A DNA stretch of 53,353 bases, from positions 1 to 53,353 of IMG/VR virus record IMGVR_UViG_3300044229_003740; one strand, written 5' to 3'. Within the stretch, counting starts at the first letter, position 1; every line of letters begins with the position of its first letter. This DNA is from a virus. Taxonomy: Duplodnaviria > Caudoviricetes. The position numbers were made by a program, and so were the translations under genes. Below the pieces are notes generated by a model, which was given only the letters and a program-made list of their open reading frames with translations, ran no database searches and had not been told where the DNA came from. Below are positions 1 through 53,353 of this stretch, in pieces.

Positions 1-708
1 TCAGGTCGCGTCGGCCTGGCGGCTCATTCCCTTGGGCGTCAGGCGCTTTTGGACATACAACAGTGAATAGTCAACGATAATCGCCAGTACGCTGACGGCA
101 ACCGCGCCGACGATCAGCTGACGGGGGTCTGACTGTGAAATGCCACGGCTGATGAAGGTGCCCAAGCCACCTGCGCCAATATAGGCCGCAATCGCCATCA
201 CGCCGATATTAAGCACCACGGCCGTACGAACCCCGGCCATGATGACCGGTATGGCGAGCGGGATCTCGACTAAACGGAGGCGTTGATTGGGGCTCATGCC
301 GATGCCTCTGGCCGCTTCCCGCAACGCGGGGTTCACGTTGTTTATCGCTGTGTAGGTATTACGAATGATGGGCAACTGGGAATAGAGCAGTACCGCAATA
401 ACGGCAGGTACGTAGCCGATGCCGTGCCCAATCAGCGATAGCACCGGAATCATGATGCCAAACAGTGCGATTGAAGGGATGGTGACGATAATCGAGGCCA
501 GATACAGCACCCCTTGAGCCAAGCGCTCGTTTTTGGTGATCGCGATGCCGATCGGCACGCCCGTCAATGTCGCTATGCCCACGGCAACACCGACAAGGGC
601 AATGTGCTCTAACGTTCGCGACAGCAGCAGGCCCGCACTGCCCAGGGCATATTGAAGTATTTCCAAGCGCAGCCTCCTTATTATAAAAATGAATAATGGC
701 CAGGGCAT
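1..708 (-). CDS. Host osmoprotectant (glycine betaine/choline/proline-type) ABC transporter permease
   Basis: Hydrophobic protein with TIPSIAL and EAARGIGMS (EAA loop) motifs of OpuBB/OsmW-type permeases; true start may be the TTG near 663. Confidence 0.85.
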   Translation of the reverse strand: MPWPLFIFIIRRLRLEILQYALGSAGLLLSRTLEHIALVGVAVGIATLTGVPIGIAITKNERLAQGVLYLASIIVTIPSIALFGIMIPVLSLIGHGIGYVPAVIAVLLYSQLPIIRNTYTAINNVNPALREAARGIGMSPNQRLRLVEIPLAIPVIMAGVRTAVVLNIGVMAIAAYIGAGGLGTFISRGISQSDPRQLIVGAVAVSVLAIIVDYSLLYVQKRLTPKGMSRQADAT

Positions 709-1087
709 GGTCCGTCAGGAGGCATCGCTCCTGCTTGCCTGTATGGAGGGGTTCAGCTTATCAAAAGGATGGCGTGATTATCGGGAATTGGCATGACGAT
801 GCGAAATAGGCTGAATTTGCGGTTTTTATATAACCCGGCACGATCCAGGTTCAATCACGCCTCAGACTGCTTGCTCAGCCGCTGTTCGAATTCATGGGCG
901 GGGATCGCGTGGCTGAACCAGAATCCCTGGCCCCAGCAGTTGCCGTCTGACATCTCTAGTACGCGTTGAAGTCGCTGAGTCGATGAAAGGCGTGTCTGGA
1001 GCCTAACAATAACTTGTGTTTTGGGGGGAAAGCAGAAATGCAGTTTGCGCCCAGCCTGGGCCCAAGGCTATTGTGAACGGTAAGCAC

Positions 1088-1122
1088 AAAAAAAGGCAGA
1101 CCAGTAAGTTACTGATCTGCCT
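1088..1122 (-). terminator. Intrinsic terminator, probably the native terminator of the tRNA gene displaced by the prophage
   Basis: AGGCAGATCAGTAA-C-TTACTGGTCTGCC hairpin followed by a T run on the minus strand, 10 bp outside the left att copy. Confidence 0.75.
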
Positions 1123-1132
1123 CTCGAAATAT

Positions 1133-1145
1133 TGGTAGCGGGGAC
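1133..1145 (+). repeat. Left attachment junction core TGGTAGCGGGGAC
   Basis: Identical to 53332-53344; lies at the host/phage boundary. Confidence 0.9.
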
Positions 1146-1231
1146 GCGATACCACCGTTAGAGGTAAGAATACTCTGATCTTAGAGCTATGCTTGAGGGA
1201 TTGTTAACGCCGATACGGCAGAGGAGGGGTG

Positions 1232-1342
1232 ATGCGCAAACTCACAGACGCCGAGCTAATCGCCAAGCTGCGAGAGCGGCCCTATGACCGGGCCGCGAGG
1301 GAGGCAGCGGATAGGCTCAAGGAATTGACGGGCAAGCGGTAG
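1232..1342 (+). CDS. Small 36-aa helical protein (not in ORF track)
   Basis: MRKLTDAELIAKLRERPYDRAAREAADRLKELTGKR*, preceded by GAGGAGGGG. Confidence 0.55.
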   Translation: MRKLTDAELIAKLRERPYDRAAREAADRLKELTGKR

Positions 1343-1450
1343 CTATCGCAGCGAGTCTTTGTCGTTGTGATACAGCCAGTAGATAAAGCCGACGATGCCG
1401 ACGACGGCGACAATCACTACGCCCGCTAATACAAAAAGTAGCGTCGACAT
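1343..1450 (-). CDS. Small 35-aa single-pass membrane protein (not in ORF track)
   Basis: MSTLLFVLAGVVIVAVVGIVGFIYWLYHNDKDSLR*, preceded by AGGAGG. Confidence 0.6.
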   Translation of the reverse strand: MSTLLFVLAGVVIVAVVGIVGFIYWLYHNDKDSLR

Positions 1451-1473
1451 AGAGCCTCCTGATTTTTGGGCAC

Positions 1474-1493
1474 AAAAAAACCGCTCAAGGCGG
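1474..1493 (-). terminator. Intrinsic terminator after tail genes
   Basis: CCGC-CTTGA-GCGG followed by T7 on the minus strand. Confidence 0.6.
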
Positions 1494-1524
1494 CGGCGGG
1501 GTTTGCTGCTTTGGTGGCCAGTGG

Positions 1525-1965
1525 CTACCGCTGGCTCGCATTCCTAAACAGTTCATCTATCTGCTCATCGCTGAGTCCCAAGTCAGCACCAAGCTGATTA
1601 AGCTCAGGACTCATGCGCTCAAACTCGGTAGCATCGTCCCAGAAGATCTGCACCATCGCGCGCTTTGTGTCATCGCTAATCGCGTCAATAGTGGGCTGTA
1701 TGCTCGATAACAGGCCGTCAGCGAGCAGTTGCTGCTTGCCTTGTCGACGCGATACCACGGCGCTTTCGCGCCAGTCCTGGAGCTGCTCCTCATTCATGGG
1801 CACGTCGGGATAGCCGTCGAACTCGGCCAGCGTGTTTCCCTCTGCGATCCACGCCTCGACATCGGCGTAAAGCTCGTTGCTTTCGGGCACGATTGCGCCT
1901 TTATGCACACGGCCGCAATCCTCTAGGCAGACGACGCGGCCTGCGGTTTTGTCTTTGCTGAACAT
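1525..1965 (-). CDS. Tail fibre-associated/assembly protein
   Basis: Directly follows the tail fibre gene; VSRRQ...W.DATEFER..P...LG..LGL...QIDELF pattern common after phage fibres. Confidence 0.6.
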   Translation of the reverse strand: MFSKDKTAGRVVCLEDCGRVHKGAIVPESNELYADVEAWIAEGNTLAEFDGYPDVPMNEEQLQDWRESAVVSRRQGKQQLLADGLLSSIQPTIDAISDDTKRAMVQIFWDDATEFERMSPELNQLGADLGLSDEQIDELFRNASQR

Positions 1966-4205
1966 TACTCACCTGCTTGTAGGTTAAGATGAGAACAAAC
2001 GCCCCTTGCTGTGTCGCTGATACCAGATGTATCGGGAGAAGCGTTCCAAAGAGAGGCCCTTGAGCCTGAATTAGAAGTGCTTACTGCATTTCCGCCGAGT
2101 CTGACTGACTTAATATTGTCAGCAAAAATGTTACCGCGGCCCTCTGCTATATCCTGCCAAGTCGTCGCTGTAGTTGCGGAAATATCGGCACCCCACTGAT
2201 ACATCGCTCCCGTTACCTGCTCGCAACCTATGGCGCTACGGTGTCCCGCTTGGTGCTGTGTTGTAGCGGGGTAGGTGCCTACCGATTGACGCTCGACCAC
2301 GCCGTAGGCGATAGACGTAAACTCGTTGTAAAAGGGCAAACGTTTTCCGGCTGCGCTGGCAATATCTACCGCGACCCACCACGACATGGAGCCATATACG
2401 TTGCTGCCGTTGCCACCGTAGGCGTCAGGAATTACCGGCTCACTCCCGTCGACAGCTATTTGTGCGCTGTTGCGAGAATAGCCATTAAGGCCGTATTCGG
2501 TGTCCATAAGGTAGATGTCAGCCCAGATGCCACATTTTGGGTCATGAACCATCGCGCGTGGGCTGGGTGCAACAGGCCGCCAGCTCAAATCCCAAAGAGA
2601 CCGCTCTGCTATCTCGCCCGTCAAGAAAACGTGGAAGCCACCAACAGCGCGACTGTCTGCCGGTGCTAAATCATCAGCATCTACCGCTTCAAGCGAGCCA
2701 TCTGCCAGCGCATAGATTGTGTAGTCAGTGCCGTTGCTCAGCGTCGGAAGCACGATAGCCGTGGAGGCGTCGACGTTGATGATCGTAGAGGCAACAATGA
2801 TCACCAGGTCACTCGCGGTCTCAAGCGTTGTGCTTGTAGGCGCTACCCAAGCAGGTTGACTGCTATCTGATTTTGTAAATCCTGAAGGCGTTACCGCCAC
2901 GGCCGTGCCTGCTGGGTCCGCGCCCACTTGGGCAGGCGTATGCGCGCTGGCCTTTTCTTCGTGTGCAGTGACAGCGGCGCTGGCCGTGCCTGCTGGGTCA
3001 GCGCCTACTTGGGCGGGTGTATGCGCGCTGGCCTTTTCTTCGTGTGCAGTGACAGCGGCGCTGGCCGTGCCTGCTGGGTCAGCGCCTACTTGGGCGGGTG
3101 TATGCGCGTTGCTCTTGGCTTCGTGCTCAGCGACCTTTGTTGTAGCAGTCCCGGCTGGATCAGCGCCTGCATCTGCTGGCGTTAGATCCACGGCCCCGGT
3201 CTTTCCTGCAACGCTTGCAACGCTGTCAGTGTTATCGATTTTCGACCAGCTGCCACCGCCGCCATCACCTGGCGTCCACAGCAGCATGTCTTTGTTGCGG
3301 TACTCAACACTGTTAATGGTTACCCCGTTGGCGGCACCGGTCACCAGCCAGTAGCTTGCACCGGCTGGTTCTGCTGGCAGCGAGCCAGTGCTGGCATCCC
3401 ACGCGCCTTGGGCAACCATGGCGTTGACGGCGCGCTGGCGGGCTATCTCAGCCCAGTGCCTGCCGGAAAGCTCGGTGCCGTCGCCCTCTGGCACCGGGGT
3501 ATCAATAGGGTAGTTCGCCCAATGCTTGGCTTCGAGGGCGCTTTCGGCGGCGGCGGTTCGATCCTCGCCAGTGGCTAATCTGTCGGCAGCGGTGGCGTCG
3601 GCGTCCTCGCCTGTCGCGATTCGATCAGCTGCGGTGGCGGCTGCGTCTTCACCAGTGGCCACTCGATCAAGCCCGGTTTGCTCTAGGTCAGCGGCCACCG
3701 CTTGGCGGTCCTCGCCAGTGGCCACCCGATCAGCGGCGGTGGCGGCGGCATCTTCGCCTGTCGCTACGCGATCGAGCCCGGTTTGCTGTCGATCTTCGCC
3801 CGTGGCTACTCGGTCAAGCGCGGTTTGCTCTGCGTCCGCGCTGGCACTTTGTTGGGCGGCGAGCGCTTCATCACGCAACGCCTGGAAATCAAGAATGATT
3901 TGCGGCGTCAGGGCTTCGTAACCAGTGTGAGCGACCAACAGTGCATTAAGATCCTGCTCAGTGTTATCGCTGTTGATCTGCACGCTGGTGGCCAGTGTGT
4001 AGAACGACTGACTGGTTTTCACGCGGATGTCGTAGGTGCCGTACTCAACGCTAATGGCGTAGTCGCCGCCGTTGTCGGTGGCTGCTTCCGCGTTGGTGTA
4101 GCTGAGCACGGCGCCCGAGGTACGCACCGCATCGAGGCGGATAACAGCATTGGGCAGTGGGTCGCCAAAGGGTGTTGTCAGGCGACCGGATAAGGCTAGG
4201 GGCAT
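1965..4205 (-). CDS. Side tail fibre with lambda Stf-like N-terminus, repeat-rich shaft and C-terminal Mtd-like (C-type lectin fold) receptor-binding domain
   Basis: N-terminus LSGRLTTPFGDPLPNAVIRLDA...GDYAISVEYGTYDI; C-terminal WD..WRP..PR.M...WADIYL, GKRLP.YNEF, GG....SNSGSRA..W...ARGVC.HL match Bordetella phage BPP-1 Mtd. Confidence 0.85.
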   Translation of the reverse strand: MPLALSGRLTTPFGDPLPNAVIRLDAVRTSGAVLSYTNAEAATDNGGDYAISVEYGTYDIRVKTSQSFYTLATSVQINSDNTEQDLNALLVAHTGYEALTPQIILDFQALRDEALAAQQSASADAEQTALDRVATGEDRQQTGLDRVATGEDAAATAADRVATGEDRQAVAADLEQTGLDRVATGEDAAATAADRIATGEDADATAADRLATGEDRTAAAESALEAKHWANYPIDTPVPEGDGTELSGRHWAEIARQRAVNAMVAQGAWDASTGSLPAEPAGASYWLVTGAANGVTINSVEYRNKDMLLWTPGDGGGGSWSKIDNTDSVASVAGKTGAVDLTPADAGADPAGTATTKVAEHEAKSNAHTPAQVGADPAGTASAAVTAHEEKASAHTPAQVGADPAGTASAAVTAHEEKASAHTPAQVGADPAGTAVAVTPSGFTKSDSSQPAWVAPTSTTLETASDLVIIVASTIINVDASTAIVLPTLSNGTDYTIYALADGSLEAVDADDLAPADSRAVGGFHVFLTGEIAERSLWDLSWRPVAPSPRAMVHDPKCGIWADIYLMDTEYGLNGYSRNSAQIAVDGSEPVIPDAYGGNGSNVYGSMSWWVAVDIASAAGKRLPFYNEFTSIAYGVVERQSVGTYPATTQHQAGHRSAIGCEQVTGAMYQWGADISATTATTWQDIAEGRGNIFADNIKSVRLGGNAVSTSNSGSRASLWNASPDTSGISDTARGVCSHLNLQAGE
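2901..3108 (-). repeat. 81-bp tandem repeat (~2.6 near-identical copies) encoding HTPAQVGADPAGTASAAVTAHEEKASA
   Basis: Units begin GGCCGTGCCTGCTGGGTC at ~2901, ~2982 and ~3063. Confidence 0.9.
3555..3835 (-). repeat. Degenerate 42-bp (14-aa) repeats DR(V/I/L)ATGED in the tail fibre shaft
   Basis: About six DR.ATGED units in the translation. Confidence 0.8.
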
Positions 4206-4214
4206 GAAATTCTC

Positions 4215-7200
4215 CTATCGTTTTACGCCAAGGCATGAAAGGGATGAAAGCTCCGCCCAGGTTTCGCCATTTCCGTAATTAAACGCTGTCATTTCTAGGC
4301 TGTAGGTGTGAGATCCCGAACCGGGCGACCTTATTACCGTGGCTGAGAATGGCTTAGTGGCCGAGTTGCTGTTTGTTTCAAAATTTTCGACTATTTGTTT
4401 TCTGAAAACAGTAGAGCCATCTTCCTTTAATGTTACATATACCGCTGATCCCGCTCCTGCATCTGCGTAAACGATGGCGCTTACAGTTACCATTATGCTA
4501 CCTCCCTCAGCGTCAAGCGTGGCCGAGTGAAGAGAAACGCTATTGTTGATGTTGGTTACGTAAAAATACCTCTTGCCTATAGACGACGAAGCGGCTGGCA
4601 CTGTAACCGCATTTTCACCTATTTGGAGAGACCCAACTTGTGCGTCAGCAATTTGAGCCGAGGTAATCGCCGCGTTTTGAATTTTCGCGCTAGTGATAGC
4701 GCCGTCTTGAATCTGCGCATTGCTGATAGAGGCGTTCTTTATTTGAGCCCAATCCACATTGAGCTGATCGACAGCGATGTACTCGGCCTGCAGCTTGCCG
4801 TTCTGGAAGATCAGCGAGCCGTCACTGGCGCGTAGCTTCGTGAACGTGAGGCTTTGGATGAGCGCTTCTTTGAGATACAGCGCGCCATCGGTAAAGATGA
4901 ACGGGATCACTTCCTGTGCGCCGTCACCGGGCTGGGCGATGTAGAAGCGATCGGCGAGCACGCCGAAATCGAACACGTCCTGGTCTTCATCGTAAGCGGT
5001 ACCAAACCCCGCGACGCGGCCGCCGCCGGTAATGTTGAGCACATAGCTTGAATTCAGGCCGTCAATGTTCTGACTCAGGTCGGAAAACAGATCCGTCTGC
5101 TTAATCTGACCTGAAATCACCTGCATGATCTTGCTAGGGTCGTTCTCGGTGGTGGCCTGCACCGGGTACCAATCGCTGACGCCGTAGGCATTGATGCCGC
5201 GCACGTAGTAGTAATACGTGGTGGCGGGCGTTAGCTCGGTATCGGTCAAGCTGCTGGCCACGGCGCGGCGAATGGCGTTGCTCTCGATCACGCTTTCATC
5301 AAGCGCGGTCGTCGCGCGCCAGAACTCCCACTGCTGACCAGGGCGACCACCATTGGGGATCAGCGTCACGGTGAACGTGCCCACCTCGATGTTGATGCTA
5401 TCCGGCGGGATGGGCAGCAGCAGCCCTGCCACGTTGGTCGTAAGCGCTACCCAGGGCGATAGCGTGCCGGTGCCGGTCACGCCACGCACCCGCACCATCC
5501 ACTGGCCGGATGCCGCATCGAGTATGTCGAACGACGTGCCCGGCCCACTATGGGCGACGCGCCACTTGACGTCGTTCGGCCCCTGCACCTCGGCGATGTA
5601 GTTCGTGACTCGGGCGTCATCGCTCGGTGTCCAGCTAATGGTCAGACCCTGATGCTCGGTGCCGCCCGCAATGTACCGGAATGACTCCACGCTGATATTG
5701 AATGGCGCCACGACTGGCCCAGTCGGGATCAGCGAATAATCAGGTTCGGCAAGATCAAGACCAAGCTCGATGCGCCCGTATTTCGTCGGGTCATGCTCAA
5801 GCGCGCTGATTTGATAAACGCCCGACTCCTGCTCGGTGACGCTCAGCACACGGAACTGACGCGGCTCGACGGACTGGCTTGACAGCAGCCAAATCGCACC
5901 CCGAATAGGCTCAGCCGATAGCGGGTCAACCAGCGTGACGGTGTTGCCGCTAAACGTTGCGACCTCGCGCCGCTCAATGCCGCCGCTGGGCAGAAGGGCG
6001 TCAAAATACCAGTCGTCACCCCTGGCGGATTCCGGCACTTGGTCAAGCTCGAGCGTTTGCAGCCCTGTTGTGACAATGCGCCCACCCAGGCGCGCACCCG
6101 CCGTGGTCGGATCAGATAGCGCGATCAGGTCGCCGGGGCGCACGTCCGCATGATCAACGCCAGCGGAGTAGGTCACGGTTTCGGTTTCGGCTCGCTCGCT
6201 GGCCAGCATCCACTTGCCCAACCGATGGGCTTGGCCGCGCGATGTGCAGGCCACAGCGGTAACATCGAGCTGCTTCCACCCAAGTTGCTGGATGGCGTCG
6301 GCATCCTCGACCACCTCAACCTGCAAGCGGAAGTTGTCGTCAGGGTCATTCCAGCTCACGAGCGCGACTGAGTGACGCGCCTTGAGCGCTGAGCCGCTGT
6401 ACTCGAACTCGCCATCGATGACGTTTGCTGGAGTGACGAGCTTGACCGGATCGGCGGGCATGTCCGCAACCGGCATAACGGTATTCGCGCCCCAGTAGGT
6501 CATGCCACGGAAAGCGGATGCTAGGGTATTGAGCGCGGTGATTGCCTCCTCACGACTGCTGAGGACGGTGTTAAAGGTAAAGCGCGGCTCCTGTTCGCCG
6601 TAACCGTTGGGCACAAGCTCGTCGCAATACTGAGCGATTTGATAGAGACCCCACTTATCGACTGACTCCAGCCCGGCGCCGTAGCGTTGGCTGGTTGCCA
6701 GATCGAGAAAGCACCACGCCGGGTTATCGCTCCATGCCAACTTGTACGATCCGTCCCATAGGCCGGAATACGTGCGCGTCGCCGGGTCGTAGTTGCTCGG
6801 CACGCGGACAATGAGGCCCTTGACGTCATACGAACGCTTGGGAATCTGATTGCCGAACTGCGCAGCGTCGACCTCAAGCCCCACCAGGGCGGTGTCGGGA
6901 TATTGCAGCTTGGCGTCGATAACCTCCGTATACGTGGCCCAGTAGGTTTGATTGCGTAGCGTAGCCGAATCGCTATCGGCGGTAAGGCGGCGAACGCGAA
7001 CATCCCAGGGGCCGCTGCCGTTTAAGTCAATGCGGTAGGTGCGTTGGTAGGGCGAGGTCGTCTTGCCCTGGATAGTGTCCGTCTTGCGCTGCACCCAAGA
7101 CCCGCCATCAGGGCGCACGTCGATGGCAATATCGACGAACGTGCCCAGCAGGTCGACATTTTCTTTATCTTGAAAGGTAAGGGTAGGTAGCTGCACCGTG

Positions 7201-7610
7201 ACGCGCACAGCATCAGCGTCCAGGTTACCCACGGTGCGCACCACTGGCGTATCAGCCAACACCTCGACCGATACATCATTAGCGGTTTCAACCGCTGGAA
7301 AGCCAGCGATATGCGCCTGATCAGGGTCACCGTCTCGCGTGTGAACGGTCACGCCCTGGAAGTTGTAGTCGCCGCCTTCGTCTTGCAGCGGGGTGTCATC
7401 CAAAAAGATCGACTTCATGCCATCGGCAAGGCCGACAATAGGGCCTTCACACAGTGCGTCGATGATGCGCGCCTTGCTGGTAGAGCGCAGCGTATTAGGC
7501 GCTTCTCGGGGCGTGCGTGCGCTTCCGCCGCCGCCTTTGCCGCCGCCCTCGCCGTAGAGCGAATCTTGCACGTCGGCTTGATACGCCTCGTCCATTGTCG
7601 GGTCGCTCAT
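4215..7610 (-). CDS. Tail tip / host specificity protein J
   Basis: GGKGGGGS..TP.EAPNTL.S start, CEGPI.GL, WSDNPAW, C.SRGQAHR.GKW motifs of the lambda gpJ family; FN3-like and AQI repeats in the C-terminal half. Confidence 0.92.
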   Translation of the reverse strand: MSDPTMDEAYQADVQDSLYGEGGGKGGGGSARTPREAPNTLRSTSKARIIDALCEGPIVGLADGMKSIFLDDTPLQDEGGDYNFQGVTVHTRDGDPDQAHIAGFPAVETANDVSVEVLADTPVVRTVGNLDADAVRVTVQLPTLTFQDKENVDLLGTFVDIAIDVRPDGGSWVQRKTDTIQGKTTSPYQRTYRIDLNGSGPWDVRVRRLTADSDSATLRNQTYWATYTEVIDAKLQYPDTALVGLEVDAAQFGNQIPKRSYDVKGLIVRVPSNYDPATRTYSGLWDGSYKLAWSDNPAWCFLDLATSQRYGAGLESVDKWGLYQIAQYCDELVPNGYGEQEPRFTFNTVLSSREEAITALNTLASAFRGMTYWGANTVMPVADMPADPVKLVTPANVIDGEFEYSGSALKARHSVALVSWNDPDDNFRLQVEVVEDADAIQQLGWKQLDVTAVACTSRGQAHRLGKWMLASERAETETVTYSAGVDHADVRPGDLIALSDPTTAGARLGGRIVTTGLQTLELDQVPESARGDDWYFDALLPSGGIERREVATFSGNTVTLVDPLSAEPIRGAIWLLSSQSVEPRQFRVLSVTEQESGVYQISALEHDPTKYGRIELGLDLAEPDYSLIPTGPVVAPFNISVESFRYIAGGTEHQGLTISWTPSDDARVTNYIAEVQGPNDVKWRVAHSGPGTSFDILDAASGQWMVRVRGVTGTGTLSPWVALTTNVAGLLLPIPPDSINIEVGTFTVTLIPNGGRPGQQWEFWRATTALDESVIESNAIRRAVASSLTDTELTPATTYYYYVRGINAYGVSDWYPVQATTENDPSKIMQVISGQIKQTDLFSDLSQNIDGLNSSYVLNITGGGRVAGFGTAYDEDQDVFDFGVLADRFYIAQPGDGAQEVIPFIFTDGALYLKEALIQSLTFTKLRASDGSLIFQNGKLQAEYIAVDQLNVDWAQIKNASISNAQIQDGAITSAKIQNAAITSAQIADAQVGSLQIGENAVTVPAASSSIGKRYFYVTNINNSVSLHSATLDAEGGSIMVTVSAIVYADAGAGSAVYVTLKEDGSTVFRKQIVENFETNSNSATKPFSATVIRSPGSGSHTYSLEMTAFNYGNGETWAELSSLSCLGVKR

Positions 7611-8170
7611 GCGTCTAGCTCCTCCGAGGTCATGCCTGCGCTCACTACAACGGAGCCGGTCTTGATGCGGCCATAGACGACGGGCACGGGGAGGCCCTGG
7701 GTCGAGGTGTTTACTGGGCCATCGAACAGGAACGATGGGCGCTGGTCGGGGCTTTCTCGGTCGTCGTAATTGGAGTCGGGAGAAGGGGCGAGCATTTGAG
7801 CAACGCCGCCAAGGGCTAGACCAACGCCCGCATTGAATAAAAACGGCTGCAAAGGCCCGGCAAAGAAGCTGACAGCAATCAAAGCCGCACCGGCAATTGT
7901 TTGCAAAATGCCGTCACCAGCGCCTTCTGCGATGGGCAATATATGAATCTCGTTCTGATTGCCAAGCCCCACGGTCAAGCCCTCCTCATTCAGCGATTCG
8001 CCGTCTTCCAGAGGCCCGCGAATCACATGCCAACTACCCGCCTCAACCGCTTCACGAAAGCCCTTGATCTGGGTCGTCAGCGCCCGCACGGCTTCCGCAG
8101 GGTCGCGAACGTCTAACGAAAAACGCTCACCGAAGTGAGCGAGCGAGCCGTGCAGGATGATCTGTTTCAT
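7607..8170 (-). CDS. Tail assembly protein I
   Basis: I.LHGSL..FG start, SFLFDGPVNT..QG.PVPVVYG...GSVVVSAG. Confidence 0.9.
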   Translation of the reverse strand: MKQIILHGSLAHFGERFSLDVRDPAEAVRALTTQIKGFREAVEAGSWHVIRGPLEDGESLNEEGLTVGLGNQNEIHILPIAEGAGDGILQTIAGAALIAVSFFAGPLQPFLFNAGVGLALGGVAQMLAPSPDSNYDDRESPDQRPSFLFDGPVNTSTQGLPVPVVYGRIKTGSVVVSAGMTSEELDA

Positions 8171-8892
8171 TATTCCCTCGCGGTGTGTCGCATCCAGTGA
8201 GTGATGTAGGGCAGCCAGCGGCCGATAGGTTCGCGGCGCGACAGGCGGGCAGGATCAACGGGCTGTCGAGCGGACGGGTGATGCAGCGCCAAACCATTCT
8301 CAAGCACAATGCCGCCATGGCTGGGCACGTCGCTGCGCAGTTGGGCCAGCCACATGTCGCCGGGCATGGCCTCGCTGCGCTCAATGCGCCGAAAGCCCGC
8401 CTCGGCAAAGCCATCAAGATAGAGATTGCCGCCGTTACGCCACCATTCCCACGAGCGCGGGTATTCAGGCAGGTCGATGCCCAACTCCATCGCGTAGTAG
8501 TCGCGGATCAGCGAATAGCAGTCGGTGATGCCGTGGACAAAGCCGCGCCCAAGCAGCGGCTCACGCTCACTATGGCCCCACCAGCGAATAGGCGTCGTGG
8601 CCTGGCCATCGGTGGCGACGATACCCCAGGGCACGCCGCTCGATAGCTGTCCACGCATGTCGGCCTCGCTCGGGCAGTCAGGGAAGTCGGGGTGGCTGTG
8701 CACCACGGCCAGCAGGCCGCGCTTTACCGCTGCCGCCATACTGCGCTTATCGACGCGGAAGGTCTGAGTAGGCTCGCTGGCGATGTTCTTGACCTGGCGG
8801 CATCCGCTTTTGTCGATCAGCCAAACGGCCTCGTTGGGGTAGGCAGCCACGGCCTGCTTGCGTATTTGCTCAGCATATTGGTCAAACATCAT
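8170..8892 (-). CDS. Tail assembly protein K (JAB + NlpC/P60)
   Basis: YPNEA, VVHSHPD, PSEAD, LLGRGFVHGITDCYSLIRDYY. Confidence 0.92.
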   Translation of the reverse strand: MMFDQYAEQIRKQAVAAYPNEAVWLIDKSGCRQVKNIASEPTQTFRVDKRSMAAAVKRGLLAVVHSHPDFPDCPSEADMRGQLSSGVPWGIVATDGQATTPIRWWGHSEREPLLGRGFVHGITDCYSLIRDYYAMELGIDLPEYPRSWEWWRNGGNLYLDGFAEAGFRRIERSEAMPGDMWLAQLRSDVPSHGGIVLENGLALHHPSARQPVDPARLSRREPIGRWLPYITHWMRHTARE

Positions 8893-9593
8893 CGCACCCG
8901 CCCTACGCCAGGAAATGCCCTTGTCGGCAGCACGCCGTTTTCACCGAATCGCAAACGGCAGTCTGACAGCCGCTTACCGCATCGATCTTCGCCCGGCGCA
9001 GCGGGGGAGCCGTTTTGCTCCCACTCGCCCGAGCCCGCATAGGGGCAGGTCACGCCGTCGTATTGGTATTCGCCGTTGGCAAAGTACCGATATCTGTGTG
9101 TGCAAGTGTCACGCAGCACTTGGCGATGCGGAATCATGCGGCCCTGCTGATCCATCTGAACGGACAGCTCGAACTGAATAGCGCGGCGATTCTGCGAGGT
9201 CTTGCGCTCGATCACGTAGTAATCGACGGGGAACATCGCCTCGGGGTCGGGGTCGCTGCCGTCATCGAGATGGCGGCGATAGGTGCGGATGCGTTTAACC
9301 GGTGCCCCCACGAGGTCGTCAGCGCTGATTACCAGGGACAGGAACGCCAATTCCATGGCGGTCACGGTGAGCGTCGGGCGTGGGAGCGTGCCCTGGCCGT
9401 TCCACTCGAAGCCCTCAGCCTGGATGGGCACCGGTTGGTATTCGTAGCCGTTGAAGCGCACCAGCCCGCCGTCTACCGCCTCATTGCAGAACCTGAGGAT
9501 GCCGTCGCCAAATTGCCGAGCATCCAGCTCGAACACAGTCACGATGGCGTCTTGCTCTAGCCGCTGTACGCCGCTGGCGATAGTCTGGCTCAT
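8889..9593 (-). CDS. Minor tail protein L
   Basis: YQPVPIQAEGFE, LPRPTL, C-terminal cysteine cluster CGKRLSDCRLRFG...FPG. Confidence 0.92.
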   Translation of the reverse strand: MSQTIASGVQRLEQDAIVTVFELDARQFGDGILRFCNEAVDGGLVRFNGYEYQPVPIQAEGFEWNGQGTLPRPTLTVTAMELAFLSLVISADDLVGAPVKRIRTYRRHLDDGSDPDPEAMFPVDYYVIERKTSQNRRAIQFELSVQMDQQGRMIPHRQVLRDTCTHRYRYFANGEYQYDGVTCPYAGSGEWEQNGSPAAPGEDRCGKRLSDCRLRFGENGVLPTRAFPGVGRVR

Positions 9594-9940
9594 AGCCCGA
9601 AATCCTCTGTAAACGTCGCTGACAGCGAATAGTAGCGATAGCCGTCATAGGTGTCGGTCGGCGGCTCCTCGCACACCACACGCAGCGCCTGGTCTTCCTC
9701 GGGCACCTCCCAATAGAAGGCATAGACCCCAAGGCGTGACATCAGGAACTGGCGAAGCGCTTCCATCTGCTCGCGTTCGAGCAATGTCCAAGACACCGAC
9801 CATTTCCGCCGCGCTGAATTGAGCCCAGCAGGGCGGCGCTGCTGGTAGCCGTCACCAAACTGCGTTTTATCAACGGCAAACGAAGGGTTCCCGGCGAGCC
9901 CATAGTCAGGCTCCCGGCCAATATCGGGTAGGAAATCCAT
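9590..9940 (-). CDS. Minor tail protein M
   Basis: FGDGYQQR...GLN, ending LSATFTEDF; position after tape measure. Confidence 0.88.
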   Translation of the reverse strand: MDFLPDIGREPDYGLAGNPSFAVDKTQFGDGYQQRRPAGLNSARRKWSVSWTLLEREQMEALRQFLMSRLGVYAFYWEVPEEDQALRVVCEEPPTDTYDGYRYYSLSATFTEDFGL

Positions 9941-9943
9941 GCT

Positions 9944-12190
9944 TTACCTCTTGGCCAGCATGCCGCCGGGGCGTTGCTGTTCTCGGAGAAATTCGGCGAA
10001 CTGCGCTTTGTTGGCTTGCTTGAATGCTTTGACCTGGCGGCCTACGTCCTCCTGAGTTGCGCCTGGCTGTGCCTGTACCGTGACCTGCGGTGCGTAGGTG
10101 ATGCTTGGCGCAATGCTTGCGCCCGAGCCGCCGCCCACATAACCACCGCTGGCGTAGCCTTTGTTCAGACCCTCAAGGAAGGGGCGAACACCAGGGTTGT
10201 CGACGACGCTTTTCTTGACGACGAACTCGCCCTTGTGGACGACCCCAGCGGGGTCCATCTTGGCGCCGTCACCTGTGTAGCCGCCCTCGGCATACGTGGC
10301 GCTGCTTGCCCAGCCGCCGCTATAACCGCCACCGCCGCCACCCGCAAAGGCTGATATGCCTGTCGAGATAGCGCCCGTCAGCCAGTCAGAAGCAGGCTCG
10401 GTAACGCCTTTGCGCAGCGCGATGCGTGCAATGTCCTCGGCGATGCCTGATAGCACCTCGCGGAAGCCTTCTCCGCCGATAATCGCATCCTCGAAGGCGC
10501 TCTCGAACGTCAGCCCAAGGTCGCGGGCTGCGCCGTCCATTTTTTCAAGCTCTTTGGTGGCGGAGCCATCCAGGCCATAGGCGTCCTGCCAGTTATCGCC
10601 GGAGCGCTGTGCATCCTCCAGGCGCTGCCAGGCATCCATATAACGCTCAATCCCGATCTTGCCCTGTGTCAGCGCCGTGGTAAGCAACATCTGCTCGCTG
10701 CGATACTGCCGCTGGGCGGCTTCGAGCGGGAATAACTGTTCTTCGAGGGAGCGAAGGGAGCTGGCGAACTGGTCGGCTTGGCGTTGGGCTTCTTTTGTGC
10801 TTCCCGATGCTTCATTCACCCCTTTGTTAACGCCGCTAGCTGCTTGCTCAACATCGAATAACCAGCCCGAAAGCGGTTTAAATCCTAAGCTTGATGCCTG
10901 GCTAGCAGCCTCTCCGCCTGACCTAATAGCCTCGGCAGATTGTCGCGCTGCTTCGGCTTGATCGCGTAACGCTTCGGACGTATTTTCAAGAGATTCAACA
11001 GCAAGTCCTTGGGGGTCAATCAGCCCATTGCGAATTGCTTCTGCTTGGGCGATGAAGTTACCACCAGCAGGGCCGAGCAGGTTGCCGACATTTTCGAGTA
11101 GATTGGCAAAGGTTTCATCGAGGTAATTTAGTGCCTGCTGTATCGGAACCAGGCCTTTGTTGATTGTATCGGCTGCTCCTGCCGCAAGCCCTGCAAACGC
11201 CTCAACACCGGTAGCGCGCATATCTAGAAAGCTGGCCTCTATCTCTAGAAGACCTGCGCTCAAGGTGTTTTTCATTCCAACAGCTTCTTCTTTAATGCCG
11301 TATATCTCAGCTATAAAGGCATTACCCTCGGTATTAGCGTCTTGGAAAAAGCCAATAAGATCATCAAATGCACCATTTTCAATAGCTGCTGTAAGTCGCT
11401 CGACCGAGTCAGCCGCTCTGTCTATTGACCCGCTGAAAGCGTCAGTCGCGCCCGCGTCGCCAATAGCTATATAAAGCTGGTAAACGGAATCCTGCAGGTT
11501 CGACATCTTTCCGCCCAGCGTGTCCATTTGATCGGCCATGGCGCCCGCAAATTGGTTTTCGCCTATGCTTTGCAGGTACTCGCTAATAGCCTCTGAGCTG
11601 TTGCGAACAGTAGTCTCCACGCCCTGAAAGGTGAATGTAATTTGATTGCCTTCCTTACTGGCACGAATACCGAATTCCTTTAGGCGTTCGAACTCACCTG
11701 TGGTGGCATCTGCTACCGCCTCCACCATTTGCATCATGTCCTTGCCCATGGCTGAGGCGGTGTTGCCGAACGAGCGCAGCGCGTCATTGGTCGGGTCTAG
11801 CCCCAATGACTTCATGCGAATAAAACCCTGTACCGACTGCTCCAGCGTAAACGGTGTTTCGCTGGCAAACTCTAGAAGTGATTCCCACGCTTGGCCCGCT
11901 GCATCGGCTGAGCCGGTGACAGTTTCTAGCGATGCTTGAAGCTTTTGAGCACTACTGATAGCGCCAAAGGTGTTACGTGAGAACTGAGCTAGGCCTAGGC
12001 CGGCCAGCGCGCCAGAGGCCAGAATAGCCACGCGGCGGACGCTATCAAGACTGCCCGACATGTCGCGCATTGAGCCTTGCGCACGGTCGCCAGCTCGCTC
12101 TACGCCCTGCAGGCGATCTTCTACGCGCCGTAGAGACCGTTCCCCTGTGCGACTATCTATCTGTAGCTCTAGGCGAGAGGAATATGACAC
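9944..12190 (-). CDS. Tail tape measure protein
   Basis: 748 aa, Ala-rich; ETPFTLEQ...TGEFERLKEFGI tape-measure domain; C-terminal GGYTGDG...PAGVVHKGEFV. Confidence 0.9.
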   Translation of the reverse strand: MSYSSRLELQIDSRTGERSLRRVEDRLQGVERAGDRAQGSMRDMSGSLDSVRRVAILASGALAGLGLAQFSRNTFGAISSAQKLQASLETVTGSADAAGQAWESLLEFASETPFTLEQSVQGFIRMKSLGLDPTNDALRSFGNTASAMGKDMMQMVEAVADATTGEFERLKEFGIRASKEGNQITFTFQGVETTVRNSSEAISEYLQSIGENQFAGAMADQMDTLGGKMSNLQDSVYQLYIAIGDAGATDAFSGSIDRAADSVERLTAAIENGAFDDLIGFFQDANTEGNAFIAEIYGIKEEAVGMKNTLSAGLLEIEASFLDMRATGVEAFAGLAAGAADTINKGLVPIQQALNYLDETFANLLENVGNLLGPAGGNFIAQAEAIRNGLIDPQGLAVESLENTSEALRDQAEAARQSAEAIRSGGEAASQASSLGFKPLSGWLFDVEQAASGVNKGVNEASGSTKEAQRQADQFASSLRSLEEQLFPLEAAQRQYRSEQMLLTTALTQGKIGIERYMDAWQRLEDAQRSGDNWQDAYGLDGSATKELEKMDGAARDLGLTFESAFEDAIIGGEGFREVLSGIAEDIARIALRKGVTEPASDWLTGAISTGISAFAGGGGGGYSGGWASSATYAEGGYTGDGAKMDPAGVVHKGEFVVKKSVVDNPGVRPFLEGLNKGYASGGYVGGGSGASIAPSITYAPQVTVQAQPGATQEDVGRQVKAFKQANKAQFAEFLREQQRPGGMLAKR

Positions 12191-12207
12191 AGGCTGTCTC
12201 CAGGCAT

Positions 12208-12258
12208 AAAAAAAGCCCGCATAAGCGAGCTAGTAAATAAAAGCCCGCCGAGGCGGGT
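12208..12258 (-). terminator. Two tandem terminator-like hairpins after the 12278-12601 gene
   Basis: ACCCGC-CTCG-GCGGGC-TTTT and GCTCGC-TTAT-GCGGGC-T7 on the minus strand. Confidence 0.6.
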
Positions 12259-12277
12259 TGTATTCCGATGTGCAAAG

Positions 12278-12601
12278 CTATATCTCGCACCAATATTTGC
12301 CGAGCTGCTCAAAGCCATCTCCTCTAGCAGCGACGGCTATATCAATCATCTTCACCAGCACGCGGCCACTGCCAGTGGCGAACTCTCGAACATCTTCGCA
12401 AACCGACATTGCGTAGCCGTCTCGGTTGTTGCCGTTATCTAGAACGCCAACATAAACATTGCCGCTACTTGTAAAGGCGACGTCTTTTACCGTGCTGTAG
12501 CTCATCAGTTGGATTCTCAGGCTCTCTTGATCAACTTGCTGAGCTTGAGCACCGCCTGCAAATGCCAGCGCGATAAATGCAATAGCTACCCATTTGGTCA
12601 T
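12278..12601 (-). CDS. Exported moron protein with signal peptide
   Basis: MTKWVAIAFIALAFAGGAQA (AxA cleavage site); GAGGAGGG RBS; inserted between tail chaperone and tape measure genes. Confidence 0.75.
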   Translation of the reverse strand: MTKWVAIAFIALAFAGGAQAQQVDQESLRIQLMSYSTVKDVAFTSSGNVYVGVLDNGNNRDGYAMSVCEDVREFATGSGRVLVKMIDIAVAARGDGFEQLGKYWCEI

Positions 12602-12733
12602 AATCCCTCCTCAGTTTCCCCAATCGTAGCGCAGGCGGGAGGGGAGGGGTAGGGCATGTATTAATACACAGTCTGCATCTCGCCTACGTCGACTGATACT
12701 CTCTACGCTCACCACAAGCTAGGAGATTTACCA

Positions 12734-12985
12734 ATGTCGAGTCCTGATTACTTGAATCAAACGATACAAACGCTCATAGCGATGGGCGTATTTATGAGAG
12801 AGATTGATGAGGCTAAAGCGAAATCCTACCTTGGCGGCGCAGTAATTGCGGCTGCGAGGGATGCTGAAATGGGTGACGATATCCCAAGAAAGGTTTTTGA
12901 AACTGTATTTCCTGGAGAAAATATTCCTACGGCAGTCTCTGACGATATTATGGATACGCTAGTGAACCGGCAGCTTAGGAAATAA
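12734..12985 (+). CDS. Hypothetical moron protein, opposite to the late operon
   Basis: AGGAGA RBS; TATACT upstream; lower GC. Confidence 0.7.
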   Translation: MSSPDYLNQTIQTLIAMGVFMREIDEAKAKSYLGGAVIAAARDAEMGDDIPRKVFETVFPGENIPTAVSDDIMDTLVNRQLRK

Positions 12986-13186
12986 CAGCCTGTCGAGCAG
13001 GCTATCTGAAATAAGCACTCTGCCAGTTGGGAGTAGCATATAGCCCTTACTCCCTTCTTCTCGGGCTGCTAGTGATTTAAATAGAGAAGACTGCTCAATC
13101 TCTCGGCTGAGGCTTTTTAAAACCTCTGCATCGCTATGTTTTTGGGCAGACTTCTCTGCTTTGCTTTGAGCGGTTTGACTTTTCAT
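12959..13186 (-). CDS. Hypothetical protein (start MKSQTAQ)
   Basis: GGAGG RBS before ATG at 13186; ORF track start at 13294 overlaps the chaperone gene. Confidence 0.55.
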   Translation of the reverse strand: MKSQTAQSKAEKSAQKHSDAEVLKSLSREIEQSSLFKSLAAREEGSKGYMLLPTGRVLISDSLLDRLLFPKLPVH

Positions 13187-13226
13187 CTGTCGACCTCCAG
13201 AGGTTTGTTCGGGCAATTCATGCCCT

Positions 13227-13556
13227 TTACTTGGCTTTCTTCCCTTGCTTACTATCCCGCCACTTAATCCAGGCGTCATCCATAGAGCACACAACTACTA
13301 CCGCCTCATCAGGCTCAGCAGCGAGCGACAAGGCGTCTACAAGAGCTATGATATTGAGGGGTGGCAAGGGTAGGGGGAAGCCGTTCGTGTATGGCCTGCC
13401 GCGCTCAGCGAGCGAGTAGGCGTTAAGCCAGAAGGCGGTGCGGTCGTCTATCTCGGGTTTCTCAACCTTATCAGCGATACCAAGCTTTGCCGCAATCGTT
13501 GCCAGCTTGTTTTCTCTGCCCGCCGCTCGCAATTCGTACTCAAGCGCGGCTATCGC
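13227..13556 (-). CDS. Tail assembly chaperone, -1 frameshift (gpT-like) segment
   Basis: Open in the -1 frame directly after the slippery run at 13556-13564. Confidence 0.75.
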   Translation of the reverse strand, partial: AIAALEYELRAAGRENKLATIAAKLGIADKVEKPEIDDRTAFWLNAYSLAERGRPYTNGFPLPLPPLNIIALVDALSLAAEPDEAVVVVCSMDDAWIKWRDSKQGKKAK

Positions 13557-13927
13557 TTTTTTTTCTGCGTCTCGATATCGTCACGATAAAAGTTTTCGTT
13601 GCGACGAGCCTCAGCCAGCAGTCCGTCAGCTAGCTCGGGGTCGTCAATCAATAGCTCAATAGCGGATTCCCTCGAGTATGGCAGCGGATTGCCTTCAATA
13701 TCCTCGACATCATCACTCCAGCCTCGCAAGATGCCGTCAGCGATGATCTCGGCATTGGCTCGAATGCGCTCTTCGCCTGTCTTAAGCGACGCCTTGCGCA
13801 CCTCCTCGACCGCATCAAGCGCCTGAGCGTTGCCTGCGCGGGCAATGATCCACGTCGCGTCGCAAACTTCCACCGCAACACCGTCGTTTACTTTCTTCCG
13901 GTCTACACGACCTGCTTTATATCCCAT
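13550..13927 (-). CDS. Tail assembly chaperone (gpG-like)
   Basis: Between tail tube and tape measure; IIARAGN, ILRGW, PLPYS.E.AIELL; ends CAG AAA AAA AAG CGA TAG. Confidence 0.8.
   Translation of the reverse strand: MGYKAGRVDRKKVNDGVAVEVCDATWIIARAGNAQALDAVEEVRKASLKTGEERIRANAEIIADGILRGWSDDVEDIEGNPLPYSRESAIELLIDDPELADGLLAEARRNENFYRDDIETQKKKR
13556..13564 (-). promoter_or_regulatory. Programmed -1 ribosomal frameshift site AAAAAAAAG
   Basis: Contains the A-AAA-AAG heptamer in frame; -1 slip reads K-K-A-I-A-A-L-E-Y-E-L-R-A-A-G into the downstream ORF. Confidence 0.8.
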
Positions 13928-14023
13928 ATCTTCTCTCCGCTCCGCGAATTAAAAAGAGCGCCAGGGTCGCGGTAAGCCCTGACGCTCGAAATTAAGCCGT
14001 AAAAAAGCCCGCTCGGGGCGGGC

Positions 14024-14518
14024 TTAGTGAAGTGCTAGGCTGAGCTGTTGTCGCTCACGCCAGTAATTGACTCGCATTTGAAGCGGCTGCTTTTCCCATC
14101 GCCAGGAGGCAAGGCCGCGACCTTCTTCGCTGGCTTGTTCGCGCCTATCTTCCAGCGCCTTGCTGGCCTGCTCGTACTGCTTGCGGACGTACTCAGCGCC
14201 TTGTGTAATAGCATCAAGAAGATCGAGCACCCACCGGCGAAACGCCTTCGCTTTCTTGGTGCGAGCAAACATGGCGATAAGGTGGGCGCCGCGAAGCGAG
14301 AATATGCGCACGGTCTTGGTGAGGTTTCCCGAGAACGCCAAATTGGCGGTCTGGGACATGCTGGGCGTAAATTCATCAGCATTGCGCCGATAGATTCGCC
14401 CAACTTCATCTTCTCGGCTGTAGCCAAGCGCCTTTGAGAGATCAGAGGCGGCCACCCACGGCTCGCCACCCTTATCAATGATTTTGATCTCAGTGTTTTC
14501 AAACATAAGAGATTGCAT
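14024..14518 (-). CDS. BRO-N domain antirepressor-like DNA-binding protein
   Basis: GEPWVAASDLSKALGY...IYRRNADEF...VRIFSLRGAHLIAMFART.KAKAFRRWVLD; AAAGGA RBS before ATG 14518. Confidence 0.85.
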   Translation of the reverse strand: MQSLMFENTEIKIIDKGGEPWVAASDLSKALGYSREDEVGRIYRRNADEFTPSMSQTANLAFSGNLTKTVRIFSLRGAHLIAMFARTKKAKAFRRWVLDLLDAITQGAEYVRKQYEQASKALEDRREQASEEGRGLASWRWEKQPLQMRVNYWRERQQLSLALH

Positions 14519-14680
14519 CGGTCTTTCCTTTTGGTGATAGAGCCCGTTGCCCAGGATGTACCAGCCCAAGAGAGGCCCGATGAAAGCCACCGGCACTCCT
14601 CCAGGCTCTATCCCGAAAGGCTCTTGGTAATGCGCCGGGCATGGCGCGGGGATTGCCCTGGCGAACCAGGGCGAAAGCGG

Positions 14681-15619
14681 TTAAGGCGCCAGGGTGCGCG
14701 TTACCTTGATCGGCGTTAGCTTGGCTGCGATGTTCAGCTCAGCCTCTACAAGGTCGTTATTGCCCCCATCAGGAAGCTGACCGTCCACCTCTATCTGAGG
14801 CAGCTCAAACAGGTAGGTGTTGCCAGACGAGTCTTGAAGCGGGAAAGATACTTTTACGGACTGGCGAGTAAGCGTCTTGCCCCATAACGCAAAGGTATCT
14901 TGTGACCAGGCAACCTGAATCGTTCCTGTCACATTGGCCTGCATTGCAATTAGGGCGCCTGGGCCTGCTTTTCCAAGGCAGCGTTGCGTCTGTATTGAGT
15001 TATCAATAGAGAGCGACATCGAAGAAATGCAAGCACCTGCTGCTAGAGGATTATCATCAAACTCAATGTCGCCAACAGCTGTAGCAGATCCCATCACGAT
15101 GGTGCTGGTGGACGGGTTGATGGTATCGCCATCAGTCGGGTTGGTAGTCTCGCCCTCGTAGCTAAGGGCCATACAGCCAAACGTACCGGTAATAATTCCC
15201 TCTTCAGGGATCTCGATGCTCATTGTGTTGATATGGACGCCTCTGAAGGTCGTCCATACATCTATGTCTTTATACCCTCGGACAAGTGTAAATGTGTGTC
15301 GCGTAGACCCAATCTCCAACGTGTCAGAGCCAACTGAGGGAGTGTCAGCTTCCCAGTTGCCGTAAAAAGCAGCTTCAATCAGTTGATCAAAGGATGCTGC
15401 TGAGAATTCGTATCCAAGGTCTCCGGCATAGTCCAGCGATGTGATGACATTGCCGCCTGACATGCGGTCAGCGCGAATCTCGCTTGATTGCTCTGTGCCA
15501 ACATCCGGCGACATTCCATTGCCAGTTAATCGCAAGGTGTCCCAAGTGGGGTCTGTAGGCGTCTCGCCTGGCGTGGTTTCGGCTACGATGTACGTAACGA
15601 TCTGCGAACCGCTGCTCAT
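14681..15619 (-). CDS. Major tail tube protein
   Basis: MSSGSQI..YI.ETTPG.TP..P.W..LR, SEIRADR; position after tail terminator. Confidence 0.85.
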   Translation of the reverse strand: MSSGSQIVTYIVAETTPGETPTDPTWDTLRLTGNGMSPDVGTEQSSEIRADRMSGGNVITSLDYAGDLGYEFSAASFDQLIEAAFYGNWEADTPSVGSDTLEIGSTRHTFTLVRGYKDIDVWTTFRGVHINTMSIEIPEEGIITGTFGCMALSYEGETTNPTDGDTINPSTSTIVMGSATAVGDIEFDDNPLAAGACISSMSLSIDNSIQTQRCLGKAGPGALIAMQANVTGTIQVAWSQDTFALWGKTLTRQSVKVSFPLQDSSGNTYLFELPQIEVDGQLPDGGNNDLVEAELNIAAKLTPIKVTRTLAP

Positions 15620-15690
15620 GGTGTTCTCCTATGGCGTTTTGCGGGCATAAAAAAGCCCGCTATATGCGGGCCATTGGGGTGATGTGGGCG

Positions 15691-16095
15691 CTATCCGGCG
15701 CGCCAAGGCGCTCGGACCAAATACATGTACCAACCGTTATCAGGGCCGACGCGCTGAACGTTGGCAGTCAGCATTTCAAGGCCGCCGCTGCGATAGAACT
15801 GCAGGTGTTCTGCCAGGGAGTCGGCGAGTAAAGCGGCAGGGCGAGAGCCCCTATCTTCGCGGGTGAACACTTGGATCTGAGCGATGCCAGTGCGTCGAAT
15901 GCCGGGCTCCGACCCTTTGTACGGCGCTGAGCTGTCGCCGTGCTGAATAGTGCAGCGCACCCAGCTTTGCTTGGCCTCAATGGCCGTTTTCAGCGCTGGC
16001 GTCTGCGGCGCGCCGTCATACTCCACCGGTACGCCGTCCCAGGTGGCGAGGCGTCGCTCGATGGCTAGGCGGATGCTTTCAAACGTGGGGTTCAT
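15691..16095 (-). CDS. Tail terminator-like protein
   Basis: WVRCTI..G...RRTGIAQIQVF...GS...LADSL; position. Confidence 0.7.
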   Translation of the reverse strand: MNPTFESIRLAIERRLATWDGVPVEYDGAPQTPALKTAIEAKQSWVRCTIQHGDSSAPYKGSEPGIRRTGIAQIQVFTREDRGSRPAALLADSLAEHLQFYRSGGLEMLTANVQRVGPDNGWYMYLVRAPWRAG

Positions 16096-16502
16096 CGTCC
16101 GTATTTCTCCCTAAGGCTATTGGCGGCAGTCTCATAGACGCCTTCCGGCGCTTGCTGAGAGCTCCCGTTTTCCAGTTTTCCCGCATAGGGAGCGTTGTTC
16201 TGGATGTATGCCACGGTAAATGGGACGCTGAGCGCCGAAATCTTTGCCGACTCACGGTCAAACGTTTCCATTTCGAGTCCGCCTCTTGGTGGAGAGCGCT
16301 GGCCAAGTGAGGGGTCATAACCGTTGTCTGGGCTGCCAATAGAAACTCGATGGTTGCCTCTGAATGCACCAGAGTCGACAGGTGAGCCAAGGATAACAAG
16401 CGTGAGCGCTTCCGCAACGATGGTTCTCTGCCTGCCTACCAGCTCTTGCTCTACTTCTTGCACGAAACTGCCTAACGGTCGAGACCAGCCACCCTTAGCC
16501 AT
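16092..16502 (-). CDS. Neck / tail completion protein (HK97 gp10-like)
   Basis: SPVDSGAFRGN...IQNNAPYA.KLENGSS.QAP.G. Confidence 0.75.
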   Translation of the reverse strand: MAKGGWSRPLGSFVQEVEQELVGRQRTIVAEALTLVILGSPVDSGAFRGNHRVSIGSPDNGYDPSLGQRSPPRGGLEMETFDRESAKISALSVPFTVAYIQNNAPYAGKLENGSSQQAPEGVYETAANSLREKYGR

Positions 16503-16897
16503 TACGTCCTCCGAGCCTGGATGATCCAGGCGGCGTCTGCAGGATCCTTTCGGACGTCAACCACTGTGAGGCCGTTGATCACATCATCAACCTGCGGTGC
16601 GTCCGGCGTATTCGTGACTTCGCCGTTCTCGACCCTCCAGATTTCGTTCTGCAGGGCCGTGATTTTGGTATCGGTGGCCAAAATGCGTGCGCCGTCGATC
16701 TCGAACTGCCGAAATCCGCCGAACACACCGCGACCCTGATACCCAATGGTGGTTTGGGGCGTGGTGCCAGTTTCGGGATCATAGCCACCGGTGACCACCT
16801 CCCGGGTGCAACTGAACGCGGTCACCGCATCAGCCAAGCCGTCGACGTCATCGAATGCCTCGGCAATATCGGCCTGGATGTCGTCACGTAGGCTCAT
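16502..16897 (-). CDS. Head closure / head-tail joining protein
   Basis: YDPETG...IDG..ILATD.K...DPADA.W.IQ.RR; position. Confidence 0.65.
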   Translation of the reverse strand: MSLRDDIQADIAEAFDDVDGLADAVTAFSCTREVVTGGYDPETGTTPQTTIGYQGRGVFGGFRQFEIDGARILATDTKITALQNEIWRVENGEVTNTPDAPQVDDVINGLTVVDVRKDPADAAWIIQARRT

Positions 16898-16960
16898 CTG
16901 TTATCTCCATGCATAAAAAACCCAGCGCGGCGGCTGGGCTACTGGCTCTTGAATTAATGG

Positions 16961-17809
16961 CTATATCAAATGAGTGCGTTTATCGCTCTTGCTTAGGTTT
17001 TCTTTCGCCCATACAGGGCGAAGATTCGACAGGCAGTTAACAATAGAAGGGTCGATTTGACCGATGCTAATATAGTGAGACATAGGGACGATATGGTCTA
17101 TGTGCCAATCGCCGTAGTTATCCCAGCTCATACCTTTAACGAACTGCCGCTCCATGTGTTCACGGAGCTGGGCGGAAGAATAGCCAAGCGCCTCATGTGT
17201 TCTAGAATCCTTTCCGCTTTTAGTCCAGCGCAGGAAATTATGAAGAATGGAGCGAAGTGCTTGATCAGCTTTGCGGCTAGCTTTGTGCTTATTTGCGTGA
17301 TAATACTCGCGCTCTCTTTTTCTAGCGCGCTCAATATTGCTCCTTCTCCATTTTCTAACGCTTATCCTTGTGCGCTCAGGGTTTGCCTTGTGGTATTCCC
17401 GCCTTTGCCTTCTTAGTCTCTCAGAGTTGCTATTGTAGTATTCTCTTCTATAGGAAGCCTCATGTTCAGAATTCTCCTCTCTCCATGCAGCCATCTTCGC
17501 CTTAGCTCGCTCGGGATTGGAGTGGTGCCACTCAAGGCTATACTTAGAGCAGCAAAGCGCGCACTTTGAGTATCTTCCACCTCTTGACTTGGCGTTTTCG
17601 TAGAACTCACTTAATGGCTTTACTTCTTTGCACTTAGTGCACTCTTTAAGTCCTTTTTGGCTCAGGTCTGAAAGCTTTTTTAAAAACTCAAGTCGGCCTG
17701 GAGGCATCCTACATAGCTTGCACTGACTGCGCCGACCGTCCTTCACGGTTGAAAGCTTGTGGAACTCATCGTATGGCTTTGTTTCGAAACATTTAGTGCA
17801 GGTTTTCAT
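16961..17809 (-). CDS. HNH homing endonuclease with N-terminal CxxC zinc motifs
   Basis: Repeated KxCTKCxExKP..EF, and GMSWDNYGDWHIDHI.P...NLRP.WAKENLSK; low GC; inserted in the head-tail module. Confidence 0.85.
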   Translation of the reverse strand: MKTCTKCFETKPYDEFHKLSTVKDGRRSQCKLCRMPPGRLEFLKKLSDLSQKGLKECTKCKEVKPLSEFYENAKSRGGRYSKCALCCSKYSLEWHHSNPERAKAKMAAWREENSEHEASYRREYYNSNSERLRRQRREYHKANPERTRISVRKWRRSNIERARKREREYYHANKHKASRKADQALRSILHNFLRWTKSGKDSRTHEALGYSSAQLREHMERQFVKGMSWDNYGDWHIDHIVPMSHYISIGQIDPSIVNCLSNLRPVWAKENLSKSDKRTHLI

Positions 17810-17897
17810 AACGTCGTCTCACGTTATCGTCATAGAGGAGTGCATCAGGAGAGTGACGTTCTCTCTTTTCAGCCGCTAAGCCTAGATGCACGAATAA

Positions 17898-17906
17898 ATT
17901 ATACCA
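17898..17906 (-). promoter_or_regulatory. Extended -10 promoter (TGGTATAAT) upstream of the HNH leader
   Basis: Perfect TGnTATAAT ~90 bp upstream of the HNH start. Confidence 0.65.
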
Positions 17907-17916
17907 ACAAAGTCCA

Positions 17917-18285
17917 TTAAAGTCTGCTCAGTATTCTGACGCTGCCAAAAGGACGAAGCCAGGGCCTTAGCAAATCTTCGATATACTTCTGGTCCCCCAG
18001 CACGGCGCGGGAGCCATCGGCGTACTCGGTTTCGGACTCGACGCTATCGGCTTTCACCCGCTTGCGCTTCACGTCGCCCCGGGTATCGGCGTACAAAGTG
18101 CCGGCCGCTGCCATCTTGGCAAGATAGGCTCCGGCACGGGTAATGCGGTCATCGTCGGCGTCCGGGGGGATGTTGCGAGCGGTGAGCCAGTCGTTGGCCT
18201 GAGCGACCGCCATCGGCTTAGCGGCGGGGTCGGCCCACTCACTGCCGAGCAGCGAATCGACCTGTTCGACAGTGATATAGGCCAT
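17917..18285 (-). CDS. Head-tail adaptor/connector protein
   Basis: YITVEQVD..L...AN.WL...VKRK.V..D.VE.EY; position after capsid genes. Confidence 0.65.
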   Translation of the reverse strand: MAYITVEQVDSLLGSEWADPAAKPMAVAQANDWLTARNIPPDADDDRITRAGAYLAKMAAAGTLYADTRGDVKRKRVKADSVESETEYADGSRAVLGDQKYIEDLLRPWLRPFGSVRILSRL

Positions 18286-18288
18286 GGC

Positions 18289-18510
18289 TTACTCCGGGTC
18301 TTTGGTCAGCTCGGCGTACTGATTTTCGAGCGTTTCGTCTTTGGTGTTGGCACCGGGGCGCTTGCCGGTAGCCGCTTCGATGGCGTCCATCAGCTCTTGA
18401 CGGCGAGCACTCTTATTGTCTGAGGGCTCAGACTCTTGAGCGCCGCCATTCTTTTGTCGCAGCGAAGCAAAATAAAGCCGGTTGGCATCAGCCAAAGATG
18501 CTTGATTCAT
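18289..18510 (-). CDS. Small capsid-associated protein
   Basis: GGAGG RBS; immediately after major capsid gene; GKRPGANTK.ETL helix-extension-helix-like tail. Confidence 0.55.
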   Translation of the reverse strand: MNQASLADANRLYFASLRQKNGGAQESEPSDNKSARRQELMDAIEAATGKRPGANTKDETLENQYAELTKDPE

Positions 18511-18570
18511 GTGAGCCTCCTAAAAGTTAAGGCGACCTATTGGCCGCCTTTACCTCTTAATATCAGTGGA

Positions 18571-19578
18571 TTATCCGTTGACCTGCAAGAACGCGATTGG
18601 CACAGACTTACGCTCGTAAACACGGTTCCAATTACCAGTAGTGGCCAGCTCGGAAAGCGTAGGGCTCTCACCAGCCACAGAAGAGCCGGTAAATGCAAAG
18701 CCGACCGGATGAATGATGTCTTGGCGGCGGCTATAGATGATCTCTTGGCCGCCACCATTACCAGTCTCAGGCTTACGATCAATCTCTGAGGCTTGATCAG
18801 GCTCAGCGTAACCCCATAGCATCGCGCCAGCGCCGAACAGCGCAGCTGTGTAGGTAATGCGGTTAGTGCCAGCTACGGCAGGCATTCCGTCATCAACAAT
18901 GACGTTGTAGCCCAGGTAGGTCGGGTATAGCAGACCCGTCTCAGGGTCACGCTCGTACTGGATTAGGTTTTGAGACTGAAGCGAGGTGTACAGCACAGAA
19001 TGCAGCGCAATGCCGGTCAGCTCGCCAGCCGCATCCCCCATGGTCTGCTTGGCTGCAAGAACAGCTTCGCCGCTGATCTTCTCGTCGGCAGTGGGCGCGC
19101 CTGCGGCGTCGGTCGCCACGCTATACACCATGTCTTCGCCGTCATTGGCGACGTTATCGGCCAGCACGCCCATCAGCGATTGAATGGTCCGCTTCTGAAT
19201 CTGCGTGGCCCAGTAGACGCCGATTTTCTGCGTAATACCGTCCAGCGGGTCTTTTAGGGCTAGCTCACGCGCCAAGTCCATGGCGGACCATGACTGGTTC
19301 ATGAAGGCTTTGCGCCCCATTTGCAGGCCACCCGACATTTTCTGAGGGGTAGAGCTGGTAGTGGGGTCGTCGCTCGAGTAGTTGGGCTCAACATCAGCCA
19401 GCGGCTTGTAGAACGGCAGCTCGATAGCTCGGCCCGGTCCTGCGGCAAAACCATCAAGCTGGCCATCGCGCTGCATGACGCCAGATTGATAGAAGCGGTT
19501 TGCAATGGTTGACGCTTCATCAACACCCTGGTTGAAGGTCGTCGGTTCGTAAATATCGCTAATGCGAGTAGTGGCCAT
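18571..19578 (-). CDS. Major capsid protein
   Basis: MATTRISDIYEP start, IELPFYKPL, IVDDGMP, HPVGF, NWNRVYERK.VPIAFL; follows scaffold. Confidence 0.88.
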   Translation of the reverse strand: MATTRISDIYEPTTFNQGVDEASTIANRFYQSGVMQRDGQLDGFAAGPGRAIELPFYKPLADVEPNYSSDDPTTSSTPQKMSGGLQMGRKAFMNQSWSAMDLARELALKDPLDGITQKIGVYWATQIQKRTIQSLMGVLADNVANDGEDMVYSVATDAAGAPTADEKISGEAVLAAKQTMGDAAGELTGIALHSVLYTSLQSQNLIQYERDPETGLLYPTYLGYNVIVDDGMPAVAGTNRITYTAALFGAGAMLWGYAEPDQASEIDRKPETGNGGGQEIIYSRRQDIIHPVGFAFTGSSVAGESPTLSELATTGNWNRVYERKSVPIAFLQVNG

Positions 19579-19668
19579 GAGTAAATCCTCGTAGGTCGAT
19601 GGCTAAGGGTTTTGGGATCGGCGCAGCCGTGATTTGGGACGGCGGCGCAGCCACCGACCCCGGTTTGG

Positions 19669-20460
19669 TTACTCTTGAATGCCAGCCTCGACCATGAGGC
19701 GCTTGGCTAGCTCTGGTTCGTGGCGCTTGATGCGCGCCTGTTCGGTCAAGTTCCGCTGGTCTGATTTCCAGGGATTGACCTTGGTAGATGCGTTGCCGTT
19801 ATTGCCCGGGGCGTTGCCGCCTTTCGGCTGAGGGAAGATGTACGGATGGGATTCTCGCAGCTGCTCGGCCGCCCACTCCTCGAACGTGAGCGCGCCTTTC
19901 TTACCGGTGACGATGTTACCGTCTTTGTCACGCAGCACCGGTTCGCCGTCCTCCAGCTTCCACTGAGACTTGGCCAGCATCTTGACGACATCCATCGCCT
20001 CAGGGATGACGCCCGCCTTGGACGCGGCAGCCATGGCTCGGTTGTCGACCAGTTCTTGGGTCAACTGCTGCTCCAGGTGCTGCTTACCCTTGGTCAGCTC
20101 CTCGATCTGCTGTTGCAGTGCGGATTCGCTGGACTTGCGCTCGGCCTCCCAGCGCTCCTTGTGCTTCTTCAGCAGCTCGTCGGTCTTGCCCTCGGCAGCC
20201 AGGCGGGCCATCTCGTCGTTTTCGAGGCGATCCATCATGGCCTTGACGTCCTCGGGGGTGCGCTCGCCGAAGGCGGATTGCAGGCTGGTCAGCGTGCCTT
20301 CCATCTTCTTGCGGCTCTCGCGCTCCTTCTTCAGCTCATCGAGCACCTGCTGTTTGTTACCCTCAAGACCGGCACGGTCCTTCTGGATAGCATCAGCGAT
20401 GGCTTTGCGCTGCTCCTCGTCTTCAACGGTGGATTCCAGCAGTTTCAGCAGTTCGTCCAT
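19669..20460 (-). CDS. Capsid scaffolding protein
   Basis: Charged coiled-coil; C-terminal NPWK...NLTEQARI....PELAKRL; precedes capsid gene. Confidence 0.78.
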   Translation of the reverse strand: MDELLKLLESTVEDEEQRKAIADAIQKDRAGLEGNKQQVLDELKKERESRKKMEGTLTSLQSAFGERTPEDVKAMMDRLENDEMARLAAEGKTDELLKKHKERWEAERKSSESALQQQIEELTKGKQHLEQQLTQELVDNRAMAAASKAGVIPEAMDVVKMLAKSQWKLEDGEPVLRDKDGNIVTGKKGALTFEEWAAEQLRESHPYIFPQPKGGNAPGNNGNASTKVNPWKSDQRNLTEQARIKRHEPELAKRLMVEAGIQE

Positions 20461-20556
20461 CTATTCCCTCCAGGCGCAGCCTGTATTGCATGTGAGCCCA
20501 GCGCAGCTAGGCATAAAAAAGGCCGCCCGAAGGCAGCCTGTTAGAAAGAATTGGGG

Positions 20557-20865
20557 TTATACGGTCGCCACGGTCTTGCCGTTGGCGTTCATGATCCAAG
20601 CGCGGTCGTCGTCGTAGATGTACGTCTTGCACAGGGTAACGCCCGGACCTTTATCATCTGGCGTGGAGTAGCAGATAATCGCGCGCGGGTTGTGGTGCGT
20701 GAATGGCTCAATGCTGCCGAGGTTCACTTGCTCTTTGAGGCTCTCTTCAAGCTCTATGCAGAGCTGGTGGTAGTCGCTGTCGCCTTTGGCTAAAACAACA
20801 ACTTGACCGACGCACGGGATGACCTGATAGCCCTCGCCAGTGTGCATTACTTTGATGGTTTGCAT
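20557..20865 (-). CDS. Hypothetical protein (moron in head module)
   Basis: CAGGAG RBS; flanked by terminator-like hairpins; ends AWIMNANGKTVATV. Confidence 0.7.
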   Translation of the reverse strand: MQTIKVMHTGEGYQVIPCVGQVVVLAKGDSDYHQLCIELEESLKEQVNLGSIEPFTHHNPRAIICYSTPDDKGPGVTLCKTYIYDDDRAWIMNANGKTVATV

Positions 20866-20944
20866 TTCATTCTCCTGCTGCTACGAAAAAGCCCCGGCGG
20901 ATGCCAGGGCTTGGGTGGTGATTGGGCTTTAACAGATAATGTTG

Positions 20945-21187
20945 CTACTTGCGTGACAGCTCTGGGTAAAGCTGTGGGTCAAACCGGTGTTTTCCGTCCT
21001 TGCTAAAGCAGTATACGTTCACAACTTCGCGAATTATTGGATCTGGTCTTTCATGCTCACCTACGAGCCATGAGCGCTCAGCAACCCTCATCCGGCCATT
21101 TGCTATCTGCTTATCGCGCTTCTCGCCCCGGCGAAACCCTGAACAAGTAACGGCGCAAAATGGATGCTTTCGTCTACTGCGGCTCAT
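20945..21187 (-). CDS. Small basic hypothetical protein (start MSRSRRKHP)
   Basis: TAGGAG RBS before ATG 21187; 80 aa. Confidence 0.65.
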   Translation of the reverse strand: MSRSRRKHPFCAVTCSGFRRGEKRDKQIANGRMRVAERSWLVGEHERPDPIIREVVNVYCFSKDGKHRFDPQLYPELSRK

Positions 21188-21347
21188 TGAATAACTCCTA
21201 GGCGAATCTGAACAGCCAGACTCAACTCCCAATTCATCCGCATGATGATCAGGTCGTGAAGGGTAGCAATGCCCGCCTGTTGTCGCTGCCAGCATTGCCA
21301 CCATGTTAGGAAGTTAGCGTCGCAGGGTGTCATGGGGATAGCTTAAC

Positions 21348-22490
21348 CTATGCAGCCTCAGCGAACAGCCTTTCAAACGTTTCACGGTCACGTGCGCGTA
21401 GCTCTGCAATTGTCAGCTCACCGCCAAGCGGATCACTGAACCGCTCAATTTTGTAGCCGCCCTTTTTGTAAAGCTCGTAGCGGGTAGGGCCAAGCCATTG
21501 GCGCTGAAAGCTTGCCGGTTGCCGTGCGAACCATTGCGGATATTTTGTGCTTGCAGAGACTTGGCCGATCATATCTTCCGGCCGCTTGTCTTTGGGTATT
21601 TGACTCACTGGCTTGAAGGCGCGCACATATGGCCGATTACCCATTATGTTCCCAGCGAAAGAAGGGGCCTGAACTGTGCGGCATCGAAAATGATACGGGG
21701 GTCTGGGGTGAGCGGTACCGACCTTGTGCCTACGGCCATCTATCGAAGCACAATATTTTGTGACCCTAAAATCAATCGTGGCCACGTCAACGACTTCTTC
21801 AACGCCAAGCGCTTCATAGGTCGATTCGTACGCTACATTACTGACATGCCCGCGACTGGTGCGAACAAGGTTATCAATCTCGTTGCGCGTCCAGTTCAGC
21901 GCGCCATCCTTGTACTTGAGTGCCTTAGTGCCGCGTAGAGCTCGAATAATCTGCTGATTCGTCTGGCCGCTGCTAATGCCTTGCCTAATCTGGCTGTAAA
22001 CGATGTTGCGGGTGCGTCTGGGCACATCGTCGAACATATCTTCAACCATCTGGCCTAGCACTGGCTGCTGCATGGCTGACTCATAAACGGCAGCAGCAGC
22101 GGGGGCAGCAGCTACCGCCCCGGTCACGGCATCGGCTACCAAGCTGCGAGCAAAACCCGCCTCATAGCCAGCCAGCTCTTCGAGCGACTTAGCGTTTTCA
22201 GTAGTGACCGCAGTTGCTAGCGACTCGGCCCATTGGTCAATCAGGTTGCGCAAGCCTTTCAGGCGGTCGGTCGTGTATCGACCACGACTGAATGCGGCCA
22301 GCTCAGCAGGCGCTAGGTTATCCAGGCGCTCAGCCAGCTTGACGGCCAGCTCTCCCGCCAGCTCATCAAACTCGGCCACCATACGGTTAACTTGAGCGCT
22401 ACTAGCACGGTGCAGCCATACCGTGTGCGTGGTGATAGCCTCGACCACGACCTCTTGGGCAATGCGCCGTGATTCGCGGTCGTTTGGCAT
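21348..22490 (-). CDS. Head morphogenesis / minor head protein (Mu gpF / SPP1 gp7 family)
   Basis: VATIDFRVT..C.SIDG...PPYHFRCRT; follows portal. Confidence 0.85.
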   Translation of the reverse strand: MPNDRESRRIAQEVVVEAITTHTVWLHRASSAQVNRMVAEFDELAGELAVKLAERLDNLAPAELAAFSRGRYTTDRLKGLRNLIDQWAESLATAVTTENAKSLEELAGYEAGFARSLVADAVTGAVAAAPAAAAVYESAMQQPVLGQMVEDMFDDVPRRTRNIVYSQIRQGISSGQTNQQIIRALRGTKALKYKDGALNWTRNEIDNLVRTSRGHVSNVAYESTYEALGVEEVVDVATIDFRVTKYCASIDGRRHKVGTAHPRPPYHFRCRTVQAPSFAGNIMGNRPYVRAFKPVSQIPKDKRPEDMIGQVSASTKYPQWFARQPASFQRQWLGPTRYELYKKGGYKIERFSDPLGGELTIAELRARDRETFERLFAEAA

Positions 22491-23902
22491 TATGCATCCT
22501 CAAGATTCGGCAGGCCGTCGCCACCCTCCCGCAACGAATCAAGCTGCTCGTCGGTCAGTTCGGTAAGGCCAATTTTGCGCAGCGCGTCGTACAGCACTGC
22601 GCGGGGCGCTTCGCCAGCCATTACGATGTTGGAGACAATTTGCAGAGTGGCGGAATCAATCTCTTCTTTAGAAAACTTGGGCACCACCTTAAAAATGACC
22701 TGCTTGGTCACTTCGGCGTCCTTCATGCCCATCCAATACGCGATGTAGCGAAGCATCTGCTCGACGGCCTCGGCAGCGGTGACGCAGACACTGTAGAGCG
22801 CCGAGTACTGGTCGTTCTGGCGAGCCTTGCGCGCTTCGCCCGACTCTTGGCCACCTATATCGATCACCTTGGCGCCGGACTCTGCGGCGGCGTTTTGCTG
22901 ATCCTGCATGGCCTTGCGCAGCGCATCGATGCCCGCGCCTTGGAACTCCAGATAACCGGCCTGGGCATCCTTGGGCAGCATCCAGGCGGCCATCGGGCCA
23001 GTGACGCGGATATCGTCATCGGTGCCCATGCCGCTAATCCACGGCTGCGGGTGCGCCGTGTAGTGGAGCGCGGCGTAGTAGTCGGCGCTGAGCTGGTAAT
23101 ACTTCAGCGCTGCCTTGGCCATGGTTTGCAGCGGGATCTCGTCAACATCAGCGTTGTTATCGGTGCTGCCCGCAAACACGGCAGGGATGAACGACAGCGG
23201 CGTGCTTTGACTGCCACCGACAAGGCCTGGGTATTCAGGGGGTTCGATCTCGTTCCCGGCATCATTCAGGATGCGAACGCGGTAACGCCTACCTTCCTCG
23301 AGGTCGAGCACCCGGTAAACTGTCTCGTATTCCGGCTTGAACTCGTCGGCACCGTCTTTCACGCGCTGCTCGCTGAACACCACCAGCGTCAGGTCTTGGC
23401 GGCCACCTGCGTCAGCCGTGAGCCAGTTTGGCGCGGTCTCGGCGGTGTAGGTAGCGATATACGGCCGCCCATTATCGTCGAACTCGGCCAGCATCGGCTT
23501 GCGGCCCTTGGTCAGCAGGGCGGAGACGATGCGGAGATAGAGCTGCTTGAGCCCGAATCCGTCGCTGGTCGCCTCATTGATCAGGTCGGCCATGCGCTCC
23601 GGCAACTGAATCTCCGGCTCCTGGCGCGATACCAGTCCGACCATGGTGCGCAATGAGTCTTTGACCCATAGCGGATACTCTGCACGACGCTTGTAGGCGA
23701 GGTAGAGCTGCTTGGCCTGCTCGGGCGATAGCGGGCTGTTGTCCGTTGCTGCCAGCGACTCGGCCTCAATCATTCCCGAGGTTTTGGGCAGGTAGGTGGT
23801 GCCGCCAGCGGAAATGGCGCGCGGCCCGACCAGGGCGTCTTCCATCTCCTGCCACTCCTCGAGCATGGCGGCATATTGATCGTTTTGCGATGTGACCGCC
23901 AT
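22490..23902 (-). CDS. Portal protein (DUF4055-type)
   Basis: YLPK..G...Y.AYKRRAEY, PL..MA..AL.YYQLSADY...LH.TAHPQ; follows terminase. Confidence 0.85.
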   Translation of the reverse strand: MAVTSQNDQYAAMLEEWQEMEDALVGPRAISAGGTTYLPKTSGMIEAESLAATDNSPLSPEQAKQLYLAYKRRAEYPLWVKDSLRTMVGLVSRQEPEIQLPERMADLINEATSDGFGLKQLYLRIVSALLTKGRKPMLAEFDDNGRPYIATYTAETAPNWLTADAGGRQDLTLVVFSEQRVKDGADEFKPEYETVYRVLDLEEGRRYRVRILNDAGNEIEPPEYPGLVGGSQSTPLSFIPAVFAGSTDNNADVDEIPLQTMAKAALKYYQLSADYYAALHYTAHPQPWISGMGTDDDIRVTGPMAAWMLPKDAQAGYLEFQGAGIDALRKAMQDQQNAAAESGAKVIDIGGQESGEARKARQNDQYSALYSVCVTAAEAVEQMLRYIAYWMGMKDAEVTKQVIFKVVPKFSKEEIDSATLQIVSNIVMAGEAPRAVLYDALRKIGLTELTDEQLDSLREGGDGLPNLEDA

Positions 23903-23904
23903 AG

Positions 23905-25230
23905 TTAGCCGAGGCCTCCGATTCGTTTCATGCCGACTTTCGGCTTGTAGATGGGATATTCTTTGAAAATGAAGTAGCCAGCCGCGTCATTTGGGTGGTC
24001 TTTATCGCCTTCTTTCTCAGGCTCGCCGTGTATCGTCCAGGCCTGCTGCTCCAGCGTGTCTGCGTAGGTCGGGCACTTGCTGATATTGACCTTGTAGCGT
24101 CGCTCGCCTTTAGCGTTACAGAAGGCTGCATTCATGCTGTTCACGCGATCTTTAACTGGCGGGTTGCTGGCATCGACAATTACCTTAAACCCCGCCTGCT
24201 TTAACTGCTCAATATCAGTTGTAGAGGCGTTGACGCTTTTTCGTGAATCGCCGCTGGCGTCGGGATAGATGCGTATCTCGCAGGACTTGCGATAATCACC
24301 GTCTCGATATTCCCAATAGCGCTCCTTGATCTGCCGGATCATGTCCGGCGTATCGAGGCCGCCCATAATCTCGTCTACGGCCCTGGGGTCACCATCACGC
24401 TTAACGTGAGTGATCGCACTCATCTTGCCCACGTTGAAGTCGAGGCCGATATAAAGCGGCTCGCCTTTACTTAGCGTGTCGTTGCAATCACTAAGGCGTC
24501 GATCAAACTGGCGGTATACGGTGCCTGTCGTCAGGTTGACGAACAGTCCGCGCAAGTAGGCATCGATAAGCTGAGGCGGGTAGGCCTCAAGCAACGAATC
24601 TATATAGTCATCAGGAAGGTTCGCTTCATTGTCATACGTGGACGCCTGAACCAGTCCGTAGCGCGCCGCCATCTCTGGCTTTTCTCGGAGCGTCTTGACG
24701 AACAGCTCGTGAACAAACTTGAAGCCTTCCGGCGTCGTCGTGACATCAATGCCGTTCTTGAGGTTGTCGACCTTGTAGCGCATCCGCGCCATGATCTTGC
24801 GCCACGCCATACGGGCTTTGGCAGCGGCCATGATATCCAGCTCATCAACCAACGCATGGCCGATCTTGAAGCCGACGATAGCGCCCGGCTTGTCCATCGA
24901 GCGACAAATGGTGGTAGATCGGTATTGGCGACCGCTATACAGGTGCACCTCGCGGTTCCCTTCCCGTATCTCAGCGCGCAGCCCCATGGCGTGAGCCACT
25001 TCCTCAATTGTGGGGTAGAAGATGTCGCGTATCTGAGGGTAGGTGGGGGCAAAGTAGCCCATATTGATACCGGGGTGCTGCCAAGCGTGAGCGCCAATTC
25101 CAGCACAACCTACCCAGGTCTTGCCGCTACCGAAACCGGCCACGTATGCCCGGAACTTGTGCGGCAACGAAAGAAATTCGCCTTGAGGCCGGTTAAGCGT
25201 CACCTCGGTCGCGTTCTGGGCTGCTTGCAT
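23905..25230 (-). CDS. terL: Terminase large subunit
   Basis: Walker A AGFGSGKT, Walker B ALVDELD, TTTPEG, nuclease GLDFN and DHPNDAAGY. Confidence 0.95.
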   Translation of the reverse strand: MQAAQNATEVTLNRPQGEFLSLPHKFRAYVAGFGSGKTWVGCAGIGAHAWQHPGINMGYFAPTYPQIRDIFYPTIEEVAHAMGLRAEIREGNREVHLYSGRQYRSTTICRSMDKPGAIVGFKIGHALVDELDIMAAAKARMAWRKIMARMRYKVDNLKNGIDVTTTPEGFKFVHELFVKTLREKPEMAARYGLVQASTYDNEANLPDDYIDSLLEAYPPQLIDAYLRGLFVNLTTGTVYRQFDRRLSDCNDTLSKGEPLYIGLDFNVGKMSAITHVKRDGDPRAVDEIMGGLDTPDMIRQIKERYWEYRDGDYRKSCEIRIYPDASGDSRKSVNASTTDIEQLKQAGFKVIVDASNPPVKDRVNSMNAAFCNAKGERRYKVNISKCPTYADTLEQQAWTIHGEPEKEGDKDHPNDAAGYFIFKEYPIYKPKVGMKRIGGLG

Positions 25231-25651
25231 CCTGCACCTTAAAGACTACCTGAACGGGTTGGGGGGCATCATTACCCGTATCGGCTTCCGGCTTATTCCG
25301 CCATCGGTCAGGCTTCCGGTTGTTCAGCCAAATAGCTGCAGCGGTTGTATCCGGCGGGTAATGCTTCATCGTCTGATGAGTAATTATCTCGCCATTGTTC
25401 TGAAACACCTTCTCCTCTGGGTGCGTGTAACCAAGGGCGCGCTCATAGAGCCGAGTAGCTACCTCGGCATCCGCTAATATCTTCCCCTTTTTAATGGACT
25501 CCAAAAACTCTTTGTGAGCCTTCTTCCAGTTGTTAATAGTGGACTCAGGCACTTCAAAGAAATCAGCTAAGTCAGCATCCGTCGCCCCCAGCAAGCACAG
25601 TTTGCGGGCCTGCTCGGCGAACTCCGCCCTGTACTTGGTTGGTCTTGCCAT
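25193..25651 (-). CDS. terS: Terminase small subunit (HTH type)
   Basis: MARPTKY...LCLLGATDA.LADFF.V..STINNWK...LYERALGY...PPDTTAA.IWL.NR.P..WR; immediately upstream of terL. Confidence 0.85.
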   Translation of the reverse strand: MARPTKYRAEFAEQARKLCLLGATDADLADFFEVPESTINNWKKAHKEFLESIKKGKILADAEVATRLYERALGYTHPEEKVFQNNGEIITHQTMKHYPPDTTAAAIWLNNRKPDRWRNKPEADTGNDAPQPVQVVFKVQDASSPERDRGDA

Positions 25652-26300
25652 TTTGATATTCCAATAGCTGCGAAGGGGAGAAGGTGCCGTTGAAGTCGTC
25701 AGGCACCTGAGAAAGCTCTATAAATCCATTGCGAATCTTGTCGTAGCACTCATCAAGACCGCCAAATACTCTTATTACGGTATCGTGAAGGCCGGGGTGC
25801 AACTCACGCTTCCACACCTCCCGGCTCTTCATTCGATCAAGATTGTATTGGGCGCCGAGTCTCGTTCGTTCGCCGCAAGAGGTGATGCCTTTAACCTTGT
25901 TCGTTATGCCCTCTTCCTTGAGAAGGCTGATCAGCTCGCGCTCATGCTTATAGGCCGCCGCCTCTGATTCTGCCGGGCAGTAAGCAATTTCTATCTCTTT
26001 TCCCTGAGAATGGACTTCACGAATAGCGCTGTACTTTGCACCGTTACTGACGACGCCAGACCTTGCTTCTCTCGCATGCTGCCGCGAACGGTTTCTTATG
26101 CCTTTACCAACATAGATAACGCGGTCGGTTATAGGATTGATTAGCAAGTAGACGTAATAGCCGCTCTTTGGCTCCTCGCCTGTAAATTCTGGCGACGTCA
26201 TAACAGCAGCAGACGCTAAGCCGTGATGCAAATACTCATCAACAAATCTCGACTGCCGTGCTGTCAGCGCGACAGCCTCCCGGGCAGTCTTCTTAGCCAT
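25572..26300 (-). CDS. GIY-YIG (LEM-3-like) endonuclease with N-terminal terminase-small-subunit stub
   Basis: YYVYLLINP....IYVGKG..NR..QH; first 24 aa contain LTARQSRFVDEYL. Confidence 0.8.
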   Translation of the reverse strand: MAKKTAREAVALTARQSRFVDEYLHHGLASAAVMTSPEFTGEEPKSGYYVYLLINPITDRVIYVGKGIRNRSRQHAREARSGVVSNGAKYSAIREVHSQGKEIEIAYCPAESEAAAYKHERELISLLKEEGITNKVKGITSCGERTRLGAQYNLDRMKSREVWKRELHPGLHDTVIRVFGGLDECYDKIRNGFIELSQVPDDFNGTFSPSQLLEYQNGKTNQVQGGVRRAGPQTVLAGGDGC

Positions 26301-26399
26301 TTGGTTACCTATTCAATGTTTGCGCTTGCGATGCCAGTAACACGACAGCAGCCACACGGCCACTATCCAGCGGAGGCGGCGAGGCGGCGAGGCGACCAG

Positions 26400-26525
26400 T
26401 CATCGCCTGAAGCCTTCCAATAGAGAAACGCCGATTACCGCAAACAGGCATAAGAGAAAAAATGCAGGAACGCCGATGCCTATGCCTAAAGTCCACAGCA
26501 GCCATTCAGGAATGTGGATCGTCAT
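26400..26525 (-). CDS. Small 41-aa membrane protein in lysis region (not in ORF track)
   Basis: MTIHIPEWLLWTLGIGIGVPAFFLLCLFAVIGVSLLEGFRR*; GAGG upstream. Confidence 0.5.
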   Translation of the reverse strand: MTIHIPEWLLWTLGIGIGVPAFFLLCLFAVIGVSLLEGFRR

Positions 26526-26541
26526 ATCGCATGCCTCTCAG

Positions 26542-27105
26542 TTACTTATTGCGAATAGCGCCTATCGCGTCCATAAAGCCAGTAGGCCGCTGCCCGGCAG
26601 ACACCTGCTTGTCCTGGCTGCGCTTATGGACGTTGATGCCGAGAATGGCCAGGGCAACAGACCACATTGGCGTTAAGGCGGTGATGGCCTGGGCGACAAT
26701 GCCCGCTTCTTCCGGTGAGGCGACGATGGTCCACCCAATGGCGATGGATTGCAGGGCCCATGACACGGCCACCAGATAACCGAAGGTCGGACGCCACCGG
26801 CGGACATACACATCATCAGCCTTCGCCTCGGTGCGCATCGTTTCGTTGACCTCGGCTAAGCGGTTTGTCTCAGCCTGTAGCATCAGGCTCATGATTTCCC
26901 GCTGGTGTTCATTCTCGACAGCCTTTAGTTTTGCCGCTGACTCGGAATTTGACGCCGCTTGCTCAAGTGCTTCCGGCGTTGCTTCAACACCCAGAGCGCG
27001 AGCGAGTAGGTCGCCAATTGCAGAGCCAGCCGGGCCACCAAGAGCCCCGCCAGCAACCGGCGCAACTTTACCCACCGTTTTGGCAACATCGGACCATTCC
27101 ATCAT
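26542..27105 (-). CDS. Holin-family protein (GTA-type 3TM holin)
   Basis: VAP..GGALGGPAG N-terminus, WRPTFGY and C-terminal transmembrane segments ending LGI....RS.DK. Confidence 0.75.
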   Translation of the reverse strand: MMEWSDVAKTVGKVAPVAGGALGGPAGSAIGDLLARALGVEATPEALEQAASNSESAAKLKAVENEHQREIMSLMLQAETNRLAEVNETMRTEAKADDVYVRRWRPTFGYLVAVSWALQSIAIGWTIVASPEEAGIVAQAITALTPMWSVALAILGINVHKRSQDKQVSAGQRPTGFMDAIGAIRNK

Positions 27106-27347
27106 TAACCTCCACGGCGCGTGTTATTCGCGATCTCAAGCAAGTAGCGGTTCGTCTCGGCGTGTCGCTCATCCATCTTCTTTTCCAGACGATCAACGCG
27201 GTGGTGCATTTCCCGCATGTCTTCGCGGTGCCAGCGGTACAGAACGCCCGCCAAGGTGAAGATGCCCAATGTCAGTATTCCCAGGGTGTAGCGCAGCACG
27301 GTCGGCGTTTGGTCGAAGATCAAGTCCCATACTTTGATGTCAGTCAT
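27105..27347 (-). CDS. Small membrane-anchored lysis-region protein (holin/antiholin-like)
   Basis: One transmembrane helix followed by a coiled coil; between endolysin and holin. Confidence 0.6.
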   Translation of the reverse strand: MTDIKVWDLIFDQTPTVLRYTLGILTLGIFTLAGVLYRWHREDMREMHHRVDRLEKKMDERHAETNRYLLEIANNTRRGG

Positions 27348-27897
27348 TCGGCCCTCGCAGGTCAGCCCGCTCGTACCACGTCTTGTCCTCGCCGCTCAGC
27401 GTTCCCCCGGCCTTCACGTATTCGTGCATCAGGTCGCCCAAGGCGTGTTCGTGCTGGCCGTATCCAGCACCAGGCAGCGATGCCCAGATATTCCGGCAGC
27501 GGCCAATGGCTTCGGTAATATCGCCGTCATGGATCAGGTCGAGCGCTCGCTGCTCTTTGATCTGCTGGATTGCGTAGCGGTCCTGGCTAACCGGGCCGAA
27601 GTCGGGCAAGCCGAGTTGGTCGCGGTAGTGACGCCAGTAGCGGGAAAGGATTTGATACCGACCGGCAGCGGTGGACCAGACGCCGGGGGCGTATTCGATA
27701 GCATCGCGCTTGCTTGGTAGCGGGTGATCGCCGTACCCGTCGAAGGTGCTCATTGCGTTGGGCAGCGAGCCCACCAGGACGTCATAGCCGTCGTCGCTCT
27801 TTTCGAGCATGGCCGGACCGATCTCGGCAAACGCGAGCATGTCCAGAAAAGCACATAAGTTGACGCTACCCGCGTCTTTAGCAGTAATGCGCGGCAT
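27340..27897 (-). CDS. Endolysin, lambda R-type lytic transglycosylase
   Basis: AFLDMLAFAE, GYDV.VG, STAAGRYQ.L, DF.P.SQD, IWASLPGAGYGQ.EH. Confidence 0.93.
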   Translation of the reverse strand: MPRITAKDAGSVNLCAFLDMLAFAEIGPAMLEKSDDGYDVLVGSLPNAMSTFDGYGDHPLPSKRDAIEYAPGVWSTAAGRYQILSRYWRHYRDQLGLPDFGPVSQDRYAIQQIKEQRALDLIHDGDITEAIGRCRNIWASLPGAGYGQHEHALGDLMHEYVKAGGTLSGEDKTWYERADLRGPND

Positions 27898-28009
27898 AGC
27901 GGAACCTCAAACAAAAAAGCCCCGCATAAGCGAGGCATGGTATGAGCGCCGCCCCATAGGTTCCGGGGTTCAAGGCCGGAGGGCGACATAAAATAATTCA
28001 GAAAAGGAC

Positions 28010-28038
28010 TTGCTATGGAAACTAAGTTTCCGTATACT
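28010..28038 (+). promoter_or_regulatory. acr-aca promoter with palindromic Aca operator in the spacer
   Basis: TTGCTA-17-TATACT; GGAAACT-A-AGTTTCC at 28017-28031. Confidence 0.8.
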
Positions 28039-28064
28039 GATCACATCAGCCAAGGAGAACAGAC

Positions 28065-28523
28065 ATGAAACTACTTCACACCAGCCCAAGCGAAATCACT
28101 GAAATCAACTCATTTGGTCGTTTTGGCGAGTTTCTGTTCTTCGTTGATGAAGCGTATGTGATGACGGCTGGCGAGCACGTTACCTACAGCATCGAGATTG
28201 AAGACGATGCGATCATCGAAGCGGGCCAGCTTTTCTATCATGACGGTGCCGAGAAGCTAACTGACTTAGTTGCCGAGTTAGCAGAAAAACTAAATATCGA
28301 CGAAGACGACGCCGAAGCGCTGATCGACGAAAGCAAAAGCATTTTTGATATGGATCTCGACATTGAGCCAGAAGACATGGCGGATGCTAGCTGGGACGTT
28401 CAAGTATTCACCGCTCGCGCTGCTCAAATCCTTGGCTTTCGTGCTGTTGAAGTCGAAGACGAGCAAGGCACTTCTTACATGGTCAGCATGATGGGCCGCG
28501 AATCAGAGCTGCTGGCAGAATGA
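28065..28523 (+). CDS. acrIF11: Anti-CRISPR protein, AcrIF11 family (ADP-ribosyltransferase-like)
   Basis: Very acidic 152 aa; L.HTS..EI..I...G.FG..LFF, W.VQ...A.AA..LG..AV...DEQGT.Y recall AcrIF11 homologues; followed by an aca-like HTH gene. Confidence 0.8.
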   Translation: MKLLHTSPSEITEINSFGRFGEFLFFVDEAYVMTAGEHVTYSIEIEDDAIIEAGQLFYHDGAEKLTDLVAELAEKLNIDEDDAEALIDESKSIFDMDLDIEPEDMADASWDVQVFTARAAQILGFRAVEVEDEQGTSYMVSMMGRESELLAE

Positions 28524-28732
28524 TTGATGCAGAGAAGTATCACGACACAACGAAAGCAAAAGAGCTGATCGCCGAAGCGCTCAAGGCCTGCGCTGAGTCA
28601 AAGCCGGAGCTCGCCCGGCGAATGGGTATGACTCGGCAGTACATCAACGCAGTGCTGCGCGGTGATAAGACCATGAGTTACGGCATGCAGGTCATGCTTG
28701 AGCAGATAGCAAAAGAAAAGCCCCGCCGGTGA
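28520..28732 (+). CDS. aca7: Anti-CRISPR-associated HTH repressor, Aca7-like
   Basis: MIDA.K..D....ELI..AL...ELA.R....R.Y......G.K.MSY..QVMLEQ recalls Halomonas Aca7; ATGA overlap with acr gene. Confidence 0.8.
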   Translation: MIDAEKYHDTTKAKELIAEALKACAESKPELARRMGMTRQYINAVLRGDKTMSYGMQVMLEQIAKEKPRR

Positions 28733-28744
28733 GGGCGAGGCTTT
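28714..28744. terminator. Bidirectional terminator (tR'-like for the late promoter; also ends acr-aca)
   Basis: AAAGCCCCGCC...GGCGAGGCTTT hairpin with A/T runs on both sides. Confidence 0.65.
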
Positions 28745-28786
28745 GAATTAGGTGCTGATTAAGCGTAGCTGTAACAGCTTAGGAAT

Positions 28787-28815
28787 ATCATAGTCCATAT
28801 CGCACAGGGTGGCAA
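28787..28815 (-). promoter_or_regulatory. Late promoter (pR'-like)
   Basis: TTGCCA-17-TATGAT directly downstream of the Q-position gene and ~40 bp before a terminator. Confidence 0.7.
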
Positions 28816-28818
28816 GTA

Positions 28819-29457
28819 TCAAGATGCTTTTTGTAATCGCCGCTTAATGCCCAATAGCTCCTCTATCTCAACCTGGCCAGCATCATCTAGCTCATACGCC
28901 ACGTCTTGCAGTAGCTGCCAGGGCTTGGCCCATTGTTCGCCCCAGCGCTTTAGGTCGAGTGACTGGCTGTGCTTGCCGCGCAGCCACTTGCCCACCTTCC
29001 AAGGCTCGTCGAGCGTCCGGCCTTCCTCCCGGCCCTTGTGATCGATCTTCTCCGGCACGCTGTGCAGGCGCACCCAGACACGCTCAATTGCAGCCAAAGA
29101 AAGCCAGTAAAGCATCTTCTGGCGGGCAGGTGCCCACTTGGAAAAGCCAGGCAACCGGCTTGCTGTAATCTGCGAGACGGAAAGGGCGGCCATGGTGGCG
29201 GCCTTCTTCATCGAGGCGTCATTCAACGCGCCGCGGCAGTTCAGGAAGTCGCCCACCGACTGCCGGGGCATGTCCATGCGCTCGATTGCCGTGTTGACCG
29301 CTGCATACTCAGCGTTCGTCCCAGCGCCGACGCCGCCTTTAATCGAGCAATCAACCCGGCAGCCCAGCTCGGCCATCTCCATGCTGACAACGCCCTGGCT
29401 GCGCAGTCCATCGTCTCGAGCCAGCACCCAGGCTAACCGTGCATCGTTGGTGATCAT
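28819..29457 (-). CDS. Putative late-gene regulator/antiterminator (Q position)
   Basis: Last gene of the nin-like region, immediately followed by a pR'-like promoter and terminator; assignment positional. Confidence 0.5.
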   Translation of the reverse strand: MITNDARLAWVLARDDGLRSQGVVSMEMAELGCRVDCSIKGGVGAGTNAEYAAVNTAIERMDMPRQSVGDFLNCRGALNDASMKKAATMAALSVSQITASRLPGFSKWAPARQKMLYWLSLAAIERVWVRLHSVPEKIDHKGREEGRTLDEPWKVGKWLRGKHSQSLDLKRWGEQWAKPWQLLQDVAYELDDAGQVEIEELLGIKRRLQKAS

Positions 29458-29669
29458 GGTCTTGCCTCCCAGTATCCTTGCCCCCAGGTAGACGGCTTGA
29501 GCAGCCTGCTTTCACTCACCCATCGCTCTACTGCGTCATGAAACCCATGGTTTCCGCAGTTATCGCAAACATTTTTTGGAAAACAGTTATAGAACTCGGA
29601 GTCATGAGCATCTCTTCTAAAGAGGCTATCGCACGCATTGCACCTAACGCTCAGCATGAATTCGCTCAT
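29454..29669 (-). CDS. Small zinc-ribbon protein
   Basis: CNAC...CDNC; ATGA overlaps. Confidence 0.6.
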   Translation of the reverse strand: MSEFMLSVRCNACDSLFRRDAHDSEFYNCFPKNVCDNCGNHGFHDAVERWVSESRLLKPSTWGQGYWEARP

Positions 29670-29926
29670 ACCACCTCGCTTTTAATCCACTCATGTAGGC
29701 TCGGGCTTGCCGATATAATGTGCAGATCCACATCGTTAGACTGGCCCATGATACTGGCGAAAAGCTCGAACATGGCAAGGTGGCTCTCGGTTACCACGAT
29801 CATCTGCTCGCCAGGGCGCTCAAGCTTCTGTAGCCCGTTCCAAGTCGAGGTCTCCCGCCAGCCTTCCTTCATCACGCCGCCAATCTCGATGTCGTAGAAA
29901 CGCTCTGTTCTGATCGTTGCTTTCAT
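29666..29926 (-). CDS. Hypothetical protein
   Basis: Translationally coupled chain of ORFs. Confidence 0.6.
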   Translation of the reverse strand: MKATIRTERFYDIEIGGVMKEGWRETSTWNGLQKLERPGEQMIVVTESHLAMFELFASIMGQSNDVDLHIISASPSLHEWIKSEVV

Positions 29927-30117
29927 ACCGCCCCCTTGCTGTGCTTTTCCGCTATCCGCCGTGCCTTGTTGCCGTCCGGCGCTTCGCCTATCTCCTGGCT
30001 GCCGTAATACACCAGGAACAGGTCAACGCCGCCGCAGGTGAATTTGCTGATCCTGTAGCCGCCGCAATCTGAGATGATGCAGCGATCATTAACACGGTCT
30101 TTGAGCTTCCACTTCAT
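29923..30117 (-). CDS. Hypothetical protein
   Basis: Translationally coupled chain of ORFs. Confidence 0.6.
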   Translation of the reverse strand: MKWKLKDRVNDRCIISDCGGYRISKFTCGGVDLFLVYYGSQEIGEAPDGNKARRIAEKHSKGAV

Positions 30118-30244
30118 CGGGTCACCATCCTCACGCAGTACAAAATGCTGTGTCCGGCTTCACGGCATTCGGCCCAAACGTTGACTCCTTGCCAAATGAC
30201 AAACGAAAAAACCACGATGCAAGCCAATATCAATAAGATTGTTT

Positions 30245-30616
30245 TCACGCCGCCACCTCCACCGGAATGATCTCTACCCAAGTCCCGCTCTCGGCTTTGC
30301 GGTCCACCTCGGGCGGATCGAGGATGACGCGACGCACGTACTGGCCCCGGTCATCGGGTATCAGCCCGGCGGCCACAAGGCCATCCTCGATATGCTTCAT
30401 GCTGATGGAGTAGTTGCTGGTGTCCCGCATGCGCTCGCCTTTGCCCAGCCGTGGGCGAAACACCAGGTCGACTTGGCAAGCCACAGGGACGACGCCCTGG
30501 CACGCTGCCTTGCAGGCCCAGGCAGCCGCTTTCACTTCCCGGTTGTTTTTGTGCTTGTTGGCACGCAGCGCAACGTTGGTGCTGCTTGCGATGTAGGGAA
30601 CGAATAAGCGCATCAA
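30245..30616 (-). CDS. RusA-like Holliday junction resolvase
   Basis: RD.SNY...K.IEDGLV..G.I.DD...V motif. Confidence 0.75.
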   Translation of the reverse strand: MMRLFVPYIASSTNVALRANKHKNNREVKAAAWACKAACQGVVPVACQVDLVFRPRLGKGERMRDTSNYSISMKHIEDGLVAAGLIPDDRGQYVRRVILDPPEVDRKAESGTWVEIIPVEVAA

Positions 30617-30801
30617 TCCCCCTCAGCCAGGTGGTGCCTGTCGGCGATCAACTCTTCCGCTAGTGCTGTAGATGCGTGACCAAACTCATCTTTAAGCCTT
30701 GAGGGATGCGCGCCTCCTGCCTCACCTGTGTGACGCCATTTTTCTAGAGCGGCTTTTGCCTTCGCCAGCCGCTGCCCGGCCTTGCTGCTGATCATGATCA
30801 T
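30613..30801 (-). CDS. Hypothetical protein
   Basis: Coupled ORF in nin-like region. Confidence 0.55.
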   Translation of the reverse strand: MIMISSKAGQRLAKAKAALEKWRHTGEAGGAHPSRLKDEFGHASTALAEELIADRHHLAEGD

Positions 30802-30904
30802 TCGTCGATCTCCATGCCGTGATTGCCCGATGCGTGGATATACATGCCGAGACCGGTCAGGAAGACGATGCCGATAATGCCTAGCGCGGGTAGGATCCAG
30901 ATGC

Positions 30905-31327
30905 TCATGCCGTCTCCTTGGCGTCGATTAACGCCAGTGCTTGCGATAACTGGTTGGCAGTCTCGCCGGTGAACTGATGGAGCCCGGCGATGATGGTTTG
31001 GCGCAGCCAGCGCGGTTGCTCAGCCTGCATAAACGGATCTCGGTGTACTTGGTCATGACATGCCCGGCACAGCGGCATAGCGAAGCTGTCTGGGGCGGTT
31101 AAACCGGTGCCTGAAAGCTGCCAACCAAGGCCGATAACGTGGTGCGGATCGCAAGGCGTGGTGCCGCACACACAACAAGGCAGTGATCGCACGAACGCCA
31201 GGTATTTCTCTGAACGCCACCGCTTGTCGGTGCTCTGCTTGCGCGCGGCTTTACGCTTGATCGGCTTGCGGGCCATGGGCGCCTTGGCTTTGAGCGGGCT
31301 CTTGCGAGCTAATGGGGTGCGCTTCAT
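30905..31327 (-). CDS. DUF968-like zinc-binding nin-region protein (start MKRTPL)
   Basis: YL.FVRSLPCCVCG....DPHH..G...D.FAMPLCR.CH; GGAGG RBS. Confidence 0.75.
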   Translation of the reverse strand: MKRTPLARKSPLKAKAPMARKPIKRKAARKQSTDKRWRSEKYLAFVRSLPCCVCGTTPCDPHHVIGLGWQLSGTGLTAPDSFAMPLCRACHDQVHRDPFMQAEQPRWLRQTIIAGLHQFTGETANQLSQALALIDAKETA

Positions 31328-31791
31328 GCCGCTGCCTCCTTGTAGCTCTCGTAGACCGCCAGAGCAGGCTCGCTCCAGTTGACGCCAAGCTCTACGCCGG
31401 TCGCATACAGAAACTCGATGAACGCCGCGGCTTCGGCTTTGCGGAATTTGGTGGTGCTGGGTCGGACGTACACCGCCTCCTGGCTTTTCCAGTCCCATAC
31501 CTTCTCGCCTGGGTTTGCCAGCGGGTCGCCCTGCTCTTCCATTTCAATTGCAAACTGATTCACCAGCACGGCCTTAACGCCATCGAGTGAGTAGCCACGA
31601 AAGCACTGGTGATGGATGTCGCCGATCATGGCGTGGAACTTGGCGTTCTGGCCCAGCTCGCGGCCAGGGCGGCGGATGGCGACCTCGACAGGCCCCGCTT
31701 CCAATCCCTTTGCAATGGCGGCGCTGGCCCGGGCGACCGAATACTGGTGCTGATGCAGGCTGGCGACGGGGATCACAAGCTCTTTACCCAT
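31324..31791 (-). CDS. ninB: NinB-family recombination protein
   Basis: R.L.QNAKFHAMIGDI, ST.KF.K.E...FIEFLYA.G.E.GV.WS. Confidence 0.85.
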   Translation of the reverse strand: MGKELVIPVASLHQHQYSVARASAAIAKGLEAGPVEVAIRRPGRELGQNAKFHAMIGDIHHQCFRGYSLDGVKAVLVNQFAIEMEEQGDPLANPGEKVWDWKSQEAVYVRPSTTKFRKAEAAAFIEFLYATGVELGVNWSEPALAVYESYKEAAA

Positions 31792-32020
31792 GCTCCACCT
31801 CCCTCAACATCTGCCGATGCTTGCTCACCATGGGCTGGCTAACGCTCCACTTCTCTGCGATTTCTCGCTGCATCATTGAGCTATTGAGGTCTGCGACGTA
31901 TCTTGGATTGCCCATCAGCCCCTTAGCTGCGCTCTGTTGGCGGTTCTGGCGTCGCGGCTGCGCTTCGCGCATAGGCCATGGCACTTGGGTTTGCGCCCAG
32001 TCGTATTTAGTTAGACGCAT
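31784..32020 (-). CDS. Small HTH protein (start MRLTKYDW)
   Basis: QREIAEKWSVSQPMVSK HTH; GGGGGTG RBS. Confidence 0.55.
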   Translation of the reverse strand: MRLTKYDWAQTQVPWPMREAQPRRQNRQQSAAKGLMGNPRYVADLNSSMMQREIAEKWSVSQPMVSKHRQMLREVEHG

Positions 32021-32207
32021 GGCGCACCCCCATAAAAGCGGTGAAGCGGTCGAAAAAGCCCGGCTTAGCAAGCTGCTGTAAGTCGCTGGAGGTAAAGTAC
32101 CGCTCACCCTCTGGCGTTGAGCACTTCACCGAGCCGCTGGCCATGGGCTCGATAATCTCGATGCCCTGGTCGCGCAGCCATTTGAGTTGCATCTTTGAGA
32201 AGGTCAT
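32007..32207 (-). CDS. Hypothetical protein
   Basis: GAGGTG RBS, coupled to the upstream gene. Confidence 0.55.
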   Translation of the reverse strand: MTFSKMQLKWLRDQGIEIIEPMASGSVKCSTPEGERYFTSSDLQQLAKPGFFDRFTAFMGVRHASN

Positions 32208-32944
32208 GCGACACCTCGCTGGCGATCTTCGGCCTGCTTGATCAGCTCATTGCGTCGCTTTTCTAACTGACGGCGGCGTTCTTCCTCAGCCTCAGCCTTG
32301 GCGTCATTGTCATCGTCAAGCAATGATCTCAGGTGCCTTATGTTCGCCTGAACACGCTCCTTTTCATCGGGCGGCAGCTCTTCGTCCGGGTCCTTGAAGC
32401 CGTGCGGCGAAGGCAGCAGGTGTTCTACCTTGGGCGCTTCGAGCCGACCCTTTTTAATCGCCTCGCTGATAGCGTCCTGGCGGCGTTCTGGGCTATAGCC
32501 GAGCGATACCTGCCACTTGGGTGTGCGGCCTTCCGCTTTCGCCTTGGCAACCTCGCGCTCATAGGCGCCAATAAACGCCATCCGGGCGCCTACCTTGTCG
32601 CCAATATCCAGCACCGGGCGGGCGGTGCCCATGGCGGCGGCCACTTCTTCCGTCCAGACAATGGTGTCCATGTCGTCTTCGCCGCTTAGCGCAAGCGCCC
32701 ATGCCTCGTTTGGCGACATGAAGGCGTCGGCGCTCGGCATGCGCTCAAGAATCGCAGCCAGCGTCAGTCGGCCAGATAGCTCTGAGCGGCAGCGCGCCAG
32801 GGCTTGCTCAATCTCGCCACGCTCGTATTGACGAAGGTCGCGGATCATCAGCGATGCAGCGGCTGGCTTGATCTCATTGCCCAGCACTTCGGCGGTGGCG
32901 TAAAGCTGCTCCAGGAGCTCTTCGGCATCGGTTTTCGTCAACAT
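32204..32944 (-). CDS. Replication protein in helicase-loader (lambda P) position
   Basis: Coupled to initiator; ATAEVLG...AL.RCR.EL.GRLTLAAI...EAWA.AL...GARMAF..AY.R. Confidence 0.55.
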   Translation of the reverse strand: MLTKTDAEELLEQLYATAEVLGNEIKPAAASLMIRDLRQYERGEIEQALARCRSELSGRLTLAAILERMPSADAFMSPNEAWALALSGEDDMDTIVWTEEVAAAMGTARPVLDIGDKVGARMAFIGAYEREVAKAKAEGRTPKWQVSLGYSPERRQDAISEAIKKGRLEAPKVEHLLPSPHGFKDPDEELPPDEKERVQANIRHLRSLLDDDNDAKAEAEEERRRQLEKRRNELIKQAEDRQRGVA

Positions 32945-33864
32945 CAGTCGTCTCCCCAGCCGGACGCCAGCAGGCGCTTGGCTTCGTCAACGTTGCTCAA
33001 GTTGGATTGCGTCGAATCCATCTGGCGGGCGCGGGTCTGCGTCATCTGGCTGCCGGTCTGCATCTGCGTGGCAATGGCCTCGCAGTCGGCCAGCATCAGG
33101 CCTACGGGGTGGCTCTTGGTGACGTAGAACTGGTTGTTCATGGCCAGGTAGTACGCGGCCACGGCAGGGGCTAGCTCTTTGCCAACGCGGTCGACAAGGT
33201 GGCCCATTTGTCCAGCGGTCTTTTGGTTCCAGATGGGATAAACCGTGTATCGGCGACGGTAAGCCATGGCGTAGTTAGCCCATGCCTTGAACGTTTTGGC
33301 GGTTTGGTCTTTCGGGCCAGGCATGTCGTGAGGGATTTCACATCGCGGTTTATCGCTCGAACGAATCGCGACCACGTTACCGGCGGCGACCGGCGCTTCA
33401 GCGTCGGGTGCAACATTGCTTTCATCAGTGCTTGGTAGTTCCTCAGTACTTACTAAACCCTCAGTACTTACTAGTGTCGGATTTGCCGTATACGGTTCAG
33501 CCGTATCCGGGTAACCCGTATCCGGTGAATCCACCACTTCCGGATTATCCGTAAGCGGAGTCTCGGTAACGATGTAATTCACCTTGCCAAACTCTCCAGC
33601 TTTGCCGCGACCGCGCTCACGCATTAGGTAGCCAGCTTTCTCCAGCTCAGTCAGCATTGCGTAGACAGCGTCGCGTCCAGACTTCTTATAAGCGCCCTGA
33701 GTCTCTTTGATCAGGTGAGCGACAGATACTTGCCAGTGGTCAGGCTTGCCAAGCAGGAATACAAGAAGGCCGCGAGCAGCCCAGGAAAGGCGCTGGTCTT
33801 CGCTAATGGATTTATTCAGCAGGTAGAAATTGCTTTCAGGGCGTGGCGCTCTCTTAATACTCAT
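32944..33864 (-). CDS. Replication initiator (O-like, N-terminal winged helix)
   Basis: D.RLSWAARGLL.FLL.KPD.W...GRDAVY..L.ELE.AGY; internal iteron-like repeats. Confidence 0.8.
   Translation of the reverse strand: MSIKRAPRPESNFYLLNKSISEDQRLSWAARGLLVFLLGKPDHWQVSVAHLIKETQGAYKKSGRDAVYAMLTELEKAGYLMRERGRGKAGEFGKVNYIVTETPLTDNPEVVDSPDTGYPDTAEPYTANPTLVSTEGLVSTEELPSTDESNVAPDAEAPVAAGNVVAIRSSDKPRCEIPHDMPGPKDQTAKTFKAWANYAMAYRRRYTVYPIWNQKTAGQMGHLVDRVGKELAPAVAAYYLAMNNQFYVTKSHPVGLMLADCEAIATQMQTGSQMTQTRARQMDSTQSNLSNVDEAKRLLASGWGDD
33441..33558. repeat. Putative replication origin iterons within the initiator gene
   Basis: CCGTATACGG, CCGTATCCGG x2, CCACTTCCGG, CCGTAAGCGG at 15-18 bp spacing, plus CCTCAGTACTTACTA x2. 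Confidence 0.6.
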
Positions 33865-34222
33865 TGCTCAGCTCCAGGCGCTCAAAAAAGAATTTGTGAT
33901 CAGGATCGCTTGCCACTTCTTGAATTAAGCCGTGCGCCTCTAGCCAGCGAAGCTGATTGATATTGAACCCAGCTTCGCTAACCGCTTTGCTGCAAATGCG
34001 CTTAAGGCGGAAGTCTTCTAGGGTTTGAATGCCCTTGGATTTGTTGCAAAAACCGCAGGCGGCAAAAAGATTTTCATCCTTATTGGTGCCGCCCTTGCAC
34101 TGTGGGACGATGTGATCAAAATGGCGATTTGAGTCATTTAAAGCGCAGCCGCAATAGGCGCACTGGCCTTCAGTCTTCTCGAGAATGCGCAGCCTTTTTG
34201 AATCCGATATGAGCTTGCTCAT
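33854..34222 (-). CDS. HNH endonuclease (start MSKLISD)
   Basis: CAYCG...DHIVP..KGGTN...NL..AC..CN.SKG. Confidence 0.85.
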   Translation of the reverse strand: MSKLISDSKRLRILEKTEGQCAYCGCALNDSNRHFDHIVPQCKGGTNKDENLFAACGFCNKSKGIQTLEDFRLKRICSKAVSEAGFNINQLRWLEAHGLIQEVASDPDHKFFFERLELSNEY

Positions 34223-34968
34223 GCTGCTACCTCCAAACCAGCCAAAGCCACCAGCTCGGCGAACTGATCGCGATACCAATGCGGTTGTGTCTCTCGTGGT
34301 GACTGAGGGCTGACGACATTCTTGCCGTAGGCCAAGCCTTCGTTGGTGATGCACCAGAAATGCTTTACCTTGCCGCCCGTCGATTTACGCTCACGGCGTT
34401 CAAGTAGGCCAATCTGGTAAAGACGCTCGTTAAAGGCAGCGGCGCTTGAGTTGATGCCGTAGTCGCGCAGCAGTTGGGTGGCGCTGGCGGTGTCCATGGC
34501 GCCTACGTGGCCAGGGGCGCTGTCTTCGGTGTAGCTGGGCAGGAAGCTGGTATCGGCGCCAATGGCCTGTCCCGCCTTCTTCAGCATGACAATGCGGCCG
34601 GAATCAGAAGCGCGCAGTAGGTTGGCAGCGCATTCAACCAGGGCCAGGGTGGCCGGAATATTGGACTGAACTGTCACAGGCTTGGCGGAACCGCTTTCCA
34701 GGTCATACCAACGCTTGATAACAGCAGCGCGGCGCTTTACGTCATAGCCGGTTACCAAAACTTCGGTGTGATAACGATCAAGCTCGAAGCACGACAGAGT
34801 ACGTCCGGTGCTGTCTTGGTACTCACCCCAGAATTGGGTTGAGTCAATTTCCATCTGTTCGCACATAGCGCGAATGTCACGCATCACATGGTCATGCCGC
34901 TTACCAGTAAGCTCCGCTATTTCGCGGCTGCTCATGGTGGGCTTGTGGTATTCTGCGAGCTGGTTCAT
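34219..34968 (-). CDS. Rha-family regulator with antirepressor-like C-terminal domain
   Basis: MSSREIAELTGKRHDHVMRDI, LVTGYD...R..VI.RW; C-terminal SAT.LL...G.N..SP..PRETQPHWY. Confidence 0.85.
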   Translation of the reverse strand: MNQLAEYHKPTMSSREIAELTGKRHDHVMRDIRAMCEQMEIDSTQFWGEYQDSTGRTLSCFELDRYHTEVLVTGYDVKRRAAVIKRWYDLESGSAKPVTVQSNIPATLALVECAANLLRASDSGRIVMLKKAGQAIGADTSFLPSYTEDSAPGHVGAMDTASATQLLRDYGINSSAAAFNERLYQIGLLERRERKSTGGKVKHFWCITNEGLAYGKNVVSPQSPRETQPHWYRDQFAELVALAGLEVAA

Positions 34969-34991
34969 AATTACCTCACTAAGTTGAAGTT

Positions 34992-35029
34992 AAAAGCCCG
35001 CCCGCTCCCCAGCGATTGGCGGGCTTTTT
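34992..35029. terminator. Bidirectional terminator-like hairpin upstream of rha
   Basis: AAAAGCCCGCC...GGCGGGCTTTTT. Confidence 0.6.
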
Positions 35030-35101
35030 GCGTTAAAGGGCGCTCGACTCAATTCGTGGTATCGTCAAATTTCCCAAAGTGACAAAACCACGGAGCCGAG
35101 C

Positions 35102-35545
35102 ATGAAAGGCATTTTTGAGTTTGATATTGAGGAATGGACGAAAGAGCGTGACGCGATTGTTGCAAAGCACGACAAAGGCGATTACGACGCGGACGCCATG
35201 GAGAAATTGCTGCATTACGCCAACGCCAGGACAATCGAGGCGCTGTGCATAAAGCACTTCATCTTCAGGTGCCGGATGACCTACTTCTTTGGCCGACCCG
35301 ATGTTCGGGATAGCGTTGACGAATTGCTGCGCGTAGCCGCCATCGACAAGCTTGGCCTCTCCCTGAGAGACGCCAAAAGCTTTAGCTACGACGACCTGAT
35401 CTTCATGCTTCGAGGAGAGATCAGCAGAACAGGACTTCCCGACCACGTAGCTGATGCCATCCTTGATGACCCGAAAGTGGATTCGGTTGTCTTTAGTGGA
35501 GTCGTGTTTAAGCATGCTTCCGTCCGGCCAGCTTCTCGGCGATAG
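35102..35545 (+). CDS. Hypothetical moron protein, opposite to the pR operon
   Basis: 147 aa, GGAG RBS. Confidence 0.65.
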   Translation: MKGIFEFDIEEWTKERDAIVAKHDKGDYDADAMEKLLHYANARTIEALCIKHFIFRCRMTYFFGRPDVRDSVDELLRVAAIDKLGLSLRDAKSFSYDDLIFMLRGEISRTGLPDHVADAILDDPKVDSVVFSGVVFKHASVRPASRR

Positions 35546-35936
35546 CGCGATGCCTGCTGGTCTCGTTGTCAGCAATAGCCGCAATTCCAGCCAAGACGTC
35601 TATCCAGGCGTCACGGGAAACGCCCTCGGGTGGCTCTTGGTTATGCCAGCGGTGAAGTGCGTCCATGAAAATAGAGCTAGCTGCATCGCCCATTTTGGCG
35701 TGGTGGTCAGCTAGATCGTCGGGGCTGACAGCAGCCTCATAAGCCGCCCGCACTGCGCGGGCGGTCTGCTCAAAGAACGCCTCTCGGGTAATGCCTTCGC
35801 CTTGCACGGCGCGCAAGGCGGTCTCGTGAAAAGACGGCTGATCGAACAAGCGGTTAATCGTCTCGATAGTGAGTTCGCTCAGGTCGTAGCCAGCAGTTTT
35901 CTCGATAGTGAATTGAAGCCGTGATTCCTGTCCCAT
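35508..35936 (-). CDS. Hypothetical protein in cII position
   Basis: GGAGGT RBS; first gene after cro. Confidence 0.7.
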   Translation of the reverse strand: MGQESRLQFTIEKTAGYDLSELTIETINRLFDQPSFHETALRAVQGEGITREAFFEQTARAVRAAYEAAVSPDDLADHHAKMGDAASSIFMDALHRWHNQEPPEGVSRDAWIDVLAGIAAIADNETSRHRAIAEKLAGRKHA

Positions 35937-35976
35937 ACCTACCTCCGGTTATCGTTTTGGGCGTTTGCCCACCTAC

Positions 35977-35992
35977 CTGTATGTTTTTCCAG
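35977..35992. promoter_or_regulatory. Candidate LexA (SOS) box
   Basis: CTGT-ATGTTTTT-CCAG, one mismatch from gammaproteobacterial CTGT-N8-ACAG. Confidence 0.5.
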
Positions 35993-36047
35993 CCCAATCA
36001 TGGGCGATGCGCACCTATAACGGCTGACCTATACTGCTTCCTATGAA

Positions 36048-36275
36048 CTAGGCGGCATCTACGTCAGCCAATCGCGGACAAAGCTCTGACGCCTTGATCT
36101 CACCCTCAGTAGCCCTTTCGGCCTTAATTGCATGAAGCTCGGACATGCCGTGCTTACCGCTCACCCAGCCGGAAACGCTCGCCTGCTTAACGCCCAATGC
36201 GGTTGCAGTGCGCTCCTGGGTGCCGAAGTGGGCGATGAGCTTGGATATAGGTGAAAGCATGATGACAGCCTGCAT
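36048..36275 (-). CDS. cro: Cro-like repressor (YdaS family)
   Basis: I.HFGTQ..TA.ALGV.Q.SVS.W...AERAT.G.I.A.ELCP; divergent from cI. Confidence 0.88.
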   Translation of the reverse strand: MQAVIMLSPISKLIAHFGTQERTATALGVKQASVSGWVSGKHGMSELHAIKAERATEGEIKASELCPRLADVDAA

Positions 36276-36277
36276 AG

Positions 36278-36343
36278 ATAGGAATGCCTATATAGTAGGC
36301 ATAGGAACTCCTTTTTGCAACAGTATAGGTTCGCCTATACATT
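36278..36343. promoter_or_regulatory. OR-like operator region: three ATAGG-N4-CCTAT sites with divergent pR/pRM
   Basis: ATAGGAATGCCTAT (36278), ATAGGAACTCCTTT (36301), TATAGGTTCGCCTATA (36324); TTGCAA at 36315-36320 with -10 boxes 17 bp away on both strands. Confidence 0.8.
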
Positions 36344-36351
36344 TCTCAGTT

Positions 36352-37056
36352 ATGAGCATCGGTGATCGGGTTAAGCGCGCCCGCAAGCGCATCGGGATGA
36401 ATCAGAAAGAACTGGCGTTTGCCATTGGCATAAAGCAGCCCACTCTTTCCGAACTGGAGCGCGGTGAGTCCCGCTCTAGCGCTTACCTCGTGCAGATAGC
36501 CGAGGTGTGCAAAGTAAATGCCCGATGGCTAGCCACGGGCGTCGGCGATATGCTTGATGCTGAACAGTCGCTACCTGATAGCAACGCCGAGATGATGGAC
36601 ATTGAGGTCATTGAGGGCGACGAGCCCTTACGTAGCGATGAGGTGTGGCTGCCCATTTTGCGAGAAGTGGAGTTTGCTGCGGGTGACGGCGCTACCCAGG
36701 TCATCGAGAACCACGGCGCCCAGGAGCGTTTCAGCTTGCCTCGATTGGCCCGCCAGGGCGTTCAGCCTCACAACGCTGCCTTAGCGGTAGCAAAAGGCGA
36801 CTCAATGATGCCAGCTATTCACGACGGGGCCACGTTAGGGATCGACAAGGGCTGCCAGGGCATTGTAGACGGCAAAATCTACGCCCTAGACCATGGCGGC
36901 ATGCTGCGAGTTAAAAAGCTTTACCGCCTTCCGTTGAACCGCGTGCGCGTCGTTAGCGAAAACTCAGATGAATACCCAGAAGAGGTTTATAGTCTCGCAG
37001 ACCCCGACGCTCCCAAGATCATCGGCAAGGTCTTCTGGTGGGAGAATTTTGATTGA
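36352..37056 (+). CDS. cI: CI repressor (HTH + S24 peptidase)
   Basis: HTH MNQKELA..IGIKQ.TLS.LERG; AG cleavage site (FAAGDG), GDSM serine and RVKKL lysine. Confidence 0.93.
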   Translation: MSIGDRVKRARKRIGMNQKELAFAIGIKQPTLSELERGESRSSAYLVQIAEVCKVNARWLATGVGDMLDAEQSLPDSNAEMMDIEVIEGDEPLRSDEVWLPILREVEFAAGDGATQVIENHGAQERFSLPRLARQGVQPHNAALAVAKGDSMMPAIHDGATLGIDKGCQGIVDGKIYALDHGGMLRVKKLYRLPLNRVRVVSENSDEYPEEVYSLADPDAPKIIGKVFWWENFD

Positions 37057-37421
37057 GTGCTAAGAAGCCAAAATCTCGCCATGTTCTGACGAGAACTGCA
37101 AATCAAATGCGCACAGTAGGCGAGGGGCGCCGTAATGGTGCTAAAATACCCCCAGATAAGCCAAATTCTGGCGGTGGACCGCCTGGAGGCAACGATATGG
37201 AAAAGCGCATAGAGGCCCTGGAAAAAGCCGTCCCAGATATTCGTGAGCGCTTGGCTGGGATAGAGGCAACCGTGAAGTCTATTGAGACTCACAGCGCCAC
37301 CAAGTCCGACCTGAGCAAGCTGGAGTCGACTATGGTGAAGTGGTACGTGGCTACTTCTTTTACCATGGTTGGCCTAACCGCCGGGATTGCTTTCACCGCT
37401 GCCAGGATGATCGCTGGCTAG
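37053..37421 (+). CDS. Coiled-coil membrane-anchored protein co-transcribed with cI
   Basis: MEKRIEALE...ATKSDL..LE..MVKW plus C-terminal TM; alternative start at 37197 has GGAGG RBS. Confidence 0.7.
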   Translation: MSAKKPKSRHVLTRTANQMRTVGEGRRNGAKIPPDKPNSGGGPPGGNDMEKRIEALEKAVPDIRERLAGIEATVKSIETHSATKSDLSKLESTMVKWYVATSFTMVGLTAGIAFTAARMIAG

Positions 37422-37445
37422 AAAAACCACTTAGCAAATAGCTCA

Positions 37446-37469
37446 ACCCGCCCATGAGGCGGGTTTTTT
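37446..37469 (+). terminator. Terminator of the immunity operon
   Basis: ACCCGCC-CATGA-GGCGGGT followed by a T run. Confidence 0.8.
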
Positions 37470-37480
37470 GTGTCTGTAAG

Positions 37481-37562
37481 TATAGGCAAAGAAAGGAAAA
37501 TATAGGAATTAATAAAAAATATAGGGAAAGCTATTGACCATGTTTATAGGATTGCCTATATT
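37481..37562 (+). promoter_or_regulatory. OL-like operators and pL promoter
   Basis: TTGACC-17-TATATT overlapped by TATAGGATTGCCTATA (37545-37560) and ATAGGGAAAGCTAT (37521-37534); further TATAGG half sites. Confidence 0.8.
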
Positions 37563-37597
37563 TAACTCACACAACGGCACAGCAGAAGGCCAGCGAC

Positions 37598-37972
37598 ATG
37601 GAAATCACACAAGGCGAGTGGGTGGCAGAAATTGAAACCACCAAGGGCAGCGAAGGAATGACCCGCATGGAAGCCACCTATCTGCTGTGCGTTGCCAACG
37701 GAATGAACCACAAGGAAGTCGCCAAGGCGGTAGGTCGCTCACCGGGAACGGTAAGCAAAGGGCTCAAGCGAGCTTACGACCGCCTTGGCGTCAACAGGGG
37801 CACAGCAGCGGTAGCGCTGGCCCAGGCCAAAGGATGGATTCGATACGCAGGGAAAGCCGCCATGTGCTTGCTGTTATCGGCAGCAATGCTCACAGGCACA
37901 GACGATGCGATGCGCCGAGCTGGCAAGACTCGCATGGCCCGAAAGGCGGGGCAGGTTCAGACCGTCGCTTAG
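37598..37972 (+). CDS. LuxR/GerE-type HTH regulator
   Basis: T..E...L..VANG...KEVA..VGRSP.TV...L.RAY.RLGV...AAV..A...GWI. Confidence 0.8.
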   Translation: MEITQGEWVAEIETTKGSEGMTRMEATYLLCVANGMNHKEVAKAVGRSPGTVSKGLKRAYDRLGVNRGTAAVALAQAKGWIRYAGKAAMCLLLSAAMLTGTDDAMRRAGKTRMARKAGQVQTVA

Positions 37973-38238
37973 CAGTAGCAACACCCGCACCACCGGGCAA
38001 TGTGGAGGCTCTTTACGACAATCTGCGATCCCCCGGTGCTTGGGCCAATGCATCCACTCACAGGCTGAGTGATTCCAGCGACACCCAAGCGGGGCGGCCC
38101 CTAACAGACGTGGGGCAGCGGGTTGGCACCCAGGCCGTAGCGAGGCCACGTAGGAAAAAGACCGATCCGGGGTCAGTACCGGATGTGATGGCTATTCACT
38201 GAGTAGCCATCCATCAGCGCATCACGGTGTGTTGATGG

Positions 38239-38655
38239 ATGAAACAGGAGAATGAAATGAGCCAATTAACCCAAGCCTGCCAAGGCTTAAATAAATGCAT
38301 CGGCATTATTAATCGCAATATCCATGAAGATATTGACGCCCAGCGAGCAGCGAACATTTCAGAGGCGAGAAGTTTTGGCCAACTACCGATGCCAGTTGAG
38401 CGCAGGTTACGCGATATTGTTGCCGCGACTTTTGAGCACGGCAAAACGACCAAAGACGATTGGTTTCGTATCGCATGGCCGGGGCAAGAACAGCACCTTT
38501 GCTCTTCTGCCTACTGGATCAAGCGAAAGAAAGTTAGCAACACGTTTGAGGTAGTTCGAGGAACTATCACGATTGCTCGCTTTACTCGCCAGAAGAAAAG
38601 AGGCGAGCTTTACGCCAATTTGGCGGAGGCAATAGAGGCTGACTTGCTCGGTTAA
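38239..38655 (+). CDS. Hypothetical protein
   Basis: CAGGAG RBS before ATG at ~38257; lower GC. Confidence 0.65.
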   Translation: MKQENEMSQLTQACQGLNKCIGIINRNIHEDIDAQRAANISEARSFGQLPMPVERRLRDIVAATFEHGKTTKDDWFRIAWPGQEQHLCSSAYWIKRKKVSNTFEVVRGTITIARFTRQKKRGELYANLAEAIEADLLG

Positions 38656-38773
38656 TAAAAGCCCGTTCACTGAGCGGGCATCGACGTAGCGGTTGAGAAG
38701 ATTGCGGATTCGCGGTCGTACCCGAGAGGGCAGCCGCTACCTCGATTTTTGATCACGATCACAGGAGAGCGGT

Positions 38774-39013
38774 ATGAGCGAACAACCAGGATTTCGATTA
38801 AGGCCGATGGATGAAGCGCCGCGAGACGGCACGGCAATCATCGTTAAAGAGCGCGATGAAGACGGCAATTGGTACCGCCTATGTAGGTGGGTAAAGCCTT
38901 ACAGCGTTAACTCGAATTGCGGCGCATGGCAGCATTTGTGCGATGGCGACGCAGTTTCGCACATCACAGAACAGCGAGCGCTTGGATGGATGCCTGAGCC
39001 TAAAGGCGCGTAG
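38774..39013 (+). CDS. Small phage protein (DUF551-like)
   Basis: PMDEAPRDGT.I...WMP.P; AGGAG RBS. Confidence 0.65.
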   Translation: MSEQPGFRLRPMDEAPRDGTAIIVKERDEDGNWYRLCRWVKPYSVNSNCGAWQHLCDGDAVSHITEQRALGWMPEPKGA

Positions 39014-39038
39014 CCGCTAATCAACAGGAGGTGGGTAT

Positions 39039-39269
39039 ATGGGCGTCGTAACGCAAGAAGTTGAGCATGATTATCTGGATGTCTCGCTTGTAATTGATCA
39101 GAAAGCGAAAGAGGAGACGCGCAGACCTTGGCAGATTGTCAGCCTCGAGGTCGGGATGCTTCACAGCATGACACCGAAAGAGCTTCGCCAACTTGGCAGA
39201 TGGCTACAGCAAGAAGGCAAGCGCATTGGTCGAGAGTTTAAGTCGAACGGTGCGCGTAAAGAGCAGTAG
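39039..39269 (+). CDS. Hypothetical protein
   Basis: AGGAGGTG RBS. Confidence 0.65.
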   Translation: MGVVTQEVEHDYLDVSLVIDQKAKEETRRPWQIVSLEVGMLHSMTPKELRQLGRWLQQEGKRIGREFKSNGARKEQ

Positions 39270-39571
39270 CCCGTTCCGCTGGGTAAACGCGGCCTAAAGC
39301 CTGCCCTTGGGCTGAGAATTCGAGGGCATCGGGGAGCGTCCTGGTTCGGTGCCGTTTTCAACTGACTGCGGACATGCGACGTCTTCACAGGGCGCTCCAC
39401 CGATGCATCCGCATCACGTGTCGGCTCAAGGAAGAGCAAGCATTCGCCCCTCAGCCGAGGGGTTTTTTATTGGCATGGCCGCGCATCGTGACCATGCCCG
39501 CGCCGCTTCCCTCCATTCACCGCATTGGCACTGCGATAGATCGAGGCGGCGCGCCCAACACAGGAGGCTTT

Positions 39572-39721
39572 ATGCAACTACCTACTAAGGCATTGAGCAA
39601 GCAAGAGCTGAACAGCCGCAACGATAAAGCGGCGGCTTCCCGTTACGCACTGCGTCGAGAGATCGAGCGTCGCAACGAGCAGAAGGCGCTCAATGATCAG
39701 TTGATGGAGGCCTGGCAGTGA
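39572..39721 (+). CDS. Small basic helical protein (start MQLPTK)
   Basis: AGGAGG RBS; 49 aa. Confidence 0.6.
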   Translation: MQLPTKALSKQELNSRNDKAAASRYALRREIERRNEQKALNDQLMEAWQ

Positions 39722-39865
39722 CCACGCCCTACATACTCCGCGAACGCCACGAAGGCCGCATCGTACCCAGAGTCGATTGCGGCTTATTTTTTGGCCGCCG
39801 CTTGGCTCGCAAAGGAGCCAAGGAGCGCGGCTTCCCACCGGAATTGATCAAAGAGGTAAAGCGCC

Positions 39866-40105
39866 ATGCGCAAGAAAACGCTTAGCGTCCTCGCTATCGC
39901 CGCGCTGTTTTCTGCCTTGGCTTTGGCTGGGCATGACAGCAAGGCCGAGGCCGAGCGCGAGCTGCTTAGCTATTGCGAACGGGTCGCTCAATTTGAGGCC
40001 GAGAAAGCGCGCGGCGTGCCGCTTGAGTTTCGCAACGGCCATAGAGATTGGCGAGACGACATTAACGTTGCCGAGGATTGTCCCGGCATGCGCCCAGCGA
40101 GGTAA
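39866..40105 (+). CDS. Small exported/membrane protein
   Basis: Basic then hydrophobic N-terminus; GAGGT RBS. Confidence 0.6.
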   Translation: MRKKTLSVLAIAALFSALALAGHDSKAEAERELLSYCERVAQFEAEKARGVPLEFRNGHRDWRDDINVAEDCPGMRPAR

Positions 40106-40109
40106 CGAC

Positions 40110-40334
40110 ATGCAAGCCATTGACCAGCTACACGGCCTAGCCGACACCTGCCGCCAACAGTGCGGTTTTTATGTCTCTGTCAGCACGGCCTACCACGCAA
40201 GCGGCGGCGAGTATTTCAGCGCCATGATCTTCGACAAGGGCAGCGAGATCGCCCACCTGTACGGCACGTCAGCCGCCGAGGTGGCGGACAAGCTCGCTAC
40301 CTTCATCGTTGCGAATCGCCAGGAGGTCGCATGA
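40110..40334 (+). CDS. Hypothetical protein (start MQAIDQ)
   Basis: GAGGT RBS; ATGA overlap with the next gene. Confidence 0.6.
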   Translation: MQAIDQLHGLADTCRQQCGFYVSVSTAYHASGGEYFSAMIFDKGSEIAHLYGTSAAEVADKLATFIVANRQEVA

Positions 40335-41017
40335 AAGAACGCCCGATTTTATTCAACGCTGCCATGGTCAACGCCATTCTGGCAGGCCGAAAAACGCAGA
40401 CGCGGCGAGTTGTTAAGCCTCAGCCACCGGAAACACATTCGTTTGGCGGCTACGTCATAGAAGCAAGCCCGCGCAAAAATGAAGGCAAGTTCAAATGGGG
40501 AATCAAGAAAGGCGAATACCACTTCGCCGACTCAATATATGCCCGATGCCCCTACGGCCAGCCCAGTGATCGGCTGTGGGTACGTGAGAGTTGGAGCGGC
40601 GAGTATCACATGGCTGGAATCAAACCGAGCCGCCGCATTGATTATCCAGATGAAGCCAACCACATGCCTGTCCTTCCTGTCACTTGGTATTGGGCGGATG
40701 GCGAGCCTGAAAGCGGCGATTGGGAGCGCCCACGGCCATCCATCCATATGCCGCGCTGGGCCTCACGTATCACGCTAGAGATCGTCAGCGTTCGCGTTGA
40801 GCGATTGCAGGATATAAGCGCAAAGGATGCAGCACAGGAAGGCGTGAGCTTTGGGCGCATAACGGACCAGGCTACTGGCGAGATTGATCGTGATGCCTGC
40901 GAGGCTTTTGAAGAACTCTGGCAATCAATCAACGGCGCTGAAAGCTGGGACGCCAACCCCTGGGTGTGGGTCGTCGAGTTTGAGCGCATTCAAGAAAACG
41001 CGCAGGAGGCCGCATGA
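40331..41017 (+). CDS. Conserved phage protein, ASCH/PUA-like (start MKERPILF)
   Basis: MV.AIL.GRKTQTRR, CPYG.P.DRLWVRE, PSIHMPRWASRITLEI..VRVERLQDIS, W.ANPWVWVVEF. Confidence 0.8.
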   Translation: MKERPILFNAAMVNAILAGRKTQTRRVVKPQPPETHSFGGYVIEASPRKNEGKFKWGIKKGEYHFADSIYARCPYGQPSDRLWVRESWSGEYHMAGIKPSRRIDYPDEANHMPVLPVTWYWADGEPESGDWERPRPSIHMPRWASRITLEIVSVRVERLQDISAKDAAQEGVSFGRITDQATGEIDRDACEAFEELWQSINGAESWDANPWVWVVEFERIQENAQEAA

Positions 41018-41298
41018 ACCGAGAGGCAAAAATACGGCTGCGCGCCGCCGCGATCGTCGAAGCGGTTACCGAGGGCGATGCCCATCACGTCGCACTATTC
41101 GCCAATTACCTGGATGGCGTAGGCGACCTTACCAGCGAGATCGAATGGCTGACGCCAGCCGCCACGGTGGCGGACATGGTCGAGGCCTACATCAAAAATC
41201 CGACCGGCCAAAAGATTTTGGATGACTGGGCGCATGAAGTAGCCGAGGACGAGCAGACAGAGGTCGAGGAAGACCAAACCGAGCATCGAGCGGCATAA
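41014..41298 (+). CDS. Hypothetical acidic protein
   Basis: AGGAGG RBS, coupled. Confidence 0.6.
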   Translation: MNREAKIRLRAAAIVEAVTEGDAHHVALFANYLDGVGDLTSEIEWLTPAATVADMVEAYIKNPTGQKILDDWAHEVAEDEQTEVEEDQTEHRAA

Positions 41299-41372
41299 AG
41301 AAGCCCCTTTCGTGCGCTAACACGTCAGGGGCCGGATTTATCCACGTCGAAATAGATCACCAAGGAGTTTAT

Positions 41373-42128
41373 ATGAGCAATATCACGCGACACAACAGCG
41401 GCGGTGGCTTTGCCATGCAGCCCCAAAGCCTCGATGAGGCCATGCGGCTTGCCTCGATGCTGGCTTACAGCAACATGGTGCCGAAGAACTACCAGAACAA
41501 AGAGCAGGATACGCTGGTGGCCATGATGATGGGGTCAGAGCTTGGTCTTAACCCGATCCAGTCCCTGCAAAACATCGCCGTCATCAACGGCAAGCCGTCT
41601 ATCTATGGCGATGCGCTGCTTGCCTTGGTGCAGAGCCACCCGAAGTTTGGCGGCCATGAAGAGTCGTTCGATGACAACACGATGACCGCCACCTGCACCG
41701 TGTGGCGTAAAGGCGACGCCACTAAGCACACCGTCACATTCAGCCAGGCAGACGCCCAGCACGCCGGGCTATGGGGCAAGCAAGGCCCATGGCAGAGCTA
41801 CCCCAAGCGCATGCTGATGTGGCGCGCACGCGGCTATGCCTTACGCGACAAATTCTCCGATGCGCTGGGCGGCCTGATCACCGTCGAGGAAGCCCGCGAC
41901 ATTCCCGAAGAACGGGAGATTAACCCGACGCCGCAAGAAGCGAAGCCGCAGGCGTTGCCGCATTACCCCGCCGAAGACTTCGATGCCAACTTCCCCAAAT
42001 GGGAAGGCGTCATTCAGGCAGGCAAGAAAACGCCCGAGCAGATCATCGCCATGGTCAGCAGCAAGGGCGAGCTCACCGAAGACCAGAAAGCCGCTATTCG
42101 TAACGTCGAAAGCGAGGAGGCAGCATGA
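41373..42128 (+). CDS. RecT-like single-strand annealing protein
   Basis: S.MVPK.Y......G.ELGL.P.QSLQNI.VINGKPS, W..YPKRML..RA...ALRD.F.D.LGG; adjacent to exonuclease. Confidence 0.8.
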   Translation: MSNITRHNSGGGFAMQPQSLDEAMRLASMLAYSNMVPKNYQNKEQDTLVAMMMGSELGLNPIQSLQNIAVINGKPSIYGDALLALVQSHPKFGGHEESFDDNTMTATCTVWRKGDATKHTVTFSQADAQHAGLWGKQGPWQSYPKRMLMWRARGYALRDKFSDALGGLITVEEARDIPEEREINPTPQEAKPQALPHYPAEDFDANFPKWEGVIQAGKKTPEQIIAMVSSKGELTEDQKAAIRNVESEEAA

Positions 42129-43753
42129 ACGTACATGACGTAATTCAGGGATCAGCCGAATGGGGCGCACTACGCGCCTCTTGTTTTACTGCCAGCGAAG
42201 CCCCGGCAATGGCTGGGGTCAGCAAGTACACCAGTCGCTCAGATCTGCTCAAACAGAAATACACCGACGAGGTGCCGGAGGTCAGTCCGGCACAACAGCG
42301 GCTGTTCGATAAAGGCCATGCCACTGAAGCCAAGGCGCGCCCCATTGCCGAGCGCATCATCGGCGAAGAGCTGTACCCCTGCACGGCAACGCATGACGAC
42401 CACCCCTGGTTACTCGCCAGTTTTGACGGCTGCACCATGCTTGAGGACGTCATCTTCGAACACAAGATGGTGAACGACGAACTGCGCACCTCCACGGTCG
42501 AAACGCTGCCCGAGCATTACAAGGTGCAGATGGATCAGCAGCTAGCCGTGAGCGGTGCCGATAAATGCCTGTTCATGGCCAGCGACGGCACCGAAGACGA
42601 CTGCAACTGGTTCTGGTACGAAACCACGCCGGAGCGTATCGCCTCGCTCATGGCGGGATGGGAGCAGTTTAAAGCCGACCTGGAAGCCTACGAGCCCCAG
42701 GAGCAGAAGATCGCGCCGCAGGGCGAAACGCCGGACAAGCTGCCCGCGCTTAGCATCCAGATGACCGGCGGCGTGCAGGCTAGCAACTTGCCCGACTTCA
42801 AAACCAAAGCGTTGGCGATGATCGAAGGCATCAAAACCGAGCTAGTGACCGACAAAGACTTTGCCGACGCGGATAGCACGGTGAAGTGGTTGCAGAAAGG
42901 CGAAAAGCAGCTTGATGACAGCAAGCAGCGCGCCCTTGAGCAGACGGCCAGCATCGCCGAGCTGTTCAGCACTATCGAAGAGCTGCGGGAGACGATGCGC
43001 CAGAAGCGCCTACACCTCAACAAGCTGGTGAAGGCTGAGAAAGAAAACCGGCGCATTGAGATCCAGCGCAAGGCAGCGGAGTCATTTGAAAGCTTCCTGG
43101 CGTCGCTCAACTGCCCGATTGAGCCCTCGCACAGCCTGGACATTGCGGGCGCAATGAAGGGCAAGAAGACCATCGCGACCCTGAAGTCCGCAGCCGATGA
43201 CGAAGTGGCACGCGCCAAGATCGAATGCCAGCAGCTAGCCAATGAGATCAACGGCAACAAGGTACTGCTCGACAAAGAGCAAGGCGGCTACGGCTTTCTG
43301 TTCAGCGACTGGCGCGACCTCATTCAGAAAAAGCGTGACGACCTGCAAGCGGTGATCGCCGCCCGCATCGCCCAGCAAAAGGAAGCGGAGCAAAAGAAAC
43401 TGGACGCAGAGCGGGAGACTATCCGCCAGGAGGAGGCGGCCAAGGCCAAGCGTGAGGCAGGCGAGGCGGAAGCCAATCGCCAGGCCGAAGAATCAGAGAA
43501 GCGCAAGCCAGAACCTGAGCCCGAGCCGGAACCGCTACCGGCAGCCGCCGAGCATAAACCCATCGACACCACACGTCTTAATGCCGCCGTTCAGCGCGGC
43601 AGCCAGGTATCGCAGCCCGATCAGGTTACGATCACTCGCAAGGAATACGACCGCCTGCTCGAAGCCGAGGCCAAACTGTTAGCGCTTGAAGCCGCAGGCG
43701 TCGACAACTGGTCTGGCTATGACGACGCGATGGAGCAACTACACGCAGCCTAG
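42125..43753 (+). CDS. YqaJ-family exonuclease with long coiled-coil C-terminus
   Basis: QGS.EW..LR....TASEAPAM.G.SKY, GH..E, ASFDG, FEHK, Q..QQL.VSGA. Confidence 0.88.
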   Translation: MNVHDVIQGSAEWGALRASCFTASEAPAMAGVSKYTSRSDLLKQKYTDEVPEVSPAQQRLFDKGHATEAKARPIAERIIGEELYPCTATHDDHPWLLASFDGCTMLEDVIFEHKMVNDELRTSTVETLPEHYKVQMDQQLAVSGADKCLFMASDGTEDDCNWFWYETTPERIASLMAGWEQFKADLEAYEPQEQKIAPQGETPDKLPALSIQMTGGVQASNLPDFKTKALAMIEGIKTELVTDKDFADADSTVKWLQKGEKQLDDSKQRALEQTASIAELFSTIEELRETMRQKRLHLNKLVKAEKENRRIEIQRKAAESFESFLASLNCPIEPSHSLDIAGAMKGKKTIATLKSAADDEVARAKIECQQLANEINGNKVLLDKEQGGYGFLFSDWRDLIQKKRDDLQAVIAARIAQQKEAEQKKLDAERETIRQEEAAKAKREAGEAEANRQAEESEKRKPEPEPEPEPLPAAAEHKPIDTTRLNAAVQRGSQVSQPDQVTITRKEYDRLLEAEAKLLALEAAGVDNWSGYDDAMEQLHAA

Positions 43754-43845
43754 CCCCCTCACGCAGGGGCTTTTTAACGCCAACAGTTCACCCACCCGGG
43801 GCCGCCGGCCCCTTTCAACCCACCACCTCGATGAGGTAACTCGCA

Positions 43846-44208
43846 ATGTCACATCCCACTGATGTAACCAAATTCATGGAAGACCTGGACGGCGGCGTAG
43901 TCGCGGAACGACTGGGGGTCATCCTCAGTCACGCCGCAGCCGCTGCCACCGACAACCCCAAGAAGAAGGCCAAGGTCACCATCGACATGGAGATCACTAA
44001 TATTGGCTCGGGTGGTCGTGTCGGCATCGCTCACAAGCTGTCGTTCAAGATCCCGCATGAGCACGGCACCCAAGCCGAAGACCACACCACCGAGACGGTG
44101 ATGTTCGTCAACACCGGGGGCGAAATGACGCTTGAGCCCAAGAACCAGATGGACATGGTCGGCCACACACACCGCAAAGACACCAACACTAACCAGGAGC
44201 AGCACTAA
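43846..44208 (+). CDS. Conserved phage protein (YfdP-like partner of DUF2303)
   Basis: F..DLDGGV....L...L, KVTI, HKL.F..P..G...E....T.M.VN.GG..T. Confidence 0.65.
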   Translation: MSHPTDVTKFMEDLDGGVVAERLGVILSHAAAAATDNPKKKAKVTIDMEITNIGSGGRVGIAHKLSFKIPHEHGTQAEDHTTETVMFVNTGGEMTLEPKNQMDMVGHTHRKDTNTNQEQH

Positions 44209-45002
44209 TGACGTTATCCAAAGAAGCCCTGCAACACCTCGAAGCCGGTCACAAGACCGGCACCCTGGCTGCCGATGGTCAAGCACTGATCGTCGGCGAA
44301 GACTTCAAGTTGGTCGACATGGAGCAATATCAAGACCAGCGCCGCCGCTTTCGCGGCAAATTTGCCACCCGAGGCCTGAAAGACTTCATCACCTACGTGT
44401 CTGGCCAGCAGGCCAACGCACCCGTCTTCATCGACCGTGACGCCATGGCCGCTCGTTCTTTCCTCGACATCGGAAACAAAGAAGCGCCCGGGCATTGCGA
44501 TCACTCGGCCTCGCTGGATTTGCCGAAGACGCCCGAGTTCAGCGCCTACCTGAGTGCGGATGGCCGCACCTTTGATCAAGACGACATGGTGGAATTGATC
44601 GAAGACTGGGGTCACCTGATGACGTTTGAGAACAACAAAGGCGAAGACCTCGAACGCAGCAAGGTGCTCAACGCCGTGCGCAAGGTCAGCCTCGATGACC
44701 TGACCAGCATTGAGAGCGACAAGCAGGAGCATTCAAGCCAGGTCGGCGTCATGAACCGTGTCACAGTGAAGAACGCCGAGCGCTTGCCGACGGTGATTTA
44801 CTGGAAGCTGACGCCCTACGAAGGCCTGCAAGAGCGGGCGCTGGCCATGCGCGTATCCAGCAAGACCAAAGGCGGCCCCTCGTTTGGGCTTCGCGCCATT
44901 GCGCTTGACGCCTTCCGAGAGGAGGCAGCCGCCGAGTTCGCCCAGCTGGTGACCGACGGCTTGCCAGAAAGCGAGTGCTTGCTGGGCACCTTCCAGCCCT
45001 AA
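44208..45002 (+). CDS. DUF2303 (YfdQ-like) protein
   Basis: R.RFRG.F.T..L.DF..Y, PGHCDH.A.L, ELIEDW, PYEGL.ER. Confidence 0.75.
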   Translation: MTLSKEALQHLEAGHKTGTLAADGQALIVGEDFKLVDMEQYQDQRRRFRGKFATRGLKDFITYVSGQQANAPVFIDRDAMAARSFLDIGNKEAPGHCDHSASLDLPKTPEFSAYLSADGRTFDQDDMVELIEDWGHLMTFENNKGEDLERSKVLNAVRKVSLDDLTSIESDKQEHSSQVGVMNRVTVKNAERLPTVIYWKLTPYEGLQERALAMRVSSKTKGGPSFGLRAIALDAFREEAAAEFAQLVTDGLPESECLLGTFQP

Positions 45003-45049
45003 GCGCTTACCACAACGAGGCCCTACGGGGCCTTTTCTTTGGAGGCCCC

Positions 45050-45430
45050 ATGGCCAGCAACCGCGAATGGACAACGATAGAGCGCGCCATTCTAAGTGAT
45101 GGCTATGCGCGAGGCCTGTCCGCTGAGCACATCGGCGTGATGCTGGGCCGCACCAAGGGCAGCGTTCACCGAATGGCCAGCAAGCTCGGCATCCGAAGCC
45201 CTCGCAGCGACCCCAAGATAGCCGTTGAGGCGTTTCTGAGTCGGCAGGGAAATCCGCTTGTCGAGGTCATCGCGCTGTATCAAGCAAGGCGCTTGGCGCG
45301 CTCAGACCTGGCGGCTGACATCGGCATCGACTGCACAACGCTCAAGCGGTTTATCCCGCCCGATACGTGGCAGTCATGGCCGCACAACACAATCGGCAGG
45401 CAGCTAGCCGCCGAACAACGCAGAGCTTAA
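45050..45430 (+). CDS. HTH-containing protein (start MASNREW)
   Basis: WT..E..IL...Y..G.S..HI...LGRT..SV..MASKLG; GGAGG RBS. Confidence 0.65.
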   Translation: MASNREWTTIERAILSDGYARGLSAEHIGVMLGRTKGSVHRMASKLGIRSPRSDPKIAVEAFLSRQGNPLVEVIALYQARRLARSDLAADIGIDCTTLKRFIPPDTWQSWPHNTIGRQLAAEQRRA

Positions 45431-45471
45431 CGCCTCGCTTAGCGGGGCTTTTTACTATCTGGGAGGTGGCT

Positions 45472-46860
45472 ATGAATGTCGAATACCTAGAGTTCGTTAA
45501 GGGTAAAACGAAGCTGGATCAGCCCAGCGGCTTCACGATTGATCATGACGCTATAGGATTCGGCGGCATGCAGTTGATGGAATTTCAGCGTCACATCGTG
45601 AAGTGGGCGCTAAGCCGTGGGCGCGCCGCCGTGTTCGCCAACACAGGGCTTGGCAAGACGGCCATGCAGTCCACGTGGGCCGGTCACGTTGCCGAGCATA
45701 CCGGCAAGCCGGTATTGATTGCCGCACCGCTATGCGTGGCTCGCCAAACGGTTAGCGAGGCTGCCAAGTTTGGTGTGCACGCTGAATACGTCCGAGACAT
45801 GCCCGGCAGCCCTGAGGGCATATACGTCACCAACTACGAAATGCTGGACAACTTCGAGCCTGACGCTTTCGCAGGCATCGTGCTGGATGAATCCAGCATC
45901 CTGAAAAACCGCGACGGCAAGACGCGAACCCGCATCATCACCGAGTGGAAGCGATGTCCCTACCGGCTGTCGTGCACCGCAACACCCAGCCCGAACGATT
46001 ACATGGAGCTGGGTAACCAGTCTGAGTTCCTCGGCATCATGGGCATGGATGAAATGCTGGCCATGTTCTTCACGCACGATGGCGGCGATACCGCCAAGTG
46101 GCGCTTAAAGGGTCATGGCCGAAAGAAGTTTTGGCAGTGGTTGGCGTCTTGGGCGGTCACTATCCGCATGCCTTCAGACCTAGGTTTTTCCGACGAAGGC
46201 TACATTCTTCCCACGCTTCACACCCACGAGCATCTGGTATCCAGTCAATACGGCAACGACATGTTCACCAGCATTGCTCAGAGCCTCACTGAGCGACGTC
46301 AGGCGAAGAAAGAAACGCTAGAGCAGCGCGTTTCCAAGGTGGCTGAAATAGTCGCTCATGAGCCTTCCGAGCCTTGGTTGATCTGGTGCCACACCAACGA
46401 CGAATCCGATCTGCTGCGCAAATCAATACATGGCGCAGTGGAAATACGAGGCAGCGACAGCATCGAGCGAAAAGAACAGGCCATCAACGGGTTCCTCGAC
46501 GGCAGCATTCGTGTACTGGTCACCAAGCCCTCTATCGCGGGAATGGGCTTAAACCTACAGCACTGCGCCCGCATGGCCTTTGTTGGACTGGATGACTCAT
46601 TCGAGCAAATGTATCAAGCCGTGCGCCGATGCTGGCGTTTCGGTCAGACCCGAGAAGTGCATAGCCACATCGTCAGCGCCGAAAGCCTGGGCGCGATCAA
46701 ACAGAACGTCGAACGCAAAGAGCGGCAAATGGAAGAAATGCAGGCGTCAATGGTCGAGCACATGGCCCTAATGATGCAGAAGCCTGCCTCCTCTGCCGCT
46801 ATCGAGAAGACCGAATACGAACCACAGCACGAAATGGTGCTGCCCGCATGGGTGGCATAG
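45472..46860 (+). CDS. SF2 (SNF2-like) DNA helicase
   Basis: TGLGKT, LDESS, TATPSPND, GLNLQ, QAVRRCWRFGQ; GGAGGT RBS before ATG 45472. Confidence 0.88.
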   Translation: MNVEYLEFVKGKTKLDQPSGFTIDHDAIGFGGMQLMEFQRHIVKWALSRGRAAVFANTGLGKTAMQSTWAGHVAEHTGKPVLIAAPLCVARQTVSEAAKFGVHAEYVRDMPGSPEGIYVTNYEMLDNFEPDAFAGIVLDESSILKNRDGKTRTRIITEWKRCPYRLSCTATPSPNDYMELGNQSEFLGIMGMDEMLAMFFTHDGGDTAKWRLKGHGRKKFWQWLASWAVTIRMPSDLGFSDEGYILPTLHTHEHLVSSQYGNDMFTSIAQSLTERRQAKKETLEQRVSKVAEIVAHEPSEPWLIWCHTNDESDLLRKSIHGAVEIRGSDSIERKEQAINGFLDGSIRVLVTKPSIAGMGLNLQHCARMAFVGLDDSFEQMYQAVRRCWRFGQTREVHSHIVSAESLGAIKQNVERKERQMEEMQASMVEHMALMMQKPASSAAIEKTEYEPQHEMVLPAWVA

Positions 46861-46864
46861 CGAG

Positions 46865-47749
46865 GTGATCATGAAAGTATTAAATCAGGAGTTTGGACCC
46901 GATTGGGCTATGTACAACGGGGATTGCGTCAGCGTGATCAGCGGCATGCCTGATGCGAGTATCGACTATACGATTTTTAGCCCGCCGTTCGCATCGCTGT
47001 ACACCTACAGCAACAGCGACTTCGATATGGGAAACGTCCAGAGCGACGAGGAATTCAGCGAGCAGTTCCGGTTCTTGGTGCGTGAATTGATGCGGGTCAC
47101 CAAGCCCGGACGCCTGCTTTCCTTCCATTGCATGAACCTGCCAGCCAGCAAGGTGCGCGATGGCTACATCGGTCTGAAAGATTTTCGTGGGGAGTTGATT
47201 AAGGCGTTTATCGACGAAGGGTGGATATTCCATAGCGAGGTTTGCATCTGGAAAGACCCGGTGACCGCTATGCAGCGCACTAAAGCGCTGGGACTGCTGC
47301 ACAAGCAGATCAAGAAAGACTCAGCCATGAGTCGACAGGGTATCCCTGATTACCTGGTCACCATGCGAAAGCCAGGCGAGAACCCAGAGCCAGTCAGCCA
47401 TACCAACGAAACCTTCCCGGTGGAGCGCTGGCAGCGCTATGCCTCACCGGTCTGGATGGATATCAACCCCAGTCGGACGCTGGCTTTTCGAGACGGGCGC
47501 GACCCGGACGACGAGCGCCACATCTGCCCCCTACAGCTTGACGTGATCGAGAGAGCAATTGATCTGTGGACCAACCCTGGAGACACAGTACTGAGCCCAT
47601 TCGGCGGCATCGGCAGCGAGCCAGTAAGCGCCATAAAAATGGGCCGCAAAGCTGTAGCGGTGGAGTTGAAAGAGAGTTACTGGAAGCTCGCAGTGCGCAA
47701 TCTCCAAGACGCCCAGGCTGCGCCCATGGACATGTTTGCAGGAGCATGA
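46865..47749 (+). CDS. DNA amino-methyltransferase (N4-C/N6-A, beta class)
   Basis: Catalytic SPPF near N-terminus, H.CP.Q, then SAM motif VLSPFGGIGS. Confidence 0.9.
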   Translation: MIMKVLNQEFGPDWAMYNGDCVSVISGMPDASIDYTIFSPPFASLYTYSNSDFDMGNVQSDEEFSEQFRFLVRELMRVTKPGRLLSFHCMNLPASKVRDGYIGLKDFRGELIKAFIDEGWIFHSEVCIWKDPVTAMQRTKALGLLHKQIKKDSAMSRQGIPDYLVTMRKPGENPEPVSHTNETFPVERWQRYASPVWMDINPSRTLAFRDGRDPDDERHICPLQLDVIERAIDLWTNPGDTVLSPFGGIGSEPVSAIKMGRKAVAVELKESYWKLAVRNLQDAQAAPMDMFAGA

Positions 47750-47949
47750 TTGTGCATGTATCCAGAAACCATACCGGCCACCGCGTCGGTGAATGCCATC
47801 ATCGAGCCAAGCTTACCGATAGCCAAGTTCGCAGTATGCGTGCTGATCGCGAAATGGGCATGAGCCTTCGAGCGCTGGCTAAAGCTTACGGATGCGGGCT
47901 GTCAACGGCCCGCGACATTTGCGATTTCGCCACGCGGTATACGGCATGA
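47746..47949 (+). CDS. Small HTH protein resembling the C-terminal DNA-binding part of HNH homing endonucleases
   Basis: GE.HH.AKLT..QV..MR....G.S.R.LA..YG. Confidence 0.65.
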   Translation: MIVHVSRNHTGHRVGECHHRAKLTDSQVRSMRADREMGMSLRALAKAYGCGLSTARDICDFATRYTA

Positions 47950-48140
47950 AGCCCACCACCAAACACTGCCCGCGCTGCGGCTGCACGCGCCTACGCCTCT
48001 ACCGATCGATCAACGAAAAGCAGTGCGACCGATGCCTGCACCGTTTCGATTGGCACTTGGAGCCCGGCCAGCAGCCGCTCGTCGGCCCGAGCCGCGACCG
48101 TTACATCATTACCGGAGAGCAACATGGAACGAAACCTTGA
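47946..48140 (+). CDS. Small zinc-ribbon protein
   Basis: CPRCG...K.CDRC; coupled. Confidence 0.6.
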   Translation: MKPTTKHCPRCGCTRLRLYRSINEKQCDRCLHRFDWHLEPGQQPLVGPSRDRYIITGEQHGTKP

Positions 48141-48306
48141 ATGCTTAGAGCGAATTATTGACAAGCTGACAGACCGGAACGAGGAGCTTGAATCGGAAAA
48201 GCTTGCGTTGCTCAGCGAGAACGATGCGCTGGTGGCCGAAAACGTAGACCTGCGCAAAGAGCTGGCCGAGCAGGCGCGGCAACTGGCAACTATGAGGGCA
48301 GCCTAA
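48124..48306 (+). CDS. Small coiled-coil protein
   Basis: GGAG RBS; heptad pattern. Confidence 0.55.
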   Translation: MERNLECLERIIDKLTDRNEELESEKLALLSENDALVAENVDLRKELAEQARQLATMRAA

Positions 48307-48307
48307 A

Positions 48308-49087
48308 ATGGACATTAACGACATCAAGCACTTGGCTGTCGAGCGCATCTATCTGGTGCCGGACGCCAGCGAAGGTCGGCTTGGCTACGCCTGGTGCGAT
48401 GACCCCGCGCCAGGCTTGGACATGGACCCAAGCGAGGCCGTGGAGTATGTGCGCAAGGACGTCCACGACGCCATCATCAAGCGGCAAGCGAGTTCCGCCA
48501 GAATGGGCATGAACGCAGCCAAGCAGCATGGCTCGCACATGGAAGCGGAGGCCAAGCGCCTCTATGCCGAGTGCAGCCCGCAAGCGCTGGAAAGCGAGCG
48601 TGAAGCCAATGCGCAACTAACCGAGCGCATCGCCGAGCTTGAAGCCCAGGTCGAGCAGCACAAAGCCGCCGAGGAAATGCAGATCAAGCTGAGGGAGAAG
48701 GCGGACGAGCGGGAGGCGGCGCTGGCCAGAGATGCAAGCTATCACCAGCAAGAGATTGACAGCTTGCTAGGTCGCTTACGTAAAACGCAGACCGAGCGTG
48801 ACGTGCATATGGCGCACTCGGCGCGGGTAAACGAAGTTCTCTTTAAGACGTTTTCCGCAATAGAAGATGGAGATGAAAGCGCCTTACCTTATGACGAATA
48901 TCGTGACGCTTTTAATGATGCGCCCACTGCCAGCCTCGCCCGCCGCGATGCAGAAGTTCTCAGAAAATACGCTGACATGCTTGAAGCAGAAGAAGCGCCA
49001 GACGCCGAAGCTGGGGATATGTGGGACGCGAGCCAATGCGCCGAATGGATGCGTGAGCAAGCGGAGAAAGCCGAGGGCCATCAATGA
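48308..49087 (+). CDS. Ead/Ea22-like mosaic coiled-coil protein
   Basis: ERIYL...WCDDPAP...AVEYVR.D, SP.ALESER.ANA.LTE. Confidence 0.55.
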   Translation: MDINDIKHLAVERIYLVPDASEGRLGYAWCDDPAPGLDMDPSEAVEYVRKDVHDAIIKRQASSARMGMNAAKQHGSHMEAEAKRLYAECSPQALESEREANAQLTERIAELEAQVEQHKAAEEMQIKLREKADEREAALARDASYHQQEIDSLLGRLRKTQTERDVHMAHSARVNEVLFKTFSAIEDGDESALPYDEYRDAFNDAPTASLARRDAEVLRKYADMLEAEEAPDAEAGDMWDASQCAEWMREQAEKAEGHQ

Positions 49088-49263
49088 CCCACCAGCCCAA
49101 GGGCGGCATGTGCATGGCCTGCCGCCACACCTTCGACAACTGCAGCCGCCTTCCCTTTTCCACCATGCCCGCCATGAGCAAGAGCAAAAGCCGCGTCATC
49201 GTGCGCTGCACGGAGTTTGAGCATGCTCGATCAGCTACCCAACGCCCGCCGCATCGTCGCTGA
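49084..49263 (+). CDS. Small Cys-rich protein (not in ORF track)
   Basis: MTHQPKGGMCMACRH...C..LPF..MP...VRCTEF; ATGA overlap. Confidence 0.6.
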   Translation: MTHQPKGGMCMACRHTFDNCSRLPFSTMPAMSKSKSRVIVRCTEFEHARSATQRPPHRR

Positions 49264-49292
49264 ATCAAGGCGGCGCAGGCTGTGGCGATTAT

Positions 49293-50631
49293 CGAAAATC
49301 GCGAAAGACCCCGTACTTCTAGTGCGGGGATGGATAGTGCGGGGCGCGTCAGCGCCCCTTGTGTTGCTCTACGTACTCGATCAGAACCTTCTCTACAAGA
49401 TTTGAAAGGTTACGATGCTCAGCTTCAGCCAGCCGCTTTAGCTCCTCCTTCAGTTCAGCGTCGAGTTTCATATGAAGGATAGCTTTTGCCATGTTGTCAC
49501 CATGTTGTTTATGGGTTAATATCGGCAACATGATAACAGGCGTCATGTGGCTATGAAACAGACCAAGACATTAAAAGTTCGCGTAAAAGACAAGCACGTT
49601 GCCCAGCTTAACCGCATGGCGCGCAGCGTGAATTTCGTCTGGAACTACCTCAACGAGCTAAGTTCAAGAGCGATTCGTGAGCGCGGTCTGTTTCTGTCGG
49701 CCTATGACCTGCATCCCTATACCAAGGGCGCCGGCAAGGAGCTTGGCCTGCATAGCCAAACCTTGCAGTGTATCGCCGCCGAATACGCCACCCGCCGCAA
49801 GCAGTTCAGGAAGGCTCGTCTCACCTGGCGTAAGTCGCGTGGCGTCCGCCGCTCACTTGGCTGGATTCCGGTCAATACCGGCGCAGCTAAGTGGAAGAAC
49901 GGTCAGGTATTCCACAATGGCAGCTACTTCAAGGTCTGGGATAGCTACGGGCTGAGTCAGTACAAGTTCCGCTCTGCATCTTTCAATGAGGATGCGCGCG
50001 GACGCTGGTATTTCAATGTTGTCGTGGATGCCGATAGTAAACCTAGCCTTGGGCAAGGCGTGGTAGGCATCGACCTCGGACTGAAAGACATAGCCACATG
50101 CAGCAATGGTGAGAAGCTGAAAAACGGACGCTTCTATCGCGGCATGGAAGACAAGCTGGCGATTGCTCAACGCAGCCGTAACAAGCAGCGTGTGAAGGCC
50201 ATTCACGCCAAGATCAAGAACCGTCGCAAGGATGCCTTGCACAAGTTCTCTCGCCGTCTGGTCAACCAGTACGGTGAAATCGTCGTGGGCGATGTCAGCT
50301 CACAAAAACTCGCAAAGACCAAAATGGCCAAGTCCGTGCTCGATGCCGGATGGGGCCAGTTGAAAACGATGCTGGAATACAAATGCGCTCACGCAAGTAT
50401 CGTGTTCAAGGAAGTGCGAGAAAGCTACACCACCCGCACCTGTTCGGCTTGCGGCTCGCTCAGCGGGCCACAAGGCGTAAGTGGGCTGCGAATAAGAGAC
50501 TGGGAATGCATGGAATGTGGTGTCTTCCATGACCGAGACGTGAACGCGGCTCGGAATATCCTCGGTCTCGCGGCGGGGCATCGCCGTCCAGAAGTGGGAA
50601 TCCCCGCCCTAAAGGGCGGGGAGGATGTCAA
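49293..50631 (+). mobile_element. Non-autonomous IS200/IS605-family element (tnpB + RHH gene, no tnpA)
   Basis: Inserted 3' of TTAT; left AAGA + CCCCGTAC-TTCTA-GTGCGGGG hairpin; right GAAT + CCCCGCCC-TAAA-GGGCGGGG hairpin ending TCAA. Confidence 0.85.
49349..49492 (-). CDS. Ribbon-helix-helix (CopG/Arc-like) protein
   Basis: LHMKLDAELKEELKRLAEAEHRNLSNLVEKVLIEY. Confidence 0.8.
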   Translation of the reverse strand: MAKAILHMKLDAELKEELKRLAEAEHRNLSNLVEKVLIEYVEQHKGR

Positions 50632-50647
50632 CGACACGACTGTTTAG
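49553..50647 (+). CDS. tnpB: RNA-guided endonuclease TnpB with rearranged RuvC-II
   Basis: VWNY, GIDLG, IVVGDV, DAGWG, VRESYTT, CSACG/CMECG zinc finger, HDRDVNAARNI. Confidence 0.92.
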   Translation: MKQTKTLKVRVKDKHVAQLNRMARSVNFVWNYLNELSSRAIRERGLFLSAYDLHPYTKGAGKELGLHSQTLQCIAAEYATRRKQFRKARLTWRKSRGVRRSLGWIPVNTGAAKWKNGQVFHNGSYFKVWDSYGLSQYKFRSASFNEDARGRWYFNVVVDADSKPSLGQGVVGIDLGLKDIATCSNGEKLKNGRFYRGMEDKLAIAQRSRNKQRVKAIHAKIKNRRKDALHKFSRRLVNQYGEIVVGDVSSQKLAKTKMAKSVLDAGWGQLKTMLEYKCAHASIVFKEVRESYTTRTCSACGSLSGPQGVSGLRIRDWECMECGVFHDRDVNAARNILGLAAGHRRPEVGIPALKGGEDVNDTTV

Positions 50648-50651
50648 AGAC
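50500..50651 (+). ncRNA. Predicted omega/reRNA overlapping the tnpB 3' end; guide ~50632-50651 (5' boundary uncertain)
   Basis: Established TnpB architecture; right-end hairpin and TCAA boundary seen. Confidence 0.55.
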
Positions 50652-50662
50652 TATGGCCGCCA

Positions 50663-51142
50663 ATGAGCGGCTTTTTTCCGCCCGGAGGATTTATGCAGCC
50701 AGAAGCACAGCTCAACCGCGCCCAGCGCCGCGCCCGCGAAAAGCGCGCCGCCAACCGCCGCTACGCCGGAATGAGCCGCAAGCAGCGCGATGCCTACGAA
50801 AACCGCGCTCGATTGTGGGCCAAGGGTGTCGTGGCCAACGGGCGGCACATTGACGGTAAATTCGAGGGCGAATGGACGTTCCCTGCCCACGTTCCCGCCG
50901 ATAAGCGGGCATCGGTCGCGGACTATGCCACCCATGCGCCGATGCGCTGGCGAGTCACGGCGTGCTTGGTGCTGCGTTATGACGACGGCACAGAAACACG
51001 GGAGAACGAAGCGGAGTGTAGCCAGCGGCAGAAAGTGGCCGAACTGTACGAGCTGCGTGAGCAGTTGATGCGGGAATTGAAAGCGGCTGCCAATACACGG
51101 TTCGTGTGGGACGAATACTACGTCATGGAGTGTCTAGGATGA
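50663..51142 (+). CDS. Hypothetical protein
   Basis: ORF with NRAQRRARE; alternative start at ~50693 has GGAGG. Confidence 0.65.
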   Translation: MSGFFPPGGFMQPEAQLNRAQRRAREKRAANRRYAGMSRKQRDAYENRARLWAKGVVANGRHIDGKFEGEWTFPAHVPADKRASVADYATHAPMRWRVTACLVLRYDDGTETRENEAECSQRQKVAELYELREQLMRELKAAANTRFVWDEYYVMECLG

Positions 51143-51432
51143 TTTCATCTGAACAAGCAGAGCGGAAGAGATTTGAACTTTGGTTCAACAACCATTACGA
51201 CATGGAGGCAATTACCGGGCCTGATGATGTAGAGGCTGCATGGGAAATATGGAAAGCAGCGCTCGCGGATTTTCCGGTAAATGCCGTTGGTTATGTCGGA
51301 TTGTCCAATGAAGGCGAACCCACACGTTTTCGAACAGGCCGTTTCGGGGGCGGTCATCCGGTCTACTTAAGTCCAATATCTGCTGCATCTAGTACTGAGC
51401 GAGAAGCGCATAGAAAGCAGGGGGGCTCATGA
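51139..51432 (+). CDS. Hypothetical protein (start MISSEQ)
   Basis: ER.RFE.W...AW..WKAA pattern common in phage early genes. Confidence 0.55.
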   Translation: MISSEQAERKRFELWFNNHYDMEAITGPDDVEAAWEIWKAALADFPVNAVGYVGLSNEGEPTRFRTGRFGGGHPVYLSPISAASSTEREAHRKQGGS

Positions 51433-51653
51433 GCACATTGCATGAGATATCGCGGGCGCATATAGCAGAGCTAAAAGCCATGGCGGCTAAGCGTTCCGAT
51501 TACAGCACGCGAGTAGAAAAGCTCAACATGCTGCAAAAGGTGAAGGATGAGAATCGCAGCAACCGACGCCTCAGCACCCGTGTAGAGCGACGACTGAACA
51601 AGCTGCCTTTTGATCGAATACGCGAGAGAGTTCGCCAGATGAATCTAAATTAA
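51429..51653 (+). CDS. Small basic hypothetical protein
   Basis: AGGGGG RBS, ATGA overlap. Confidence 0.55.
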   Translation: MSTLHEISRAHIAELKAMAAKRSDYSTRVEKLNMLQKVKDENRSNRRLSTRVERRLNKLPFDRIRERVRQMNLN

Positions 51654-51682
51654 CCGCCGCCACCAGGGCGGTTTCTTCGTTT
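51653..51682 (+). terminator. Terminator-like hairpin upstream of the integrase module
   Basis: AACCGCC...GGCGGTT followed by TCTTCGTTT. Confidence 0.55.
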
Positions 51683-51696
51683 CTAGGGGAGGCACA

Positions 51697-51858
51697 ATGA
51701 GCGCTCAACCCGATTTTCATACAATAGGTGAGGGCCAAGCGGCTATCATTCGGCTATTAGCACAGCAGGCAGCGCAGAAACACATAAAGGAGAAGGACAA
51801 TGCAGGCCGTCGTTTACGCCCGGTACAGCAGCGAGAAACAGGACTCCACGAGCATTGA
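51697..51858 (+). CDS. 53-aa ORF overlapping the integrase start (candidate directionality factor; not in ORF track)
   Basis: GGGGAGG RBS; MSAQPDFHTIGEGQAAIIRLLAQQAAQKHIKEKDNAGRRLRPVQQRETGLHEH*. Confidence 0.55.
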   Translation: MSAQPDFHTIGEGQAAIIRLLAQQAAQKHIKEKDNAGRRLRPVQQRETGLHEH

Positions 51859-53353
51859 TGATCAGCTAAGCGTATGCCGTGCGCGTGCGGCTCGTGAAGG
51901 CTTCACGATTGTGTCCATGCATCATGACGGTGCTGTGTCCGGCTCGACGCAGGTAGGCAGCAGAGAGGGCGGTAAGGCCCTGCTGGCTGATGCTGTGGCT
52001 GGGCGTTTCGAGGTGCTGCTGCTGGAAGGGCTCGACCGCTTGAGCCGTGATCAGGTAGAGCAGGAAAGCATCGTCCGCCGGCTTGAGCATCGCAACATTC
52101 GCATCATCGGGGTGTGCGACGGGTACGACTCAGAGGCGCCAGGTCGAAAGGTAATGCGTGGCGTGCGCGGGCTGATCAACGAGATTTATCTTGATGACCT
52201 TCGCGCCAAAACGCATCGCGGTATGTCTGGTCAGTTTGACCGGGGCTTTATCGCTGGGGGCAAGCTGTACGGCTACGACATCGTTAAAACTGAGCAGGGT
52301 AGCCAGTACGTCATCAACGAAACCGAGGCCGCTGTGGTCCGGTGGATATTCCAGGCCGTTGCCGAGGGTAAGGGCTATCGGGCAATCGCCATCCAGTTAA
52401 ACGAGGACGGCACGCCATCACCAAGGGGGCAAAAGTGGACGGTCTCAGGCGTGTACGGCTCGCCGGTCAAAGGCACCGGCATGCTCAACAACAGCTTGTA
52501 CGCGGGCATCTATACTTGGAACCGTTCGCAGTGGGTCAAAGACCCCGACACCGGCACGCGCAAGCGGATAGAACGGCCCGAGTCGGAATGGAAGCGCGTC
52601 GATGTGCCCGAGCTTCGAGTCGTCGATAAAGCCACCTGGGCCAAGGTACGCCATCGCATCGATAGCGGACGCGATGAATACGGCCGGAAGACGTCGGTAA
52701 GACCGATGAAAAGCCTGCTTGGCGGCATCCTGCGATGCCCGCATTGCGGAGGCCCAATGGCCGGACGCGACCGCAACTATTACGGCTGCAGTATCCACCA
52801 CAATGTAGGCCCGTCAGCTTGTCCTGATTACCGACTAAATCGTGATCACGTCGAAAAGCGGCTGTTGTCGATCGTTCGCAAAGACCTGTTATCACCAGCA
52901 GCGGCCCGCATGTATGAGCGCGAGTTTCGTAAGCAGCTAAAAGCGAACAATGGAGCATCAAAGGTGCGTGACGCCAAAGCACGCCTAGCCGACGTGGAGA
53001 AAGAGATAGCGAGGATGGTGGATGCCATCGTCTCGGTCGGCTCGTCGCCAGCATTAAGCGCAAGACTAAGAGCAGCGGAACGCGAACGCGATGCACTGAA
53101 CGAAATTGCCGGGGCAAGCGAACAGATAACGGAGGTGCCAGACATTCGCGGCATATTCAAACAGCAATTGCTAAATCTTGGGGAAGCGTTGAAAAGGGAG
53201 CCCGAAGTTGCCAGGGCGGCAATGGGTCAGATATTCGGAAGGGTTGGCTTGGAGCTACGAGGGAATGAAGTGTGGGGACAAATAAAAACATCGCCAGCAC
53301 TGTTAAAGGTGTCTGGCGATGCTTTTGAAGATGGTAGCGGGGACCGGATTTGA
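51800..53353 (+). CDS. int: Large serine recombinase (integrase)
   Basis: YARYSS catalytic motif, DRLSRD, recombinase domain (YGY, Y.G...WNR), zinc ribbon CPHCG...Y.C...C, coiled coil. Confidence 0.95.
   Translation: MQAVVYARYSSEKQDSTSIDDQLSVCRARAAREGFTIVSMHHDGAVSGSTQVGSREGGKALLADAVAGRFEVLLLEGLDRLSRDQVEQESIVRRLEHRNIRIIGVCDGYDSEAPGRKVMRGVRGLINEIYLDDLRAKTHRGMSGQFDRGFIAGGKLYGYDIVKTEQGSQYVINETEAAVVRWIFQAVAEGKGYRAIAIQLNEDGTPSPRGQKWTVSGVYGSPVKGTGMLNNSLYAGIYTWNRSQWVKDPDTGTRKRIERPESEWKRVDVPELRVVDKATWAKVRHRIDSGRDEYGRKTSVRPMKSLLGGILRCPHCGGPMAGRDRNYYGCSIHHNVGPSACPDYRLNRDHVEKRLLSIVRKDLLSPAAARMYEREFRKQLKANNGASKVRDAKARLADVEKEIARMVDAIVSVGSSPALSARLRAAERERDALNEIAGASEQITEVPDIRGIFKQQLLNLGEALKREPEVARAAMGQIFGRVGLELRGNEVWGQIKTSPALLKVSGDAFEDGSGDRI
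53284..53326. terminator. Phage-supplied terminator hairpin inside the integrase 3' end, downstream of the tRNA
   Basis: AAAAA-CATCGCCAG-CAC...GTG-T-CTGGCGATG-CTTTT. Confidence 0.7.
53332..53344 (+). repeat. Right attachment junction core TGGTAGCGGGGAC
   Basis: Identical to 1133-1145. Confidence 0.9.
53332..53353 (-). tRNA. 3' end of initiator tRNA-Met (partial; rest outside the window)
   Basis: Reverse complement TCAAATCCGGTCCCCGCTACCA matches the T-arm, acceptor stem and CCA of bacterial tRNA-fMet. Confidence 0.8.

Follow-up and report, generated by a model that had tools for sequence, protein, structure and literature searches.

An acrIF11-aca7 anti-CRISPR operon in antisense orientation separates a late-type promoter from the lysis genes of a provirus

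The DNA considered here, which we refer to as the window, is the complete 53,353-nucleotide provirus record IMGVR_UViG_3300044229_003740. Between positions 28010 and 28732 its plus strand carries, in 5' to 3' order, a sigma-70-like promoter enclosing a 19-bp inverted repeat, an acidic 152-aa gene (ORF A), an overlapping 70-aa HTH gene (ORF B) and a hairpin. A preliminary description made from the sequence had proposed an acrIF11-aca7 anti-CRISPR operon at this site, and all of the elements it claimed (promoter, operator, 152-aa gene, HTH gene and hairpin) are present at the positions it gave. The acr promoter (28010-28038, plus strand) combines a -35 element TTGCTA (28010-28015), a 17-nt spacer and a -10 element TATACT (28033-28038), matching 9 of 12 consensus positions. 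A promoter scan returned 2 sites against a shuffle mean of 1.2, so that the scan alone is weak evidence. The hexamer positions and their spacing are those of the Halomonas caseinilytica acrIF11-aca7 promoter, reported as -35 TTGAAA, 17 nt, -10 TATACT (PMC12658196). A ribosome site AAGGAG (28052-28057, plus strand) is located 7 nt ahead of the ATG of ORF A, and the ORF B start overlaps the ORF A stop as ATGA, giving a 4-nt overlap.

ORF A (acrIF11, 28065-28523, plus strand) encodes a 152-aa protein of the AcrIF11_Pae2 type of ADP-ribosyltransferase, with a pI of 4.05 and 38 acidic (D+E) versus 8 basic (K+R) residues. An HMM search placed it well within the NCBIfam equivalog NF052490.1, 'AcrIF11 family anti-CRISPR ADP-ribosyltransferase' (E 3.3e-53, 180.4 bits against a cut-off of 50), with the match spanning model positions 1-142 of 142, and it also matches phrog_11282 (3.9e-26). 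PF26151 is attached in the protein database to all listed homologs of ORF A; the Pfam copy searched lacks this family, and with it ORF A returned nothing above noise. The sequence aligns over its full length with PDB entry 8DWQ, AcrIF11_Pae2, at 50% identity (E 8.4e-46), which together with the NF052490.1 score confirms homology to AcrIF11 and the proposed gene name. An AF2 model (pLDDT 89.6) likewise retrieved 8DWQ as the first Foldseek match (E 4.7e-11, TM 0.72/0.67, 50% identity), with 6KYF ranked second (E 5.3e-6, TM 0.55/0.60). Mutant data described by Chen et al. (bioRxiv 10.1101/2024.08.26.609590) indicate that Pae2 activity needs the residue pairs H20/Y46 and D146/E147. By alignment, these essential residues correspond to H5, Y31, D132 and E133 of ORF A, and H5, S7, Y31, D132 and E133 are invariant in 22/22 homologs. 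The same preprint reports that AcrIF11_Pae2 ADP-ribosylates Csy1 in vivo and that upon expression of AcrIF11 in P. aeruginosa only Csy1 was modified and the host was unharmed; it further proposes that the middle helical region sets Csy specificity. This region is the least conserved part of ORF A, with an alignment count of approximately 18 of 47 positions identical to Pae2.

The protein had also been described as longer than, and diverged from, the P. aeruginosa prototype. This is true by comparison to AcrIF11_Pae1 (6KYF), the first characterised AcrIF11, which is shorter (137 residues in the chain) and shares the fold and the C-terminal motif around the catalytic acid, but has 23% identity and a sequence match confined to residues 104-139 (E 0.0024). 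It is not true by comparison to AcrIF11_Pae2 (8DWQ; WP_033936089.1), an already characterised type that is likewise 152 aa long, superposes with a TM of 0.72 and has the same essential residue pairs. As 152 aa is the length of the characterised Pae2 form, length alone gives no expectation of a new target range. What does set ORF A apart from Pae2 is a central helical segment that is far less conserved, a different genus and a different regulator: the partner here is Aca7, and aca1 is the neighbour through which acrIF11 was first discovered (Chen et al., bioRxiv 10.1101/2024.08.26.609590). The closest relatives of this AcrIF11 are found in two genomes, G001 and G002, at 87% identity. In another genome, G049, an AcrIF11-like domain is located inside a giant ORF.

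ORF B (aca7, 28520-28732, plus strand; 70 aa, pI 9.41) is a predicted HTH autorepressor. Residues 1-66 align with residues 1-65 of the H. caseinilytica Aca7 structure 9LX1 (E 1e-11), a full-length match that establishes homology to Aca7 and bears out the second gene name; the Pfam HTH_3 match is sub-threshold (19.6 versus 23). The DNA-contact residues R38, Y40, K46 and K49 of the reference Aca7 correspond to R39, Y41, R47 and K50, and R39, Y41 and K50 are invariant in 8/8 sequences. At the dimer interface, R5 and E32 of the reference are replaced by E5 and R33, with E29 kept as E30. Across the eight sequences, positions 5 and 33 are acidic and Arg in four and Arg and Glu in the other four, an apparent charge swap that would fit a reversed salt bridge.

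The putative 19-bp Aca7 operator, ATGGAAACT-A-AGTTTCCGT (28015-28033), is symmetric at 8 of 9 half-site positions, with inverted repeat arms extending over 28014-28023 and 28025-28034. Its perfect core, GGAAACTAAGTTTCC (28017-28031), is unique in the window when up to 2 mismatches are allowed, for an expectation of 0.09 matches and with at least one match in 8 of 100 shuffles. The position of the operator between the -35 and -10 elements is that of inverted repeat IR2 of the reference promoter, in the same register and with a different half-site sequence. The report on the H. caseinilytica system (PMC12658196) describes Aca7 as repressing its acr promoter and IR2 as needed for Aca7 binding in EMSA, with IR3 dispensable. 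A small palindrome, CTGAT-CAC-ATCAG (28037-28049), overlaps the -10 element here and is placed as IR3 (CTGTATTCAACAG) is in the reference promoter.

The order promoter, operator, acr, aca with the 4-nt overlap recurs in seven further distinct loci (L002-L008; L012 and L013 are duplicates of L005 and L006) as well as in L095, G024 and G070, and is therefore not due to chance. L095 was the sole new locus from an Aca7 profile scan of viral contigs, the other nine rows being loci already collected or weak HTH matches. Operator half-site and Aca7 recognition helix covary across these loci. GATAAC (L004-L006) pairs with SR(T/V)YLQLL at three loci and GTATTC with TRDYLTKL at one (G024), and GGAAAC pairs with TRQY(I/L)... 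at seven: the window, L002, L003, L007, L095, G070 and L008, the last having a close variant with one arm reading GTTTCA.

The nearest published system is the operon of H. caseinilytica JCM 14802 (PMC12658196), which shares with the window the gene order, the 4-nt overlap, the 17-nt spacer, the -10 TATACT and an identically placed 19-bp inverted repeat. It too resides in a prophage, antisense between early and lysis/packaging genes. The proteins are 64% (AcrIF11) and 41% (Aca7) identical to those of the window. The half-site is GGAAAC here in contrast to GATAAC, the recognition helix TRQYINAV in contrast to SRTYLQLL, and the dimer residues E5/R33 in contrast to R5/E32. Furthermore, unlike in H. 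caseinilytica, the 3' end of aca7 is fused into a phage late terminator.

This terminator, T1 (28717-28744, minus strand), is the first of the late leader and the sole hairpin available to end the acr-aca transcript; the last codons of aca7 (KPRR-stop) lie inside it. Read on the minus strand, T1 has an 11-bp stem without mismatches and then UUUUCUUUUG (-20.9 kcal/mol, z -4.15). Read on the plus strand, the stem has a C.A mismatch and the U tract is poor, and a terminator scan called it on the minus strand only. T1 is kept in L014, which is without the acr cassette, and in L002, L003 and L008. The empty site L014 shares window positions 28715-29458; homology to it starts at 28715, and homology between cassettes ends at 28716. 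T1 is thus the phage's own and would also serve to end the acr transcript. The operon had been called self-contained with a shared terminator; the hairpin is indeed there, but it is a phage late-leader terminator that is stronger on the opposite strand. The cassette itself is a mobile unit of about 0.7 kb, occupying positions of about 27991-28716. On its other side, a second terminator, T2 (27919-27936, minus strand; -17.7 kcal/mol, tail UUUUUUGUUU), lies 22 nt upstream of the endolysin start, and L003, L008, L014, L016 and L018 likewise have hairpins in tandem before the endolysin gene.

The minus strand thus reads, in order, a Q-like gene, a late-type promoter, T1, the cassette, T2 and the endolysin. 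The promoter, TTGCCA-17-TATGAT (28787-28815, minus strand), matches 10 of 12 consensus positions and has a -10-like TAAGCT (28776-28781, minus strand) downstream. This module is kept in L014, L002, L003 and L008, and in L007, where it occurs with ACTAAGCTG. The endolysin (27340-27897, minus strand; phrog_90, 3.5e-49) opens the lysis cassette, whose next genes encode a membrane protein of 80 aa and a holin with three TM segments (26542-27347; PF11351 GTA_holin_3TM, 1.7e-13). Upstream of the promoter, with NinB and RusA preceding it and the lysis genes further on, is orf212 (28819-29457, minus strand), a candidate Q-type antiterminator. Its AF2 model (pLDDT 82.9) was compared by VIA-align with 48,161 chains, of which the best two were AlpA (7xyb_G; Z 7.7, rmsd 4.6, 141 aligned) and Q-lambda (4mo1_A; Z 7.0, rmsd 3.8, 103 aligned), with the proviso that Z values of 7.0-7.7 for an all-helical model are below the caution level of the tool and possibly non-specific. 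Foldseek similarly retrieved the Q-lambda chain 7ubn_Q (E 0.5, probability 0.91). At the sequence level, Pfam, NCBIfam, PDB and tblastn searches of phage records gave no family match, hence orf212 is named Q-like rather than a Q-family member; in PHROGs it matches only phrog_3373, of unknown function, and only four homologs were found among representative sequences.

The lambdoid Q/PR'/tR' late control region is a known slot for accessory genes, as in lambda and Stx phages. The arrangement in the window resembles it in having a Q-position gene with a Q/AlpA-like fold followed by the lysis genes, and in its constitutive-looking promoter, -10-like element and terminator(s). It differs in that the cassette is antisense to late transcription and sits between two tandem terminators, and in that orf212 lacks sequence-level membership in a Q family. 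That the operon is antisense, with a late-type promoter on one side and the lysis genes on the other, was part of the preliminary proposal, and both the empty site L014 and the Q-like fold of the upstream gene support it. The same layout is found on another phage backbone in L007; in L002, L003 and L008 the cassette is upstream of the leader module and not inside it.

The activity that defines AcrIF11 is NAD-dependent ADP-ribosylation of Cas8f N250 with loss of DNA binding. Cas8f was found in 73/201 sampled genomes of the host family, and H. elongata Cas8f keeps GGTKPQNISQLN, including N250, identical to PA14 Csy1. Spacers were taken from arrays fetched next to Cas8f. Twenty of 2125 spacers (41 I-F arrays) agree with the window sequence in at least 26 of 32 positions, compared to 0 for reversed controls, and 14 of the 20 have a CC PAM (background 0.068, binomial p 1e-12). 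A direct DNA search of window positions 20001-40000 against the 201 family genomes gave many 30-38-nt matches, with 0/14 of those inspected located between direct repeats, a search that scored only two candidates per genome and is unreliable for spacers. Six of 9 acrIF11-positive genomes contain Cas8f, compared to 67/192 of the remainder, a weak enrichment (one-sided p 0.059). Among the five genomes first found with acrIF11-aca7 only one has it, and no Cas8f match was obtained in G001 or G002, the carriers of the 87% identical relatives. From the operon it had been concluded that the host is under type I-F pressure. As the record comprises the provirus alone, the data support such pressure at the level of the host family rather than for this particular host.

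An acr gene beside perfect, CC-flanked self-targeting spacers is the classic footprint of an active anti-CRISPR. Six genomes have both acrIF11 and an I-F array, and in four of these (G003, G006, G024 and G078) the genome's own array contains spacers that match the DNA around acrIF11 perfectly (32/32) with a CC PAM, when one array per genome and 40 kb around acrIF11 are compared. There are 1-4 such spacers per genome, 10 in total, compared to 0 in the other 41 arrays. The targets lie 1.6-26 kb from acrIF11 and may not all share its element. Under the same comparison of one array and 40 kb, no self-targeting was seen in G049 (82 spacers) or G070 (17 spacers). The spacers of G003, when compared to the set of loci first assembled, gave only a 28/32 match, to the window. 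The self-targeting footprint was seen in relatives rather than in this host.

These data bear on whether the operon acts against type I-F systems at all. ORF A could instead be an AcrIF11-fold ADP-ribosyltransferase retargeted away from type I-F Cas8f, for instance to a host protein or a different defence system, and its clade would then be mislabelled as I-F. Consistent with such a scenario are the missing Cas8f of G001 and G002, the divergence of precisely the central helical region to which Chen et al. suggest a specificity role, and the presence of AcrIF11-family domains in large polyvalent proteins, from which it follows that the domain is reused in other contexts. We nevertheless consider retargeting improbable: ORF A scores far above the equivalog cut-off with its catalytic residues all invariant, I-F is the type of CRISPR detected in 73/201 family genomes, the Cas8f of Halomonas has an identical target motif, and homologs of 61-66% identity occur in genomes that hold, in their own I-F arrays, perfect spacers against the DNA around these homologs. 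More improbable still is a toxin-antitoxin-like module, in which a RES/MbcT-like NAD-consuming toxin (ORF A) and an Xre/HigA-like antitoxin (ORF B) would stabilise the prophage or abort infection with no CRISPR block. Foldseek ranks 3-6 for ORF A are indeed RES-type proteins (VPA0770, MbcT, Xre-RES; E 0.04-0.12, probability 0.72-0.91), ORF B has a sub-threshold match to the HigA antitoxin family TIGR02607 (25.9 bits versus a cut-off of 47.7), and Shehreen et al. describe Aca proteins as resembling HigA2 and GraA antitoxins. However, these RES and HigA matches fall short of the AcrIF11 and Aca7 matches by many orders of magnitude, and the exclusive Csy1 modification in an unharmed host reported by Chen et al. 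argues against a toxin.

The genomic context admits a plainer reading, in which orf212 is no antiterminator, 28787-28815 is not a promoter of late genes and T1 and T2 do no more than terminate operons, so that the cassette merely occupies an intergenic gap in an orientation without regulatory meaning. The lack of a sequence family match and the scarcity of homologs for orf212, its Z values in a possibly non-specific range for helical proteins, the near-background promoter scan (2 sites versus 1.2 expected) and the cassette position in L002, L003 and L008 all agree with this, and we regard it as unlikely though far from negligible. Against it, both top-ranking chains out of 48,161 are antiterminators of the Q type, the Foldseek probability of 0.91 is to Q-lambda in its loading complex, and the order NinB, RusA, orf212, lysis genes is that of lambda. 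In addition, the module of promoter, -10-like TA(A/G)GCT and hairpin is kept beside unrelated flanking genes, and some Atlas neighbour clusters have Phage_antiter_Q in 11% of their members, which serves as a lead only.

Taken as a whole, it is highly probable that the window holds a prophage acrIF11-aca7 cassette, in a lambdoid phage of a Halomonas/Vreelandella-type host, placed antisense in what is probably the phage late leader. For this copy we infer catalysis, target and repression as follows. The cassette's own sigma-70 promoter would drive AcrIF11 production shortly after infection and, more weakly, in the lysogen, and AcrIF11 would act as an NAD-dependent ADP-ribosyltransferase disabling type I-F CRISPR. 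The translationally coupled Aca7 would then bind as a dimer to the 19-bp inverted repeat between the -35 and -10 elements and shut the promoter.

A possible, if doubtful, extension is that antisense placement inside a Q-dependent late leader provides a timer. As long as the phage is in the lysogenic state or infection is at an early stage, T1 would halt the constitutive late-promoter transcript before it enters the cassette; the acr promoter could fire freely, and its transcript would end at the same hairpin. Late in infection, the Q-like protein might render RNA polymerase terminator-resistant, so that heavy late transcription proceeds antisense through aca7 and acrIF11; collision and antisense RNA would then silence the cassette without a role for Aca7. 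This layout is found again on the second phage backbone, that of L007, and the replacement of the aca7 3' end by the terminator suggests that the junction is under selection.

The operon is of an already known kind, its proteins, gene order and mode of control being those of the published operon, and the details added here leave the identity of the system unchanged. New are the variant operator with GGAAAC half-sites, which covaries with the Aca7 recognition helix, and the placement of the cassette inside a putative Q-type late leader. The locus adds an Aca7 dimer interface with an apparent natural charge swap and a second natural pair of operator and recognition helix (a third is found in a relative), which could serve in tests of DNA recognition by Aca7. 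It is also a well-delimited case of an acr cassette that is apparently integrated into the late control of a phage. The self-targeting arrays of the relatives are evidence, at the genome level, that in wild Halomonadaceae homologs of AcrIF11 protect resident elements against the host's own perfectly matching spacers, in line with the result that Chen et al. describe for engineered P. aeruginosa lysogens (bioRxiv 10.1101/2024.08.26.609590).

The acrIF11-aca7 region was confirmed, with the promoter, operator, two genes and hairpin of the preliminary description all present exactly as described. A promoter scan places the -35 (TTGCTA, 28010-28015) and -10 (TATACT, 28033-28038) elements on the plus strand, separated by a 17-nt spacer. 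The operator is an inverted repeat with arms at 28014-28023 and 28025-28034; allowing two mismatches, its perfect core GGAAACTAAGTTTCC has no second match in the 53-kb window (expected 0.09). A ribosome site (AAGGAG) is located 7 nt 5' of the ATG of ORF A (28065-28523, plus strand; 152 residues, pI 4.05), which overlaps ORF B (28520-28732, plus strand; 70 residues, pI 9.41) through ATGA. The hairpin T1 occupies 28717-28744. The G+C content of the cassette is 49%, compared to 56.7% for the window.

ORF A scores 180.4 bits against the NCBIfam equivalog model NF052490.1 ('AcrIF11 family anti-CRISPR ADP-ribosyltransferase'), passing the cut-off of 50, and aligns over its full length with PDB 8DWQ (E 8.4e-46), identified as AcrIF11_Pae2 by Chen et al. 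(10.1101/2024.08.26.609590). The sequence match to 6KYF, the first characterised AcrIF11, is weak (E 0.0024, residues 104-139). An AlphaFold2 model (pLDDT 89.6) has 8DWQ as its top hit (E 4.7e-11, TM 0.72/0.67, 50% identity), then 6KYF (E 5.3e-6, 23% identity), with RES/MbcT-type NAD-using toxins ranked far below both. Csy1 ADP-ribosylation and phage protection are both reported to be abolished in the D146A/E147A and H20A/Y46A variants of AcrIF11_Pae2, but not in S22A/E25A (10.1101/2024.08.26.609590). In the 8DWQ alignment these pairs correspond to D132/E133, H5/Y31 and S7/E10 of ORF A; H5, S7, Y31, D132 and E133 are invariant in 22/22 homologs sharing 60-90% identity with the window protein. 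The protein had been considered longer than the prototype; the Pae2 form also has 152 residues, and this feature therefore signals nothing new. Together with the match of ORF B to 9LX1, the solved Aca7 of Halomonas caseinilytica (E 1e-11, along the entire protein), these sequence and model matches justify both names, AcrIF11 and Aca7.

The H. caseinilytica acrIF11-aca7 promoter consists of -35 TTGAAA, 17 nt and -10 TATACT, and EMSA established that its Aca7 requires the 19-bp repeat ATGATAACTCAGTTATCAT between the two elements (PMC12658196). The window shares this frame, and the repeat, a putative Aca7 site, reads ATGGAAACTAAGTTTCCGT. The fetched loci fall into three operator classes, with GATAAC (L004, L005, L006), GGAAAC (the window, L002, L003, L007, L095, G070) or GTATTC (G024) half-sites; locus L008 is near the GGAAAC class, one arm being GTTTCA. 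The respective recognition helices read SR(T/V)YLQLL, TRQY(I/L)... and TRDYLTKL, while Aca7 R39, Y41 and K50 are invariant in 8/8 aligned sequences. At the dimer interface the reference Aca7 has R5 and E32, whereas the window protein has E5 and R33. Positions 5/33 are acidic/Arg or Arg/Glu in 8/8 aligned sequences, a pattern suggestive of salt-bridge reversal. The main text of PMC12658196 leaves the residue pairing at this interface unstated, and mentions no GGAAAC operator and no terminator. A literature search combining aca7, acrIF11 and Halomonas found only this paper and PMC9410906.

Other family members have other partners. At G024:C1 near 2862526 (L114/L115), an acrIF11 homolog accompanies a distant Aca7-like protein, with the promoter frame unchanged and a third operator, ATGTATTCTTAGAATACAT. 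The homologs at G006:C28 near 158010 and G078:C9 near 163161 are paired with different, longer HTH proteins (125 and 133 residues), and their promoters contain TTCG...CGAA palindromes. On IMG/VR contigs L009-L011, a 64%-identical AcrIF11 homolog is joined by a 4-nt overlap to an unrelated 61-residue HTH protein, the promoter palindrome being CGCTCATTGAGCG. AcrIF11-family (NF052490) domains also occur within giant frames: one of 3360 residues (L116:3883-13965; G128:C35), whose additional Pfam InPase, LPD23 and LPD38 domains mark it as a mobile-element 'large polyvalent protein', and one of ~2684 residues (G049:C3:146926-147306). This suggests that the AcrIF11 ART domain can be delivered within an injected multi-domain protein.

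The closest AcrIF11 relatives are found in Halomonas and Vreelandella. Cas8f is present in only one of the five first-found acrIF11-aca7 genomes, H. elongata 153B (G003). This Cas8f matches PA14 Csy1 (E 1.8e-114), and the two are identical in the stretch GGTKPQNISQLN containing N250, the Csy1 residue reported to be modified by AcrIF11 (10.1101/2024.08.26.609590). Across 201 sampled host-family genomes, 73 contain Cas8f and nine an AcrIF11-family match; Cas8f is present in 6/9 AcrIF11-positive genomes versus 67/192 others (one-sided Fisher p 0.059). DNA adjacent to Cas8f was fetched from 40 of the 73 genomes and from G003, and I-F arrays were present in all 41 stretches (2125 spacers, 2097 unique). 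Matches to the window with 26-30 identical positions out of 32 came from 20 spacers, compared to no reversed spacers at 26 or more, and CC precedes the target of 14 of the 20 (background 0.068; binomial p 1e-12). A further G003 spacer, beyond those 20, matches 8608-8639 at 28/32 positions, also with CC. None of these targets lies within the cassette. Five of the 20 (at least 26/32) cluster in 40546-40986, 440 bp of small minus-strand ORFs, which is either a spacer hot spot or a segment unusually conserved among related phages. The type I-F pressure previously proposed for the host is shown at the level of the host family rather than for this particular host.

Self-targeting was determined for six genomes (G003, G006, G024, G078, G049 and G070), using one array and 40 kb for each. 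In G003, whose acrIF11-aca7 lies on a 34.6-kb contig, the genome's own array targets that contig with four perfect (32/32), CC-flanked spacers and two additional ones at 29/32. Perfect self-targeting spacers also occur in G006 (two), G024 (three) and G078 (one), with none in the array and 40 kb from either G049 or G070. The other 41 arrays yielded no perfect match to the six targets, and two matches with one mismatch. The AcrIF11 proteins of the self-targeting relatives are 61-66% identical to the window protein. In nature, these genomes parallel the engineered lysogens that are self-targeted and rescued by AcrIF11 (Chen et al., 10.1101/2024.08.26.609590).

The window is a complete IMG/VR provirus record whose minus-strand gene order is lambdoid. 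A cI-type repressor (36145-37056, plus strand) is followed by an Ant-like protein, an O-like replication protein, NinB, RusA, orf212 (28819-29457, minus strand) and, on the opposite strand, the cassette; beyond it are the endolysin (27340-27897, minus strand), an 80-residue membrane protein, a 3-TM holin, the small and large terminase and the portal. Near the right end are a transposase gene (phrog_506, 2.5e-77; 49547-50647) and a large serine-type integrase (phrog_95, 6e-83; 51800-53353) whose open frame overruns the window end. Segments of ~30 nt at 20325-20356, 20883-20915, 22902-22934 and 37444-37479 recur in many Halomonadaceae genomes at 91-95% identity; none of 14 fetched copies is within a repeat array.

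Sequence comparison gave no family assignment for orf212, with only four representative homologs. Among 48,161 chains, its structure model (pLDDT 82.9) is closest to an AlpA-loaded complex (141 aligned, rmsd 4.6, Z 7.7), followed by Q-lambda (103 aligned, rmsd 3.8, Z 7.0), scores that are modest for a helical protein. Foldseek relates it to Q-lambda in the loading complex (probability 0.91, E-value 0.5), and, as a lead only, its atlas neighbours include clusters with Phage_antiter_Q in 11% of members. Overall, orf212 is probably Q-like.

Downstream of orf212, a late-type promoter (TTGCCA-17-TATGAT, 28815-28787, minus strand; 10/12 consensus positions) is followed by a -10-like TAAGCT and then T1. 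Read on the minus strand, T1 combines a perfect 11-bp stem with a UUUUCUUUUG tail (z -4.15), whereas its plus-strand form includes a C.A mismatch and a poor tail. A second terminator, T2 (27936-27919, minus strand), is located 22 nt ahead of the endolysin start. Tandem hairpin terminators 5' of the endolysin, as at 27919-27936 and 28717-28744, are common in such Halomonas-type prophages (L003, L008, L014, L016, L018). L014, a relative lacking the cassette, has an 88% identical orf212 counterpart and the same promoter-leader-T1 stretch, with a different endolysin ~130 nt further on. By blastn, L014 homology covers 28715-29458 and that of other acr cassettes runs from 27991/28009 to 28716, which puts the junction at 28715/28716, within aca7. 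The Aca7 C-terminus reads ...KEKPRR in the window and ...KESHQ in the closest relative, L007. The cassette had been credited with its own terminator: the hairpin is present, but given the junction within aca7 and the stretch shared with L014, T1 is a borrowed phage terminator from which the final aca7 codons are read.

In L007, both the endolysin and the Q-like allele differ (the latter is 29% identical to orf212 across the N-terminus), yet the order of Q-like gene, leader, minus-strand terminators, antisense aca7/acrIF11 and lysis genes is that of the window. In L002, L003 and L008 the cassette is immediately upstream of the leader module and divergent from it. The cassette thus recurs in the slot between Q-like gene and lysis genes, and is antisense to flanking genes at all loci with matchable flanks.

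The interpretation of the region is thus supported with three corrections: the Pae2-type length, the phage-borrowed terminator and type I-F pressure at the host-family level. Modestly new are the operator/recognition-helix classes, the charge-swapped Aca7 interface and the wiring of the cassette into a Q-type late leader. This wiring suggests that antisense transcription from the late promoter contributes to shutting the cassette down.
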